Shown one piece after another: positions 1 to 64,000 of a stretch of 64,000 nucleotides of DNA. The notes under the pieces were generated by a model, which ran no database searches, had not been told where the DNA came from, and worked only from the letters and a program-made list of their open reading frames with translations. The DNA is taken from positions 4,480,001 through 4,544,000 of the forward strand of contig OZ242311.1 of assembly GCA_965207885.1 (NCBI GenBank), given 5' to 3'. The DNA comes from Candidatus Latescibacterota bacterium. GTDB lineage: Bacteria; Latescibacterota; UBA2968. Made by a program: the position numbers and the translations under genes. Every line of letters begins with the position of its first letter. Positions within the stretch are counted from its first letter, which is position 1.

Positions 1-3000
1 TTTGCAGGTTGGTCAGATCAGAGAACACATTAGCGGGTAGCGCACTCAACTGGTTTCTGTCAAGATTCAGGGTTTGCAGACCGAACAGACCAGAGAAATC
101 ATTTTCCTGTAAGGTAGTGATACTTTCATTGGTAAAACCAAGAGTTCCTGAGATATTTTCCAGGTGTGAGTCTGTGACCAGAGCACAGTCGGTAATCCCG
201 GCTATCGCAGACAATATCTCGGTTTGAACAGCCGCTGTGCGGGTACATATCCCTGGCGCGATTTCGGTCATCCCTACTACAGTATCTGACCACCCACTTG
301 TCCCTTCGTCATTCTCTGCTCTGACCTGTACATCGTAGCTTGTATCTTGACTTAGGCTGCTAATCGTATATTCAAGAGCACCATCACCACTCTCCCACGC
401 ATCCTCTGCCACCGTCCAGTTGGCATCATCAGTCTCATCCTCACTTGTCAGAATATGACGCACATCATAAGCACTGATCGCTGGTCCTGTATTCGCCGGT
501 GCTTCCCATTCCACCATCAGACTATTAAAGGTCGAGGATGCCACTGTCGGGGCATCAGGCACGCCGGGAGCCTCACCATCCACATCAGTCAGGGTCACTG
601 TGAGCGTATCCCTCGCTGTCAAAGCTCGACCACCCGTGCCGCTTGTCGCAGACACGAACACGATATATTCATTATTGCCCGCTGCATTGGCTGGGTCGGT
701 AACCGCCACATCAGCAGGTGCCTCATAGTTGGGGGCTACCTTGAACGTCAACACACCCGTAGATGCTCCAATGGAGAACTGTGCGCCATCTGCACCAGAC
801 TCAATGCCATAACGCTCGATATCATCCCCCATATCATCATCCGTCGCACTCACAGTCACAAGCGCTGATGTGGTATTCTCATTCACAGTGATCGGTGAGA
901 TAGATGTGATCACGGGGGCCACGTTGGTAGTAATTTTGATATCGTCTAATCGGAAAATCGTATCTCCAAAGTCCTCCGTTGTGGTGAATATGATTCCGTC
1001 TACATCTTCCCAGGTGGCATTGCTCCGCCCTAATCTGCTCAGGGGAATGCTAACCTGGTGCCACTGACTGTCCCATGAAGTTATGCCTATATTCTCTTCA
1101 TTGACGCGGTATCCCCTGTTCGAATCCATGTCGAAGCGGACTCTGAACTCGGTTCCTGGGGTATCGCCCCATACCCAGAATTCAAAGACATAGTCGCCAA
1201 CCAGGAAGGACAAGTCGAAGTTCGGGGTAAAATCGAACCTCACAATATCGCTCTTTTTGGCTCCTGACCAGTAAATGCTTTTGTTCCCCACGACCGCCTC
1301 TGTATCATCGTCGAACGTGAGCCATCCCCTGCTATAAAGTTTGCCGGAAATACCCTCTCCGAGGCTATTGAGGCCATCGGTATATATCTCAAAGCCAGCC
1401 TGCTTAGACACGGTCACCCATTCAAGCTGAGGGGGGACGTTCAGCCCGAGTGCCCCGACTATAGAGATATCGAGATTGTAGTCGAAGTGATCATCACCCT
1501 CATTTTCAAATATTTTGAAACCTCCTACGCCGTATTCCCAGAGCGTCCAGGCAATATTGTTGTCTTCCATATAAGTTCGCGCTTCTCGAATCCAGGCTGC
1601 GCGGTCATCTGGGGGGGCATATGGCCCATAGACGCCAAACTCGCCGCACCACACAGGCACGTTGCGATCCTCAGCAAAATCGACAGCGTTCTTGAGCCCA
1701 TTCTGCAATTTCTCTAACGTCCCCTTCGTGTGATAATCTTCAAGGATTTCGGGCACGGGGTCCGGCATGCGGCTGGCATCATACGGCCAGGGCACGCCCC
1801 TGAGATCCTTAAATCTGTCTATCCAGCCAGCCCCCTGGTGCGTAAACTCTCCAGGATTGTAGATATGAAATGTGTAGATAAGGTTATCGTCTGTATATTC
1901 CGGCAGCGTTCTGAGGGCGCCCGAATGGAATTTGCCACCTGTGACCACGATGGTGTGTGTGTTATCATGGGCGCGAATGGTGTCGATAACTGCCTGCTGA
2001 ATCGGATTCCAAATACTGGGTTGGATGTTTGGCTCGTTGAAGACTTCGTACAACACCAGCTTAGAGCGATTTTTATAGCGCTCGGCGATCTGAGGCCAGA
2101 CCTGGACGAGATATTCCCTGGTATCACTCCGGTTATTTTGGTCTGTTTCTTCCGCGGCTAGTTTATGGTTGGTGTGATTGTCGAGGATAATGTAGAGGCC
2201 GAGTTCCTCTGCCCAATCGACTATCTGGTCGAGATAGGTGAAAAAGAGAGGGTCTATGATGTGTGAGGGTCCCCCACTGGTCAGAGGAACAAAGGGCAGT
2301 CGCACAACGTCGCATCCAAGGGTCTTAACGTTCACAAACGTCTGCCGATCATAGGTTATGAAAGGATGCGTCCTGGGACGCTGCATAAACACAGTGAGAT
2401 TTACGCCGCGACTAAAAGGAGGGAGTCGCCGCTTCGGAGTGGCGGTCGCCTGGTTGGAGACGAGGCTGTTGCCCACGACATTCACAGCGCGGACCTCGAA
2501 GGTATATTCCGTGTCGAAGGTCAGATCCCCTACGGTGTAGGTCGTGGCCGTGCCCCCAGTGGTCGTCCAGTTCGGATCCCACGTTGTACCATCATCGTCG
2601 CTGGCGCGGTATTCGTAGCGCGTGATGGGTGAGCCTCCCTCGTCCGCAGGCGCGATCCAGGACAGTGTTACCAAAAAGCCAGAAGTGGCAATCAGGTCTG
2701 TGGGTGCGCCCGGGACGGTGACCAGTGTTGTCCCACTTACTGAGTCTGACCAATCACTTATGCCTTCATCACTTTCTGCTCGCACCTGCACTTCATAGCT
2801 TGTATTTGGACTTAAACTACCAATCGTGTAGGAAAGATCACCACCATCTGTCTCCCACGCATCCTCAACCACTATCCAGTTGGCATCATCTGTCTCATCC
2901 TCACTGGCCAGAATGTAGCGCACATCGTAAGCTGTGATTTCAGGGCCTGTGTTCTCTGGCGCATTCCATTCCACGGTCAGACTATTAAAGGTCGAAGATG

Positions 3001-6000
3001 CTACCGTCGGCACATCAGGTACACCGGGCACTTCTGTGTCTACATCAGTCACTGTCACCGTAATCGTCTGCGTCGCTGTCAGAACACGCGCATCTGCACC
3101 ACTCGTTGCTTCGACAATCACGATGTATTCATTATCACCCGCTCCACTGACAGGGGCTGTGCTGGCCACATCGGTAGGGGCCTCATAATTGGGTGCCACC
3201 TTGAACGTCAACACACCTGTTTGGTCATCAATCTCAAACTGTGATCCATCGGCACCTTCAACAATGCTATAACCCTCTACGTCATCATCGCTATCTGCAT
3301 CAGTCGCACTGACTGTGACAAGGGCACCTGTGCTATTCTCTGCCACGCTGATCGGCGAGATAGTAGCAATCACTGGGGTCACATTCGCACTTGTTGTCCC
3401 ACTCACTGAAGAAGACCAGTCACTCGTGCCTTCGTCACTTTCTGCTCTAACCTGTATATCATAGCTCGTATTCTGGCTCAAGCCGCCTATCAGATATTCG
3501 AGATTGCCATCACCACTCTTCCAGGCCTCTTCCTTCACGGCCCAGTTGGTATCATCTGTCTCATCCTCACTTGTCAGAATATGACGTACATCATAAGCAC
3601 TGATCGCTGGTCCCATGTTCGTAGGCGCTTCCCATTCCACGGTCAGACTATTAAAGGTCGAGGATGCCACTGTCGGGGCATCAGGCACACCAGGGGCCTC
3701 ATCCACATCACTCACTGTCACGGTCAGTGTATCTCTTACCATCAACTCACGCGCATCTGTCCCACTCTTCACCTCCACCACCACGATGTATTCATTATTC
3801 TCTCCTGCATTGTTGTTCGCCGAATTGGATATATCCTCAAACGCTACATCGGTAGGTGCCTCATAGTTGGGAGCCACCTTGAAACTCAACACACCCGTCT
3901 GATCATTGAGATCAAACTGTGCTCCATCACCAACTTCAACGATACCATACTCTATGATGCTATCATTCTCATCTGCATCTGTTGCACTGACTGTGACAAC
4001 ATCACCTGTGCTGTCCTCACTGAATGTAACCGCAGAGACACTCGTGAAGACAGGGGCGACATTAGCTTCGGTTGTCCCTGCTACAGTATCTGACCACCCA
4101 CTTGTTCCTTCATCATTCTTTGCACGCACCTGCACATCATAGCTTGTGTTCTGCACCAAACTGCCAATCGTGTATTCAAGATAGCCGCCATTAACACTCG
4201 TCCATACATCTTCGGTCACTACCCAGTTAGCATCTGCCTTATCCGTTGCACTACTGAGGATGTGGCGCACATCATACGCACTAATCTCAGGACCCGTGTT
4301 CGTCGGCGCTGTCCAACTCACCGTCAAGTTGTTAAACGTTGAAGCAGAGACTGTCGGTGTATCAGGCACTCCAGGAGCTTCGTTCACATCCTCTACAGTC
4401 ACCGTAAGCGTATCCCCTGCTGTCAACGCACGATCACCTGTCCCACTCGTCGCCTCAACAATCACAATGTATTCATTATTCTCTGCTGCATTGGCTGGAT
4501 CGGTAACAGCCACATCTACAGGATCTTCATAGTTCGGCGCTGTATTAAATGTCAATACACCACTCTGATCATCAATCTCAAACTGTGACCCATCTGCATC
4601 ATCAACAATGCCATAACTCTCAATGTCATCATCGGCATCCCTATCTGTTGCACTCACGGTAGCTATATCTGCTGTGCTGTTCTCATTCACACTGAACGCT
4701 GAGGCACTCGTGATGACGGGTGCCTCATTGGCCTGTGTCATCCCCACTACAGCATCAGACCAGTCACCAGTGCCCTCATCACTTTCTGCCCTAACCTGCA
4801 CATCATAGCTTGTATTCTGAGACAGTAAACTGATCGTATACTCAAGACTACCACCATCACTACTCTTCCAAGCATCTTCCTTCACGGTCCAGTTGGCATC
4901 ATCTGTCTCATCCTCACTTGTCAGAATATGACGCACATCATAAGCACTGATCGCTGGTCCCGTGTTCGTAGGCGCTTCCCATTCCACGGTCAGACTGTTA
5001 AAGGTCGAGGATGCCACTGTCGGGGCATCAGGCACACCAGGTGCTTCGTTCACATCACTCACTGTCACGGTCAGTGTATCTCTTACCATTAACTCACGAT
5101 CACCTGTCCCGCTCTTCACTTCCACCACCACGATATACTCATTGTTGCTTGCTGCATTGGATGGATCAGCTACCGCTACATCCTTAGGATCCTCATAGTT
5201 TGGATCCGCTTTGAACGTCAGTACACCACTTTGTTCAGTAAGCGCAAACTGCTCTCCATCTGCTGCATCAACAATCTCATACCCTGTAATACTATCATCG
5301 TCATCGGCATCACTCGCAGTGACTGTGACCAGTGCCCCCGTGCTGTTCTCTGCCACACTGATTGGAGAGATAGTGGCGATGACTGGCGCCACATTCGCTC
5401 TTGTTGTCCCACTCACCGAAGAAGACCAGTCACTGGTGCCTTCATCACTTTCTGCTCGCACTTGAATATCATAGCTTGTGTTCTGCTCCAGACTGCCAAT
5501 CGTATATTCAAGGTCATCACCATTATTACTCGTCCACACTTCCTCAACCACTGTCCAGTTGTCATCTGCCTTATCTGATGCATTGGTCAGAATGTAGCGG
5601 ATATCATACGCGCTTATATCAGGACCTGTGTTATCAGGCGCACTCCATTGCACCTTTAAGCTATTCACTGTTGCCTCTGCCACTGTTGGTGCATCAGGTG
5701 CTCCAGGGGCTTCGTTCACATCCTCCACAGTCACCGTAAGCGTATCTCTACCTGTCAACTCACGACCACCTGTCCCACTCTTCACCTCCACCACCACGAT
5801 GTATTCATTATTCTCTCCTGCATTGTTGTTCGTCGAATTGGATACATCCTTAAACGCTACATCGGCAGGTGCCTCATAGTTGGGAGCCACCTTGAAACTC
5901 AACACACCTGCAGCTTGAACAATCTCGAACTGTGATCCATCTGCACCTTCAACAATGTGATACCCTGTGATGTTGTCATCTGCACTGGCATCTGTCGCTG

Positions 6001-7480
6001 TGACTGTGACAATGTCCGCTGTGCTGTTCTCACTAAATGTAACCTCAGATAAACTCGTGAATACAGGAGGCGTATTATGGCCGGTAGTAGCTCGAATCGC
6101 TGGAGACCAATTACTTTTTCCGCCCTCAAAGACGGTTCTAACTTGAAACTCATAAGTCGTCGATCTCCCCAGGCCGACGACTGTATAAGACATATCAGAT
6201 CTGGTAAAATTGACGGGTATAATGGTATTATAGTCCTCATCAACCTTTCTATATTGGATCTCATAGCCAATAATAACATAATCATTCGCAGGTGGTGCTC
6301 TCCAGGTGATCTCAACAAAAACAGTCCCAATTGGTTTCACTCTTGCGAAGATAGGTTTATCCGGCGTGAGTGGATGTATAATATTTATAGTAACTTCAGC
6401 AGTAGCAACACCACCATTACTGTCATCTACAACGATGGTGAACGTGTAAACCTCTTTATTGAACACCGCACCTGCTTTCGTCTTAATATGACCGAACCAA
6501 TTAACCGTAAAATTGGAAGCATCATCACCCATTAAAGAATAATTCAACTTGTCATCATTGGGATCATAGGCTCTTACAGGCGGATCAATTTCCAGTATGA
6601 TAGACGGGTCTAAAGTAGATGGGTCTAAAGTAAAAGAGAGAACAACAGAATTTTTGGGAAACACCGGTGGCATATCCATATCTGTCACCGGCTCAACAGA
6701 GATATGAAAATAGGACATATAATACTGTTCGCCATCAACCACATCTATTTCTATCTTGAAAACGCCCACCTTCTCCGGGATTCCGACGACCGTCATCATG
6801 GTCTTACCCGTCGTAGAATCATAGTGAAAGTCATCCATACGTATGCCGCGTGGGAAATTTGCAATGCCCATCTGATCATAATGTGGCGTGCCACCAGATA
6901 CAGTAACAAGGACATCTGGCATGGCAGTACCAAATGCAAGTTTTAGAGTATCGGAGAGTGTTAAAATTCTACCAGACTCTTTTATGGCTATTTCTATGTG
7001 AACAGAAGACTCACCGTCAACTGCACCAGTTTGTTGATTTTTTACTAACTCTTGCCCTGATACGATATTTTTATCTCCCAAAACCTTCACAGGATGCGCT
7101 GAGATAGCGGTCGGCGTATGATTCACCACTTTGCCATAGTTTTTCGCAAAAATTAAAAAATCGGCAAAATCAACTGTCTCATTGCCATTGATGTCGTATT
7201 TTGCATTGTATTTTTCATCTTCATCCTGTGTCCCAAAGTGGTTGACAAACGCCCGAAAGTCATGTGAATCGACAATCCCATTTCTATCAAAATCTAAAGA
7301 AGATACGATCGCAGTTTGCAATTCTACATTTAGTATTTCACTGGCAACCTGTCCATTCCTGCCAGGTTCAGCACGCACCAACCGAATCAAAAAAAGAGGC
7401 CATGAGAAAATCAACAGAGTGATGAGTATGAGTGCAAAGATCAAGGCAGGTACTGAACACCTGTTAAGCAGCTTTGACAT
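1..7480 (-). CDS. Giant secreted/surface protein, 3'-partial (>2490 aa): N-terminal hydrophobic segment, dockerin/EF-hand-like pair, cadherin-like and FN3 domains, five cadherin+FN3 units, FN3, GH5 glycoside hydrolase, CBM-like domain, a sixth cadherin+FN3 unit, leucine-rich repeats
   Basis: ATG at 7480 with AGGAGGT RBS (7486-7492). Frame checked by hand at the ATG, at the GH5 NEP codons (2038) and at the window edge. Absent from the ORF track, consistent with no in-frame stop before the edge. Motifs: DFDRNGIVDSHDF...YDINGNETVDFADF; APNYEAP and VTVTATD (cadherin); WxAP..Y..Y and TSYDIQVRA (FN3); YEVFNEP and WCGEFG (GH5); LQTLNLDRNQLSALPANVF (LRR). Confidence 0.9.
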   Translation of the reverse strand, partial: MSKLLNRCSVPALIFALILITLLIFSWPLFLIRLVRAEPGRNGQVASEILNVELQTAIVSSLDFDRNGIVDSHDFRAFVNHFGTQDEDEKYNAKYDINGNETVDFADFLIFAKNYGKVVNHTPTAISAHPVKVLGDKNIVSGQELVKNQQTGAVDGESSVHIEIAIKESGRILTLSDTLKLAFGTAMPDVLVTVSGGTPHYDQMGIANFPRGIRMDDFHYDSTTGKTMMTVVGIPEKVGVFKIEIDVVDGEQYYMSYFHISVEPVTDMDMPPVFPKNSVVLSFTLDPSTLDPSIILEIDPPVRAYDPNDDKLNYSLMGDDASNFTVNWFGHIKTKAGAVFNKEVYTFTIVVDDSNGGVATAEVTINIIHPLTPDKPIFARVKPIGTVFVEITWRAPPANDYVIIGYEIQYRKVDEDYNTIIPVNFTRSDMSYTVVGLGRSTTYEFQVRTVFEGGKSNWSPAIRATTGHNTPPVFTSLSEVTFSENSTADIVTVTATDASADDNITGYHIVEGADGSQFEIVQAAGVLSFKVAPNYEAPADVAFKDVSNSTNNNAGENNEYIVVVEVKSGTGGRELTGRDTLTVTVEDVNEAPGAPDAPTVAEATVNSLKVQWSAPDNTGPDISAYDIRYILTNASDKADDNWTVVEEVWTSNNGDDLEYTIGSLEQNTSYDIQVRAESDEGTSDWSSSVSGTTRANVAPVIATISPISVAENSTGALVTVTASDADDDDSITGYEIVDAADGEQFALTEQSGVLTFKADPNYEDPKDVAVADPSNAASNNEYIVVVEVKSGTGDRELMVRDTLTVTVSDVNEAPGVPDAPTVASSTFNSLTVEWEAPTNTGPAISAYDVRHILTSEDETDDANWTVKEDAWKSSDGGSLEYTISLLSQNTSYDVQVRAESDEGTGDWSDAVVGMTQANEAPVITSASAFSVNENSTADIATVSATDRDADDDIESYGIVDDADGSQFEIDDQSGVLTFNTAPNYEDPVDVAVTDPANAAENNEYIVIVEATSGTGDRALTAGDTLTVTVEDVNEAPGVPDTPTVSASTFNNLTVSWTAPTNTGPEISAYDVRHILSSATDKADANWVVTEDVWTSVNGGYLEYTIGSLVQNTSYDVQVRAKNDEGTSGWSDTVAGTTEANVAPVFTSVSAVTFSEDSTGDVVTVSATDADENDSIIEYGIVEVGDGAQFDLNDQTGVLSFKVAPNYEAPTDVAFEDISNSANNNAGENNEYIVVVEVKSGTDARELMVRDTLTVTVSDVDEAPGVPDAPTVASSTFNSLTVEWEAPTNMGPAISAYDVRHILTSEDETDDTNWAVKEEAWKSGDGNLEYLIGGLSQNTSYDIQVRAESDEGTSDWSSSVSGTTSANVTPVIATISPISVAENSTGALVTVSATDADSDDDVEGYSIVEGADGSQFEIDDQTGVLTFKVAPNYEAPTDVASTAPVSGAGDNEYIVIVEATSGADARVLTATQTITVTVTDVDTEVPGVPDVPTVASSTFNSLTVEWNAPENTGPEITAYDVRYILASEDETDDANWIVVEDAWETDGGDLSYTIGSLSPNTSYEVQVRAESDEGISDWSDSVSGTTLVTVPGAPTDLIATSGFLVTLSWIAPADEGGSPITRYEYRASDDDGTTWDPNWTTTGGTATTYTVGDLTFDTEYTFEVRAVNVVGNSLVSNQATATPKRRLPPFSRGVNLTVFMQRPRTHPFITYDRQTFVNVKTLGCDVVRLPFVPLTSGGPSHIIDPLFFTYLDQIVDWAEELGLYIILDNHTNHKLAAEETDQNNRSDTREYLVQVWPQIAERYKNRSKLVLYEVFNEPNIQPSIWNPIQQAVIDTIRAHDNTHTIVVTGGKFHSGALRTLPEYTDDNLIYTFHIYNPGEFTHQGAGWIDRFKDLRGVPWPYDASRMPDPVPEILEDYHTKGTLEKLQNGLKNAVDFAEDRNVPVWCGEFGVYGPYAPPDDRAAWIREARTYMEDNNIAWTLWEYGVGGFKIFENEGDDHFDYNLDISIVGALGLNVPPQLEWVTVSKQAGFEIYTDGLNSLGEGISGKLYSRGWLTFDDDTEAVVGNKSIYWSGAKKSDIVRFDFTPNFDLSFLVGDYVFEFWVWGDTPGTEFRVRFDMDSNRGYRVNEENIGITSWDSQWHQVSIPLSRLGRSNATWEDVDGIIFTTTEDFGDTIFRLDDIKITTNVAPVITSISPITVNENTTSALVTVSATDDDMGDDIERYGIESGADGAQFSIGASTGVLTFKVAPNYEAPADVAVTDPANAAGNNEYIVFVSATSGTGGRALTARDTLTVTLTDVDGEAPGVPDAPTVASSTFNSLMVEWEAPANTGPAISAYDVRHILTSEDETDDANWTVAEDAWESGDGALEYTISSLSQDTSYDVQVRAENDEGTSGWSDTVVGMTEIAPGICTRTAAVQTEILSAIAGITDCALVTDSHLENISGTLGFTNESITTLQENDFSGLFGLQTLNLDRNQLSALPANVFSDLTNLQ
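270..6070 (-). repeat. Intragenic ~670-bp cadherin+FN3 repeat units (approx. 270-930, 2730-3390, 3390-4070, 4070-4730, 4730-5400, 5400-6070)
   Basis: Near-identical DNA blocks, e.g. tgtctcatcctcacttgtcagaatatgacg.acatcataagcactgatcgctggtcc near 430, 3556 and 4902; block ~3760-3897 is nearly identical to ~5772-5908. Confidence 0.85.
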
Positions 7481-7521
7481 ATTACACCTCCTAAAGACAG
7501 ACACCATCCTATCTGTAGTGA

Positions 7522-7538
7522 TGCAATATGTGTGCCAA
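7522..7538 (-). promoter_or_regulatory. Sigma54 (-24/-12) promoter of the giant surface-protein gene
   Basis: Minus strand reads TTGGCACACATATTGCA, matching TGGCAC-N5-TTGCW, about 40 bp upstream of the ATG. Confidence 0.85.
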
Positions 7539-7722
7539 CATGACTTTCTCTAAATCATTTTACACATAAAGTATTATTTTTATTTGAGATAAAAATTTAA
7601 AAACAAAAAAGAGCCAGACCGATTTTTATGCCATTAGACGATATATAGTCCAATGATATAATCAGACTGACTCGTAATTTTAGGTAATTTTACTTATTAT
7701 CAAAGCTTTAAGACAAATGGAT

Positions 7723-7748
7723 TAAATATAGTCCCTGGACTATATTTA
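7723..7748. promoter_or_regulatory. Palindrome, candidate upstream activator sequence
   Basis: TAAATATAGTCC-CT-GGACTATATTTA, about 200 bp upstream of the sigma54 promoter. Confidence 0.5.
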
Positions 7749-7835
7749 GTCTTTATTATAGACATTTTTTACCTGTTTAGACCGATTTCATGTCTTTTAA
7801 GACGGCATAGCGTCAAAAAATAATCAAACTAATCC

Positions 7836-10800
7836 TTACAAACCAGGACGTTCAATACCCAACTTTTTCATTTTGCTGTACAGAGTAGAAGGCGGTAATC
7901 CCAGCAGAATCGCCGCACCCTTTGCTCCTTTTACCCGCCAGTTGGTGTCTTGAAGCACTTCAATGAGATATCGGCGTTCAAATTCCTCCAAAGGCACGAC
8001 TTTGGGATCTTGAGAAACTGGCGACGCATTATCTTCATTGTCAGGAGCTATATGAGAACCATATAGTCCGAGATCTCGCACTTCAGTTTGAGAACCGCGG
8101 CACACGATAACCGCTCGTTGTATGATATGCTCCAGTTCCCGCACATTTCCCGGCCAATAGTAGGTTTGCAACCCCTCTATAACATCTGGCGTCAAGGCAC
8201 CGACTTGCTTTCCCAGATGTGTAGCTATGCGAGTCTTGAAAAATTCGGCCAGACGCGGTATATCCTCCTTGCGCTCGCGCAGGGGGGGGAGAATAATTGG
8301 AAAAACCTGGAAACGATAATACAGATCCTCGCGAAAAGTACCTGCACTGACCATCTCCTGCAGGTCGCGATTGGTCGCTGCCACAATCCGCGCCTGCACC
8401 CTCAGTATCTCGCTACCCCCAACGCGCTCAAAAGTACGCTCTTCCAGCAAACGCAACATCCTGGCCTGCGTTTTCGGAGCCATATCACCAATCTCATCCA
8501 AAAAGAGTGTGCCGCCCTTAGCCAGTTCCACCTTGCCCAGCTTGCGAGACACTGCGCTGGTAAACGCCCCCTTCTCATGACCAAAAAGTTCACTATCGAT
8601 CAGCGTTTCAGGCAGTGCACCGCAGTTGACCTGGATAAAAGGACCATCGCAATGGGGACTCAGCGCGTGTAACACCCGCGCAGCCAATCCCTTACCCACA
8701 CCTGTCTCACCCAGAATCAGCACAGTTATATCAGTGGATGCCACCTCCATGAGTCTGATTTGAAACTGGCGCATAGCTTTGCTCTGCCCGATAAACTCTT
8801 TGCCAACACCATCTGTGTTGTTGAGCACGGAGGTCAGCGCGCTGATGCGCGGATCCATCTCTACTGCAAGTTGCACCTGCGCCATCTCTGAGTAATTGAG
8901 GTCGCGATCTACAGCCCTGACCTGAAAGGTGTAGTCTCCCGGTGGCAGGTCCCGGTAATAGACCCGCATCTCTCGGATCGCTGGCTGCCAGTCGTGGTCA
9001 TAGCCCTTCAAACGATAGACATAGAGCATGTCGCGGGGATGAGTGGAAAAACTCAGGCCTTTATACTCGAAAATCACACTCTGCTCTGTCGTAGATAGGA
9101 CTCTTTCCTCTAAGTTCTCATAGACCTTATCCGCGACGACCTGGAGCAGGCGAACAGTGGGAGGCGTCTGTCGTGGGCGGTAGCGTATTATGGCCTCCCC
9201 AGCAGTGCCAAACCAGAAAGCTCCGTTGCGGTCTTCGAGTATTTGGAAAATTGATCCTATATGCGGTGACTTGATGGTCTGAAAAATCTGACCATCGTAG
9301 TGAGCTACACCCCCGTCCATGCCGAGCCAGAGATCTCCTCGCGAATCCTCAAATAAGCAATGGATGCGGTTGCACGGCAAGCCATCTTCGGTGGTAAAGT
9401 TGCGAAAAACAACACCATCAAAGCAACTGAGACCTCTTTGAGTGGCGATCCACAAATTGCCGTGTCGGTCTTCTAATAAGTCGGTAATCCGGTTATCTAA
9501 CAACCCATCTGCAACAGTATAAAAAGAAATACCGTCTTCTATGTGCCACCGCCCGATACCCTTGCCACTGCCGAAGGGATTGTAGGTGCTCACACTAAAC
9601 CAGAATTCACGGTTGCGCCTGGCGACCAGAGCACTAATGTAGTTGAATTGCTCTTCTTTCTTCTCAAAAACGGTTTGGCACTGCCCATCCCGGTAGTAAA
9701 CGATCTGCAGTGGTCTGGCAAACATCTCTTCTGTTTTTTTTCTAAGACCATTTTCCCACTGTCCAAAAATAAGTTGTCCATCCCGGCTCTCGGCGATTGC
9801 GCTGACACCCACTTCACCAGTACCTACGGCAATGTCCATTTTTTGAAAGGCCTGCCCATCGTAGCGAAACAGACCGTTATCCCCTCCAAACCACAGGTGT
9901 CCATCGCGGTCCTCGTAGATGGCGGAACAACTATTGAGATCAAGACCTTGTTCTGCTCCAACAAATTCAAAGTGCTCGCCATCGAAGCGCGCCAGGCTTT
10001 TGGTTGCGGGGCACAGAAAAGGCTCGGAAAATCCGATCCATATATCTCCCTGTCGATCCTGCAACATCCGTGATATTCTACTATCATCTTCGGGAAAATT
10101 CGTACCAAAATCGAAAATACTGATACTATACGCATCGTATAGTCCTAAACCGCCGCCCCATGTGGCGAACCAGAACTGATACTCGCGATCCTGAAATACG
10201 GCGTTGACAACGGGATGGGGCAGGCCATCGACAAGGGTAAACCTGCCGAATCCATCACCATTCCAGTAGAGGACCCCTGTCGAGGTACAGAACCACATCC
10301 GACCTTCGCGGTCACACTGAATTTTGCGTAACTCACCACCCAAATTCACCTCAACAGACTGAAAGGCACCATCGGCATAGCACCACAGTCCATCTCTGCG
10401 CTGCGATCGACCAATCCACACCTTGCCAGTATGATCCTTGCCCACAGTATAGCTACTCTGGTCTGGTGGAAAACCCTCTTTCTCGTCGTATCGATAAAAG
10501 GATTCTCCATCGAAGCGGATGAGGTAGTCAAAGCCAAACCACAGGTGGCCTTCCATATCCTGGGTGATGCCCCAACACTGATTGGTCCACTCAGGAGAAG
10601 GCGGCTGCTCATAGTGCTGTAGATAGAGCGGAATCAGGTCGTGGAAAGCTGTGCCCTCGTAATACCCCAGAGTACTGATACCACCAAACCATATACGGCC
10701 CTTATTATCTTCGTAGATGAATAACACGGATCGGTCTGCGATCCCATCGTCCTCCAAATGATGGAAATTTATCCCATCGTACCAGCAGACCCCATTCATT

Positions 10801-11045
10801 GTACCGAACCATAGCCGCTTCTGACTATCCAAATGGATGGCAAAAACTCGATCGCTACACAAACCTTCCTGCTCGGTAAACGTCTCGAACTTGTCCCCAT
10901 CAAAGCGGCTAACACCACTATCCCAGGTAGCAATCCAGAGGCAACCCTCGCTGTCTTCTGCGATATGTTCGGTGCGCACCCCAGCCAGACCATTGGCAAG
11001 GGAATAAGTCCGCCAGGTGCCCTTTCTGTCGAGTGACTCGATCAT
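7836..11045 (-). CDS. Sigma54-dependent enhancer-binding protein with N-terminal two-component-regulator beta-propeller repeats, Y_Y_Y domain, AAA+ domain and Fis-type HTH (copy 1)
   Basis: Repeated EDxxGxLWxxT propeller motifs; [23 protein letters not shown]; GETGVGK; [13 protein letters not shown]; FLDEIG; WPGNVREL; C-terminal HTH. Confidence 0.9.
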
Positions 11046-11221
11046 GGCTAAGAAACCTCATGATATAGGTGAAAGAAAACTCTACCCCGCCCCAAAATAT
11101 CATGCAACATCCCAACCAAAATATTTATCCCAGGCGAGTGAATCATTAACCCTATTACTTTGACGCTTTACCTCTCCAATGGTTCGGATTCCTAAAGACA
11201 ATATCAGTTCTGTTTGAAAGG

Positions 11222-11238
11222 TGCAATATGCGTGCCAA
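11222..11238 (-). promoter_or_regulatory. Sigma54 (-24/-12) promoter upstream of activator copy 1
   Basis: Minus strand reads TTGGCACGCATATTGCA; flanks are homologous to 7490-7620. Confidence 0.8.
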
Positions 11239-11330
11239 CGTGAATATCTCGAGGCAATTGTAATCATAACAGATTATTTTTACTCAAGATATGATTTTTT
11301 TAAAAAATAAAAAACCAGACTGTACTTCAT

Positions 11331-11362
11331 CTAATAATGGACAATAGACCGTCCATTATTAG
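11331..11362. promoter_or_regulatory. Palindrome, candidate upstream activator sequence (a terminator hairpin is the alternative)
   Basis: CTAATAATGGAC-N8-GTCCATTATTAG, about 100 bp upstream of the sigma54 site. Confidence 0.55.
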
Positions 11363-11444
11363 TCAATCTGGCTTCTTTGATTCTGCTATATGTAGAGTTT
11401 TACAATAAAGGTCTCTATATCGCATTAAAAATGATATATCGCAT

Positions 11445-14400
11445 TCATGAAGAACGTCTAATACCCAATTTTTTCATTCGGCTGTACAGGGTAGAAGGCG
11501 GCAATTCCAGCCGCGCCGCCGCGCCTTTTGTTCCCTTTACCTTCCAATTAGTAATTTCGAGCACTTCGAGAATATAGAGACGTTCAAATTCATCCAAAGG
11601 CACGATTTCGCGGTCTTGAGAATCCGATAAGGAAGTCCACACCAGGTCCAGAGCAGCGCCTTTGATTCGCGAACGATACGATCCAAGATCCTCCAATTCG
11701 ATCCGAGCCCCCTGGCACACGGTTACTGCTCGCTGCATCGCATGCTCCAGTTCCCGCACATTTCCAGGCCAATCGTAGGCTTGAAACTCCTCTATAACAT
11801 CTGGCGTCAAGGGACCTATCTCCTTGCCGATATGAGCCGCCATGCAAGCCTTGAAAAATTCAGCCAGATCCGGTATATCCTCCTTGCGCTCGCGCAGAGG
11901 TGGCAAATAAAGCGGAAAACCATAGATGCGATAATAGAGGTCCTCGCGAAAAGCACCTGTGCTGACCATCTCCTCCAGGTTGCGATTGGTCGATGCTACA
12001 ATGCGCGTCTGCGCTTTTAGTGTCTCGCCCCCCCCAACGCGCTCAAACGTTCCCTCTTCCAGCAAGCGCAATAGCCTGGCCTGCGTTTCCAGAGTCATAT
12101 CGCCGATCTCGTCCAAAAAGAGCGTGCCATCTTTGGCCAGTTCCACCTTGCCCAGCCTGCGAGAAACTGCACTGGCAAAAGCCCCTTTCTCGTGACCAAA
12201 CAGTTCACTATCGATCAATGTCTGGGACAGGGCACCGCAGTTGACCTGAATAAAAGGACCACCATTATGGGCACTCTGTTCGTGTAATACCCGCGCAGCC
12301 AATCCCTTACCCACACCCGTCTCACCCATAATCAGCACGGATAGATCAGTCGATGCTACCTCCTTGAGTCTGGTTTGAAACTGGCCCAGGGCCGTACTCT
12401 GCCCGATAAATTTGTTGCTCTCCTGGCTATTGAGTGCCGCTGTCAGAGCTTCAATACGCAAGTCTGGTTCTATTGAGATTTGCACCTGTGCTATCTCTGA
12501 GTAATTGAGGTCGCGATCTACAGCCCTGACCTGAAAGGTGTAATCGCCCGGTGGCAAATCCCGGTAATGCGCCCTCATTTCTCGGGTCGCTGGCTGCCAG
12601 TCGAGGTCGTGTCCCTCCAGGCGATAGACATAGAGCATATCGCTGGAACGAGTAGAAAAGCTCAGGCCCTTGTACTCGAAAATCACATTCTGCTCTGTGA
12701 TAGATAGGATGCCTTCTTCTATGTTCTCATGGACCTTATCGGTAATCACCTGCAGCAGGCAAATCCGAGGCGGGGTTTTTTGTTGCCTATAGCGCACCAG
12801 AGAATTTTGGACTGTCCCGAACCAAAAGACTCCATCACGGTCTTCGAGTATTTGAAGAACAGGTCCTATATGCGGCGAATTGATGGTCTGGAAAAGTTGA
12901 CCATCGTAGTGAGCCACGCCCCCGTCTGTGCCAATCCAGATGTGGCCTCGCTGATCTTCTAACAAGCAGCGGATGCGGTTGCTCGGCAAACCGTCTTCAG
13001 TGGTGAAGGTGTGGAAGGTGCTACCATCAAAGCGACTGAGACCGCTTTGGGTAGCAATCCATACGCTCCCATGCAGGTCTTCCAGCAGGTCCTCGACTTT
13101 GTCATCTATCAGCCCATCTTCAATCCCATAAAATTTAAGGCCATCTTCGGAATGCCAGCGCGCAAAACCCTTATCTTTGTCGAAAAAATTTGGGTAATGA
13201 ATAAAAAAATAAAACTCGCCATTACGCCCGGCAATCACCGTGCCGATGCGGCCGAAAGGATCTCTCTGTACATTAACCTCAAGAATAGTTTGTAACTGAT
13301 CGTCTCGCTGGTAAAAGAGCCTCAATGGGCTACCCCAAAAGTCTCTTTTTCTTGTTATTTTTTCTTTTCCCCAATCGCCAAAAAGAAATCTCCCTTGCGA
13401 ATCCTGGGCAATTGCACAAATACCACTTTCGCCTAAACCTGCAGTTGTTTGCATTTTTTTGAGCTTATCTCCATCATAGCGGAACAAGCCATTGCCACCT
13501 CCAAACCACAGGTCCCCGGCGGAGTCCGCGTAGATGGCGAAACAGTTGTTGATGTCAAAACCATCCTCAGTGCCTACGAATTCAAAGTGCTCGCCATCAA
13601 AGCGAAAAACGCTTTTCTCCACACGGTTGAGAAAGGGAGCTATATACCCGACCCATATATCTCCTCGCCTGTCTTGCACGATCTGTGAGATCTCAACCAT
13701 ATTGTTGTTTTCAAAAACCGCCGCATTGTGATCAAAAACACTGATACTATGTGCATCGTAAAGCCCGACGCCCCCCCAGGTAGCAAACCAGAACTGATGC
13801 TCGCGGTCCTGGAACACAGCTTTGACTGCGGGATGGGGCAAGCCATCGGCAACGGTAAACCTGCTAAACCCATCTCCATCCTGATAGAACACCCCATCTG
13901 AAGTGCAAAACCACATCCGCCCTTCCCTGTCGCACTGAATTTTGCGCAGGCTGTCACCCAAATCTACCTCAACAGATTGGAAGGTGCCATCGGCATAGTA
14001 ACAGAGTTTATCCTGGTATCTACGATGACCGATCCAAACATAGCCGGTAGAGTCCTGCGCCACAGCATAGGCCGTGTTGCCTTTCGGAAAACCATCTTTC
14101 TTCTCATAGCGATGAAAGGATGTGCCGTCGAAACGGATGAGGTAGTTAAATCCAAACCACATCTGACCTTGTGGATCCTGAGCAATACCCCGACACTGAC
14201 TGGGCCAGAGAGGAGAAGGCGGCTCCTCATAATGCTGAAGGTAGATCGGAATTAAATCGCGGAACACAGTGCCATCATAATATCCCAGAGTCCTGTGACC
14301 GCCACACCATATACGCCCCTCCCTGTCTTCGTAGATGAACTGCACAGCACGCCCTGCGATCCCATCGTCCTCCAAATGGTGGAAATCTGCTCCGTCATAC

Positions 14401-14663
14401 CAGCAGACCCCATTTAGTGTACCAAACCACAATCGCTTCTGACTGTCCTGTAAAATAAAATAAACGCGGTCGCTAATCAGACCATCCTGTCGCGTAAAAT
14501 TCTGGAACTCGTCTCCGTCAAAGCGGCTGGCCCCATTGTCCCAGGTGGCGAACCAGAGATAGCCCTGGCTATCCTCGGCGATGTGTTCAATGCGCATCCC
14601 AGCCAGGCCATCTGCCATAGAATAAGTTTGCCAGGTACCCGTGCGGTCAAGTGACTTGATCAT
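11445..14663 (-). CDS. Paralogous beta-propeller/Y_Y_Y/sigma54 activator (copy 2)
   Basis: Collinear with 7836-11045; start placed at MIKSLDRTG by alignment with MIESLDRKG; L1 loop reads GAFASA. Confidence 0.9.
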   Translation of the reverse strand: MIKSLDRTGTWQTYSMADGLAGMRIEHIAEDSQGYLWFATWDNGASRFDGDEFQNFTRQDGLISDRVYFILQDSQKRLWFGTLNGVCWYDGADFHHLEDDGIAGRAVQFIYEDREGRIWCGGHRTLGYYDGTVFRDLIPIYLQHYEEPPSPLWPSQCRGIAQDPQGQMWFGFNYLIRFDGTSFHRYEKKDGFPKGNTAYAVAQDSTGYVWIGHRRYQDKLCYYADGTFQSVEVDLGDSLRKIQCDREGRMWFCTSDGVFYQDGDGFSRFTVADGLPHPAVKAVFQDREHQFWFATWGGVGLYDAHSISVFDHNAAVFENNNMVEISQIVQDRRGDIWVGYIAPFLNRVEKSVFRFDGEHFEFVGTEDGFDINNCFAIYADSAGDLWFGGGNGLFRYDGDKLKKMQTTAGLGESGICAIAQDSQGRFLFGDWGKEKITRKRDFWGSPLRLFYQRDDQLQTILEVNVQRDPFGRIGTVIAGRNGEFYFFIHYPNFFDKDKGFARWHSEDGLKFYGIEDGLIDDKVEDLLEDLHGSVWIATQSGLSRFDGSTFHTFTTEDGLPSNRIRCLLEDQRGHIWIGTDGGVAHYDGQLFQTINSPHIGPVLQILEDRDGVFWFGTVQNSLVRYRQQKTPPRICLLQVITDKVHENIEEGILSITEQNVIFEYKGLSFSTRSSDMLYVYRLEGHDLDWQPATREMRAHYRDLPPGDYTFQVRAVDRDLNYSEIAQVQISIEPDLRIEALTAALNSQESNKFIGQSTALGQFQTRLKEVASTDLSVLIMGETGVGKGLAARVLHEQSAHNGGPFIQVNCGALSQTLIDSELFGHEKGAFASAVSRRLGKVELAKDGTLFLDEIGDMTLETQARLLRLLEEGTFERVGGGETLKAQTRIVASTNRNLEEMVSTGAFREDLYYRIYGFPLYLPPLRERKEDIPDLAEFFKACMAAHIGKEIGPLTPDVIEEFQAYDWPGNVRELEHAMQRAVTVCQGARIELEDLGSYRSRIKGAALDLVWTSLSDSQDREIVPLDEFERLYILEVLEITNWKVKGTKGAAARLELPPSTLYSRMKKLGIRRSS

Positions 14664-14755
14664 AAAAAAGAAACCTTGCGATATTGGTAAAAGAAAACCG
14701 GATAGATTCAACTCTTTCAAGACAGACCAAACTCTTTTGCTGCAAAAAAAATTTG

Positions 14756-14772
14756 TGTAATATATGTGCTAA
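14756..14772 (-). promoter_or_regulatory. Degenerate copy of the sigma54 promoter module
   Basis: Minus strand reads TTAGCACATATATTACA, 14/17 identical to the 7522-7538 site, but GG->AG and GC->AC; flanking gtgaat...gcaatt...attattttt matches the 11240-11281 region. Confidence 0.55.
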
Positions 14773-14861
14773 TGTGAATTTATTCAAGCAATTATATGTT
14801 ATAAGATATTATTTTTTATGGGGCATAATGGATCGCGCATCGCCTACATTCATATCCATCG

Positions 14862-16148
14862 TCACATCTCCTTTGCCACACCGGCAACCGCTTCAATCGT
14901 CGCATCAATCACATCATCTGTATGCGCTGTCGATAAAAACCACGCGCCTCGCTCCAACGCGCGCACGCCTTTGTAGTGGAGTGCCTCTGTAAATTTGATG
15001 TACTGCTCGCGATCTGCTTGAAGCGAACTCCGATAATCGACAACTGGGGCATCAACGCCAAAGCCCACGTGAAAAATCTGCGGGAAACCCGCAACCCTGG
15101 CTTGAATACCGACATCTCTTAGTGCGCGCGCGATACCTTCCATAAGCCGATTGCCCCGCGCATTGAGCGCGTCAAACGTCTCTTCTTTGCCCAACTCAGT
15201 CAGCGTAGCGATCACCGCGGCCATAGAAGCGGGTTGCGCATTATAAGTGCCGCCGTGCATCACATCCGCGACGAGCATATCCATCAAATCGCCTCGCCCT
15301 GCCAAACACGAAACTGGAAACCCATTGGCTATCGCCTTGCCAAACGTCGCCAGATCGGGCGTCACCCCAAAGTATTGCTGTGCGCCGCCAGGCGCCACGC
15401 GAAACCCCGTAATCACCTCGTCAAAAATGAGCACCGTTCCCGTATCGGTACACACCTCTCGAAGCCCTTCCAAATAGCCCTCAGCGGGAAAAATTGTGCT
15501 GGTATTGCACATCGCAGGCTCCATAATAACAGCCGCGACATCCCCGCGTTTCAGGCGTGCACTCAGAAGCTCCAGATTATTCCAGGGAAGCACCTCAGTG
15601 TGCTGACCTACCAGCAGGTCTTGCCCTGCACTGGCGGGAATGGGAATGGGCGCATCAACCGGACCATACTGCTCGGGCGGGGGCGCGACAGACCACAGCA
15701 CATTGTCAAACCAGCCGTGATAATGTCCCTCAAATTTGATAACACAAAACCGCTCCGTAGCCGCACGTGCCAGGCGCAAAGCCGCCTGCACCACTTCACT
15801 ACCCGTGCAGTTAAAACGCACCCGCTCCGCGCAGGGCACCATATCGCAAACCATCCTGGCTGCCTCTTGCTCTACTGCTGTTTGTCCGGCAAAAAGAATG
15901 CCCGACTCGAGCTGTTCTCGAACAGCAGACAATACGGGTTCTGGATTGTGCCCGAGAATCATCGGCCCCATGCCCAGATAATAATCGATCAAACGATTGC
16001 CATCCACATCGTAGAGATATGGCCCTTCGCCGCGTTCAAAAACCAGAGGCGAGGGAACCATCCCCAGCCGAAAATTGCTGTTCACACCGCCCGGCAAATA
16101 GCGCGAGGCTTCGGCGATCAAACGCCTGGATTCTTCAAAACTTTTCAT
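14862..16148 (-). CDS. Class III PLP aminotransferase, glutamate-1-semialdehyde aminomutase-like
   Basis: PGGVNS, DVDGN..IDY, FEGHYHG, IFDEVITGFR, TFGKAIANG, GGTYN; start reassigned to MKSFEES. Confidence 0.85.
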   Translation of the reverse strand: MKSFEESRRLIAEASRYLPGGVNSNFRLGMVPSPLVFERGEGPYLYDVDGNRLIDYYLGMGPMILGHNPEPVLSAVREQLESGILFAGQTAVEQEAARMVCDMVPCAERVRFNCTGSEVVQAALRLARAATERFCVIKFEGHYHGWFDNVLWSVAPPPEQYGPVDAPIPIPASAGQDLLVGQHTEVLPWNNLELLSARLKRGDVAAVIMEPAMCNTSTIFPAEGYLEGLREVCTDTGTVLIFDEVITGFRVAPGGAQQYFGVTPDLATFGKAIANGFPVSCLAGRGDLMDMLVADVMHGGTYNAQPASMAAVIATLTELGKEETFDALNARGNRLMEGIARALRDVGIQARVAGFPQIFHVGFGVDAPVVDYRSSLQADREQYIKFTEALHYKGVRALERGAWFLSTAHTDDVIDATIEAVAGVAKEM

Positions 16149-17100
16149 GGGATGATTCTTTATCGAGTTCCATAAATCGCACACGTGAGGAAACATCTTC
16201 GAGAAGGGCGCGGTTGGTGGCGATGAGATCGGCGACAATACCGGTGAGAAACATCTGAAATCCAGCGAGCAGAAGGATAGCGGCGAGGATAAGCGATTGA
16301 ATGTGAAGCTCGCCTTCGTCGGTAAAAAAGAAAAAATAGAGAAACCGGAGACCAATTAACGTGCCAAAAGCGAAAACAACAGCACCAAAAATAGAAAATA
16401 TGCGGAGTGCTTTGTAGCGTGCGTAAGTCCTCAAACTGATCATGCCCGACTTAAAAACAAATACACCCGGATTTTTGAAAAGGCGAGATTCGCGTGTTTT
16501 GGGATTCGTGCGAATGGGCACAGTTTCGACAGCGAGACGGTCTTGACCTGCTTGCACAACATGCTCGGCGGTGTGATCAAAATCCGTAAACATCGACAGA
16601 TGCAGGACCGCGTCTCGTGAAAAGGCGCGGAAACCACTGGCGACATCGGGCACCTCAATATGGGCGAGGCGACTGATGACGCGACTACCCAAACCCTGTA
16701 GCCATCGTTTAACAAAAGAAAAGTGGCCGATATCACCTGTCTGTCGATCTCCAATAACGATATGGGCGCGCTTTTTGAGAATGGGCTGAACGAGCGCGAC
16801 AATATCAGGACCGTAGTACTGGTTATCGCCATCGGTATTGACAATAATATCGGCACCGAGTTTGAGGCCAGTGTCAAAACCCGCTTTGAATGCATGACCC
16901 AGACCGCGATTTTTAGGGAATCTGATAATATGATCCACGCCGAGGTCGCGCGCGACCTCAGACGTGCGATCCGTAGAACCATCGTCAATGACCAGAATCT
17001 CGACTTTGTCAATACCGGGAACTTTGCGCGGAATATCGTTAACCGTAGCGGGCAGGGTTTCTTCTTCGTTGAAGCAGGGGATTTGGACAATCAGTTTCAT
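16135..17100 (-). CDS. Glycosyltransferase family 2 with C-terminal transmembrane helices (DPM/GtrB-like)
   Basis: IPCFNEE, VIDDGSTD, NTDGDNQY, DVASGFRAF, two C-terminal hydrophobic segments. Confidence 0.88.
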   Translation of the reverse strand: MKLIVQIPCFNEEETLPATVNDIPRKVPGIDKVEILVIDDGSTDRTSEVARDLGVDHIIRFPKNRGLGHAFKAGFDTGLKLGADIIVNTDGDNQYYGPDIVALVQPILKKRAHIVIGDRQTGDIGHFSFVKRWLQGLGSRVISRLAHIEVPDVASGFRAFSRDAVLHLSMFTDFDHTAEHVVQAGQDRLAVETVPIRTNPKTRESRLFKNPGVFVFKSGMISLRTYARYKALRIFSIFGAVVFAFGTLIGLRFLYFFFFTDEGELHIQSLILAAILLLAGFQMFLTGIVADLIATNRALLEDVSSRVRFMELDKESSHEKF

Positions 17101-17101
17101 T

Positions 17102-18775
17102 TTAGTCGCCAAAAATAGCAGCCGATGCGGCTTCGGCCTTTTTCATTTTTTCTTCATCGGATAAATCACCCATCGCTTTGTAAAAAATTTCATCGTAATC
17201 GCGCGTTTTAATAACCACGGGCATAGGTACCGCATGACCAAATACAAGAGCTTGCTGTTTGGAATCGAGACTCGCCAGAACACTTCGCAAGCCAGCGGCA
17301 TTGGACACCCCTGTGAGCACTCCCTGTATGTCTTTTTCGTCATTTAGCAAAGCCGTGATTTTTGTGCCGAGTTGTGAAAGTACCTCTTCGTCAATACCCG
17401 AGGGACGCTGGTCAACCACGAGGAGCGAAACGTAATATTTACGCATTTCCCTGGCAATCGTACCAAAAATGGTTTGCCTTGCAGTCGCGGGATTTAGAAA
17501 CTTGTGGGCCTCTTCTATGGTGATAACCAGGTGCCGCGGCTGATCTTCGGGATTTTGCGAGGCGTAAAACTTTTCGCTTTTTGTGACGTATTGTTCGTGA
17601 ATGCGGCGAGAGAGAATATTCGCCACGAGCAAATACGCGAGCATGCCGGTCTGCCGACCAAACTCGAGCACAATGTGAATGCCGCGGTCGATGTAATCCA
17701 TCATCGTATCGACGGCATCGGCTCCGTTGAGGCTATTGACCATAAAGGGAAAGTTTTCAAGGCGTTTGAGTTTGCGATGTAGCGCGGAAAGCGAACTTTT
17801 ATTGGCGCCGATATCCTCGGCAAATTGCTCGACATCGGGACCATCAATAGAAAGCAATTGGCGCAGCCAGCGATCTTTGTACATCGCGTAAACGAGATAG
17901 GCAGATTCAGAAGCCGTGGGATTGAGTTGCAGTTCGTCTTGCAACGCGATAACATCTTCGACCGCGACCTGATCGTAGGTGATGTACACCTCGTGGTCGG
18001 GTTGAATACCGCGCTGCCGAGACGATTCGGGATCGAGAGAAAAAAGGGCGACCTGATTCCCAAAAAGCTGCTTAAGGCCCTTGACAAAGCTATTGCCCTG
18101 CCCGCCCTCTTTCATAGCGCGAAAACCGTATTCATTGTGCATATCAAAAATGAGATTGACGGCTTTCTTGTTTTTGATCAGACCGCACAATACCAGACGC
18201 GTGAGAAAGGACTTACCCGTGCCCGTCTTGCCAAAAATGCCATTGCTGCGTTCGACAAAGCGATTGAGATTGATGCACACCGGCGTATCCATATCCAATG
18301 GCGTACCCATGTTGAAAAACCGGTCGTCTTTTTCCTCGCTGCCAAAAACGCGCGAGACATCCTCTTTTTCAGCTTCAACAACTTTGGAAAAATGACTGGG
18401 AATAGTTTTCACCGGACGCGGTTCATCGACGATTTCTTCGCCCTGTTCCAGCATAAGCATGGGGCGCAGTGCAACTGTGACATAGGTGCTGGAACCATTG
18501 AGAACGCTGTGCAATAACTGATCGCTCTCGCGCGGTGGATAAAGCAAAATTTCGGGATTGGTCGCATCCAAACTCAGGTCGGTGATCATGGAGAAAAACT
18601 GATTTTTATACCCCTCAATAACCACAAATTTGCCAGCTTTGACGTCTTCTACGCTGCGGTCGGGGTTGAGCTTCATCTCAACGCCCTCGGTCAAAGACCC
18701 CTGCGTGACAACGCCGATTTCGCCGCCATCCTGAATATTGGGCGAACCATTTAGATTATTCCAAAGATCGTTCAT
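17102..18775 (-). CDS. herA: HerA-family (HAS-barrel/DUF87) ATPase
   Basis: N-terminal HAS-barrel-like region; Walker A GKTGTGKS; FDMHNEY; Walker B IEEAH; REMRKY; DQRPS; lies downstream of nurA. Confidence 0.85.
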   Translation of the reverse strand: MNDLWNNLNGSPNIQDGGEIGVVTQGSLTEGVEMKLNPDRSVEDVKAGKFVVIEGYKNQFFSMITDLSLDATNPEILLYPPRESDQLLHSVLNGSSTYVTVALRPMLMLEQGEEIVDEPRPVKTIPSHFSKVVEAEKEDVSRVFGSEEKDDRFFNMGTPLDMDTPVCINLNRFVERSNGIFGKTGTGKSFLTRLVLCGLIKNKKAVNLIFDMHNEYGFRAMKEGGQGNSFVKGLKQLFGNQVALFSLDPESSRQRGIQPDHEVYITYDQVAVEDVIALQDELQLNPTASESAYLVYAMYKDRWLRQLLSIDGPDVEQFAEDIGANKSSLSALHRKLKRLENFPFMVNSLNGADAVDTMMDYIDRGIHIVLEFGRQTGMLAYLLVANILSRRIHEQYVTKSEKFYASQNPEDQPRHLVITIEEAHKFLNPATARQTIFGTIAREMRKYYVSLLVVDQRPSGIDEEVLSQLGTKITALLNDEKDIQGVLTGVSNAAGLRSVLASLDSKQQALVFGHAVPMPVVIKTRDYDEIFYKAMGDLSDEEKMKKAEAASAAIFGD

Positions 18776-18812
18776 AAAAGATAGCTTTCATCCGTTCTTA
18801 CACTCTTCAAAC

Positions 18813-19409
18813 TTATTGCGAAATCCGCCGCATAATAGAACTCAGGCGGTCGTAGTCGTCGCGGATCAGGCGACACAGGTCTTTGCCAATGCCTACCAAA
18901 TAGGGCATATCTAAAGCACGAGCTGCCCACGCATTTCGCACCGAGGCGATGATGAGATCGTCGGCGGGCAGGCGGTTGCCACATAAAATGCTGCGGAGAA
19001 AATCCCCGCTATTGGTCAGGGCTTTGATTTCGGATTCGGTACAGGGAAAAACAAAGCTGTGAATCCCGGGCGGTTGCGGTGGCAAGACCTGTTGCGGGCC
19101 CTGGTCGTCGCCATAGCCAATAATAACGGCTTCAAATTCAGTCTTGAGAAGTTCAAAAATTTGCGGTTGCTCTTCGCGCAATTCTTGTTCGGTAAGACCA
19201 TACGCCGTGGCGCGTCGGTTGGGTTCAATAGAGTGCGTACACACATTGAAAACCAGACCATATACAGGCAATGCACCAATAGTCTTAACAAAGGAACCAA
19301 ATGGCGGCGCGCCATTTAACTCCCGACTTTCAGAAGTAAATTGCGAAGTAGAGCTTTCGACAATTTCACCAATATATTCAGTGCTGATATCGATAGAAGA
19401 AAGAGCCAT
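18813..19409 (-). CDS. Stand-alone HAS-barrel domain protein
   Basis: IGEIVESSTSQF..PPFGSFV..EQPQIFELL..PPQPP.IH; sits between nurA and herA as in bacterial nurA-HAS-herA loci. Confidence 0.75.
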   Translation of the reverse strand: MALSSIDISTEYIGEIVESSTSQFTSESRELNGAPPFGSFVKTIGALPVYGLVFNVCTHSIEPNRRATAYGLTEQELREEQPQIFELLKTEFEAVIIGYGDDQGPQQVLPPQPPGIHSFVFPCTESEIKALTNSGDFLRSILCGNRLPADDLIIASVRNAWAARALDMPYLVGIGKDLCRLIRDDYDRLSSIMRRISQ

Positions 19410-19423
19410 AAAAAAAACCCTCG

Positions 19424-20644
19424 CTATACTGCTGCAGCCATTTTTTTGAGTTGTTTGAGCGACTGTTCAGTTTTGATATTATTTTTTACAAAAGCATCTT
19501 TCAAGAACTTAAAGAATATGTCACGATCGGCTCCGCGCACAATGGCGCGTTCGTGGGATTCGGATAAGACGACGGGATATCCGCGCCCCTTATCGATCTG
19601 ATCGACAACCGTGGCGTGTACGAGATCGAGCAACTCGCGGTCTTTGGCAACCCATTCAGGGATTTCGACGCGACCAATTTCCCAACCCGTGTGTACGTAA
19701 AAAAAGCAAATGCGGTGGGGACCGTAGTCCTCGAGAATTTTAGACGCGCTGCGATAAACGCCACTGCGCTCGCCGCGTTTGAGTTTGCGGGCATACAGCA
19801 TATCGTCGGTAACGCCGGCAATGGGTTCACAGGGAATGGGCGCAGGCGGTTCAGAATCCCCATCAAGATCGAGAAGATGCTGCGCCTCGGCTGCTTTCCA
19901 CGGGCACTTGTCGCAGTTGGGGGGCTGTTCGGGACAGAGGCCTACGCGCAAGGCATTGAGCACATCGGCACTGCCGGGATCTGAAATGTACCCGGCAATG
20001 GGAACGCGGAGTTCGCGCAGACGCTCCAAACCGACGAGCGTAGCCTGAAGCGTTTCGCGGCGGAAATCGTAGGGTTTACCTTCGAGCATCCATAAAATCA
20101 GCGTTCCATCGGTCAGCCCGACACAGGTTCGGCCCTCTGCGTGCGCCTGGGCAGAGAGGGAGACGACCTTTTCGAGTTCCATGGCATTTCGCCGCACGCC
20201 AACGATTTCGCGGGTGATTGGACTGCGCTTGCCCGCCCATTCCTGATAGAGGTCGTCTTCATCGTAAAAAAGCGTTGGTTCGCTGTTTAACACCGGGCGT
20301 TCTCCCGTGCCGTAATGAATGACGACATAGCCAATATTGATCAGAAAACAATTGGCGACTTCGTGCCGGTCGGGGAATATCTGAGATCCATCGGCGGCAA
20401 TAACGGTAAGTTCTTTGGGGCGGTCGGGTCTTGGACACGCCTCGGTAATCGGCCCGCCGAGTTGGGCAACCAGCCAGGAGGTGCGGCTACGCGCAATTTT
20501 AATACCCAGGGTTTCCCAGGCATCTTCCCAGCGATCCATTTCGGAACACGCCAGATCAATACGGGTAAAAAAGTCGTCTTGCAAAGTACTGGCATCAACC
20601 GCCATCTGGTCAATCTGGCGTTTGAGCAAACCGTAATCGAGCAT
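19424..20644 (-). CDS. nurA: NurA-family nuclease
   Basis: AADGSQI, DGTLI, GRVEIPEW, GYPVVLSESHERA; insert with CPxxxxxCxxC. Confidence 0.85.
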   Translation of the reverse strand: MLDYGLLKRQIDQMAVDASTLQDDFFTRIDLACSEMDRWEDAWETLGIKIARSRTSWLVAQLGGPITEACPRPDRPKELTVIAADGSQIFPDRHEVANCFLINIGYVVIHYGTGERPVLNSEPTLFYDEDDLYQEWAGKRSPITREIVGVRRNAMELEKVVSLSAQAHAEGRTCVGLTDGTLILWMLEGKPYDFRRETLQATLVGLERLRELRVPIAGYISDPGSADVLNALRVGLCPEQPPNCDKCPWKAAEAQHLLDLDGDSEPPAPIPCEPIAGVTDDMLYARKLKRGERSGVYRSASKILEDYGPHRICFFYVHTGWEIGRVEIPEWVAKDRELLDLVHATVVDQIDKGRGYPVVLSESHERAIVRGADRDIFFKFLKDAFVKNNIKTEQSLKQLKKMAAAV

Positions 20645-20671
20645 AAGAGGCTCCAGTGAGGTGGCTCTTTA

Positions 20672-21235
20672 CTATACGATTGATTCATAAAAGAATTGCC
20701 GACCGCCTCCGGGCACACTACCATCGCGCACGCGACACACAAGGCCCATTTTTTGAAGGGCATTGAGCCGGTTACAGGCTATATTGATATTTTTTTTCAA
20801 CGCGTGGGCAAACTCGGAAGACGTACCTTTTTTTCGAGACAGGACAATGTCAAGGGCTTCTCGAATGGGCGTTTTGAGCACACCGAGCACGTGAATATTG
20901 CCTTCGTCATCTTTGAAAAGTGCGGCCAGATCGCGCAATCTGAGCACGGCCTCGAAGGTCTCGCGCACGGAATCATTGGCGTTTTGGATAAAGGTAAAGC
21001 GATTGCCAAGCTCCCCGCTGCCAATACGCATAAGGAGTTTGCAGAGCAACTCGTCGGCGCATGAGATATCAATAAACGAGACATTGGCAAAGTCGAGGGG
21101 CGTAACCGCATCGTCATCGGCCATTTGCATAAATGCCATAAGCTGATTGAGCAGGGCTTCGCCTCGATCGCGCCCACTCAGAATACCCGTAGGCGTCTCA
21201 AAAACGAAAGGGAGGGTTTGTTCAGGCATCTTCAT
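20672..21235 (-). CDS. STAS-like (DUF4325-type) domain fused to a winged HTH, putative regulator
   Basis: LSGRDRG..LDFANVSFIDISCADE (STAS serine motif); C-terminal TSSEFAHALKKNINIACNRLNAL..GLV..GGRQFFY wHTH. Confidence 0.7.
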   Translation of the reverse strand: MKMPEQTLPFVFETPTGILSGRDRGEALLNQLMAFMQMADDDAVTPLDFANVSFIDISCADELLCKLLMRIGSGELGNRFTFIQNANDSVRETFEAVLRLRDLAALFKDDEGNIHVLGVLKTPIREALDIVLSRKKGTSSEFAHALKKNINIACNRLNALQKMGLVCRVRDGSVPGGGRQFFYESIV

Positions 21236-21325
21236 CGTCCCTTAAAATTCGGTTGAAATTCGATTTGTGGGGATTGGGGGAACGATGGGGAAGAAGGTTT
21301 AATTGAATTCAGTTAAGTTGTTGGG

Positions 21326-21354
21326 AAATTAGGCGTTCTAAAATAATATGTCAA
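21326..21354 (-). promoter_or_regulatory. Sigma70-type promoter for the STAS-wHTH/nurA/herA operon
   Basis: TTGACA-17 bp-TAATTT. Confidence 0.6.
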
Positions 21355-21379
21355 GTATTTTCTTCACTTGGTGCAGTAC

Positions 21380-21408
21380 TTGCAAATACGACGTGTGTGA
21401 GATATATT
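21380..21408 (+). promoter_or_regulatory. Sigma70-type promoter for queE
   Basis: TTGCAA-17 bp-TATATT. Confidence 0.5.
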
Positions 21409-21451
21409 TCTTTAAGAACACACAAAAACACACTGAGCACCTCATAAAGGT

Positions 21452-22081
21452 TTGAATGTGAACCCTCCAGCATCCAAAGATCAAATGCCCGTTTGGCGCG
21501 GCGATGGCGTGATTTTGCAAGTCAATGAAATTTTCTATTCCATAGAAGGCGAAGGCCTGCGCGTGGGACAACCCACAACATTTGTCAGACTTGCGCGTTG
21601 TAATTTGCGCTGTTTTTTTTGCGATACGGAATTTGATTATTTTGAGGAAATGACCATTACTCAAATTGTCGATGAGGTCAGGCGTCATCCGGCAAAGTGG
21701 GTGTGTTTAACCGGAGGAGAGCCGCTGGGACAAAATATCACGCCGCTGTGCAGGAAACTCGTCAGCGCGGGTTTTAGGTTGCATATCGAGACAAATGGAA
21801 CGATTGATCCAGATCCTGTTTTGTGCAATCTAATCGAACACTGGACCGTATCGCCCAAACGGCAAAAAATTGCCGATGGTCTGACACATATCACCGAACT
21901 CAAATACGTGGTGGGCAAAACGTTTTGCGAAAATACGGTCGATGAAAACCGCGCAAAATATATTTATTTACAGCCCGAATCGAGCAAACCCCAATACATT
22001 CACAAGGCATTGAAAATTTTGTCGCGACATCCCAACTGGCGCTTGTCGTGTCGCATTCACAAAATGTTGCAATTGCCATAG
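21452..22081 (+). CDS. queE: 7-carboxy-7-deazaguanine synthase (radical SAM); true start may be further downstream
   Basis: NEIFYSIEGEG, CNLRCFFCDT, LTGGEP, IETNGT, VSPK, YLQP. Confidence 0.85.
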   Translation: MNVNPPASKDQMPVWRGDGVILQVNEIFYSIEGEGLRVGQPTTFVRLARCNLRCFFCDTEFDYFEEMTITQIVDEVRRHPAKWVCLTGGEPLGQNITPLCRKLVSAGFRLHIETNGTIDPDPVLCNLIEHWTVSPKRQKIADGLTHITELKYVVGKTFCENTVDENRAKYIYLQPESSKPQYIHKALKILSRHPNWRLSCRIHKMLQLP

Positions 22082-22093
22082 GGAGACAGATAC

Positions 22094-23095
22094 ATGATCA
22101 AACTGGGTATGATCGGATGCGGCGGCATGGGGGGTGCCCACATGCGGCGGTTTCACACACTGAGCGATCGCGTCACATTAGCCGCTGCTGTCGATGTTGT
22201 TCCAGAACGTGCAGAAGCAGTCGCGCAGCAATTTCCGGGAGCCTGTGTAGCGACAGATTATCGCGAGATTTTAGACTCGGTAGATGCCGTACTGCTCGCC
22301 CTACCCCACCATTTGCACTTTTCCGTGGGACAGGCGTGCCTCAATGCTGGCGTTCATGTCCTGCTCGAAAAACCCATGGCCAATTACGAAGTCGCCTGCA
22401 AAGAACTGATTGAGGCATCTGAAACTTCGGGCAAAGTGCTGATGATTGCGTACTGCATGCGCTTTCATCCAATTGTACAGTATTTGAAAACACTGCTGGA
22501 TGAAGGCGCGTACGGCGATGTATTTCAAGTGTCGATCTGGACCGAACAACTCACCCGGTATCCCCCCGATCACTGGGCTTCGAGCAAAGAGCGATTGGGC
22601 GGAGGGCAGTTGTTTAGCCATGGCTGTCATTATATCGATTTGTTGCTCTGGTTTTTGGGGCGCCCCGTGCAGGGCATGCACATGGGCACAAATTTTGGTA
22701 CGCCGTGGATGGAGCGAGAAGGCACGAGCAATGTGACGATGGAATTTGAAAATGGCCGACTGGGCTATCACTTTGGCACCTGGGGCGCGCGAGGCACCCG
22801 GCTGCGGTACTCAATCCACGCGCATTGCACAGAAGGTTTGCTCGATGCCAATCTCTCAGGTGGCAAGCTCGTACACATCGTACGCGGTCAAGAAAAAATT
22901 TTATCTGAAGCAGAGCCGGGCAAACACACGGAAAACGAGATGGCCCATTTTCTCGATTGCATTGAAACCGGGCAAACACCGCTGACAGATGGCAAAAGCA
23001 GCTTGCAGGGATTGCGCGTGATCTGGCGACTATATGAAGCCGAACAAGCAGGGCATATTGCAGATTTGACGGGATTGGGTTTGGATGAGGCCTAA
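22094..23095 (+). CDS. Gfo/Idh/MocA family oxidoreductase
   Basis: GCGGMG Rossmann motif, LLEKPMA, GGG..HGCHYID. Confidence 0.85.
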   Translation: MIKLGMIGCGGMGGAHMRRFHTLSDRVTLAAAVDVVPERAEAVAQQFPGACVATDYREILDSVDAVLLALPHHLHFSVGQACLNAGVHVLLEKPMANYEVACKELIEASETSGKVLMIAYCMRFHPIVQYLKTLLDEGAYGDVFQVSIWTEQLTRYPPDHWASSKERLGGGQLFSHGCHYIDLLLWFLGRPVQGMHMGTNFGTPWMEREGTSNVTMEFENGRLGYHFGTWGARGTRLRYSIHAHCTEGLLDANLSGGKLVHIVRGQEKILSEAEPGKHTENEMAHFLDCIETGQTPLTDGKSSLQGLRVIWRLYEAEQAGHIADLTGLGLDEA

Positions 23096-23123
23096 TAAGT
23101 TTCGAAAATTCAATGAATTGAGG

Positions 23124-24321
23124 CATGGTACACGACAAAACTTAAATTGTTTTAAACAGTGGCGGATTACTCAGTAAACGAATGCATATGAGGAACTGTT
23201 GGGTTTGTTGGTTTATATTGAGCAGGACATACTGCAAATAGTCCAACCCATATCGGAAGAGACTTTTCTCCATCCGCCCGTGATTTTTGATCGTCAAAGG
23301 ATTTGTTTTTGCTATCCATTCGCCGATGATATGCGCCCAGATGCAGGCAATGGCCAAAAGCGCGATGAGTTTCTCAATGCGGTCTTGATGTATAAGATGG
23401 GTCTCTTCCAGATTAAATCCTCGACTTTTAAGATTGGCAAAAAGGACTTCAATGCCCCATCGTTTTTTATAGGTATCCAATGCGGCTTGACCTTTTTGGT
23501 TGCTGGCAAGAATGAGGTATTGGTCCTTCAATCTTAGTGCAGACAGATATACAGGCAGGTCATAAACGCGGTGGCGTTTGCACAAGTTGACCTGCTGATG
23601 GATATTAAGATTTTCAAACCGTTTTCTTATGGGGATCTCTCTACCGCCTGATGAGACAAGAGCGTTTTCCTTGATGCGAATAACAAAGGGTATATTTTGT
23701 GTGTCTAACCACCTAAACCATTCTCTTCCAATAAATTCTCTGTCTGCGACGACAACGCGGATATGCGATTTGCAGATGCAGTTGAGCATTTCTTGCATCA
23801 AATGGATACGCTCATCACTATTGGAATTGCCCCGTTTTTTTAACAAGTGCCAACAGATAGGAAAGGCGACCCCTTCATAGATAATGCCTGCGGTTAGGAT
23901 GTTGATATTGAATTTTCCCAACTTCCAATTGGTGCGATCTATTGAGACTATAAAATCCGACTTTATAGGTAATAAGTGCAAGATCAATTGTCTCACACAC
24001 GCATAGGGTAAGGCAAAGTGGGCAAAGAAGCGTTGGATACGACGATAATTAGATTTCTGCTTGACGGTTCCATTGAGTGCGTTTGCCAGTTTCATAAAAT
24101 TGACGCTACGCAATTTTATCAGCGACAATATGAACGCAGCGGTAAACGTTATTCGGGCTTTATGCCAGTGAAAATATCCTTGCATAATCGTTTGAAGTTC
24201 AATAGTTTCAGGAGACATAGACCTGTGCCTTGTTAAGATGAGAAAGGTTTGTCTTGGGACATTCAAACCTAACTCTTTTTAGCTTTTTTCACAGGTCTTT
24301 TATTTTTTGTCGTGTACTATG
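23124..24321 (-). mobile_element. Complete IS4-family insertion sequence (1198 bp) with 17-bp TIRs and a 9-bp target-site duplication
   Basis: TIRs CATGGTACACGACAAAA (23124-23140) and TTTTGTCGTGTACTATG (24305-24321), 16/17 match; TSD GAATTGAGG at 23115-23123 and 24322-24330. Confidence 0.93.
23142..24218 (-). CDS. IS4-family DDE transposase
   Basis: IDRTNW, ADREF, YKKRWGIEVLFANLKS (YREK-like motif); start assigned to MSPETIEL. Confidence 0.9.
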   Translation of the reverse strand: MSPETIELQTIMQGYFHWHKARITFTAAFILSLIKLRSVNFMKLANALNGTVKQKSNYRRIQRFFAHFALPYACVRQLILHLLPIKSDFIVSIDRTNWKLGKFNINILTAGIIYEGVAFPICWHLLKKRGNSNSDERIHLMQEMLNCICKSHIRVVVADREFIGREWFRWLDTQNIPFVIRIKENALVSSGGREIPIRKRFENLNIHQQVNLCKRHRVYDLPVYLSALRLKDQYLILASNQKGQAALDTYKKRWGIEVLFANLKSRGFNLEETHLIHQDRIEKLIALLAIACIWAHIIGEWIAKTNPLTIKNHGRMEKSLFRYGLDYLQYVLLNINQQTQQFLICIRLLSNPPLFKTI

Positions 24322-24365
24322 GAATTGAGGTTATGATTCTATCTCTGCAATTGGGGAATTTCCGC

Positions 24366-24394
24366 TTGACACTCCGATACTCTTATTATAGATT
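24366..24394 (+). promoter_or_regulatory. Sigma70-type promoter for thrS
   Basis: TTGACA-17 bp-TAGATT. Confidence 0.55.
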
Positions 24395-24523
24395 TGTTAA
24401 ACTTTGACAGGTTTCTATCTTTTAATCTCATTGCTGAGGGATGTTTGCGGGCGAAACTGCTCACCGAACGGTTCCACGATTTCACATTTCGCGTGCCGGC
24501 AATTTCCGAGCGCGATTTTTTTT

Positions 24524-26458
24524 ATGGCAGAAAACCACTCCATAACCATTACACTTCCCGACGGTTCGACCAAAGAAATTGATCGCGGTACAACCGTGCT
24601 ACAAGTAGCCGAATCCATTGGCTCCGGTCTTGCCCGCGCCGCTCTGGCCGGGCGGGTTGATGGTCGGGCTGTAGATTTGAGTTACCCGGTTGCTTCAGAT
24701 GCTGCGGTTGAGATCTTAACTTTTTCGGATGACAAAGGCAAAGAGGTTTACTGGCATAGCACAGCGCATGTAATGGCACAAGCTGTACAGGATTTGTTTC
24801 CCACTGCCAAAGTAACCATCGGTCCGCCTATTGAAAACGGATTCTATTACGATTTTGATGTCGATCGGCCCTTTACACCCGATGAACTGGAAAAAATTGA
24901 AGCGCGAATGCTGGAAATTGCCAGAGAAGACCAGCCCTTTTCTCGCGAGGAAATCTCGCGCGATGAGGCTTCTGGGCGCTTTCAGGATTTGGGTGAGTCC
25001 TACAAACTCGAGCTTTTAGACGGCATTGCGCCCGATGAGACCGTGAGCATCTACAAGAATACCAGGTGGTTTGATCTGTGTCGGGGGCCACACTTACCGT
25101 CAACAGGGCGCATTAAGGCCATCAAGTTGTTAAACGCATCCGGGGCTTATTGGCGGGGCGATGAAAACAACAAAATGCTGCAGCGCATCTACGGCATCTC
25201 GTTTCCCGGCAAAAAAGAATTGCAGGCATATCTCGATAAACTCGAAGAAGCCAAACGTCGAGACCACCGCACTTTGGGCGTGCAGTTAGACCTGTATTCA
25301 GTAAATGACAATGTAGGTCCAGGCCTGGTGCTCTGGCACCCTAAGGGAATGCGCATCCGGCACGAGATTGAATCATTCTGGCACAGTGCTCATTTCGACG
25401 GTGGATATGAACTCGTTGGCTCCCCTCATATTGGGCGATCCAGCCTGTGGAACACAAGCGGACATCTGGATTTTTTCCGCGAAAATATGTACTCGCCGAT
25501 GGATGTCGATGGACAGGAATATTTTGCCAAACCCATGAACTGTCCATTTCACAGCATGATTTACAAAAGCCGTCGTCGGAGTTATCGCGAGTTGCCATTG
25601 CGCTGGGCAGAAATGGGAACGGTTTACCGGTATGAACCGGCGGGAGTACTGCACGGGCTTTTGCGAGCGCGCGGATTTACACAGGATGACGCGCATATCT
25701 TTTGCCGCCCAGACCAGGTCGAAAGTGAAATTAAACAGACCATAGATTTTACGCTGTTTATTCTGCGGTCATTTGGTCTTGAAGATTTTAAGATCGATAT
25801 TTCCACACGACCCGAAAAAGCCGTAGGCGATCCCCGCGACTGGGATATGGCGACAAATGCCTTGAAAGCTGCGATAGATGCACAGGGTTTAAAATATGGC
25901 ATTGACGAAGGTGGCGGCGCATTTTACGGACCCAAAATTGACGTGCAAATTAGAGATGCGCTGGGGCGTGAATGGCAGTGTTCGACAATTCAGTTTGACT
26001 TCAACCTGCCCGAGCGATTCGATCTGACTTTTGCCGGGCAAGATGGCAAGATGCACCGCCCCTATATGGTACATCGCGCGCTTTTGGGGTCAATGGAACG
26101 GTTCTTTGGCACACTCATTGAGCATTATGCCGGTAATTTCCCCGTGTGGTTGGCGCCTGTGCAGGCCGTTATTCTACCTGTATCGGATCGTTTTATCGAC
26201 TATGCACAGCAAGTTGCCAAACTGCTTCGAGATACTCAGGTGCGCGTTGAAATGGATGATCAGGATGCCAAACTGGGCTACAAAATTCGAGAGGCAGAAG
26301 TTCAAAAAGTGCCCTATATGCTTATTGTTGGCGCGCGGGAAGTTGAGAATGGCACAGTGTCGGTTCGCCGTCATGGACAGGGGGATTTGGGTGCGCTGAG
26401 CCTGAAAAATTTAATCGCGCGTATTCAGACAGAGGTCGAATCCAAACAATTGTCATAA
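24524..26458 (+). CDS. thrS: Threonine--tRNA ligase
   Basis: TGS domain (ITLPDGS), HSTAH, DLCRGPH, KPMNCP, GAFYGPKID, HRALLGSMERF; start MAENHS. Confidence 0.97.
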   Translation: MAENHSITITLPDGSTKEIDRGTTVLQVAESIGSGLARAALAGRVDGRAVDLSYPVASDAAVEILTFSDDKGKEVYWHSTAHVMAQAVQDLFPTAKVTIGPPIENGFYYDFDVDRPFTPDELEKIEARMLEIAREDQPFSREEISRDEASGRFQDLGESYKLELLDGIAPDETVSIYKNTRWFDLCRGPHLPSTGRIKAIKLLNASGAYWRGDENNKMLQRIYGISFPGKKELQAYLDKLEEAKRRDHRTLGVQLDLYSVNDNVGPGLVLWHPKGMRIRHEIESFWHSAHFDGGYELVGSPHIGRSSLWNTSGHLDFFRENMYSPMDVDGQEYFAKPMNCPFHSMIYKSRRRSYRELPLRWAEMGTVYRYEPAGVLHGLLRARGFTQDDAHIFCRPDQVESEIKQTIDFTLFILRSFGLEDFKIDISTRPEKAVGDPRDWDMATNALKAAIDAQGLKYGIDEGGGAFYGPKIDVQIRDALGREWQCSTIQFDFNLPERFDLTFAGQDGKMHRPYMVHRALLGSMERFFGTLIEHYAGNFPVWLAPVQAVILPVSDRFIDYAQQVAKLLRDTQVRVEMDDQDAKLGYKIREAEVQKVPYMLIVGAREVENGTVSVRRHGQGDLGALSLKNLIARIQTEVESKQLS

Positions 26459-26513
26459 TTCACAACGCGTTTGTGAGTTGAGTTCTCTATATCCAAATCT
26501 GGAGGTGGTCGCA

Positions 26514-27053
26514 ATCAATAGAGGTTCAAGAAGTCGAGATACCAGACGAGAAATCGGGCCGCGCGTGAATCGGCAGATTCGCATTCCACAGGTTCGCTTA
26601 ATCGGTGAATCAGGTGCTCAAGTGGGCATTGTAGAAACGAGCAAAGCCCTGACAATGGCTCAGGGGGCCGGGCTTGATCTGGTCGAAGTTGCGCCAAATG
26701 CACGCCCACCTGTTTGCCGGATTATGGACTACGGTAAATACAGGTATGAGCGGGGAAAAAAAGCCAGAAAAAATCGCCAAAGTGCCTCGCAATTAAAAGA
26801 AATTCGGATGCGTGTTCGAATCAGCGATCACGATTATCAATTTAAGATCAGGCATGCTGAGAAATTTTTGACCCAGCGCCATAAAGTGAGGCTTGTCATT
26901 GAGTTTTTTGGACGGGAAAATGCACATCGCGATATGGGCCGCGACTTATTGCAGCGCATTGAAGACGATTTGCAACATGTTGGACAGATCGAAACGCATC
27001 CCCGCGACGAAGGGCGAAAGCTCGTGATGATTGTCGCGCCAAAATCTCAGTAG
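26514..27053 (+). CDS. infC: Translation initiation factor IF-3, probable non-canonical ATC start
   Basis: LDLVEVAPNARPPVCRIMDYGKYRY; GGAGGT SD at 26501-26506 followed by an in-frame ATC at 26514. Confidence 0.93.
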   Translation: MNRGSRSRDTRREIGPRVNRQIRIPQVRLIGESGAQVGIVETSKALTMAQGAGLDLVEVAPNARPPVCRIMDYGKYRYERGKKARKNRQSASQLKEIRMRVRISDHDYQFKIRHAEKFLTQRHKVRLVIEFFGRENAHRDMGRDLLQRIEDDLQHVGQIETHPRDEGRKLVMIVAPKSQ

Positions 27054-27100
27054 TAGTCCGCTTCAACTGATCTGTGACGTTGTTAGCAAAGGAGTTTGTC

Positions 27101-27295
27101 GTGCCCAAAATGAAAACCCATAGCGGTGCCAAAAAGCGTTTCAAAAAGCGCAGTTCTGGCAAAATCAGCCGTCGCCAGGCCACTGCAGCGCACAACCTGA
27201 CCAAAAAGACGAGCAAGCGCAAAAGAGGCCTCCGTCAAACTGTGCATGTTCACGACACTGACCAAAGCCGCGTCAATCGCCTGCTGGCGTCTTGA
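27101..27295 (+). CDS. rpmI: 50S ribosomal protein L35
   Basis: (GTG)[14 protein letters not shown]. Confidence 0.95.
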
Positions 27296-27330
27296 CAGGG
27301 GTTGGTGATCACTGTTCATTGGAGATTAAA

Positions 27331-27684
27331 ATGCCGAGAGTAACCAATAGTCCTGCGTCTCGACGCAGGAGGAAAAAAATTTTAAAACAAGCCAGAGGCT
27401 ATCGAGGAGGGCGCAGCAAACTGCTTCGCACAGCCAGCAATGCTGTGGATCGCGCCTTGCAATACGCCTATCGCGACCGAAGGCAAAAGAAAAGAAACTT
27501 CAGAGCATTGTGGATTACCCGAATCAACGCAGCTGCCAGGCAACACGGATTGACTTACAGCCGATTTATGGCGGGTTTAAAGCGAGATGGCATTGATATC
27601 AACCGCAAAGTATTGGCCAATCTGGCCGTAACCGACGCCAATGCATTTGCCGCCCTGGCCGAAAGGGTTAAGCAAAACGACTGA
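27331..27684 (+). CDS. rplT: 50S ribosomal protein L20
   Basis: [25 protein letters not shown]. Confidence 0.97.
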
Positions 27685-27700
27685 GTATCTCATTGATCCC

Positions 27701-27738
27701 AAAAAGCGAAATCCGGCACCGTGTGGATTTCGCTTTTT
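27701..27738 (+). terminator. Rho-independent terminator after rplT
   Basis: AAAAAGCGAAATCC-N10-GGATTTCGCTTTTT. Confidence 0.85.
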
Positions 27739-27768
27739 GCATGAGGGCCAAATCCTCGTGGGGCGAGC

Positions 27769-27797
27769 TTGACTTTCGGATAAGATGGTGTTAAATT
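27769..27797 (+). promoter_or_regulatory. Sigma70-type extended -10 promoter
   Basis: TTGACT-17 bp-TAAATT with TG upstream of the -10. Confidence 0.55.
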
Positions 27798-27840
27798 TCT
27801 TCTATATTCAATAGCCTTTGATTTCTTTCAAGGAGCAGAT

Positions 27841-28281
27841 ATGGATATTAACCCCTGGATAGTTAGAAATGTGAAAGAAGAAGCGGAGGAAGAAGTGGAG
27901 GACAATGCCGAGGCTACCGAAGAGACTGAAGACGCCGAAGAAGTGGAGGAAGAAGTGGATGAGGAAGTAGATCTGATGGATATTAACGCGGGAGCAGTGG
28001 CGGAGGGAGTGGATCGGCTCGTTGAAGCAATCAACAACGCCGTTGCAACAATTGAAGATTTGCGTCGTGAAAATGCCGAATTGAAGCAACAGAGTCAGGC
28101 ATTGCAGTCAGATATATCGCGCCTCGAAGAAGAACGGGTGGCTCTGTGTAACGAACGAGATCGGTTGCAAGACATTTACAACGACAATATGCTTCTAATA
28201 GACAATAAGGCGGAAATCCTGGATAAGGTCGAGGCGATGTTGCAGCGCCTCAATTCCTTAAACCCCGAGAAAAATGAGTGA
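27841..28281 (+). CDS. Coiled-coil protein with an acidic N-terminal tail, ZapB-like by position
   Basis: Heptad coiled coil (AVATIEDLRRENAELKQQ), overlaps zapA. Confidence 0.55.
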   Translation: MDINPWIVRNVKEEAEEEVEDNAEATEETEDAEEVEEEVDEEVDLMDINAGAVAEGVDRLVEAINNAVATIEDLRRENAELKQQSQALQSDISRLEEERVALCNERDRLQDIYNDNMLLIDNKAEILDKVEAMLQRLNSLNPEKNE

Positions 28282-28574
28282 TGTCTGGTTTGTCCGACGT
28301 GCGCGTTCAGGTATTTGGCTCAGAATATCGCATTGCCAGCGATACTGATCCCGAACATATCCGCGAGGTGGCGAGTTATATCGATCAGAAAATGCGAGAA
28401 ATAGCCAGTGCTCTTGCACTGCGCAACAGATCGACAGTAGCTATATTAACGGCTGTGAATTTGGCTGATGAGCTTTTTAAGATCGAGGAAGAAAGTCGCC
28501 TGATGAATCGGATTTCACGTGAGAAAGCCGATCAACTCGCAGACTCGGTAACCTTTAGCTCACGAACGAAGTGA
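28278..28574 (+). CDS. zapA: Cell division protein ZapA
   Basis: VQVFGSEYRI..EVASYIDQKM..VAILTAVNLADE. Confidence 0.9.
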   Translation: MMSGLSDVRVQVFGSEYRIASDTDPEHIREVASYIDQKMREIASALALRNRSTVAILTAVNLADELFKIEEESRLMNRISREKADQLADSVTFSSRTK

Positions 28575-28579
28575 GTAAA

Positions 28580-28677
28580 TCGCACAATGCGAGTATGAGA
28601 CAAGCTATCTCACGGGAGTGTGAACCCCGTCGCGTTTGTCCTTAAAAGTGAGCACAAGCGCGGTGGGGATTTCTTTT
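28580..28677 (+). ncRNA. Structured intergenic RNA candidate between zapA and rny (6S-like position, or attenuator)
   Basis: Three hairpins: TCGCA/TGCGA, TGAGA/TCTCA and CCCC..CGCG..TGT/ACA..CGCG..GGGG, followed by TTTCTTTT; shorter than a typical 6S RNA. Confidence 0.3.
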
Positions 28678-28698
28678 AATACCACATTGGAGAAAGTC

Positions 28699-30261
28699 AT
28701 GGAAATCGTATCTGTGATTGCACTATCTACCGGGCTGTTGGTTCTGGGATTTGTTGTGGGATGGCTGATCAGCAGTAAAATCTCACACAAGAGATTTTAC
28801 CGCACCGACGCCTCAATTGAACAAATTTTGGAAGATGCTCGAAGAGAAGCAGAAACTGAAAAACGCACCGCGCTTTTAGAAGCTAAGGATCAGATTTATC
28901 ACGAGCGCGTACATGCCGAAAAAGCGCTGGAAGGCCGCAACAGTGAAGTGGCACACAAAGAAGAAGAATTAGATCGCATGTCGAGCGAGTTGAATCGACG
29001 TGCAGACCTGCTCAACCACAAAGCTGGACAAATGGAAGAATTGGAACAAAAACTGGTACAGCAGCAGGACGAATTAACCGTAAAAGAACTGGAATTGGAA
29101 GCGATTTTGGAGGCTCAAAATGCGCGATTAGAACGCATTGCGGCCCTGACACGCCAGCAGGCCAAACGCGAATTGATGGAAAATTTGGAGGCCGAAGCCC
29201 AGCGCGAAGTTGCCTGGCGCTTAAAAGAAATTCGGGAAGACGCACAAGCGCGGGCCAATGATGAAGCGAGAGAAATTATCGCAAGTGCGATTCAAAGACT
29301 GGCAGTCGATTACACGGTAGAATCAACTGTGACAGTTGTCGAGTTGCCAGCCGATGAAATGAAAGGTCGAATTATCGGACGCGAAGGGCGCAATATCCGA
29401 GCTTTTGAGATGTGTACTGGCGTGGATGTGATTGTTGACGATACCCCCAAAGCCGTCGTGCTGTCCGGATTTGATCCCATTCGCCGCGCGATTGCCAAGA
29501 CAGCTTTGGAGCACCTTTTAATGGATGGACGCATTCATCCGGGCCGGATCGAAGAAGTGGTTGAAAAATCGAAAGAAAATATGCACGAATTGATTCAACA
29601 AGCGGGTGAAGAGGCCATCTTTGACATGGGAGTACCCGGCTTGCATGATCGTCTGATTGAATGTCTTGGGCGATTAAAATTTCGGACGAGCTATGGGCAA
29701 AATATGTTAAACCACAGCAAAGAGGTGGCTTTTCTATCGGGGATGATGGCCACGCATTTGGGGCTGGATGCACAACTTGCCAAGCGCGCCGGCCTACTAC
29801 ACGATATTGGCCAGGGAATCAGCCACGAATTTGAAGGTACACCCGGCCAAAATGGCGCTGATATGGCAAAAAAATACGGTGAAGATGACGAGGTAATCAA
29901 CGCGATTGAAGCCCACCACGGCGAGGCTGACCCCATCTCACCAATTGCAGTGCTGGTCGATGCCGCAGATACCATTTCGAGGGTTCGACCGGGCGCAAGG
30001 CGTGAGGTGTTGGAAAATTATGTGCGACGATTGGAGCATTTGGAACAAACCGCCCAAGAAATAGAGGGAGTAGATGCGGTTTACGCCATTCAAGCCGGTC
30101 AAGAAATTCGGGTAGTCGCCAACTATGGGTTAATCAGCGATGAAGACACCGAGCGATTATCTGCTCAAATTGCCGAACGACTGGAAAAAACAATGACGTA
30201 TCCGGGGCATATAAAAGTGACCGTAATTCGCGAGGTGCGCGCCATCAATTTTGCGCGATAA
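28699..30261 (+). CDS. rny: Ribonuclease Y
   Basis: N-terminal TM, coiled coil, KH motif (KGRIIGREGRNIR), HD motif (LLHDIG), RPGARRE. Confidence 0.95.
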   Translation: MEIVSVIALSTGLLVLGFVVGWLISSKISHKRFYRTDASIEQILEDARREAETEKRTALLEAKDQIYHERVHAEKALEGRNSEVAHKEEELDRMSSELNRRADLLNHKAGQMEELEQKLVQQQDELTVKELELEAILEAQNARLERIAALTRQQAKRELMENLEAEAQREVAWRLKEIREDAQARANDEAREIIASAIQRLAVDYTVESTVTVVELPADEMKGRIIGREGRNIRAFEMCTGVDVIVDDTPKAVVLSGFDPIRRAIAKTALEHLLMDGRIHPGRIEEVVEKSKENMHELIQQAGEEAIFDMGVPGLHDRLIECLGRLKFRTSYGQNMLNHSKEVAFLSGMMATHLGLDAQLAKRAGLLHDIGQGISHEFEGTPGQNGADMAKKYGEDDEVINAIEAHHGEADPISPIAVLVDAADTISRVRPGARREVLENYVRRLEHLEQTAQEIEGVDAVYAIQAGQEIRVVANYGLISDEDTERLSAQIAERLEKTMTYPGHIKVTVIREVRAINFAR

Positions 30262-30271
30262 AAAATAGCGA

Positions 30272-31063
30272 ATGAAAATTCTATTTGTAGGCGATGTTTA
30301 TGGCAGGCCCGGACGACGGGCCGCCGCACATTTGATTCCTCAACTGGTTGCACAGCACGCCATTGATTTCTGCGTTGTCAATGGCGAAAATTCTGCTGGC
30401 GGTTTTGGTATTACTGCAAAAATCGGACAAAAATTTCACGCTTACGGCGCCGATGTAATTACCATGGGAGATCACATCTGGGATCAAAAAGATTCGGTTG
30501 ACTATATTCAAACGGGCGACCGGATTTTGCGTGCAGCCAATTTTCCCAAAGAGGTTGGGGGTGTGGGTGCGGCGATTTTTTCAGCGCGCAACGGGGCGTC
30601 GGTTGCAGTGCTCAGCTTGCTTGGACGAACATATATGAAAATGGCTTTGGACTGTCCCTTTAGAACGGGGCAATGCGCCGTGGAGAAATTACAAAAGAAA
30701 ACGCCCATTATTCTCATCGACTTCCACGCCGAAGCGACCTCGGAAAAAATTGCTTTTGGGCACTATATGGACGGCAAAGTCAGCGCGGTTTTGGGCACGC
30801 ATACCCATGTTCAAACAGCCGATAATGGGATCTTGCCCGGCGGAACTGCGTATATGACAGATGTTGGCATGACAGGGCCTCACGATTCGGTTATTGGCGC
30901 AAAAAAAGACCCTGCGATCCGCCGATTTGTAAACCAGATGCCTGTGCGTTTTGAGCCAGCCACAAACGATATAAAACTCTGCGGTGCGCTCATCGATGTG
31001 GATGAATGCTCTGGGCGTGCGCAACACATCGAGCGGTTGTGTCTCGATTTAGAGGAGGGATAA
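30272..31063 (+). CDS. YmdB/TIGR00282 metallophosphoesterase
   Basis: GDVYGRPGR, NGENSAGG, DFHAEATSEK, GTHTHVQTAD. Confidence 0.92.
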   Translation: MKILFVGDVYGRPGRRAAAHLIPQLVAQHAIDFCVVNGENSAGGFGITAKIGQKFHAYGADVITMGDHIWDQKDSVDYIQTGDRILRAANFPKEVGGVGAAIFSARNGASVAVLSLLGRTYMKMALDCPFRTGQCAVEKLQKKTPIILIDFHAEATSEKIAFGHYMDGKVSAVLGTHTHVQTADNGILPGGTAYMTDVGMTGPHDSVIGAKKDPAIRRFVNQMPVRFEPATNDIKLCGALIDVDECSGRAQHIERLCLDLEEG

Positions 31064-31064
31064 G

Positions 31065-32255
31065 GTGGAACACCCGCTTTCTGTATCGGACGTCACACAA
31101 GCGGTCAAGCAAACCCTTGAGATGCAATTTCCGCCCATGTGGGTCGCCGGTGAATTGACCTCCTTTTCTCAGCCCTCATCCGGACATCGGTATTTCACGC
31201 TCTCAGATCCGCACAGTCAATTGCGCTGTGTGATGTGGCGCTCGCGTCCCATAACTGGATTTCGTCCCACAGCGGGAATGGCCGTGTTGGCACAGGGGCA
31301 GTTGACGGTGTATGAGCGGCGGGGCGAATATCAATTTAATGTGTCACAACTGTTTCCCGCAGGGGTGGGACAACAGCTAATCGCCTATGAAAAACTGAAA
31401 AAAAAACTGTCAGAAGAGGGCCTTTTTGACGAAGATCGAAAACGATCTCTGCCCGAATACCCCAGAGCCATTGGGGTTGTGACTTCGAAGACAGGTGCAG
31501 CTTTTCGAGATATTTGGGATGTGTTGAAGCGGCGATTTCCCGCTGTCCGCATTGTTTTGCGCCCTGCGCAGGTGCAGGGATTGGACGCGCCAGAAGATAT
31601 TGCACAAGGCATTGCCGATCTCAATGACTTTGGCAAAGTAGATGTATTGATTGTTGGACGCGGCGGTGGCTCCGCTGAGGATTTAGCTGCCTTTAATGAC
31701 GAGACAGTAGTGCGGGCAATTGCGGATTCGGAGATTCCAGTTATTTCAGCCGTAGGACACGAGATCGACATTTCCCTATCGGATATAGCGGCTGACGTAC
31801 GCGCACCAACCCCTTCTGCTGCCGCAGAAATTGCCGTACGCGATGTTTTAGAAGTGCGCGAACAAGTCGGGCGGCTCACACTCCGCACGGGGGAGGCCAT
31901 GCAGCGACTATTAGAAAAAAATAAAAATCTGATAGAAACTTACGAAAGCAGTTATGGCATGCGGCGGTTGTCCGATTTGATCTTTCAAAACGCGCAACAC
32001 GTCGATGAATTACACCGCGAGTTATACGCGCTTATAAGGCGACTATTTGAAAGTCGATTAGCCGACTATCACCGCATGACCGGCAAACTGGGATCGCTCA
32101 GCCCCCTATCAGTACTCGCGCGGGGATTTGGCCTCGTACAACGCGAAGATGGTTCGGTCGTATCTGATGCCGGGATTTTGACACCCCGTGAACATCTACA
32201 CATTCGGTTTGCAAAAGGCGAGGCGACCTGTCGGGTAGAAAAAATAAAAAGGTAA
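31065..32255 (+). CDS. xseA: Exodeoxyribonuclease VII large subunit
   Basis: SGHRYFTL, GRGGGSAEDL, SAVGHEID, APTPSAAAE. Confidence 0.95.
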   Translation: MEHPLSVSDVTQAVKQTLEMQFPPMWVAGELTSFSQPSSGHRYFTLSDPHSQLRCVMWRSRPITGFRPTAGMAVLAQGQLTVYERRGEYQFNVSQLFPAGVGQQLIAYEKLKKKLSEEGLFDEDRKRSLPEYPRAIGVVTSKTGAAFRDIWDVLKRRFPAVRIVLRPAQVQGLDAPEDIAQGIADLNDFGKVDVLIVGRGGGSAEDLAAFNDETVVRAIADSEIPVISAVGHEIDISLSDIAADVRAPTPSAAAEIAVRDVLEVREQVGRLTLRTGEAMQRLLEKNKNLIETYESSYGMRRLSDLIFQNAQHVDELHRELYALIRRLFESRLADYHRMTGKLGSLSPLSVLARGFGLVQREDGSVVSDAGILTPREHLHIRFAKGEATCRVEKIKR

Positions 32256-32260
32256 AGTCA

Positions 32261-32521
32261 ATGGCAAAAAAAAAGATAGAAGAACCCACATTTGAAACAG
32301 CTTTGAAACAATTGGAGACGGCTGTGGATCGTTTAGAAGAAGATGCACTGCCCTTGTCAGAGGCACTAAAAGTGTTTGAAGAAGGTCTAAAAGCATCCAA
32401 TCAATGCCGCAGTTTATTAGAAGATGCGCGGCAACAGGTTGAAGTGCTGATACGCGATAGCGATGGTGAATTTGAATTGGTATCTATAGATTCCAACAGC
32501 GAAGGGTTTGCAGACGAATGA
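32261..32521 (+). CDS. xseB: Exodeoxyribonuclease VII small subunit
   Basis: TFETALKQLE..LPLSEALKVFEEG. Confidence 0.93.
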   Translation: MAKKKIEEPTFETALKQLETAVDRLEEDALPLSEALKVFEEGLKASNQCRSLLEDARQQVEVLIRDSDGEFELVSIDSNSEGFADE

Positions 32522-33378
32522 AGTCCATCGGTTTGTTTTCGAACCCGACCCAACCGGGCATGGGCGTTGCGGTCGATCAATTGGCCCAGCGCATCCATCA
32601 AAGAGGCATTGGGGTACTGATCGCCGATAACTTGCGGGAAATTTGCACATCTGATTCCAAATGGTTTTGTCCGGTCAATGAGTTGCCCACACGCGCTGAC
32701 ATCATTGTAGCGATGGGTGGCGATGGGACCTTGTTGCGCGCAGCCGATGTGGTTTATCCGCACAGCACGCCGATTTTAGGCGTAAACCTGGGGCGATTGG
32801 GATTTTTGTCGGGCGCAGAACCCCGCGAATTGGACGATGGTCTGGATCGGTTGTTATGTGGCGATTATACCGTTGAAGAGCGGATCGCACTACACGCACA
32901 AACCCGCACACAAAAAGCGTTTGCGCTCAATGAGGTCGTAATTGAACGCAGTGTCAAAGCGCGTCTGGTACAGGTCGTAATGCTGGTTGAAGGTCGGTCC
33001 GTAAGCTCCTTTTACGGCAATGGATTAATTCTGGCAACGCCGACGGGATCCACGGGTTACAGTCTGTCTTCTGGCGGCCCAATAGTACATCCAAATTTAT
33101 CTGTGCTCGTCGCCACGCCTATATGCCCGCATTCGCTATCTTTGCGTCCAATGGTGATGCCGGGCGGTCAATCGGTAACGGTTAAGGTGATAGCTGATCA
33201 GTCCGATGAAATCATGTTATCCACAGATGGACGCACAGTATGTTCGCTTTCCCCTGAAGAACCCGTTACAGTACAACGGGCCTCCGAACCCGTGCGCTTT
33301 ATCAATATGCAGGGGTTGACTTTTTACGATCTGTTGCAGCGCAAATTGGACTGGAGTCTGGATCGGCGAGACGAGTGA
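32518..33378 (+). CDS. nadK: NAD(+) kinase
   Basis: GGDGTLL, GRLGFL, ALNE, TPTGSTGYSLSSGGP. Confidence 0.93.
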   Translation: MKSIGLFSNPTQPGMGVAVDQLAQRIHQRGIGVLIADNLREICTSDSKWFCPVNELPTRADIIVAMGGDGTLLRAADVVYPHSTPILGVNLGRLGFLSGAEPRELDDGLDRLLCGDYTVEERIALHAQTRTQKAFALNEVVIERSVKARLVQVVMLVEGRSVSSFYGNGLILATPTGSTGYSLSSGGPIVHPNLSVLVATPICPHSLSLRPMVMPGGQSVTVKVIADQSDEIMLSTDGRTVCSLSPEEPVTVQRASEPVRFINMQGLTFYDLLQRKLDWSLDRRDE

Positions 33379-33390
33379 AGGAGTTGTCCC

Positions 33391-35094
33391 TTGTTGTGTC
33401 AATTGCATGTGATAAATTACGCCCTGATCGACGACATGGAAGTCGCATTTGGTAAAGGGTTAAATATCATTACAGGCGAAACCGGTGCCGGAAAGTCCAT
33501 CCTGGTCGGGGCATTGGGGCTGATACTGGGTATGCGAGCAAGCCCTGATGTAATCCGCACAGGCGAAAAAAAATGTACGGTAGAAGCCATTTTTGAACTC
33601 TATCTTCAACATCCGGCTCTCAAACTCCTGAACGCCATGGGTATAGAGACAGAGGATGGCGAGTTGATTTTGCGGCGAGATGTACTATTAGAAGGGCGCA
33701 GTCGGTGCTACGCCAATGGCCTGTCTATTCCCGTGCGTACACTTCGAGAATTGGGCCGCGCGCTGGTCGATTTGCACGGCCAACACGACCATCAATCGCT
33801 TCTGAATACCGATCAGCATCTGGACTTTTTGGACGGCTTTGGCGGCTTGCACGCCGCACGCGCACAGGTCGAACAATCACATCACCAGGTAGTGCGATTG
33901 CAAAATCGGCTGATTGAAAAAACGGCTGTTGCCCAGCGCCAGCGAGAAAGGCGTGAACTACTGGACTTTCAGATCAAAGAAATCCATGCGGCAAAACCAG
34001 AGCCTGGCGAAGACGAACGCCTGCAACGCGAACAGTCCGTACTTTTACATGCAGAACGGCTACTCGAGATCGCCTATCAGATTGAACAGGTGCTTTATGA
34101 AAGTGAACAATCCGTGGCCGACCAACTCGGCGAAGGCGCGCACCTCCTGAATGAGGCCGCGCAAATGGACAGCAGTTTGGAGCCGATAGCTGAAGAACTC
34201 AATGGTCTGAGGTACGGTGCAGAGGAACTAGCTCGTGCCTTTGGCGATTACGCCAATCGCGTAGAACACAATCCCCAACGCCTATCAGAAGTAACAGAGC
34301 GATTAGAAACGCTGAACGCACTGAAAAAAAAATACGGCGGCGATCTGGAAAGCGTGCTATCTTACGAAAAAAAAGCTCAAAAAGAATTGGAACTGACCGA
34401 TGAACTCGAAGCATCTATAAAAAAAATTCAGATTAAAATTGACGATGCAATACAGACATTCGCACATTGTTGTGAGAAATTGTCAAAAGGAAGACACAAA
34501 GCCGCTGGCAAATTGTCAAAAGCGATATGCCGCGCATTGCGCGAACTGGGCATGCCCGATGTGCAGTTTGACGTACAATTGAATCGGCGTCCAGACCCCG
34601 AAGGCCTGATTGAATGCGACGGGCAGCGATTTGAAGCGGGACCACGGGGCATAGAGCGCGGCGAATTTTTTATTTCGGCCAACCCTGGCGAAGCCATTCG
34701 CCCGCTGGCAAAAGTGGCGTCGGGCGGTGAAATCTCGCGTATTATGCTGGCGATGAAAACCGTGCTGGCGCATACCGATTCGGTGCAGGTGTTAATTTTT
34801 GATGAAATCGACATCGGAATTTCCGGGCGCATTGCAGAGGTTGTGGGCAAGAAATTGCGCGAACTGTCAGAAACGTATCAAACCATTTCAATTACGCATT
34901 TGCCACAAATTGCCAAAATGGCTGATCGCCATTTTTCAGTCAGAAAAGAAGTAGTTGATCAGCGTGCAGTAACCCGGGTGATCTCGTTGGATGAAGAGGC
35001 GCGTGCTGGCGAACTCGCTTTGATGATGGGCGGCGAAGAGATTTCAGAACTGACCATGCAACACGCCCGTGAAATGCTGGCTGCAAAACCGTAA
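33391..35094 (+). CDS. recN: DNA repair protein RecN
   Basis: TGETGAGKS, HGQHD, ASGGEISR, IFDEIDIGISG, ITHLPQIA. Confidence 0.96.
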   Translation: MLCQLHVINYALIDDMEVAFGKGLNIITGETGAGKSILVGALGLILGMRASPDVIRTGEKKCTVEAIFELYLQHPALKLLNAMGIETEDGELILRRDVLLEGRSRCYANGLSIPVRTLRELGRALVDLHGQHDHQSLLNTDQHLDFLDGFGGLHAARAQVEQSHHQVVRLQNRLIEKTAVAQRQRERRELLDFQIKEIHAAKPEPGEDERLQREQSVLLHAERLLEIAYQIEQVLYESEQSVADQLGEGAHLLNEAAQMDSSLEPIAEELNGLRYGAEELARAFGDYANRVEHNPQRLSEVTERLETLNALKKKYGGDLESVLSYEKKAQKELELTDELEASIKKIQIKIDDAIQTFAHCCEKLSKGRHKAAGKLSKAICRALRELGMPDVQFDVQLNRRPDPEGLIECDGQRFEAGPRGIERGEFFISANPGEAIRPLAKVASGGEISRIMLAMKTVLAHTDSVQVLIFDEIDIGISGRIAEVVGKKLRELSETYQTISITHLPQIAKMADRHFSVRKEVVDQRAVTRVISLDEEARAGELALMMGGEEISELTMQHAREMLAAKP

Positions 35095-35114
35095 AACAGT
35101 ATAAGGAGCACAGC

Positions 35115-36262
35115 GTGAAACCGATAATTCCCGACGATCTCCGAGACATTGAAGAAAAAGTGAACCTGGGGCAACGACTTTCTGCCGAAGATGGCATGCG
35201 GCTTTACGAGACGCCCGACCTCAATGCCGTGGGATATTTGGCCAATATCTCGCGCGAACGCCTGTGTGGCAATGTAGCATGGTACGTGCGGAATCAGCAC
35301 ATCAACTATACCAACGTCTGCAACAAGCTGTGCCGGTTTTGCTCCTTTTATGTAAAGCCAAAAGACGAGCGGGGCTATGTATTATCGCCCGAAGATATAC
35401 AAAAGCGCGTATTGGAATACATCGACCTGCCCATTTCTGAAATCCACATGGTCGCGGGCATCAATCCCAACTCCCCTATTCGTACTATCTCGATATCGTG
35501 CGCGCCGTCAAAGACGTGCGTCCCGATGTGGCGATAAAAGCATTTACCGCAATTGAATGGGTGCAGATTGCGCGCATTGCAAAAAAGCCATTGAAAGATG
35601 TCATGACCGAATTAAAAGCAGCCGGCGTATCGTCAATTCCCGGCGGGGGTGCAGAAGTATTTAGCGATCGCGTACAGGAAGATTTATTCTGGACCAAAGC
35701 GGATTCCGAAGAATGGCTCGATGTAGCGCGCACGGCGCATGAAGTCGGCCTACCCACCAATGCGACGATGCTATATGGACATATCGAAAACCCAAAAGAA
35801 CGCATCGATCATCTCGTGCGATTGCGCGAATTACAGGACGAGACCGGCGGTTTTTTGACGTATATCCCCCTGTCATTTCATCCCGAACGCACAGAATTAG
35901 AGCATTTACCCGGCCCGACAGGTATCGCGGATTTAAGAGAAATTGCCGTGGGGCGATTGATGCTGGACAACTTCCTCCACATCAAAACATTCTGGATTAT
36001 GAATACCATCGAAATTTCACAGGTGGCTTTGTGGTACGGCGCAGACGATATCGACGGCACAATACAGGAATACGAAATTACGCGTCGTTCATATTCAGAG
36101 ACGCGGCAGGTACTCACGCGCAAGCAACTGGTCGAACGCGTTATAGAGTCCGGACGCGATCCCGTCGAACGAGATAATCTATACAATGTTTTATCGAGCG
36201 AGCGAGAAATTTTAGAAGAAACCCCCATCGGAATACCCGGTGAAATACCGATGATTTCGTGA
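35115..36262 (+). pseudogene. mqnE: Aminofutalosine synthase MqnE (CofH-type radical SAM) split by a 1-nt frameshift at ~35470; real lesion or sequencing error
   Basis: 5' ORF carries NYTNVCNKLCRFC and 3' ORF carries KAFTAIE, PGGGAE, NATMLYGH; adding one base at CCCAA^CTC restores GINP-x-LPYSYYLDIVRAVK. Confidence 0.8.
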
Positions 36263-37389
36263 ACTTCCCCATCCAAACGGAAAACGACATGATCGACGAC
36301 ATTATTGAAAAAATATATAACGACGAGCGCATTTCCACAGATGATGCCATGCGCTTGTTTGCACATCCCAATGTAACCGAATTGGGCTTATTGGCCGATG
36401 TGGTGCGGCGGCGCAAATGGCCCGAAGACACGGTGACTTATAATATCGGGCGAAATATCAATTACACGAATGTGTGCTGGGTAAGATGCGATTTCTGCGC
36501 ATTTTATCGCCCGCCGGGATCCGACGAAGGCTATACATTGCCCAGAGAACAGATCTTTGAAAAAATTGACGAACTCATTGCCGTGGGCGGCGACGTGCCA
36601 AAAGGCAGCGAAATTTTGATGCAAGGGGGCCTGAACCCAAAACTGCGCGTGGATTATTACGAAGACCTCTTTTCCTCAATACGCAATCGCTACCCACAAA
36701 TCCATCAGCACTGTTTGTCTGCCACAGAAATTATTTATATCGCGCATATCTCGCGTATGTCACTCGAAAAATGCATCCGCCGCTTACGCGATGCCGGGCT
36801 GGATTCTATCCCGGGAGCTGGTGCGGAAATTTTGTCGGATGAGGTCCGCGACATCATCGGTTTTCGCAAAGACCGCGTCCACGAATGGCTTGCGGTGCAT
36901 CGCATTGCACACGAATTGGGCATGCACACATCGGCGACCATGATGTATGGACATGTCGAGACCATTGAACAGCGAATAGAACATCTGGAACACATTCGCA
37001 ATTTGCAGGATGAGACGGGGGGGTTCACCGCATTTATCGCGTGGAATTTTCAGCCCGATTACACCGCCCTTGCCAACGACCAGGGGCGATGGAATGGCAT
37101 AAAAGCCACCGGATTTGACTATTTGCGAACCATCGCCATCGCGCGCCTATTTTTGGACAATATCAAAAGTTTTCAAGCATCGTGGGTCACGCAGGGAGCC
37201 AAGGTCGCGCAGGTCAGCTTAAAATACGGCGTAAATGATTTTGGCAGCACAATGATGGAAGAAAACGTAGTCAGTGCAGCGGGCACGAGCCATACGGATA
37301 CCATGACACTTCAAGAGATGCAACGGCTCATTCGGGATGCGGGATACGAGCCTGTAAGGCGAAATACACGATACGAGATTTTGAATTAG
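36259..37389 (+). CDS. mqnC: Cyclic dehypoxanthinyl futalosine synthase
   Basis: RNINYTNVCWVRCDFC, LMQGG, SATMMYGH, QASWVTQG, NDFGSTMMEENVV. Confidence 0.88.
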   Translation: MNFPIQTENDMIDDIIEKIYNDERISTDDAMRLFAHPNVTELGLLADVVRRRKWPEDTVTYNIGRNINYTNVCWVRCDFCAFYRPPGSDEGYTLPREQIFEKIDELIAVGGDVPKGSEILMQGGLNPKLRVDYYEDLFSSIRNRYPQIHQHCLSATEIIYIAHISRMSLEKCIRRLRDAGLDSIPGAGAEILSDEVRDIIGFRKDRVHEWLAVHRIAHELGMHTSATMMYGHVETIEQRIEHLEHIRNLQDETGGFTAFIAWNFQPDYTALANDQGRWNGIKATGFDYLRTIAIARLFLDNIKSFQASWVTQGAKVAQVSLKYGVNDFGSTMMEENVVSAAGTSHTDTMTLQEMQRLIRDAGYEPVRRNTRYEILN

Positions 37390-37401
37390 GGGTACGTAGC
37401 A

Positions 37402-38199
37402 ATGCGTGTGCGTTTGGGCGTGGTGTCATATTTAAACTCGCGGCCACTGGTTGAAGTGCTGCGCACGGGTGCGATTGATCGCGATTTTGAACTGATCTAC
37501 GGCGTGCCCTCGCGATGCGCCGAACGGCTGCACACCGGCGAAACCGATGTGGCATTGATCCCCGCTGTAGAAATTGGACGCGGACGTGACGCCTATCGGA
37601 TTGTGCCCAATATCGGCATTATTTCAAACGGGCCTGTTGGCAGCGTATTTATCGTGCTAAACAAAAAACCCGAAGAAATTCAAACACTGGCTCTGGATCG
37701 CGGATCGCGCACATCAGTCGTGCTGGCGCAGATCGTACTGGCGCGGCAATTTGGCTGCCAGCCAGAAGTGTTTTTTCATCCTCCAGATATAGACGCAATG
37801 CTCAAACGCGCCGATGCCGCCCTGTTGATTGGCGATCCCGCGCTGGCATTGTCCCGCAAACGCTATCGAATCCTGGACCTGGGCGAAATTTGGACGCAGA
37901 TGACAGGGTTGCCTTTCGTCTATGCCTGCTGGACCGGACGCCCCGATGCATTGGCGCCATATCACATTGACAAACTGATCGAGGCCAAAGAAAAGAGCAA
38001 GTCGCTCATCCCAAACATCGCAAAGGACTATGCCGCTGAAACCCGCACCCTATCGCCCGCATTTTATGCTGAATATCTAACCAGAAATATCCTCTACGAT
38101 TTGGGCGATACCGAACTGGAAGGCTTGAAGCGATTCTATGCTTATGGTGTAGAACTGGGATTGATGGACGCAGTGCCAGATATCCGCTTCTATGTTTAA
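37402..38199 (+). CDS. mqnA: Chorismate dehydratase
   Basis: VSYLNSRPL, SRTSVVL, LLIGDPAL, DLGEIW..TGLPFVYACW. Confidence 0.9.
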   Translation: MRVRLGVVSYLNSRPLVEVLRTGAIDRDFELIYGVPSRCAERLHTGETDVALIPAVEIGRGRDAYRIVPNIGIISNGPVGSVFIVLNKKPEEIQTLALDRGSRTSVVLAQIVLARQFGCQPEVFFHPPDIDAMLKRADAALLIGDPALALSRKRYRILDLGEIWTQMTGLPFVYACWTGRPDALAPYHIDKLIEAKEKSKSLIPNIAKDYAAETRTLSPAFYAEYLTRNILYDLGDTELEGLKRFYAYGVELGLMDAVPDIRFYV

Positions 38200-38255
38200 A
38201 TTTGAAAAAATCGGCGATAGGCCGGTTTTTTTTATCGAAAACTGGAGAACTCGTG

Positions 38256-39506
38256 ATGCCCGAAAAAAACAAACCAATTCGCGTGGGCGTCGTCGGCGTG
38301 GGACGCGGGCGATCATTTATGCGGGCGGCAACACCGACGGGAATGGAACTCGTAGCAATTTGCGATACATGGGAAGAGCGACTAAGACCCGAAGGCAAAG
38401 AACTCGGCGTATCGACTTATGTAGATTACCATGCATTTTTGGAACACGATATGGATGCGGTGGTACTCGCCAATTATTTTCACGAACACGCGCCCTTTGC
38501 CGTTGCAGCACTGAACGCCGGAAAACACGTCATGAGCGAAACCGCTGCCTGCCATACATTGGGCGAAGGCGTCGCACTTGCGCGGGCGGTAGAGCGCAGT
38601 GGTAAAATTTATATGTTTGCCGAAAATTACCCCTACACGGCGTACAATCAGGAAATGAGGCGGCTCTACCAGAAAGGACACGTGGGAGAATTTAAATACG
38701 GAGAAGGCGAGTACGTGCATCCCGATCCACCGGAAGTAAAATTGGGGCGCAGTTGCGGGCGCAGTCACTGGCGCAACTGGATTCCCTCGACCTATTATTG
38801 CACGCATTCGATTGCACCGGTAATGTACATCACAGATACGCGCCCCGTAAAAGTGAACGGATTTGTCATACCCTACGATTTTGGCGATATGACCAAAACC
38901 CTGCACATGAACCGCGCGGATACGGCAGGCGTGATCATCTGCAGGATGGACAATGACGCCGTGATGAAATCCCTGCACGGCGCGTTGCGCGGGCACGGCA
39001 ATTACGTCAGAATACACGGCAACAAGGGCGTGATGGAAAACTGTCGAAACGGCGATAAATATCGGCTACGCATATGGAGAGAGCCGTGGGAAAAGCCAAA
39101 AGGAGAACCGGTAGAAACCGTTTACAGACCGGACTTTCCGGTACATCACGACCGCGCAACACAGGCCGGACACGGCGGCGGCGATTTCTTCACCAGTTAC
39201 CATTTCGCCGAAGCGATTCGCACGGGCGAGCAACCCTACCTCGATGTGTATCGCGGCATCGACATGAGCATCGCGGGCATCCAAGCGTGGCGATCAGCAC
39301 TCAGCGATTCGGCACCGATGGAAGTACCCAATTTTCGCGATGAATCCATAAGAAAGAAATACGAGCGCGATGATTGGTCGCCCGATCCCACGCGCAAAAA
39401 ATCGGGACAACCACCGAGCAGTATTCTGGGAGAAATCGAACCGTCCGATGGCGCCAAAGCACTGGCAAAAAAAGTTTGGGCAAGCCGAGGATACTTTGGA
39501 GAATGA
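38256..39506 (+). CDS. Gfo/Idh/MocA family oxidoreductase
   Basis: VGVVGVGRG, YMFAENY, GEGEYVH, YYCTHS, GHGGGD; start approximate. Confidence 0.82.
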   Translation: MPEKNKPIRVGVVGVGRGRSFMRAATPTGMELVAICDTWEERLRPEGKELGVSTYVDYHAFLEHDMDAVVLANYFHEHAPFAVAALNAGKHVMSETAACHTLGEGVALARAVERSGKIYMFAENYPYTAYNQEMRRLYQKGHVGEFKYGEGEYVHPDPPEVKLGRSCGRSHWRNWIPSTYYCTHSIAPVMYITDTRPVKVNGFVIPYDFGDMTKTLHMNRADTAGVIICRMDNDAVMKSLHGALRGHGNYVRIHGNKGVMENCRNGDKYRLRIWREPWEKPKGEPVETVYRPDFPVHHDRATQAGHGGGDFFTSYHFAEAIRTGEQPYLDVYRGIDMSIAGIQAWRSALSDSAPMEVPNFRDESIRKKYERDDWSPDPTRKKSGQPPSSILGEIEPSDGAKALAKKVWASRGYFGE

Positions 39507-39516
39507 GGATCTGATC

Positions 39517-39909
39517 ATGATTGAAATAGCACAAGTGGTACTGGCGATTTACGGCATATTGTTAATTGTCGGAGGAATTATTGGGAAGACGAAATCCGGG
39601 AGTTCTGCATCCCTATTCGCAGGCGCGATCTGCGGTATTGCCGCACTCATTGGATACTGGCAAAGCCTGAGCGATCCCGCCGTTGGATTTTTGACCGGTG
39701 GATTGGTCGGATTGTTGCTCACCGGCATATTTATGAGTCGATTTGTCCGCACGCGAAAATTTATGCCCGCGGGATTGGTGCTGCTGCTCAGTCTTCTGGT
39801 GGGTATTTTGACAATGATGGCGAGACAGGAATACCTGCTCAATCAGGACAAACCAGTGGAAGAACTGACAAAAAAGGGCCAGGAACAGTGTCCCTGGCCC
39901 AACGTCTGA
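39517..39909 (+). CDS. TMEM14-family small membrane protein
   Basis: YGILLIVGGIIG..KSGS..SL.AG; RFVRTRKFMPAGL. Confidence 0.8.
   Translation: MIEIAQVVLAIYGILLIVGGIIGKTKSGSSASLFAGAICGIAALIGYWQSLSDPAVGFLTGGLVGLLLTGIFMSRFVRTRKFMPAGLVLLLSLLVGILTMMARQEYLLNQDKPVEELTKKGQEQCPWPNV
39870..39900 (-). terminator. Rho-independent terminator on the minus strand, inside the 3' end of the TMEM14 CDS
   Basis: Minus strand: GGGCCAGG-N9-CCTGGCCC-TTTTTT. Confidence 0.75.
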
Positions 39910-39927
39910 AGGGTCACAGCCTGAAAA

Positions 39928-39960
39928 TCAGGCGTTCACCTCCGAGTTAAAATGTTTCAC
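39928..39960 (-). CDS. Candidate 10-aa micro-peptide MKHFNSEVNA
   Basis: GAAAGGAGGT SD (39965-39974), then GTG start and TGA, followed by a hairpin and a terminator. Confidence 0.35.
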   Translation of the reverse strand: MKHFNSEVNA

Positions 39961-40065
39961 ATTAACCTCCTTTCGATATGCGCAATTCCGCTTCCGGAAG
40001 GCGTTTTGCGCGGTGGATGCCAATATATCAGCAAACCGCACCAACCCGTTGGCCCGGTTACATAA

Positions 40066-40087
40066 ACACCAGCATGGATGCAGTTTT
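40066..40087. repeat. 22-bp repeat, copy A (candidate operator)
   Basis: ACACCAGCATGGATGCAGTTTT, 20/22 identical to 40787-40808, with palindromic core GCAT-GG-ATGC. Confidence 0.7.
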
Positions 40088-40103
40088 ATCGCGTCTTTCC
40101 AAC

Positions 40104-40138
40104 TAAAAACGCCTGAGCTATAACACTCAGGCGTTTTT
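40104..40138. terminator. Bidirectional terminator downstream of the sigma-r4 gene
   Basis: AAAAACGCCTGAG-N8-CTCAGGCGTTTTT. Confidence 0.85.
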
Positions 40139-40512
40139 TAATTTGTGATGGCAATGCCGTGTTTGCGGCAGAGCTTGCGAAGTTTTTTCACAGCACCGCC
40201 TATGGATTTTCCATTTCGCGTAATACCGAACAAGTGCTGGCTGACCACCCGGCGCGAAATACCCATAATCTCGGAGATTTCCCGCTGGGTCTTGCCGTAT
40301 TTGAAATACAAAACAGTAGCTTCAAATTGTCTTTGCGTAAGCGATTGATTTAAGAGCGTATCGATCTGTGGGATAAGACGTCTAACCCGATCTTCATATT
40401 TATAGCGCAAATTCTGGTCTTCGGGCGACTCGTACCACAGGCCAACATCATCCGGCATCATTTCCAGGTCTGATTGATCTAATTGAACTTCCCAAAAATC
40501 AGGATTATACAT
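40138..40512 (-). CDS. Small stand-alone sigma70 region-4-like HTH protein
   Basis: LTQRQFEATVLYFKYGKTQREISEIMGISRRVVSQHL; GGAGGAG SD upstream; no sigma region 2 visible. Confidence 0.8.
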   Translation of the reverse strand: MYNPDFWEVQLDQSDLEMMPDDVGLWYESPEDQNLRYKYEDRVRRLIPQIDTLLNQSLTQRQFEATVLYFKYGKTQREISEIMGISRRVVSQHLFGITRNGKSIGGAVKKLRKLCRKHGIAITN

Positions 40513-40633
40513 ATGTCCGTTCGTCTCCTCCAGGGAATGAATATGTCGGGCGAAAAACCACCATACATACCAGACCCGCGGCTCCGGAGGGACGATAAAA
40601 CTGCGACGGACAGATAGTGAATGACCGAAGCAG

Positions 40634-40696
40634 CTACCTAACCGGAGGCGAACCGGGTATGTTATTTGTCGTAAATGCGAAAATTAAAGCCTCCAT
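40634..40696 (-). CDS. Candidate 20-aa leader peptide MEALIFAFTTNNIPGSPPVR
   Basis: GAAAGGAGG SD four nt before the ATG; lies in the 5' region of the sigma-r4 gene. Confidence 0.45.
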   Translation of the reverse strand: MEALIFAFTTNNIPGSPPVR

Positions 40697-40786
40697 GTTG
40701 CCTCCTTTCAAATAAATATACATAAACGATCACCCGTAAAACTGCGGGAATCTCGCTGCATTGTCAAGACATACCTCTTCGCCCTT

Positions 40787-40808
40787 ACACCGGCATGGAT
40801 GCACTTTT
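40787..40808. repeat. 22-bp repeat, copy B (candidate operator)
   Basis: ACACCGGCATGGATGCACTTTT; a minus-strand TTGACA lies at 40762-40767. Confidence 0.7.
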
Positions 40809-40818
40809 GGGCGCTCTA

Positions 40819-42150
40819 TCAAAAAGATTTTTTCTTTTTTAATTCATCCCACCAATCCATAAGCGCGCGAATGTGTTTTTCATAGCCGCGATCCGTGGGA
40901 TGATAATAGGTGCGGTCTCTCAAATTATCGGGAAAATACACCTGATCAATATAGCCATCCGGATCGTCATGTGCGTATTTATACCCCTTGCCGTAATCGA
41001 GATCTTTCATAAGCTTTGTCGGCGCATTGCGAATATGCAGGGGCACGGGCAGGTTCGGGTGTTTCTCAACATCGGAAAGCGCGTTATTATACGCGGCATA
41101 AACGGCATTGCTCTTGGGAGCTGTAGCGAGATAAACCGTCGCCTGAGCAATGGATAGATCGCCCTCGGGACTGCCCAGAAAATCGTACGCCTCGCGGGCA
41201 TTGAGGGCAACTTGCAAAGCGCGCGGATCAGCAGCACCCACATCTTCAGAAGCAAAACGAATCATACGCCTCAAAATATAGTGCGGATGCTCACCAGACG
41301 TCATCATACGCGCGAGCCAATACAGCGAGGCATGTGGATCGCTGCCGCGAAGGCTCTTGTGAAAAGCCGAAATGATATTGTAGTGTTCTTCCCCTGTCTT
41401 GTCGTAAAGATGAGCCTTGCGACCGAGAATTTCGCGCACCGTTTCGGGCGTAGGGTCGCAACCCGTAGCTTCAACAGCCGCAGCAACCGTTTCAAGCGCG
41501 TTCAGAGACCGACGGGCATCGCCCTCCGCAGTTTCGGCGACGAGATCTAAAGCCTGGTCCTGAATCTGAAAATCGGGAAAGCCGTGTTCCGAATCGGCAA
41601 TTGCGCGGTCCAGCACCTGGCGAATATGGGACGTATCGAGCAAATTGAGCACAAAAACGCGCGTGCGTGAAAGCAGGGCTGAATTAACCTCAAAAGAAGG
41701 ATTCTCAGTAGTGGCACCAATAAGCGTAATAACACCATTCTCCACATGGGGCAGAAAAGCATCTTGTTGCGCCTTGTTAAAACGGTGAATCTCATCCACA
41801 AAAAAGATGGTACGCCTGCCCAAACGTCTCTCTTCTCGCGCCCGCGCAATAATCTCTCGCGCCTCCCGGATACCCGCGGTAACCGCGCTAAAAGACACAA
41901 ATCGGCTCTCCGTCGTACCCGCAATAACCCGAGCCAGCGTTGTCTTGCCCGAACCCGGTGGTCCCCAGAAAATCATGGACGGCAAGCGGTCGCTCTCGAT
42001 AAGCACCCGAAGGGGCGCACCTGGCCCAACGAGATGATCCTGCCCCACAATATCGTCCAGCACCTGGGGACGCAGGCGTTCGGCCAGAGGCGCGTTTGCC
42101 ATCTCCTGCTCGGCTTGCGACACGGGTTTTAAAAAAAGGTCTTCATTCAT
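40819..42150 (-). CDS. rarA: Replication-associated recombination protein A (RarA/MgsA)
   Basis: [48 protein letters not shown]. Confidence 0.95.
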
Positions 42151-42279
42151 CGGTCTCACCTCTCGCCAAAATATACTCAGATTCCCATACTTTCGCCAAT
42201 ACTCGGAAAAGTGCTTGTAGATGCGATTGAATTCGCTATTTTGAAATCCATTCTCCCATCCCAATCATGAAAGGACCTT

Positions 42280-44469
42280 ATGATAGAAAAACACGACCTG
42301 ACCGAGGAACAAATTCGCAGATATTACGGCTGGGCAGAAATTGATCCAGACCGCGCGGTTATCGCCGGAGAAACGGGCACATGGCGCATTGTATATCACG
42401 CGGGCAAATACGGAATAGACGACGGCGGCGTAATCAAAATCGCGTGGCGCGACGTGAGCGACTGGCAGCAACCGCAATTTGACGACCCCGCCGCACCCGC
42501 TTATGCATCGGTCTCGACCACGGGACCGGCGACCTTAAAGGCCGTATTCGACAGACAGCGCTATATTCGACCGTGGCGATATTGCGTGACCATCGATGTA
42601 TTTGACGACTCATTGTCAGAAGGCGACACCATAACACTAATACTGGGCGACACATCCGGCGGAAGTCCGGGCAGCCGCGCACAAACCTTTTGCAAAGATG
42701 CATTTGAATTTCGCGTATCGGTTGACTGGTGCGGCACATGGGTATATACAGAAGTACCATCCCCCAAAGTACCAATCATAAGCGGTGCGCCCAATAAACT
42801 CATCGCACTGGGATCTTCTGAAACAACGCCGAGAGAAGCGACCTGGATCGGAGTAAAAGCCGAAGACATCTGGGGCAACCCGTGTGCAGAATATCGAGGC
42901 ACGGTAAAAATCGACGCCGATGGCCTGGACGGATTACCCGAAACTTATGTATTTCAGCCAGAACATCGCGGCGTCAGGCGATTTGAAAATGTGACAGCCC
43001 CCAAAACGGGCATTTATCGCGTACGGATTCAGGATGAAAACAATGGTTTTGAAGCAGAATGCAATCCACTAATATGTATTGAAACGCGCAAAGACGCACA
43101 ACCCTTTTGGGGGGATCTACACGGACAAAGCGAAGAAACAGTGGGAACCAATCCGGTCTCATCCTACTTTCGTTTTGCACGCGAAAAAGCGTGGATGGAT
43201 TTTGCGGGACATCAGGGAAATGACTTTCAGATTACAGAAGCAATCTGGAATGAAATCAAACACCAGGCAAATACACAGAATACTGCGGGCAAATTCGTCG
43301 CCTTTGTCGGTTGGGAATGGTCGGGCAACACACCTTCAGGCGGCGATCACAACGTCTATTATCCCGGTGACGATGGACCATTGCACCGCTCCAGCCATGT
43401 CCTCATCGAAGACAAATCAGATATAGAAACAGATTGTCAGCACATAACCGACCTCTACCGCGCACTCAAGGGAAAAGACGCGCTGCTAATCCCCCATGTG
43501 GGCGGGCGCTATGCCAACCTGACCTGGCACGACCCAAACCTGGAGACTGTAGTCGAGGTTTTATCTGAATGGGGAGAATTTGAATGGTTCTTAAAAGAAG
43601 CCCTTGAAAAAGGCTATCGCATCGGATTCACCTGCGGCAGCGACGACCACAAAGGGCGCCCGGGTGCCGCACATCCGGGCAGTGGCGCATTCGGTATTTA
43701 CGGCGGAATCACATGCGTATATGCAAAAGAATTGACGCGAGAAAGCATCTGGGAAGCAATAAAAACAAGGCGGTGTTACGGCACCAGTGGACAGCGCATC
43801 CTCATAGATGTCACCGTAGGTGGACAGCCCATGGGATCGGACCTCGCAACGAACACACCACCTGAAATCGCTGTCAGTGTTTGGGGCACTGCGCCCATAG
43901 AAAAAGTGGATATCTTCAGAGGCACGGAAATCATCTACACACATCCCGAAACCATTCCCCGGCAACAAACAGACATACGCATTGCGTGGTCCGGCCAGCG
44001 CATTCGCGCGCGCAACCGACTCGTGCGCTGGGATGGCGAAGTAACAATAGACAAAGGGAGAATCACAGACGCCAGAGGCTTTGCCTTTGACTCGGCATCC
44101 GAAGGCATTCAATCTGCCGACGACCAATCAGTAACCTGGACATCGGTGACAACCGGCGATGCAGACGGCATCATTTTAACCCTGGACGCCCCGCCCGATG
44201 CAACAATCAAATTTGGAACACCCGTCTTGTCGCAAGCGTTAAAACTTACAGAGATCGCACAAGGACCAGTTGTAATCGACGCAGGTGGTATTGATATGAA
44301 GGTCGTATTCGAATACAATCCCACAGGCATTGGACGCGACATCGCATTTACTCATACCGAAAACCAGTTACATCCCGGCTGTCACCCCTATTGGGTGCGC
44401 GTAACGCAAATCGATGGCGGGAAGGCATGGGTGAGTCCGGTGTATGTGAAGTGTGAAAAGGAGATATAA
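42280..44469 (+). CDS. DUF3604-like (PHP-fold) putative metallohydrolase
   Basis: FWGDLHGQS, GWEWS, GDHNV, IPHVGG, GSDDH, C-terminal YWVRVTQ.DG..AW.SP. Confidence 0.7.
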   Translation: MIEKHDLTEEQIRRYYGWAEIDPDRAVIAGETGTWRIVYHAGKYGIDDGGVIKIAWRDVSDWQQPQFDDPAAPAYASVSTTGPATLKAVFDRQRYIRPWRYCVTIDVFDDSLSEGDTITLILGDTSGGSPGSRAQTFCKDAFEFRVSVDWCGTWVYTEVPSPKVPIISGAPNKLIALGSSETTPREATWIGVKAEDIWGNPCAEYRGTVKIDADGLDGLPETYVFQPEHRGVRRFENVTAPKTGIYRVRIQDENNGFEAECNPLICIETRKDAQPFWGDLHGQSEETVGTNPVSSYFRFAREKAWMDFAGHQGNDFQITEAIWNEIKHQANTQNTAGKFVAFVGWEWSGNTPSGGDHNVYYPGDDGPLHRSSHVLIEDKSDIETDCQHITDLYRALKGKDALLIPHVGGRYANLTWHDPNLETVVEVLSEWGEFEWFLKEALEKGYRIGFTCGSDDHKGRPGAAHPGSGAFGIYGGITCVYAKELTRESIWEAIKTRRCYGTSGQRILIDVTVGGQPMGSDLATNTPPEIAVSVWGTAPIEKVDIFRGTEIIYTHPETIPRQQTDIRIAWSGQRIRARNRLVRWDGEVTIDKGRITDARGFAFDSASEGIQSADDQSVTWTSVTTGDADGIILTLDAPPDATIKFGTPVLSQALKLTEIAQGPVVIDAGGIDMKVVFEYNPTGIGRDIAFTHTENQLHPGCHPYWVRVTQIDGGKAWVSPVYVKCEKEI

Positions 44470-45441
44470 ATGAACGAATATGCAGTCACATTCACCGAAC
44501 GCGAAACCGCCAAACTACTACCAGTTGAAATCGATACAGACGCGATCGGTGCAGACGAAGTCGCGGGTCATACCCTTGCAACCCTCATCAGCGCGGGCAC
44601 GGAATTAAACAGCGGGTATCTCGGCAACAATTTTCCCAGACAATCGGGGTACGCAGCGGCCTTCAAAGTTGAAAAAGTGGGGAAAAATGTCTCGGGCATT
44701 TCGCCGGGCGACCTCGCCTTCTGCCCGGGCAATCACGCCTCCTATCAGCGAAAACCCGCCTCGCAGGTCATTCGCCTGCCCGACAACCTCACGCCAGAAA
44801 TAGCTGTATTTGCCCGCATGATGGGTGTCTCAATGACCACCCTCACAACCACCTCGGCGCGGCCACCTGCCAAAATACTCATCACTGGACTTGGACTCGT
44901 TGGCCATCTCGCAGCCAAAAACTTTCAAGCCTGCGGCTACGAAGTCTATGCCAGTGACCCGGTTGCATCGCGGCGGCAAATTGCCTCAGAAACGGGGATT
45001 CACAATGTACTGGATGCTGTACCACTGGAAAATACCGAACTCTCGGGCCAATTCCACCTCGCCATTGAATGCTCGGGACACGAACAGGCCCTGCTCGACG
45101 CAGCAGGCGCCGTGAGAAAACGCGCCGAAGTCGTTTGCATTGCCTCCCCCTGGCGCCGATACACGGACCTGCTCATACACGACCTGCATCGCCTCATCTT
45201 CTTTAATTACGTCACCATTCGCAGCGGCTGGGAATGGGAACTGCCGCGCCAGCCAGAAGACTTTCGCACCAACAGCGTCTTTGAAAACTTTGCCGGTGCC
45301 CTCAAATGGTTGTCCGAGGACCGCGTCAATGTCAATGGCATCTACACAAAATACGATCCCGAAAGATGCCAGCAAGCATATCGTGACCTTTTGCACAAAA
45401 AAACCGAACGCCTCGCGGTCGTCTTTGACTGGACGACTTGA
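44470..45441 (+). CDS. Medium-chain (zinc-binding-type) dehydrogenase
   Basis: ISAGTE, GY, GLGLVG, IECSG. Confidence 0.8.
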   Translation: MNEYAVTFTERETAKLLPVEIDTDAIGADEVAGHTLATLISAGTELNSGYLGNNFPRQSGYAAAFKVEKVGKNVSGISPGDLAFCPGNHASYQRKPASQVIRLPDNLTPEIAVFARMMGVSMTTLTTTSARPPAKILITGLGLVGHLAAKNFQACGYEVYASDPVASRRQIASETGIHNVLDAVPLENTELSGQFHLAIECSGHEQALLDAAGAVRKRAEVVCIASPWRRYTDLLIHDLHRLIFFNYVTIRSGWEWELPRQPEDFRTNSVFENFAGALKWLSEDRVNVNGIYTKYDPERCQQAYRDLLHKKTERLAVVFDWTT

Positions 45442-45554
45442 GATCCACAGTTAGACACAACCTTAAAATAAGGAGATGACAACCAAATAGCTCCGAGTTT
45501 GTTTTCCATTGTTTCACTCTTAGAGCCGGGGGAACTCTTACAAGGAGGGTTGTC

Positions 45555-47252
45555 ATGTCGAGATGTATTCGCAGTATAGTCGCCGTCTCACTCGCCGCAG
45601 GCGTGATGTTGAGCTGTGGTAGCGAGCGCGTGACCCAGTCGCAGGTAGCAGACGAGCAGGTCGGACAGCCATTGAGCAAATTGGCTGCGGACCACCATAC
45701 ATCATCTGCTGTAGTGATGGCTACGTTGCGACAGGATGACGCGCCCGTAAGCGATGCCACAGTCGAACTTTCGCGTTCTATTGCGGGTCAGGCCCCGGAT
45801 TACGCATGGTCTGGGACCACCGACGACAATGGTCAGGCGCGGGTGGAGATTATGTCACACAATGTGACGGGTTATTACCAGGCACGCGCCATGAAGGACG
45901 GGAACACAATCGGTTCCTGGTCGAGCATACCAATTAACGGAGGCTATGAAGTGATGCTCGACTTGCCCGTTGACGGAAAAGCACATGTGATGGGTTCGGC
46001 CCCAATAAGGCCAGAAACGCCACCAACCCAATTCACAGTGCGGATTGAGAACATCTCACCCGTCTTTCCCTTTATAGGTAGCGGTGCTTTTGCCGTGCCA
46101 TCGGGTGCAGATGGTCCCGGACCCCTCCCGCCGGGCCAGTCTTATGGATTCTCGTTTGAAGCACCGCCGGGAACCAAATTGTCCTTTGCCACGATGTTTG
46201 TGCAATCCAACGATCTATTCTATGCCCCCGATGAAGACGGCATCGCGCTCTGGGATGATGCGGGCAACAGAACATCGGGCGATATAACGGATCAGATCAT
46301 GTTGTGGGATTCGGGCACAGAAGTGAATCAACCCATCGGCATGGGGGCAGATCAGGCACCGCGTCAAAGTGGTGCAAACACGGGTGCGGCTGATGAAGAT
46401 AACACCGTCCGCATCATCATGGGCGACGACATTCCCGCGGTTGACAGCGTAATCCGCGTAACAATCACGCCGTCAGAAGATTCCGCTACGGGTTTTGGCG
46501 TACAGATTGAGAATGTGTGGACCGGAGAGCAGCCACAACTACTGGCACCGGGCGTATTTGTTATCCATACGGGGGCTGCGCCGCTATTTACATCGGGTGA
46601 ACCCGATATCGGAATGGGCCTCGAAGCACTCGCCGAAGATGGAGTCCCAGTGGGCCTCGCAGAAATGTTGAGCATACACACGGGCGTGACCGGGATACTG
46701 GCACCGGGCGTGTGTGCCGTTCATAGGGAAGCTGGCGTATTGTTCACATCGGGTTCGCCTGATCGGGGCGAGGGCCTCGAAGCACTCGCTGAAGATGGAA
46801 ACCCGGGTAGTCTAGTAGAAGCACTGGCAAGAAATGACCGTGTATCGACCAGTGAGGCATTTGCAGTGCCCGAAGGTGCAGATGGTCCCGGACCTGTGCC
46901 CCCTGGCGGCGCATATGTCTTTAGCTTCAGCGCATCAGCAGGCGACCGCCTGTCCTTTGCCACGATGTTTGTCCACTCCAACGACCTGTTCTTTGCTCCT
47001 GACGAGGAAGGTATAGCGCTCTTTGGAGAGGACGGATCGGCAATAATGGGCGATATTACGTCAATGGTCCAGTTGTGGTATGCCGGTACAGAGATCAACC
47101 AATCCCTCGGTGTTGGCCTCGACCAGGCACCGCGTCAATCTGGCCCCAACACGGGTGCGCCAGATCCGGACAATACCGTACGCATTGCCAATGGCGACCA
47201 CATCCCCGCGGTTGACAGCATAATCCGCGTGACGATCATGCCGGGCAATTAA
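45555..47252 (+). CDS. Lipoprotein with duplicated spondin_N-like domains
   Basis: Lipobox-like MLSC; twice LSFATMFVxSNDLF.AP, LW..GTE.NQ and LEALAEDG; the duplication is visible at DNA level. Confidence 0.8.
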   Translation: MSRCIRSIVAVSLAAGVMLSCGSERVTQSQVADEQVGQPLSKLAADHHTSSAVVMATLRQDDAPVSDATVELSRSIAGQAPDYAWSGTTDDNGQARVEIMSHNVTGYYQARAMKDGNTIGSWSSIPINGGYEVMLDLPVDGKAHVMGSAPIRPETPPTQFTVRIENISPVFPFIGSGAFAVPSGADGPGPLPPGQSYGFSFEAPPGTKLSFATMFVQSNDLFYAPDEDGIALWDDAGNRTSGDITDQIMLWDSGTEVNQPIGMGADQAPRQSGANTGAADEDNTVRIIMGDDIPAVDSVIRVTITPSEDSATGFGVQIENVWTGEQPQLLAPGVFVIHTGAAPLFTSGEPDIGMGLEALAEDGVPVGLAEMLSIHTGVTGILAPGVCAVHREAGVLFTSGSPDRGEGLEALAEDGNPGSLVEALARNDRVSTSEAFAVPEGADGPGPVPPGGAYVFSFSASAGDRLSFATMFVHSNDLFFAPDEEGIALFGEDGSAIMGDITSMVQLWYAGTEINQSLGVGLDQAPRQSGPNTGAPDPDNTVRIANGDHIPAVDSIIRVTIMPGN

Positions 47253-47276
47253 CCAATCATGCAACAAACATATCAC

Positions 47277-47304
47277 AGGGCGAGTCTTCGGACTCGCCCT
47301 TTTT
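47277..47304 (+). terminator. Rho-independent terminator
   Basis: AGGGCGAGTC-TTCG-GACTCGCCCT-TTTT. Confidence 0.9.
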
Positions 47305-47311
47305 GTATATC

Positions 47312-48073
47312 TCAGATATGCATACGCAACATGGGACGGCCGAATGAAACGGGCATGTACTCCCCGGTATTCTGGCGTTTTGTACCTGGAATCATAAAAT
47401 GGATGGCAAAGGCCCTGCGCTGGCGGTCCGTGTGATTGGGCGGTGTGTAGTGCAGGGTTTGGCAATGGTGAAACATAACACCACCGGCGGGCAACTCGAT
47501 AATTTCGGCTCTGGATATCTCCACCTGATCTTCGAGATCAAACAGCGCATCGGTTTGAGATGAACGCTCATGGGTAAATGGCCGAAGATGAGAGCCGGGA
47601 ATGACGTGCATAGCTCCGTTCTCGACATCGGCATCGTCCAGCGTGAGCCAGCATGAGACGAGATTCGCCGGCATACATTGCCAGTACCCATTGTCTTGAT
47701 GCCAGAAAACCGCATCTCCATTATGTGCGGGCTTGAACAGCGCCTGATCGTGGAAAAGTTGAATATTTGGACCGATGAGCGACTCGGCAATATCGAGTAT
47801 GGGATCATAGTAGATCAGTTCCCGGTAGTGCAGATTGCGCTCACACATTTGCATAATTTGTAGCATTTGTGTGGGCGCCTTGTTTTTTTCACTGAGATCA
47901 TCGGTATTGCTAATAGCGAGATTGCGAAAGCGATTATTCTCCCGCGCGGCTTCAAATTCGCGATCGTATTCCCGGCGCAATATCTCAATGTGTTCATCCT
48001 CGAGAAGTTTGCCAATCGAGATATAGCCATTCTGAAAAAAAATTTCGACTTGCTCCGAAGATAACGCAGACAT
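47312..48073 (-). CDS. PhyH-family Fe(II)/2-oxoglutarate dioxygenase
   Basis: FKP, WHQD, NGAMHVIPGSH, TLHY..PN....RRA. Confidence 0.88.
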   Translation of the reverse strand: MSALSSEQVEIFFQNGYISIGKLLEDEHIEILRREYDREFEAARENNRFRNLAISNTDDLSEKNKAPTQMLQIMQMCERNLHYRELIYYDPILDIAESLIGPNIQLFHDQALFKPAHNGDAVFWHQDNGYWQCMPANLVSCWLTLDDADVENGAMHVIPGSHLRPFTHERSSQTDALFDLEDQVEISRAEIIELPAGGVMFHHCQTLHYTPPNHTDRQRRAFAIHFMIPGTKRQNTGEYMPVSFGRPMLRMHI

Positions 48074-48092
48074 GGTGTGCTCCTGATAAAAA

Positions 48093-49115
48093 CTAATCCA
48101 ACAACTCCTCTGTATAAGCAAATAACGCAGGTGTCCCTCCCGTATGCACCATCACCACTGTCTCATCTTTGCCAATCTCGCCACGATTCACCATATCGAT
48201 CAAACCCGCCAGCGTCTTGCCCGTATAAATCGGCTCCAGCAAAATCCCCTCTGTTTGCGCCAATAGCCGTATCGCGTCATTGCCCTCGGGTGAACAATAC
48301 CCATACCCCTCCTTACCGACATACCGATCCACATTTTCAATCATAGATTCATCAAACGCGACATCCATATCCAGAATCTCCGCCATTTTTCTCAATATAA
48401 CCAAAAATGCGTCTTTGAGATCATAAGACCACAAAATGGGCCTCACACCCACAATCCGCATATCCAGACCCAAAGCGGTCTTCCCAAAAATCAAACCCGG
48501 CTGTGTACAACTGCCCGAACACACAACAACAGTTGTAGGCGTTTCACCTATCGCATCAAACTGATCCATCATCTCGGCCATACACAGCGCGTAACCCATT
48601 GCGCCAAACGGGCGATTGGCCGGTTGCATCACCACAAAAGGCTTTCGCCCTCTGCGCTCAAATTTTTCGATCAACGCCTGCTTGGCATCGTCCAACAACT
48701 CCTGCGTTTCAACATCGATCAGTTCAAAGTACGCGCCCAATAAATTATCCAACAGCAAATTGCCCTGCGTACTGCCGCTCTTGTGATCCTTCACCAGAAC
48801 CAGCGCGCAATCCACCCCTATCTTTGCCGCTGCCGCCGCCAACTGCCGGCTGTGATTGGACTGAGACCCCGCACCTCCGATAAGCACATCCGCACCGCGA
48901 ACCAGACCCTGCGCGATCGTAAACTCCAACTGCCGCGTCTTATTGCCGCCAAATGCCAGACCCGTACAATCATCGCGTTTAATATAAATCTTTGGACCAC
49001 CAACTGCTTCAGACAACCGCTCACAAAACTCGAGCGGCGTGGGCAAATGCCCCAGAGACACACGCGGCACCTTACTGATGCGCGCTCTCAGTTCGTCACG
49101 AGAAATAACAGCCAT
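48093..49115 (-). CDS. D-cysteine desulfhydrase / ACC deaminase family PLP enzyme
   Basis: KRDDCTGLAFGGNKTR, QSNH, EPIYTGK, HTGG. Confidence 0.88.
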   Translation of the reverse strand: MAVISRDELRARISKVPRVSLGHLPTPLEFCERLSEAVGGPKIYIKRDDCTGLAFGGNKTRQLEFTIAQGLVRGADVLIGGAGSQSNHSRQLAAAAAKIGVDCALVLVKDHKSGSTQGNLLLDNLLGAYFELIDVETQELLDDAKQALIEKFERRGRKPFVVMQPANRPFGAMGYALCMAEMMDQFDAIGETPTTVVVCSGSCTQPGLIFGKTALGLDMRIVGVRPILWSYDLKDAFLVILRKMAEILDMDVAFDESMIENVDRYVGKEGYGYCSPEGNDAIRLLAQTEGILLEPIYTGKTLAGLIDMVNRGEIGKDETVVMVHTGGTPALFAYTEELLD

Positions 49116-49141
49116 TATAAACCTCCTCAATCAAAATCAGA

Positions 49142-49200
49142 ATGAAAGGCAAATGCAACCACCGATAAACACAGATAAACGCAGATGAAAGGCAAGTGCA
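49142..49200 (+). repeat. Short repeat cluster
   Basis: ATGAAAGGCAA(A/G)TGCA twice, flanking (C/A)GATAAAC-type 10-nt iterations. Confidence 0.5.
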
Positions 49201-49368
49201 GATCAGTGCTCCCGTACCCACCCGTTACACGTATGTATCAACGCAATTACGGCCTATGGAAAGGAATATACACGCATGAAGCAAGCGAAAATGCCATTGA
49301 CATTTCTCAAGATAGCGAATTATTTAACAGATAGTACATACAGAGTTTACGAAAAAAGGAAAGCGACA

Positions 49369-50457
49369 ATGCAGGCACTGAACGATTGGATCAAAGAAAT
49401 CAAAAACGATCCCAATATTTCCGCACTTAACGAGGCGCAGGCCAAGCGCTCAGTCATTGAACGCATCTTGGAGTTTCTCGATTGGGATATGTATAATTAC
49501 AATGAAGTCAAGCTCGAGTATGGCGTTGAAACTTTATGGGTTGATTATGCCTTGCTGATCAATGGCGAGAATAAAGTGTTTATCGAAGCTAAGAGGCCAA
49601 GTGAGAAATTGGAGACTCATCAAAAACAACTTCTTGATTATTCCTTTGGTGAAGGCGTTGCCTCGGCAATTTTGACAAACGGGATTGCGTGGTGGTTCTA
49701 TCTTCCTTTGAAAGAAGGTGCCTGGAATGATCGCAAATTTTATACTATCGATATCTTAGAACAAGAGATAGAAGATATCGTTGACAAATTTAGCCTTTTA
49801 CTTTCTCGTGAAAATGTTGCGTCTGGTGAAGCAGTTCGACAAGCTGAGTCTATTTTGAAGAGCCGTCAAAGAGAGAAAATTGTAAAAGAAAACCTACCTA
49901 AAGCATGGAATAAAATAATTAAAAATGCCGTCTCGCCTGATTCATTACTCGTAGATCTTTTGGCAGAGACAGTAGAGGAAGTGTGCGGCTTCCAGCCTGC
50001 AGGTGATGAAATTTTGGGGTTCATTCGTTCACACCAAGAAAAATGGCTTCTCTCCTCTGAATTAGAACAGGATTTTTCACCGCCTACAAACGGCCCTATC
50101 ACCACAACAGAACCCCAGGGGCCAACTGAGATACCCAGACGGATACAAATTGGAAGTGAGATTTATGAATTTAGTTATGGCAATGAAATTCTTGTAAATA
50201 CTGCGAATTGGTTGATCGATAAAGGACATTTGAAACACGCGGAGTGCCCAATAAAAATAAGTCCCCGTGCAAAGACTCGTATCTTAATTGGTAGCACACC
50301 AATACATCCAAGAGGTAATAAGTTTGTGTCAGCGAAGAAACTAAAAAACGGTCTCTATATTGAAACACATGCGAGCATTGAACAAATTATCGAATATGCC
50401 AAAAGATTGCTTGAAAAATATGGATACGATCCAGAAATACTAAAAATAGATTACTGA
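49369..50457 (+). CDS. HsdR N-terminal-like PD-(D/E)xK nuclease domain protein with an uncharacterised C-terminal domain
   Basis: NEAQAK..I..L.W, EY, VDYAL, FIEAKR, ILTNG..W; AT-richer than neighbours; no methyltransferase nearby. Confidence 0.75.
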   Translation: MQALNDWIKEIKNDPNISALNEAQAKRSVIERILEFLDWDMYNYNEVKLEYGVETLWVDYALLINGENKVFIEAKRPSEKLETHQKQLLDYSFGEGVASAILTNGIAWWFYLPLKEGAWNDRKFYTIDILEQEIEDIVDKFSLLLSRENVASGEAVRQAESILKSRQREKIVKENLPKAWNKIIKNAVSPDSLLVDLLAETVEEVCGFQPAGDEILGFIRSHQEKWLLSSELEQDFSPPTNGPITTTEPQGPTEIPRRIQIGSEIYEFSYGNEILVNTANWLIDKGHLKHAECPIKISPRAKTRILIGSTPIHPRGNKFVSAKKLKNGLYIETHASIEQIIEYAKRLLEKYGYDPEILKIDY

Positions 50458-50484
50458 AATCCTGAAGTTTGAAGACCACCGCCC

Positions 50485-50655
50485 GCACAGCGCGTGAGTC
50501 CGTCTCGCACCGAACATTTTTATGGCATCCAACTCTGAAGGCCACTACATGGCTTGCTGCCACAAAAACGATTTGCGCTGTGCAAGCCCCCCGCAGGGGC
50601 GCCCTTTTTTTGCTTCATTTTTTTGGGCGCGCAAAAAAATGAAGTCGCCGAAGGC
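50485..50655. repeat. Highly structured palindromic non-coding element (REP/MITE-like)
   Basis: GCACAGCGC...GCGCTGTGC stem enclosing TTTTTATGGCA...TGCCACAAAAA; then GCCCC/GGGGC, CTTCATTTTTTTG/CAAAAAAATGAAG and GCCGAAGGC hairpins. Confidence 0.65.
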
Positions 50656-50761
50656 ATAAAAATTAAATAAAATAGAAACACCTCCGAAACTAACCGAAGG
50701 CAAAAAAAAATAATTCATCCCCAAACGAACAAAATCGTCCTAACGCAATAAGAGGCTCCCC

Positions 50762-51736
50762 ATGAAAATACTCATCACTGGCATCACAGGGCGCATCGGC
50801 GGCAATTTGGCGGCACAACTCGTTGAACAGGGGCATCAAGTTCGCGGGCTTGTATGGCCCAAAGACCCGCGCATAGAAAAATTTGAGGGCATTGACCTCG
50901 AACTCATCGAAGGCAGCCTCACCGAATACGAAGACGTGGAAAAAGTCACCGATGGCGTCGATATCATCTATCACCTGGGCGCGGCATTTCAGGGAGGCGG
51001 TCCATTTAAGGACAACGACTACTTTGAAATCAACCTGCGCGGCACATTCCACATGCTCAAAGCCGCACAACAACGCAACATCAAACAATTCATCTTTGCA
51101 AGCACAGACGCGCTCTATGCCAAATATCCCCCAGAAGGAATGGACGAACCCATCCGGGAAGACGAAATGCCCAGAGAACCGAGCGGTTGGTACGCCCTAT
51201 CCAAATCCGTCGGTGAAGAAATGTGCTACGGGTACTGGCGCGCTCACCAGTTGCCCATCACCGTCTTGCGCTTTTGCCTCGTCGTCGGAGCGGGTGAAAT
51301 CCTCGACTTCCGCCAATTTTACCTGAGCAAACTCAAAGGACTTCCCGAACTCAAAGCACTGTGGCGCGGCGAAGAACGCCTTCTCCTGCTCAAAGACATG
51401 AAAGGCCGCTCCTACAAAAAACACATCGCGGACGTACGCGACATTACGCACGGCTGTATCTGTGCCTTAAACAAAACACAAGCCGCCGGACACGCCATTC
51501 AACTCGGCGGACCGCGTCCATTCACCTGGTCCGAAGCCATCCCGTATTTATCCCAACGCCTGAACATCCCCTATCAGGAAGCCATCTTACACGGCGCGCC
51601 CACACATTACGAATACGACCTGACCAAAGCGCGCGACCTGATCGGCTTTAATCCGCAATACGACATCATCCGCATGATCGAAGACGCCATCGCCTATCGA
51701 GAGGGCAAAACCATCAACGTATTGCCCACGGAATAG
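50762..51736 (+). CDS. NAD-dependent epimerase/dehydratase family protein
   Basis: ITGITGRIG, YHLGA, FAST, YALSK. Confidence 0.88.
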   Translation: MKILITGITGRIGGNLAAQLVEQGHQVRGLVWPKDPRIEKFEGIDLELIEGSLTEYEDVEKVTDGVDIIYHLGAAFQGGGPFKDNDYFEINLRGTFHMLKAAQQRNIKQFIFASTDALYAKYPPEGMDEPIREDEMPREPSGWYALSKSVGEEMCYGYWRAHQLPITVLRFCLVVGAGEILDFRQFYLSKLKGLPELKALWRGEERLLLLKDMKGRSYKKHIADVRDITHGCICALNKTQAAGHAIQLGGPRPFTWSEAIPYLSQRLNIPYQEAILHGAPTHYEYDLTKARDLIGFNPQYDIIRMIEDAIAYREGKTINVLPTE

Positions 51737-51754
51737 GATGGCAGAAGGAAACAC

Positions 51755-53260
51755 ATGCCTCAACCCAACATACTCATGATCATCTCAGACCAGATGACGC
51801 CCTTTCTCACGGGTGCTTATGGCCATCCCGTCGTCCAAACACCTGCGCTAAACGCGCTGGCAGAAAACGGCATACGCTTTGACGCGGCCTATACGCCTTT
51901 CCCTCTCTGTTCACCTGCACGCGCCTGCTTCATGACGGGGAACAACGCCGCAAAAATCGGCGCGTATGACAACGGAGCTGAACTCCGCTCGGACATCCCC
52001 ACATTTGCCCACCACCTCACCCGCGCCGGATATGACACCGTCCTATCTGGCAAAATGCACTTCATAGGCGCAGATCAACTCCACGGCTTCAGCCGCCGTC
52101 TCACCACAGACATCTACCCGGAAGACTTCCGGTGGGTCAAACCCGAATGGATACACATCAAAGAAACCAGAGGAGAAAATTACCAGGCCGTCATGGAACA
52201 GCGGGGCAGGTATAACGCCGCAAATTACGACGGACACAAGCTCCAGATCGACACATGGCACGGTCCTCTTAGCTACGACGAAGAAACGCACTTCCGATCA
52301 CTGGAATACCTCCATGCAGTCGGCGCACAGAAAAATCCCAAACCCTTCCTCCTGTGCGCGTCTTACCACCATCCCCACGAACCCTTCTGGCCGCCTCAGT
52401 CCTATTGGGACATGTACGAAAATGCGGACATCGAAATCCCCGCCTTACCAGACAACCTGGACGACACATACTCCATGATGGACAAATGGCTCAACGCCTA
52501 TCACGGCACGCGCAAACACGACCTGCGCGACCCGGACGCGCTCTACAAACTCCGCCGAGCCTATTACGGACTCGTCACATACATGGACGACAAAGTCGGA
52601 GAACTCCTCGCCTCGCTAAAAGAAAATGGCCTGGACGACAACACCATCGTCATCTTCTTTTCCGATCACGGCGACATGCTCTGCGAAAAAGAAATGGTCC
52701 AAAAACGAACCTTCTACGACTGGTCCAGCCGCGTACCCTTCTTTATCCGCTTTCCAGACCATTACAAAGCCGGCAGCACAATCGACCAGCCCGTCTCGCT
52801 CATTGACCTGTTGCCCACCTTATGCGATATGGCAGGCACAGAAGACCACTACCCTTGCGACGGCACCAGCCTGATGCCCCTCATTGAAGGCGCGGAAACA
52901 GAAGACCGAGAAATTTTTGTTGAAGCTCACGAAGCAGTCGGCGCCCCCTGCGTCATGATTCGCAAAAACAATTACAAATACAACCACATCCACGGACACG
53001 AACCACAGCTTTTTGACCTCGACGCCGACCCGGACGAATGGAATAATCTCAGCGGTCAGCCAGACCATGCAAAAACCGAAACCTATCTTCGCACGCGCAT
53101 CCTCGACAACTACGACCTCGACGCCATAGCCGAAGCCAATTTAGACAGCCTGTATCGCAGACAACTCATCCACGGGGCAATGCAAGCCAATGGCACATCC
53201 TGGGCGTACAATCCGAGCTTTGACCCAACCAAAAGCGCACAGGCACAGTACCTTCCATAA
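51755..53260 (+). CDS. Sulfatase, choline-sulfatase-like
   Basis: CSPAR formylglycine motif, LSGKMHF, RRLTTDIYPEDF, SDHGDML. Confidence 0.85.
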   Translation: MPQPNILMIISDQMTPFLTGAYGHPVVQTPALNALAENGIRFDAAYTPFPLCSPARACFMTGNNAAKIGAYDNGAELRSDIPTFAHHLTRAGYDTVLSGKMHFIGADQLHGFSRRLTTDIYPEDFRWVKPEWIHIKETRGENYQAVMEQRGRYNAANYDGHKLQIDTWHGPLSYDEETHFRSLEYLHAVGAQKNPKPFLLCASYHHPHEPFWPPQSYWDMYENADIEIPALPDNLDDTYSMMDKWLNAYHGTRKHDLRDPDALYKLRRAYYGLVTYMDDKVGELLASLKENGLDDNTIVIFFSDHGDMLCEKEMVQKRTFYDWSSRVPFFIRFPDHYKAGSTIDQPVSLIDLLPTLCDMAGTEDHYPCDGTSLMPLIEGAETEDREIFVEAHEAVGAPCVMIRKNNYKYNHIHGHEPQLFDLDADPDEWNNLSGQPDHAKTETYLRTRILDNYDLDAIAEANLDSLYRRQLIHGAMQANGTSWAYNPSFDPTKSAQAQYLP

Positions 53261-53276
53261 CGAACAGGAGCAACCA

Positions 53277-54194
53277 ATGTCCAGCAACACACCATTCATC
53301 GTCGATAAAAACCTCGGCGTCAACATGACCGTCGAACCAGAAGACCTCACGCAAACCAACGCCGATGGAGAAGCCGTCATCGCGCCGACGCAAGAGGAAA
53401 AATACCTCTTTGATGCGCGCGGCTGGTTGCTTTTCCCGGGCATCCTATCCGATGACGACATACGCGACATGCGAGAATATGCGCTACAGGTCAAACACGA
53501 CCCGCAATCGCTGCCCGAACACGAACAATCCTACCTGGCTGGTCCTCTGCAAAAACTCGCTGACCACCCCAGAGTCGTCGGCTTTATGAACGAATTTGTC
53601 GCACATCCCCATCTCGCCAGCCCCGATGGATATGGCTTTCGCATGGAAGCATCCGGCATTCGATTTCGCTCGACACGCACCGGCGAAGTCGGCGGATTTC
53701 GCCCGCACAACGGCAACGGCCTGTTTCGCTTTGCAATCGACTCGCACCATTATCAGTGCATCCCCGGCAAAGCGTATAGCGGTCTAACCCGCGTAGTATG
53801 GGAACTCGCCCCTGTACAAAAAGGCAAAGGCGGAACACTGGTCGTCAGCGGCAGCCACAAAGCAGTTTATGCCGCGCCAGAATCCATCCACGCCCCAAAC
53901 TCACCCATCTGGGACACCTACGAATGTCCGGCTGGCTCACTGCTCTTCTTCACAGAAGCCATCACCCACAGCGCCACGCCCTGGACAGATGAAACAACCG
54001 ACCGCGTTGCCATCTTCAACCTCTACAACACCATCGGCGCCAAATGGAGCAACTGGCATCCACACCCGGACCTGCTCGCATCCATGCCGCCCAAACGCCA
54101 GAGCCTGTTTCGAGACGTGCGCTGTGCCGCCAATCGCATTGGCGGCAACGGACGCTATCACGGCGGAAATCTCAGTGACGTAAGGGTGAAGTAA
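53277..54194 (+). CDS. PhyH-family Fe(II)/2OG enzyme with HxG in place of HxD
   Basis: EKYLFDARGW, RPHNG, GGTLVVSGSHK, FTEAITH, DR. Confidence 0.78.
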   Translation: MSSNTPFIVDKNLGVNMTVEPEDLTQTNADGEAVIAPTQEEKYLFDARGWLLFPGILSDDDIRDMREYALQVKHDPQSLPEHEQSYLAGPLQKLADHPRVVGFMNEFVAHPHLASPDGYGFRMEASGIRFRSTRTGEVGGFRPHNGNGLFRFAIDSHHYQCIPGKAYSGLTRVVWELAPVQKGKGGTLVVSGSHKAVYAAPESIHAPNSPIWDTYECPAGSLLFFTEAITHSATPWTDETTDRVAIFNLYNTIGAKWSNWHPHPDLLASMPPKRQSLFRDVRCAANRIGGNGRYHGGNLSDVRVK

Positions 54195-54227
54195 AACTCT
54201 CACTTCTTACTTCTTTTGGAGTTTTAT

Positions 54228-55547
54228 ATGCCAAACCTATCTAACCGTCCCAACATTCTCTTCTTTTTTCCCGACCAACTTCGCTTTGATTGGATCGGCA
54301 GCAATCCCGACATTGCCGTACGCACGCCCAATCTGGATCGCCTTGAAAAAAACGGGGCGACATTCTCCAAAACCGTCTGCCCCGCACCTGTATGCGCGCC
54401 CAGTCGCGCTTGTGTTGCAGCCGGTACAGAATACGACAACTGTCCCGTCAAAGGAAACAGCGACGACTATCCCACAGACCGCGCCACTGTTTACAGCATG
54501 CTCCGCGACAGCGGATACCACACACTGGGGTGTGGAAAATTCGACCTCAACAAAGGCACCTGCACATCCAACCTGCCAGCCTGGGGACTGGATGGCAAAC
54601 GCCATTTGAACGAATGGGGATTCTCGGACGGCATCAACAACGAAGGCAAAATAGACGGCGCCAACAGCGGGCGCGAAAAACCGCAAGGACCCTATTTGCA
54701 ATACCTCGAAGAGCGCGGCCTGCGCCAGATACACCTCAACGACTTTGCCAACCGCAAAGGCCAGCGCAGTACCTTTCCCACGCCACTACCCGATGACGCC
54801 TATTGCGACAACTGGATCGGGCAAAATGGCCGGGACCTCATCCAATCAGTTCCCGAGGGCAAACCCTGGTTTATACAGGTCAATTTCAACGGCCCCCACC
54901 TGCCCCTGGACATCACGGAAAGCATGGCAAAACTCTACGAAGGTGTTGACTTCCCGCAGCCGAACCGCAACGACCAGCTCACGCCCGATGAACTCCTTGA
55001 AGCCAGACGAAACTACTCCGCCATGGTCGAAAACATTGACCATCAGGTTGGTCTCTACTTAGACCTGCTCGAAGAACGGGGCGAATTGGACAATACCCTC
55101 ATCGTCTTTTCCTCGGATCACGGTGAAATGCTCGGCGACCACAACTCCTGGGGCAAGGGCAAACCCCTGCACCCCTCGGCCAGCGTGCCCCTCGTCATCT
55201 CAGGTCCCGGTGTACAACAGGGCATAACCCATGACCTGCCCACGACCAACCTGGACCTCACCGCCACCTTCCTCGACTACGCGGGCCTGGACATCCCCGA
55301 CGACATGGACAGCCGATCCCTCCGCAATCTCCTCGAAGGCAATACCAGCACGCATCGGGACATCGTCCTATCCGGCCTTGGCAACTGGCGCATGGCTTAT
55401 GACGGCCGCTACAAATACATCGAAGGATTTGGCGACACACCCATGCTCTTTGATCTGGACACCGACCCCCTCGAAAACAACAACATCATCGACGACCCCG
55501 GCGTCTCAGCGCATATTGAGCGACTGAAAGCAGAGTTGATACAATGA
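54228..55547 (+). CDS. Sulfatase
   Basis: PNILFFFPDQ, CAPSRA, SSDHGEMLG. Confidence 0.9.
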   Translation: MPNLSNRPNILFFFPDQLRFDWIGSNPDIAVRTPNLDRLEKNGATFSKTVCPAPVCAPSRACVAAGTEYDNCPVKGNSDDYPTDRATVYSMLRDSGYHTLGCGKFDLNKGTCTSNLPAWGLDGKRHLNEWGFSDGINNEGKIDGANSGREKPQGPYLQYLEERGLRQIHLNDFANRKGQRSTFPTPLPDDAYCDNWIGQNGRDLIQSVPEGKPWFIQVNFNGPHLPLDITESMAKLYEGVDFPQPNRNDQLTPDELLEARRNYSAMVENIDHQVGLYLDLLEERGELDNTLIVFSSDHGEMLGDHNSWGKGKPLHPSASVPLVISGPGVQQGITHDLPTTNLDLTATFLDYAGLDIPDDMDSRSLRNLLEGNTSTHRDIVLSGLGNWRMAYDGRYKYIEGFGDTPMLFDLDTDPLENNNIIDDPGVSAHIERLKAELIQ

Positions 55548-56884
55548 CCAACCATCGTCCCAACATCCTCTTCTTCTGCTCAGACCAGCACCAGACCGCT
55601 GCATCGGGTTGTTATGGTCACGCAGAAGTACAAACCCCGAATATCGACCGCATCGCCGCATCTGGCATCCGCTTTAACAGAGCCTACTGCCAGTCTCCCG
55701 TCTGTGTGCCCGCGCGCGGCTCAATCATCACCGCGCAATACCCACACACACACGGCGCGCGCATCTTACAAGACGCACTATCCCCCAACACGCGCACCAT
55801 TGCCCATCACTTTGCCGAACACGGCTATCAAACCGGTGCCATAGGCAAAATGCACTTTGTGGATGAAACGCAGAAACACGGATTTGACTACCGCCTGGAA
55901 ATAGGGGACTTCAGAAAAACACTCACAGACGAAGAATGGCGGGAACTCCAGCGAGACCAGGGCGGCGGAGGTGGCACATCGGGACGACCGTCCAAATTAT
56001 CAGCGCGGTATTTTCAAGACACGTATTACGCTGACGAAACCGTGCGGTATCTGCGCGAAAAAAGGGACCCCAACAAACCCTTTATCCTCTGGTCATCCTA
56101 CTTTATGCCGCACACGCCCCTCGTCCCCATGCAGCAATACTTCGACCTCTACAATCCCGAAATCCTCACCCTGCCCGAACGCAGTGACAACGCGCTGGAA
56201 ACCGGCTTTGAAGGCCACCTCATGCGCGCCAAACAGCGGGGGTGGTACGCGCAAACAGACGAAGAACTCGGCCACGCACTCGCCGGATACTACGGCAACA
56301 TCAGCCAGATGGACGCGTGCATCGGCAAAGTACTCGACACACTCTACGACCTCGGCCTCGACCAGAACACCATCATCGTCTATACCTCAGACCACGGCGA
56401 AATGGCCGGTGCCCATCGCATGTGGACCAAACACAACATGTATGAACAATCGGTCTGCGTACCACTCATCATCCGCCTGCCCGGAGACATCAACGCCAAC
56501 ACCTCGCACAATCACCTCGTCGAACACGTGGATATCTACCCCACACTCGCCGAATTGTGCAACCTGCCCATCCCAGAAAACATCCACGGACGCAGTTTTA
56601 CCCCTCTGTTTGACAACCGAACCTACCAGCCGCGCGAATACGTTTACTCCGAATACGATTTTTGTCACAGTGTCTTCACCCGAGACAATCGGTATGTGGG
56701 CAACCCGCCAATCCTCATGGTTCGCACAGATCGCTGGAAACTCAATTATCTGAGTTGGGCACGCTCTGAACTCTTTGACCTCGAAAACGACCCGAATGAA
56801 TTTCGCAACGTCATTGACGACCCCGCAAATGTTAGTATCGCGCGCGAACTCACCGACATTGCGAAACGGATGTATGAAAACTGA
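55544..56884 (+). CDS. Sulfatase
   Basis: PNILFFCSDQ, CVPARG, IGKMH, TSDHGEM. Confidence 0.9.
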   Translation: MTNHRPNILFFCSDQHQTAASGCYGHAEVQTPNIDRIAASGIRFNRAYCQSPVCVPARGSIITAQYPHTHGARILQDALSPNTRTIAHHFAEHGYQTGAIGKMHFVDETQKHGFDYRLEIGDFRKTLTDEEWRELQRDQGGGGGTSGRPSKLSARYFQDTYYADETVRYLREKRDPNKPFILWSSYFMPHTPLVPMQQYFDLYNPEILTLPERSDNALETGFEGHLMRAKQRGWYAQTDEELGHALAGYYGNISQMDACIGKVLDTLYDLGLDQNTIIVYTSDHGEMAGAHRMWTKHNMYEQSVCVPLIIRLPGDINANTSHNHLVEHVDIYPTLAELCNLPIPENIHGRSFTPLFDNRTYQPREYVYSEYDFCHSVFTRDNRYVGNPPILMVRTDRWKLNYLSWARSELFDLENDPNEFRNVIDDPANVSIARELTDIAKRMYEN

Positions 56885-56924
56885 CCGCAACAGAATAACC
56901 AACCAATGATATAAGGAGTATATC

Positions 56925-57848
56925 ATGCCTACTTTTCAAACACCCGACGGCACAAAAGTCAGAATGAGCGGAAAAGAACTCGTATTTGGAGAAACCATCT
57001 CCTCGCCGAGGGAATCCAACGACATCCTCGCAGACACGGAAGCATTGAGACAGCGGATGGAAGAAGACGGGTATCTCATCATCCGCAACTTTCACAACCG
57101 CGAAGACATCATGAAAGCGCGAAAAGAAGTTGTCGATCACATGGAAAGTCAGGGCCTGCTCGCCGAAGGATCGACACTTGAAGATGCCATCATCGGCGAT
57201 AGAAAACGCTCCATGCGCTTTAAAGACAGCCTGGTCAAAACATGGCCCGGCTTTCTCAACATCGTCGATGGCAAAAACACAATGGACTTCTTCGGTCGCT
57301 TTTTGGGTGGTCCCGCCCTCTCGCTCGATCACAAATGGCTGCGTGCCGTCAGAACGGGTGGCAATGCGGGAATGCACTGCGACATCGTATATATGGGCGC
57401 GGGCACCAACAATCTCTATACCATGTGGACAGCTCTGGGCGACATCTCACTCGACATGGGACCACTCGCCCTCTGCCTGGGATCGCACAAACTCGAACAT
57501 CTACGCAATACCTACGGCGCATCGGATGCACACGACGACTTGATCCAGGGCGCGTTCTCCAACGACCCCTACGATGTCATAGAAACCCTCGGCACCACAT
57601 GGGCAGCCACGCCATTTCAAGCCGGTGATGTCGTCATCTTCGGCATGTATTTCATGCACGCCTCTCTCGAAAACACCACCAATCGCTTTCGCATCAGCAG
57701 CGACACGCGCTACCAACTCGCCGCAGAAGCCACGGACCAGCGACACATGGGCAAAGACCCCGACGTAATACCCAAAGCAGACCTGTCCGAACGCAAGTCC
57801 ATCGAAGAATACCGCGTGGAATGGGGATTGGCGAAGGAGACCTCTTGA
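56925..57848 (+). CDS. PhyH-family Fe(II)/2OG dioxygenase
   Basis: KWLRAV, HCDIVY, MHAS.EN...FRISSDTRYQ. Confidence 0.85.
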   Translation: MPTFQTPDGTKVRMSGKELVFGETISSPRESNDILADTEALRQRMEEDGYLIIRNFHNREDIMKARKEVVDHMESQGLLAEGSTLEDAIIGDRKRSMRFKDSLVKTWPGFLNIVDGKNTMDFFGRFLGGPALSLDHKWLRAVRTGGNAGMHCDIVYMGAGTNNLYTMWTALGDISLDMGPLALCLGSHKLEHLRNTYGASDAHDDLIQGAFSNDPYDVIETLGTTWAATPFQAGDVVIFGMYFMHASLENTTNRFRISSDTRYQLAAEATDQRHMGKDPDVIPKADLSERKSIEEYRVEWGLAKETS

Positions 57849-57849
57849 A

Positions 57850-58920
57850 ATGTCAGGCATCACACAGTACAAACCCGACAAAGCTTATGAAGGCTACACT
57901 CTTTTTTCAGAAACCTTCGCGGAACCAAACTGGGAAGTCGGCAAAGAAGCCGTGGTGTACCTCATCGACATGAACGGAGAACCAGCCCACACATGGCACC
58001 TCACGCAACACACCGTCCAGTCCCACTGCCGATTGCTGCCCAACGGCCATCTTCTGGTACCCACCCACGACCGCTCGGGCGTCACGCAGTGCAGCAACGT
58101 CGGCATTTTTGAATACGATCCCGACAGCACACTCGTCTGGCGCGTGCGCTGCCGCACCGACCACGACTATCAGGTGCGCGACAACGGCAATCTGCTCATC
58201 CACACACTCAACGAAACCATGTGTCCGCCCCTGGGACCTGAACTCAAGCGCCACCCATATATGATTGAGATTACGCGAGACAAAGAACTGGTCTGGGAGT
58301 GGAAAGGCGAAGAGCATCTGGAAGACCTCGAAGCCTGTCTATCCTCCGAAGCATGGCAACACGTTCTGGATCGCGCCACCGGACGATTTGCCTTTGACTG
58401 GGCGCACAACAACACGCTCCAGCTCATTCCACCTCATAAAAACGAAGGTGACGCGCGCTTCAAACCCGGCAACATCTTCTTCTCCTACCGCAGCAACGAC
58501 GTCATCGGCGTGATTGACTACGACACTGGCGACATTGTCTGGGCATGGGGACCCGGCATCATCGACGGGCAGCACAAACCCCACATACTCGCCAACGGCA
58601 ATGTACTGATCTTCGACAACGGCACCCTGCGCGGATATTCTCGCGTGATTGAACTCAACCCCCTCACCGAAACCACCGAATGGGAATACGTCGCAGATCC
58701 CAAAGAAGCGTTCTTCAGCGCGGCCATTTCCGGCGCCCAGCGCCTGCCCAATGGCAACACCCTGATATGCGAAGGCGGCAAGACCCGACTTTTTGAAGTC
58801 ACGCCAGATGGGGAAATCGTCTGGGAATTTATCAACCCCTATCGCCACGAAAACGGGCGCCCCGTCATCTATCGCTGCTTGAGATATTCACCTGAATACG
58901 TAGCCCCACTACTGTCCTGA
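57850..58920 (+). CDS. Arylsulfotransferase (ASST)-like beta-propeller protein
   Basis: AYEGYTL, DWAHNN, GQH, IFDNG, SGAQRLPNGNTLI.EG. Confidence 0.8.
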   Translation: MSGITQYKPDKAYEGYTLFSETFAEPNWEVGKEAVVYLIDMNGEPAHTWHLTQHTVQSHCRLLPNGHLLVPTHDRSGVTQCSNVGIFEYDPDSTLVWRVRCRTDHDYQVRDNGNLLIHTLNETMCPPLGPELKRHPYMIEITRDKELVWEWKGEEHLEDLEACLSSEAWQHVLDRATGRFAFDWAHNNTLQLIPPHKNEGDARFKPGNIFFSYRSNDVIGVIDYDTGDIVWAWGPGIIDGQHKPHILANGNVLIFDNGTLRGYSRVIELNPLTETTEWEYVADPKEAFFSAAISGAQRLPNGNTLICEGGKTRLFEVTPDGEIVWEFINPYRHENGRPVIYRCLRYSPEYVAPLLS

Positions 58921-58941
58921 AAGAAAGGAGTTCTTACACCT

Positions 58942-60654
58942 ATGCCTTCTCCCAACGTAGTCTTTGTAATTACCGATGATCAGGGCTATGGCGACCTTGG
59001 ATGCCACGGCAATGACATCATCCAGACGCCCAACCTCGACAAGCTTTATACCGAAAGCGTGCGATTTACCAATTACCACGTCGGTCCCACCTGCGCGCCC
59101 ACCCGGGCGGGCATTATGACGGGACGCTATTGCAACTGCACGGGCGTGTGGCACACCATTGCGGGACGCTCGCTATTGCGCCAAGACGAAACCACCATCG
59201 CAGACTTTTTCAAAGCAGCGGGATATCGCACCGGCATGTTTGGCAAATGGCACCTGGGCGACAACTATCCATTTCACCCGCACAATCGGGGCTTTGACAC
59301 GGTCGTTTACCACGGCGGTGGCGGTGTACACCAGACCCCTGACTACTGGGGCAATACCTATTTCAACGACACGTACTTCCGCAATGGCGTACCCGAAAAA
59401 TTCAGAGGCTACTGCACGGACATCTGGTTTGACGAAGCCAAAAAATTTATCGAAGACTGTGGCGACACGCCCTTCTTCTGCTATATTCCCACCAACGCGC
59501 CGCACGGTCCCTTCAACATAGCCGATCACTACCGCGAACTCTACAACGGCGACGACTTACCCGGCCAGCGCGACCGCTTTTACGGCATGATCACCAACAT
59601 CGACGAAAACGTCGGCCTCATGCGCGACTTCCTCCGCGAAAAGGAATTGGAAGAAAACACCATCTTCATCTTCATGACCGACAATGGCACGGCCAACGGC
59701 TGCAATCTCGACGGCAATGCCTATGTCACAGATGGTTTCAACGATGGCATGCGCGGCAAAAAAGGCTCGGAATACGAAGGCGGACATCGCGTCCCCTTCT
59801 TCTTTCACTGGCCCGCGGGTGGATACACCAGCGGACGGGACATCGACACCCTCATTGCCAACATCGACTTCTTACCCACCCTTTGCGACCTCTGTGATGT
59901 CCCCATCTCCGACGAAGCCCGCGAACGCATTAACGGCACCAGCGTGAAACCCCTTCTCGAAGGTACGGACCACTGGCCCGACCGCACAATCGTCACGGAC
60001 TCGCAGCGCGTGGAAAACCCCATTAAATGGCGCAAATGCGCGACCATGACACAGCGCTGGCGGCTCATCAACGGCGAAGAACTCTACGACATGGACAACG
60101 ACCATGGACAACTCCACAATGTCGCCGAGCAACACCCCGATATCGTCGCCGAACTGCGCCAACAATACGAAGACTGGTGGGCACTTGTCTCCGAACGCTT
60201 TGGCGAAGACGTGCCCATCATCGTCGGATCTGAAAGCGAACCCGTCTCTGTGATCACAACCCACGACTGGCACAACGAAAACAGTGATTCGGCCTGGAAT
60301 CAGGGTGCGATCCGCCGAGGGATGGAATGCAATGGACGCTGGGCAATTGACGTAGCCGAAGCGGGTGATTACACCTTTGAACTGCGCCGATGGCCCCGCG
60401 AAGAAGACCGCGCCATCACTGAAGGCATCCCCGGCAAACTCACGCCCTATTACGGTGGCAACGCAATTCCCGTCAGCACCGCCCGCATCAAAGTCGCGGG
60501 AGAAGAACAAGCACAATCCATCGGCTCAGAAGACAAAGGCATCGCCTTCACCTGCACCCTCCAGGCTGGTGAAACGAGCCTCGAAACCGAACTCACCGAT
60601 GGAAACGGCATTTCGCTGGGAGCGTATTACGTGTATGTGGAAAGGGCGGGATAA
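58942..60654 (+). CDS. Arylsulfatase
   Basis: TDDQGYGD, CAPTRA, FGKWHLG, TDNG, EGGHRVP. Confidence 0.92.
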   Translation: MPSPNVVFVITDDQGYGDLGCHGNDIIQTPNLDKLYTESVRFTNYHVGPTCAPTRAGIMTGRYCNCTGVWHTIAGRSLLRQDETTIADFFKAAGYRTGMFGKWHLGDNYPFHPHNRGFDTVVYHGGGGVHQTPDYWGNTYFNDTYFRNGVPEKFRGYCTDIWFDEAKKFIEDCGDTPFFCYIPTNAPHGPFNIADHYRELYNGDDLPGQRDRFYGMITNIDENVGLMRDFLREKELEENTIFIFMTDNGTANGCNLDGNAYVTDGFNDGMRGKKGSEYEGGHRVPFFFHWPAGGYTSGRDIDTLIANIDFLPTLCDLCDVPISDEARERINGTSVKPLLEGTDHWPDRTIVTDSQRVENPIKWRKCATMTQRWRLINGEELYDMDNDHGQLHNVAEQHPDIVAELRQQYEDWWALVSERFGEDVPIIVGSESEPVSVITTHDWHNENSDSAWNQGAIRRGMECNGRWAIDVAEAGDYTFELRRWPREEDRAITEGIPGKLTPYYGGNAIPVSTARIKVAGEEQAQSIGSEDKGIAFTCTLQAGETSLETELTDGNGISLGAYYVYVERAG

Positions 60655-60744
60655 AGCGAGGGGCTGGGGACTAGTTGAGAGGATGTCTCACCTCTTGTGT
60701 CTTTGTGTGAGGTCCTCTCACCGTTCACTTATGAGAAAAACACA

Positions 60745-61158
60745 ATGGGCAAAGGATTATTACTCATCCTCGCGCTTTTCTTCGCGAGTGTCCCTTCCTG
60801 GAGTGCGGAATCTCAGCCCGATTCTCTCGCATCGGACCACCGCGTGCGCGGTGCGGTCTTGCGGTCCATCGCACTACCGGGATGGGGACAATTTTACAAT
60901 GGCAAGCGCGTAAAAGGCAGCGTGATTGCGACCGCAGAAGTAGCTTCGGCCATCGCATGGGTCGTGCGTCGCAAACAGATCAAAGATCGCGGCACTCAGG
61001 AACGGAACCTGTACCTCTTCTCAACTATCGGGATTGTGCTCTACAGCGTGGGAGATGCTTATGTGGATGCCCATCTCAGTCGAGTAGATTGGGCTGAAGT
61101 GGAGGCGGGTATCGATGAAAACGGCGCGGCAAAATTTCGCCTAAAATTTAAGTTTTGA
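60745..61158 (+). CDS. DUF5683-like membrane protein
   Basis: Signal peptide; LRSIALPGWGQFYN..KG; DAYVDAHL. Confidence 0.7.
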   Translation: MGKGLLLILALFFASVPSWSAESQPDSLASDHRVRGAVLRSIALPGWGQFYNGKRVKGSVIATAEVASAIAWVVRRKQIKDRGTQERNLYLFSTIGIVLYSVGDAYVDAHLSRVDWAEVEAGIDENGAAKFRLKFKF

Positions 61159-61182
61159 TATCGCTTTAACGCGGAGAGCACA

Positions 61183-61377
61183 TCAATCAACAGCATATTC
61201 AACGGCTTTGGGGTTCTTCACGCGCAAAGATGCATCCAAAACTTCGAGTCCAACGATATTTCCATCCTTATCATAATCCAGGATTAGACCCGGTTTTTCT
61301 TCATCACTTTCCTCAATCGGCGTATCCATAAAAATGATACGCAACACGTCGACTTCAGAATCGTAGTTCACTTTCAT
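61183..61377 (-). CDS. DUF2283-family putative antitoxin
   Basis: MKVNYDSEVDVLRI..ILDYDKDGNIVGLEVLDAS. Confidence 0.85.
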   Translation of the reverse strand: MKVNYDSEVDVLRIIFMDTPIEESDEEKPGLILDYDKDGNIVGLEVLDASLRVKNPKAVEYAVD

Positions 61378-61631
61378 GTTGGCCTCCAGTATTTCGCAAT
61401 TTTGCTCGTGAGATAAACCGTAACGACAACACATGGATCTTTATCATCAGCAACAATGACACGCACCAGATATTTCTTACCTTTCAGATCTCTTAAGGAT
61501 TGATATGCTTTCTTTTCTCCTCGAACAGGGACAATTTGCCCCGGGTTTTCCATAATATCACGAACCCAGGCTTCTGGAATCCCTCTTCGCAACATTTCAC
61601 GTCGCGCATGTGCTGAGATATTGAACATCAT
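61374..61631 (-). CDS. DUF4258-family putative toxin
   Basis: ISAHARREMLRRGI..LVRVIV..VVTVY; 4-nt overlap with the DUF2283 gene. Confidence 0.8.
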   Translation of the reverse strand: MMFNISAHARREMLRRGIPEAWVRDIMENPGQIVPVRGEKKAYQSLRDLKGKKYLVRVIVADDKDPCVVVTVYLTSKIAKYWRPT

Positions 61632-61660
61632 AATGCAAAATTACACCTGTTTTTTTATTG

Positions 61661-62632
61661 TCATACATACCTTATATTCTTTCCCAGAGTCGCCACCATC
61701 TCACCACTTGATACCATCGGCAGCAAATTTTCCGACCAGAAAATCGACTCCTCTGGCGCGCGCAATGTCTCGAGCACATTGCCAAACGGATCGGTGATAT
61801 CCGCAACGGGATCGTCCTTTTGCAAATGATCGTAGTGCTGCGCGTGAAACTCTATAAATCCACCCCGATTGGCCAACACCGTCAAAAACCCATCCACCAC
61901 CACTTGCTTCCTGGGTATAAACGGCTCGCCCGGTATAACCCCGTAATACTTCAACACATTCTCGACACCCGTAATACCCTTTTGAATGCTCTCCCTATCC
62001 CAGCCGAGACACCCACCCAGTTCGGGATCAATCGTCGGAATCCCCTCATCGGGAGCAGAACGCGCGAGTTGGCCTTCGGGACCGCGCTGGTCGAGAATAT
62101 AGCCAATACCAAACACCTGAGCCATCTCCATACACACGCGGTGAATGCGCTTGCGCCGATCCACCCGCACGCGCACCTCGTCAATCATCGGCCGGCGCCC
62201 CCCCTGGTGCAAATCAATACAATAATCGGACTGCAGCACCGCATTGTGAAATAACCGATAGGCAATGCGCTCGCTCGACGTACCATCTTTACGCCCGGGA
62301 AAACACCGATTCATCTTTTTTTCATCAACCGGACTAAATGCCTGATGCGCGTGAAACGCGTGGAAATTGACAATCAACACCGCAATAACCCGTCCGCTCA
62401 TCACCGTTGGATCCAGCCGTTTCAACACCTGTCGAATCACGCTAATGCCATTTAACTCATCCCCATCGCTAATCGCCTGCAAATAAACCGTCGGTCCTTC
62501 CTCAGCACCATTGATCAGGGATACTGGAACTCGCGCAGGCGACCCATCCTGCATCTCAGCCACCTTCAAATAGCCATCCGTGCGCTGCCCAGACTCAGCC
62601 CGAAGATGTTCAACGCGAAGCAATTCACCCAT
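61661..62632 (-). CDS. Succinylglutamate desuccinylase/aspartoacylase family protein
   Basis: SDGDELNG, MNRCFPG, IDLHQGG, PELGG. Confidence 0.85.
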   Translation of the reverse strand: MGELLRVEHLRAESGQRTDGYLKVAEMQDGSPARVPVSLINGAEEGPTVYLQAISDGDELNGISVIRQVLKRLDPTVMSGRVIAVLIVNFHAFHAHQAFSPVDEKKMNRCFPGRKDGTSSERIAYRLFHNAVLQSDYCIDLHQGGRRPMIDEVRVRVDRRKRIHRVCMEMAQVFGIGYILDQRGPEGQLARSAPDEGIPTIDPELGGCLGWDRESIQKGITGVENVLKYYGVIPGEPFIPRKQVVVDGFLTVLANRGGFIEFHAQHYDHLQKDDPVADITDPFGNVLETLRAPEESIFWSENLLPMVSSGEMVATLGKNIRYV

Positions 62633-62744
62633 AATATTTATCGCTCCTCAAAAAAGCCGAATATCTCTTTATTTTCCCGTGTTAAAAAAACGAGTGATTC
62701 CATGTGCTGTCAACCGAAAAGAGCGTAATATTTTTTTGTTAGGT

Positions 62745-62773
62745 TTGACAACTGTCATGTGACACATTACATT
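62745..62773 (+). promoter_or_regulatory. Sigma70 promoter with a palindromic operator for higBA
   Basis: TTGACA-17 bp-TACATT; TGTCA-TG-TGACA at 62753-62764 within the spacer. Confidence 0.75.
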
Positions 62774-62780
62774 AAAAATT

Positions 62781-63062
62781 ATGATACGCACCTTTGCCAA
62801 TAGAGAAACTCAGGAACTCTTTACTGAAGGACGATCACGACGTTTACCACCTGATATAATTAGAAGAGCCATTCGCCGTCTGGAATACATCGATCTGGCC
62901 GACACTCTGGACGATTTAAAGATTCCGCCGAGCAACCGTCTTCATCCCTTAAAAGGACGCAGAAGAGGACAACATTCTATTTCCATTAACACACAATGGC
63001 GAATCTGTTTTCGATTCATTGATGGCGATGCTTATGATGTCGAAATCACTGACTATCATTAG
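62781..63062 (+). CDS. higB: HigB (RelE/ParE superfamily) toxin
   Basis: PPSNRLHPLKG.R.GQHSISIN.QWRICFRF..DVEITDYH. Confidence 0.92.
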   Translation: MIRTFANRETQELFTEGRSRRLPPDIIRRAIRRLEYIDLADTLDDLKIPPSNRLHPLKGRRRGQHSISINTQWRICFRFIDGDAYDVEITDYH

Positions 63063-63073
63063 GAGAAACCAAA

Positions 63074-63391
63074 ATGTCCATACCCAACATCCACAAACGT
63101 GAAATCCCACCAACACATCCCGGCGAGATGCTTCGAGAAGATTTCATGCCCGATTATCATTTGACCCCAACTTCACTCGCCTCTGCTCTGGGTGTTTCGC
63201 GTCAAACGGTTCATGACCTATTAAAAGAAAAACGCGCTGTCACACCTCTCATGGCCCTTCGATTATCCCGTCTATTTGGCAATTCCCCAGAATTTTGGTC
63301 GCGGGCACAGCAGTCAAGAAACCTGTGGGAATCTGAACGACAATATTTCAATGACCTCGATCACATTCATCCGCTTACACCGCAGTATTAA
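63074..63391 (+). CDS. higA: HigA antitoxin
   Basis: PTHPGEMLREDFM, HTH, MALRLSRLFGNSPEFW. Confidence 0.92.
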   Translation: MSIPNIHKREIPPTHPGEMLREDFMPDYHLTPTSLASALGVSRQTVHDLLKEKRAVTPLMALRLSRLFGNSPEFWSRAQQSRNLWESERQYFNDLDHIHPLTPQY

Positions 63392-63395
63392 ATTT

Positions 63396-63429
63396 AAAAA
63401 GAGCCGATCCATTTCCGGACCAGCTCTTT
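63396..63429. terminator. Probable terminator between converging genes
   Basis: AAAAAGAGC...GCTCTTT imperfect hairpin. Confidence 0.5.
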
Positions 63430-63488
63430 CACTTATGACACCAATGGCAAACCCGCTTGGACAGACGAATCAGAAATTTTCTAACGCA

Positions 63489-64000
63489 TCAAAACGCAAA
63501 TCCGATTGCCGTATAAATCCGGATATCCTTTTTTTCTGTGCTCACAATATCAATGCGAATGGGGCCAAAAATCTTTGTGCTGATATAACTACCAATACCA
63601 AAACCGTGGATACGGGTATATGGCTGATCCGGATTGGAAGGCAAATTGTAAAGACCGCCCTGATAGAAAATTCCAACAGCACTGCGCGGTATGGATTCCC
63701 AAAATCTCAGGTGGCTCCAAATAGAAATGCCTGCTGAGACGAACCTGAAAGCTGACAGTTCATCTCGCCGGAGACCGACAACGCGCAATGCTGCGTTACT
63801 CAAGTGTCCTGCACCACCTAATGCGAAATTTTCCTCAAACGGTGCAGGCTGTGTCACATAGCCTCCGTGAGACCAGAGGCCCACACTCAATTGCGGATGG
63901 GGGCTGGCGAAGTACGCGAGTTGTGTTTGCACCTGCTTATGTAAAAATGTCCGATGAACCCATTTCCCCTGAGTTTGAAAATAGATGCCTTGTCTTGGCA
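63489..64000 (-). CDS. C-terminal part of an Omp85/BamA-type outer-membrane beta-barrel protein (5'-partial; possibly a patatin fusion)
   Basis: FALGG, GFGIG..STKIFGPIRID, ends IYTAIGFAF (C-terminal Phe beta-signal). Confidence 0.65.
   Translation of the reverse strand, partial: PRQGIYFQTQGKWVHRTFLHKQVQTQLAYFASPHPQLSVGLWSHGGYVTQPAPFEENFALGGAGHLSNAALRVVGLRRDELSAFRFVSAGISIWSHLRFWESIPRSAVGIFYQGGLYNLPSNPDQPYTRIHGFGIGSYISTKIFGPIRIDIVSTEKKDIRIYTAIGFAF

Follow-up and report, generated by a model that had tools for sequence, protein, structure and literature searches.

Organization of the locus

The window analysed in this study, a 64-kb stretch of DNA from a sponge-associated Candidatus Latescibacterota bacterium, contains three related sigma-54 promoter cassettes in a row. 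The features of this promoter and activator array, which all lie on the minus strand, are as follows.

2–7480, minus strand: giant secreted/surface protein, the output gene, running off the window start (Pfam; full open reading frame at 4479423–4487507 of the genome)
7522–7537, minus strand: P_giant (module 2), −24/−12 core TGGCACacataTTGCA; exact pattern, kept in relatives G003 and G010
7538–7600, minus strand: AT-rich spacer TATC-N7-AAAAATAA-N4-TTAYG...TCAy, conserved in 12 aligned modules of this genome
7604–7673, minus strand: terminator-like hairpin with conserved arms GAGUCAGUCUGAUU/AAUCGGUCUGGCUC and a U-run (free energy −27.2 kcal/mol, z −5.6)
7719–7752, no strand assigned: distal double site, palindrome GACTAAATATAGTCC-AG-GGACTATATTTAATC
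7836–11045, minus strand: activator 1 (act1), 1069 aa (Pfam, motifs)
11046–11221, minus strand: leader from P_act1 to the act1 ATG, about 167 nt from a predicted start near 11212
11222–11237, minus strand: P_act1 (module 1), −24/−12 core TGGCACgcataTTGCA, 208 nt after the act2 stop
11302–11377, minus strand: terminator-like hairpin and U-run (free energy −31.1 kcal/mol, z −6.9)
11413–11447, minus strand: module 1 distal sites, GCGATATATC/GCGATATAGAG repeats abutting the act2 stop codon
11445–14663, minus strand: activator 2 (act2), 1072 aa (Pfam; layout as in act1)
14756–14771, minus strand: module 0, degenerate −24/−12 box TAGCACatataTTACA, reading TAGCAC-atata-TTACA
14862–16355, minus strand: class-III aminotransferase (Pfam), last gene of a conserved HerA-like/GT2/aminotransferase block

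Synteny with eight relatives identifies the HerA-like/GT2/aminotransferase block as the fixed upstream anchor of a variable activator array. At the other end, the giant protein (about 2690 aa in the full open reading frame) carries an N-terminal signal-like hydrophobic segment (residues 14–32) and, according to Pfam, dockerin and cadherin domains, eight fn3 domains, a GH5 cellulase and LRR; its start is most likely the ATG at 7480 behind AGGAGG (AGGAGG-N7-ATG) and not position 7507.

In both activators, Reg_prop repeats and Y_Y_Y are combined with a sigma-54 AAA+ domain (PF00158, E = 3e-65 in act1 and 2e-62 in act2, with the motifs GETGVGK and LFLDEI in both) and a C-terminal Fis-type HTH (HTH_8, PF02954). 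No signal peptide or membrane segment was found in act1 (maximum 19-residue hydropathy 1.18), and no membrane-like segment in act2 (maximum 1.0). The start of act2 is most likely the ATG at 14663 (MIKSLD...), as judged from paralogue N-termini, and not the TTG at 14720. The recognition helix PPSTLYS[KR]MKKLGI is common to the two proteins, including a rare residue within STLYS[KR]MKKLGI. The sigma-54-contact loop is GAFTSA at residues 826–831 of act1, with the Thr kept, and GAFASA at residues 827–832 of act2, with the Ala codon GCC at 12174–12176; act2 keeps five of the six loop residues and has lost the Thr. The dN/dS values are 0.16–0.38 for act1 and 0.14–0.24 for act2, and since act2 is under purifying selection and its Walker motifs are kept, it evidently does something. 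The first-pass annotation had derived the array from tandem duplication of a promoter and activator unit; a recent event of this kind is not supported by the sequences of act1 and act2, which are about 66% identical, fall into different deep clades and are not sister paralogues.

Three homologous promoter modules

The regions upstream of the giant gene, act1 and act2 had been described as homologous modules in series, and they indeed align, sharing an AT-rich AAAAATAAT..TTAT, a TCAC before the −24 box and a TGTCTT near the ribosome site. In a blastn search against the whole 6.2-Mb genome, the giant-upstream and act1-upstream regions matched with E = 6e-07; module 0 is weaker alone (E 0.007–0.3 to other modules), but its homology is secured because the orthologous copy in the relative G004 keeps the full architecture. 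The consensus TGGCAC-N5-TTGCA assigned to the first two modules is exact, with GG at −24 and GC at −12, and these are the sole two matches in the window, against 0.06 expected from shuffles, one in 100 of which reached two. The substitutions reported for the third box (GG to AG and GC to AC) were likewise recovered. The genome also contains the rpoN gene on which the promoter assignment had been made to depend (PF04552, 196 bits, in a 496-aa open frame). A sigma-70 site scan, with 13 sites versus 9.9 expected, was uninformative as a count.

In module 2, the predicted transcription start of P_giant near 7512 would leave a leader of about 32 nt, and the AT-rich spacer may serve for bending or as a site for IHF/HU; the genome has four genes of the HU/IHF family. 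The hairpin encloses the predicted proximal activator site TTGGACTATATATCGTCTAAT (7633–7654), and nine of its 15 pairs show compensatory changes across the family. In module 1, the hairpin encloses the proximal palindrome CTAATAATGGACGGTCTATTGTCCATTATTAG (11331–11362), and this palindrome is conserved in five species and in L045, a further genome. The leader of act1 shows no significant structure (fold z +0.96) and no terminator before act1, and in alignments it carries a TGTCTTTAGGA relic like the ribosome-site region of the giant gene. The distal sites of module 1 are homologous to the distal palindrome of the G004 module 0. In module 0 of this genome, the upstream sites and the hairpin are deleted, and the degenerate box overlaps the sigma-70-like hexamers TTGAAT-17-TATATT (14759–14787); among relatives, the module is complete but mutated in G004 (TGGTAC...TTGTAT) and deleted in G003.

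The predicted activator-site palindromes lie about 100–215 bp upstream of the −24 box and adjoin activator genes. Those at 7723–7748, within the distal double site, and 11331–11362 are where the first-pass annotation had placed them, and a genome search found no other copies of either; looser CGATATA...TATATCG palindromes elsewhere in the genome do not adjoin sigma-54 cores. Their description as different holds only in part, as GGAC-N8-GTC is common to the proximal sites of all three modules. The distal sites are of the GCGATATAT type in modules 0 and 1 and of the GACTATAT type in module 2, and the proximal sites of module 2 (GGACTATATATCGTCT) and module 1 (GGACGGTCTATTGTCC) are identical at 11 of 16 positions in a hand comparison, the outer bases being the variable part across the activator family. 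In both G003 and G010, the distal double site of module 2 immediately follows the act1 ortholog, and in G010 the act1-type sites stay behind act1 despite another gene downstream. A reading of the modules as mobile elements with inverted ends was rejected: they are found in activator contexts only, and the pairing of the hairpin arms on the sense strand includes G-U wobbles. An Rfam scan of 7000–15500 (E up to 0.1) gave no matches.

The activator family and its comparative decay

These proteins belong to a lineage-specific family of cytoplasmic Reg_prop/Y_Y_Y, AAA+ and Fis-HTH activators in Candidatus Latescibacterota, which has about 8–20 copies per genome and is so far almost confined to sponge- and coral-associated members. 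A scan of this genome and its relatives, as the first-pass annotation had proposed, counted eight activator paralogues here, together with at least 11 homologous modules, and showed modules recurrently placed beside the activators of relatives. The canonical order downstream of an activator begins with two palindromes; next come a terminator-like hairpin that encloses a third, variable one, then AT-rich sequence and a −24/−12 core, with the output promoter about 170–300 bp downstream of the activator. GAFTSA is the commonest loop form (40 of 80). Among 69 full-length loci of relatives, a neighbouring sigma-54 promoter accompanies 49 of the 53 activators with intact GAFT (29 downstream, 17 divergent and three both) and none of the 16 with altered loops (0 of 3 with GAFA and 0 of 13 with a degenerate loop). 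A co-directional promoter upstream of its own activator was found at two of 71 loci. Where activators stand in tandem, the intact sigma-54 promoter between the genes was present in seven of nine pairs examined in the genus, many of them orthologous, and activator-to-activator wiring may therefore be selected in the genus.

At the present locus, selection for keeping such an arrangement is not apparent. The module 1 core is intact in two of five species (here and in G010), reads TGATAC in G003 and has been removed from G004 and G006 by a 42-bp deletion, and the module is wholly absent in G005, G008 and L099; as the relatives are close kin and some losses are common to them (G004 and G006), these represent few independent losses, about four. 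In the act2 clade (n = 7), the loop is GAFASA in six and GAFANA in one, against the family consensus GAFT[SG]A, and an intact downstream promoter follows one of the seven genes. G010 is without an act2 ortholog, its best match being 74% compared with 90–92% for orthologs. In G004 and G006, which lack the module 1 core, purifying selection acts on act1 (dN/dS 0.16–0.19), which is therefore expressible without P_act1. The proposal that module 1 travels with act1 and is hence its own was rejected, because G010 lost act2 through recombination between modules 0 and 1 and because in L045, a genome without act1, an act2-clade gene is followed directly by the 5' half of module 1. Position and synteny mark P_act1 as the output of act2. 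As to the binder of module 1, the similarity of the sites and the residues of the helix are suggestive but ambiguous.

Five sponge metatranscriptome runs hold 5–9% of sampled words, and four were compared with the locus. The RNA contigs, assembled from related strains (92–97% similar) and showing neither starts nor levels, cover act2 and the aminotransferase, whereas act1 and the giant gene are represented by only a few short fragments.

Interpretation of the array

The anatomy and homology of the modules, the rule seen across the family, the changed motif and the decay among relatives were all computed directly, while which activator binds which site and which promoters fire is inferred. On balance the results favour, with somewhat better than even confidence for the explanation as a whole, an array of tandem activator cassettes from a family expanded in sponge- and coral-associated Latescibacterota, with decaying upper tiers and with act1 and the giant gene as the functional pair. 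The canonical cassette opens with a cytoplasmic activator in which a Reg_prop and Y_Y_Y sensor is combined with a sigma-54 AAA+ domain and a Fis-type HTH. Immediately 3' of the activator's stop codon lie the two distal palindromic sites, followed by a terminator-like hairpin with a third, paralogue-specific palindrome in its loop, an AT-rich spacer and the core TCAC-N2-TGGCAC-N5-TTGCA; a gene for a large secreted/surface repeat protein completes the cassette. In a tandem arrangement, the promoter that is the output of one activator would become the promoter of the next activator gene. Only the last step, from act1 through P_giant to the GH5/fn3/cadherin giant surface cellulase, looks solid. 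P_act1 is still intact here, and transcripts from it would therefore run into act1; the upper tiers are nevertheless most likely relics, because the act2 clade is without the contact-loop Thr and promoters have been lost in relatives. Module 0 would be dead, and P_act1 would be dispensable, either silent or used by act1 through the GGAC-N8-GTC site common with P_giant. Expression of act2 is probably independent of sigma-54 and due either to read-through from the aminotransferase operon or to the sigma-70-like hexamers replacing the box.

Against this explanation, P_act1 has a perfect consensus, every accessory part, the canonical spacing to act2 and an unstructured leader, an anatomy expected of a working cascade. 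The promoters kept in seven of nine tandem pairs, the purifying selection on act2 and the small number of independent losses weigh against it too. The effect of the Thr-to-Ala change, moreover, is known for PspF, and the normal loop of this family is GAFTSA and not GAFTGA.

The first-pass annotation had proposed a tiered circuit, and its wiring exists on paper, since P_act1 is at the canonical position and no terminator precedes act1; a working top tier and a conserved circuit were not supported. That act1 and act2 are not sister paralogues also argues against a working three-tier circuit. As a working two-step cascade, act2 (signal A) would fire P_act1 and act1 (signal B) would fire P_giant, so that the giant gene would need both signals in an AND-like gate with delay. 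The 208 nt between the act2 stop and P_act1 match most family promoters (173–240 nt), the sites of module 1 are syntenic with the act2 clade, a strong hairpin and U-run lies between act2 and P_act1, modules 0 and 1 have distal sites unlike the module 2 type, such promoters are kept in other tandem pairs, and a cascade of sigma-54 activators, the Nla cascade, is established in Myxococcus xanthus (PMC9765219). However, the whole act2 clade carries GAFASA or GAFANA, and the matching change in PspF, T86A, abolished engagement of the sigma-54 polymerase (PMC4132715). The single intact output promoter among seven act2-clade genes, the retention of P_act1 in G010 without any act2 ortholog and the purifying selection on act1 in G003, G004 and G006 without a functional core add to this, and we regard the cascade with its AND-like gate as rather unlikely. 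The retention in G010 would instead suit positive autoregulation, in which act1 binds GGAC-N8-GTC of modules 1 and 2 and amplifies both itself and the giant gene; the outer bases common to the two proximal sites and the rare helix residue common to act1 and act2 point the same way, and autoregulation is documented for the activator gene Nla28 (PMC9765219). Yet the distal sites of module 1 are unlike those of module 2, the core is lost in three of five act1-bearing species and activators with a promoter directed into their own gene are rare in the family, all of which makes autoregulation unlikely.

The loss of the original target gene of the middle promoter, also put forward in the first-pass annotation, is compatible with the data. 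A distinctly improbable possibility is that act2 is a naturally contact-defective, signal-dependent anti-activator, kept by purifying selection, at GAC-N8-GTC sites of the kind recognised by act1, which would occupy the upstream sites or poison mixed hexamers, like assemblies of wild-type and T86A PspF, and would make the giant gene a two-input gene. In a broader view, the family would be a programmable regulator set, in which the promoter scaffold is constant while a hypervariable palindrome at its centre and a recognition-helix residue that matches it would define private activator–promoter pairs. The scant coverage of act1 and the giant gene by RNA contigs could be taken to mean that the boxes are not promoters and that the similarity is due to chance or to generic AT-rich intergenic sequence, but this is extremely improbable given the excess of exact matches over shuffles, the recurrence of modules at fixed spacing beside the intact-loop activators, the compensatory changes in the hairpin and the correlation of the sigma-54 contact motif with promoter presence.

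Sigma-54 promoters, enhancer-binding activators and activator cascades are textbook knowledge, and the wiring as such is not novel. The novelty lies in the family of cytoplasmic propeller-sensor activators, each paired with a private palindrome that is set in a constant scaffold of promoter elements; no description of this activator family was found in the literature library searched. Its outputs appear to be large 'eukaryote-like' surface proteins, a class thought to mediate life inside a host. The relatives provide a natural experiment, with successive stages of promoter loss around an activator without the sigma-54-contact threonine, and tie what becomes of the promoters to a single residue of the loop. 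If the pairing of helix residue and palindrome is true, it would offer a simple specificity code for designing orthogonal sigma-54 switches.

Comparison with known systems

NtrC acting on nifLA/NifA in Klebsiella and FlrA acting on flrBC/FlrC in Vibrio are sigma-54 activator-to-activator cascades. Another is the Nla cascade, for which PMC9765219 cites Giglio et al. 2011. As in these systems, an activator gene here lies behind a −24/−12 promoter with upstream activator sites, and one activator could control the synthesis of the next. Unlike in these systems, the tiers are paralogues from a single lineage-specific family placed head to tail, tandem cassettes produce the wiring automatically, the loop of the top activator is altered and the arrangement is not conserved in close species.

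In the hybrid two-component systems of Bacteroides, periplasmic Reg_prop/Y_Y_Y sensors feed kinase, receiver and AraC output. The present activators resemble them in having a tandem Reg_prop beta-propeller region followed by Y_Y_Y as the sensor, and in the tie of the regulator to glycan-degrading or surface proteins. In act1 and act2, however, a direct fusion joins the sensor to the sigma-54 AAA+ domain and the Fis-type HTH; Pfam found no HisKA, HATPase, receiver or AraC domains in either, and without membrane segments they do not fall within the Bacteroides hybrids.

TyrR and the NtrC and HupR proteins of Rhodobacter are activator-like proteins without GAFTGA that work without sigma-54. They are matched by a clade of 13 family members in relatives with a fully degenerate loop and no neighbouring sigma-54 promoter, whereas act2 retains five of six loop residues; the act2 clade may represent an early stage of a TyrR-like path away from sigma-54. 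PspF differs from the family in being without a sensor domain, and the T86A data come from PspF and not from a GAFTSA-type loop or from Latescibacterota, but it has in common with the family the AAA+ sigma-54 activator domain, Walker A and B and the L1 loop, in which act2 is a natural T86A equivalent (PMC4132715).

The promoter modules and their locus

The window holds exactly two copies of the -24/-12 consensus TGGCAC-N5-TTGCA, at 7522–7537 and 11222–11237, compared with 0.06 expected per window from shuffled sequences; 39 sites of the form TGGCAC-N5-TTGC[AT] are present in the whole genome, which carries one rpoN gene. The first box (promoter P_giant, module 2) precedes a gene for a giant surface protein, and the second (P_act1, module 1) precedes act1, one of two paired sigma-54 activator genes. 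The box of module 0, in front of the other activator gene, act2, reads TAGCAC-N5-TTACA (14756–14771), with substitutions in both dinucleotides. The first-pass annotation had described these regions as three homologous sigma-54 modules, and the three intergenic regions indeed align, the giant-upstream and act1-upstream regions matching with E = 6e-07 against the whole genome; the two palindromes that it had named are both present, each unique in the genome. The observation is confirmed, and is richer than first described.

All of the elements lie on the minus strand, where the order from 5' to 3' is the HerA-like/GT2/class-III aminotransferase block, module 0, act2, module 1, act1, module 2 and the giant gene.

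Genes of the locus (window coordinates)
Ending at 14862, minus strand: HerA-like/GT2/class-III aminotransferase block (conserved)
14663–11445, minus strand: act2 (Pfam; paralogue N-termini)
11045–7836, minus strand: act1 (Pfam)
Starting at 7480 and extending past the window edge, minus strand: giant gene (Pfam; AGGAGG-N7-ATG)

Two start codons differ from those assigned earlier: the paralogue N-termini favour ATG 14663 over TTG 14720 for act2, and the AGGAGG-N7-ATG arrangement places the start of the giant gene at 7480 instead of 7507. Both activators have the same Pfam architecture, consisting of many Reg_prop repeats, Y_Y_Y, Sigma54_activat (E values of 3e-65 and 2e-62), the AAA+ lid and HTH_8, and neither contains a signal peptide or membrane-like segment (maximum 19-residue hydropathy of 1.18 and 1.0). 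At its N-terminus the giant protein carries a hydrophobic segment, and it contains dockerin, cadherin, eight fn3, GH5 cellulase and LRR domains (Pfam). The leader from P_act1 to the act1 ATG, of about 167 nt, has no significant structure (fold z of +0.96).

Sigma-70-like hexamers, TTGAAT-17-TATATT (14759–14787, minus strand), overlap the degenerate box before act2; an ordinary promoter may thus have arisen from the dead -24/-12 element. The HerA-like (DUF87/HAS-barrel)/GT2/class-III aminotransferase block, at 16135–18775 and in the relatives' loci L021–L027, L056 and L099, forms a conserved upstream anchor for a region that varies strongly, in which activator cassettes are gained, lost and recombined among close species.

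A constant scaffold with a variable palindrome

Eight activator paralogues, mutually 66–82% identical and one of them (locus E) frameshifted, were found in the genome by tblastn; these come with at least 11 homologous promoter modules. In all modules, two distal palindromic sites are paired about 175–215 bp before the -24 box, a third palindrome about 95–125 bp upstream is flanked by the conserved inverted arms GCCAGACTGATT...AATCAGTCTGGC and a T-run, and an AT-rich TATC-N7-AAAAATAA-N4-TTAYGA is followed by TCAC-N2-TGGCAC-N5-TTGCA. Within this otherwise constant scaffold, it is the central palindrome that varies. The other modules likewise target genes for large proteins that are secreted or carry repeats (LRR, DUF1800, cadherin-like/fn3, chondroitinase-B/LRR, WD40 and Calx-beta). 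The arm-plus-palindrome element forms a strong hairpin with a U-run behind it (−27.2 kcal/mol, z of −5.6 in module 2; −31.1 kcal/mol, z of −6.9 in module 1), and the consensus structure of 19 family members has 15 pairs, nine of them with compensatory changes, and many sense-strand G–U pairs. We infer that the element would act as the intrinsic terminator of the activator gene and would also bear the promoter-proximal activator site.

The proximal sites of module 0 (in the relative G004), module 1 and module 2 are GGACGGTATGTCGTCT, GGACGGTCTATTGTCC and GGACTATATATCGTCT, respectively, and have in common the outer GGAC...GTC, bases which vary across the family; the distal sites are of the GCGATATAT type in modules 0 and 1 and GACTATAT in module 2. 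An uncommon recognition-helix Ser (STLYS[KR]MKKLGI) is common to act1 and act2. Together with the shared outer bases, this Ser makes it plausible that act1 and act2 bind to each other's modules, and autoregulation by act1 and competition by act2 are therefore both kept as readings. Elsewhere, STLYT is paired with GACGTTATAACGTC in three of three loci from two lineages, STLF[SN]KIK with GGG(G)C...GCCC(C) in four of four loci, and STLYN mostly with GAACCATATACGGTTC (loci L029–L104). As a lead, the helix residue after STLY may track the central palindrome as a simple specificity code.

Three modules (C1 2028426(−), 2020807(−) and 1257234(+); loci L003 and L007) carry near-identical upstream sites, CCATATATGG..CGATATATGG. 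Past the core they also share about 100 nt of conserved leader (75–82% identity), which may be an RNA element. The target of one of the three is a gene for a 107-aa Imm_superinfect-like membrane protein, with a further activator gene behind it. DDE transposase genes (C1 5040493–5041608 and 5393903–5395027) sit inside the activator cassettes of loci E and F, and the locus E activator (C1 5041848–5045071) is split by a frameshift, which could mark a pseudogene or an assembly error.

Position of the output promoter among relatives

The related loci were drawn from metagenome-assembled genomes of Candidatus Latescibacterota, a few records being labelled Gemmatimonadota, and both the isolate names and the sponge metatranscriptome runs suggest sponges or corals as hosts. 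In the ESM Atlas, the cluster of this activator architecture contains Latescibacterota only, and a literature search gave no account of such propeller-sensor activators.

From 76 loci, five partial genes and two with early stops in translation were removed, leaving 69. Counting cores with at most one mismatch and with GG and GC intact, which weaker cores could escape, a neighbouring sigma-54 core accompanies 49 of the 53 activators with an intact G[AS]FT.A loop (the GAFTGA-type loop contacting sigma-54), none of three with a GAFA loop and none of 13 with a fully degenerate loop. The core is downstream and co-directional in 29 cases (mostly 173–240 nt past the stop), divergent in 17 (about 280 nt upstream) and both in three; the output promoter of an activator therefore normally lies just behind its own gene or divergent from it. 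Two of the four intact-loop exceptions are the act1 orthologues of G004 and G006. A promoter aimed into an activator gene occurs in two of 71 loci, one being the act1 orthologue of G010; such a promoter arises when cassettes stand in tandem. Seven of nine tandem pairs examined, several of which are orthologous and hence not independent, have an intact promoter between the genes (this locus, locus B of this genome, G003:C22, G007:C14, G008 and two in G010), the others being G003:C37 and G004.

The degenerate loops (for example ERAKTA and ETATSA) mark a deep 13-member clade (L054, L063, L068, L075, L076, L083, L084, L091, L092, L094, L095, L096 and L098), with no sigma-54 core within 600 bp of any member; the clade probably consists of activator-like regulators that have abandoned the use of sigma-54.

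P_act1 lies 208 nt past the act2 stop, at the canonical family distance. In G015, which has no act1-clade gene within the surveyed set and holds the act2-clade gene L045, the 5' half of module 1 (distal sites, left arm and proximal palindrome) lies directly behind L045 and ends at a deletion junction. The module 2 sites remain directly behind act1 in G003 and G010, in the latter even though an inserted gene for a sensor-less activator of 340 aa separates act1 from the giant gene. Position and synteny therefore assign module 1 to act2, and module 2 to act1, as output promoters.

The inserted gene of G010 (L022:6921–8072, minus strand) encodes a GAFTSA-bearing AAA+ domain and an HTH but lacks the propeller domain; 114 nt before its start lies a consensus sigma-54 core, with act1-type sites upstream, and the giant gene behind it has its own module with altered sites. 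For a genuine step from one activator to the next, it is a stronger candidate than the pair in the window.

Probable decay of the upper tiers

The wiring of the cascade from act2 to act1 to the giant gene, as proposed in the first-pass annotation, is physically present in the position of P_act1, the synteny and the unstructured leader, but its three-tier function is placed in doubt by the act2 loop, the decay of modules 1 and 0, G010, the selection on act1 where the core is missing and the separate descent of act1 and act2. All seven members of the act2 clade (this genome, G003, G004, G005, L056 of G008, L099 and L045) carry GAFASA (GAFANA in G005) where others have GAFT[SGNT]A, and among these close kin, in which some promoter losses are shared, an intact output promoter follows only one of the seven, that in this window. 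TGATAC replaces TGGCAC in the module 1 core of G003; a 42-bp deletion common to G004 and G006 removes the core, G006 having also lost act2; a plain terminator followed by a 276-aa gene stands in place of module 1 in G005, G008 and L099; and the core of L045 is gone by deletion. P_act1 is intact in G010 (TGGCAC-N5-TTGCG) without an act2 orthologue (best match 74% versus 90–92% for orthologues), behind a module that is a chimera of modules 0 and 1, which we read as the signature of the recombination that deleted act2. In species without the module 1 core, act1 is under purifying selection (dN/dS of 0.16–0.19), and its expression can therefore do without P_act1.

In G004, module 0 retains all of its parts but is mutated (TGGTAC...TTGTAT); in this genome its sites and hairpin have been lost, and in G003 the module is deleted. 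A related-strain RNA-library contig joins 14660 to 14857, skipping 196 bases (14661–14856), and in this strain, as in G003, module 0 is therefore missing and act2 directly adjoins the aminotransferase gene. Tandem duplication of a promoter-plus-activator unit, which the first-pass annotation had proposed, is not supported as a recent event, as act1 and act2 belong to different deep clades; judged from these comparisons, a small subclade inherited the series of three modules from its ancestor, and the series has been wearing away from its upstream side. Compared with G003 (L021), this genome shows a dS of 0.03 for act1 but 0.25 for the adjacent act2, a discordance that suggests recent recombination or transfer of the act1–giant cassette between lineages.

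Proposed mechanism

All functional statements made here are drawn from sequence. In the best-supported mechanism, which we favour by a narrow balance of probability, act1 would sense a cytoplasmic signal via its propeller domain, assemble on the three palindromic sites 100–215 bp upstream of P_giant and activate sigma-54 polymerase there for synthesis of the GH5/fn3/cadherin surface protein. P_act1 and especially module 0 would be remnants of a tandem activator array, the top activator of which has probably lost contact with sigma-54; P_act1 may still fire via act1, or via act2 if GAFASA is tolerated.

The two rival readings partly overlap this remnant-array mechanism. A working cascade from act2 to act1 is unlikely in view of the loop and the repeated loss of module 1, although act2 is under purifying selection (dN/dS of 0.14–0.24) and keeps its Walker motifs, P_act1 is flawless here, and the effect of the Thr-to-Ala change known from PspF may not hold in this family. 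Autoregulation as the main role of P_act1 would draw on the plausible cross-binding of act1 to module 1; we consider it slightly less likely still. In four sponge metatranscriptome runs, represented by assembled related-strain contigs, act2 and the aminotransferase gene are covered, and act1 and the giant gene barely so; promoter use is judged here apart from these contigs.

Cascades of sigma-54 activators are known, as in NtrC/NifA and FlrA/FlrC. The Nla proteins of Myxococcus form a further, documented cascade (PMC9765219). Beside these systems, the new elements of the present locus are the propeller-sensor activator family, the promoters that combine a constant scaffold with a variable palindrome and the natural Thr-to-Ala clade.
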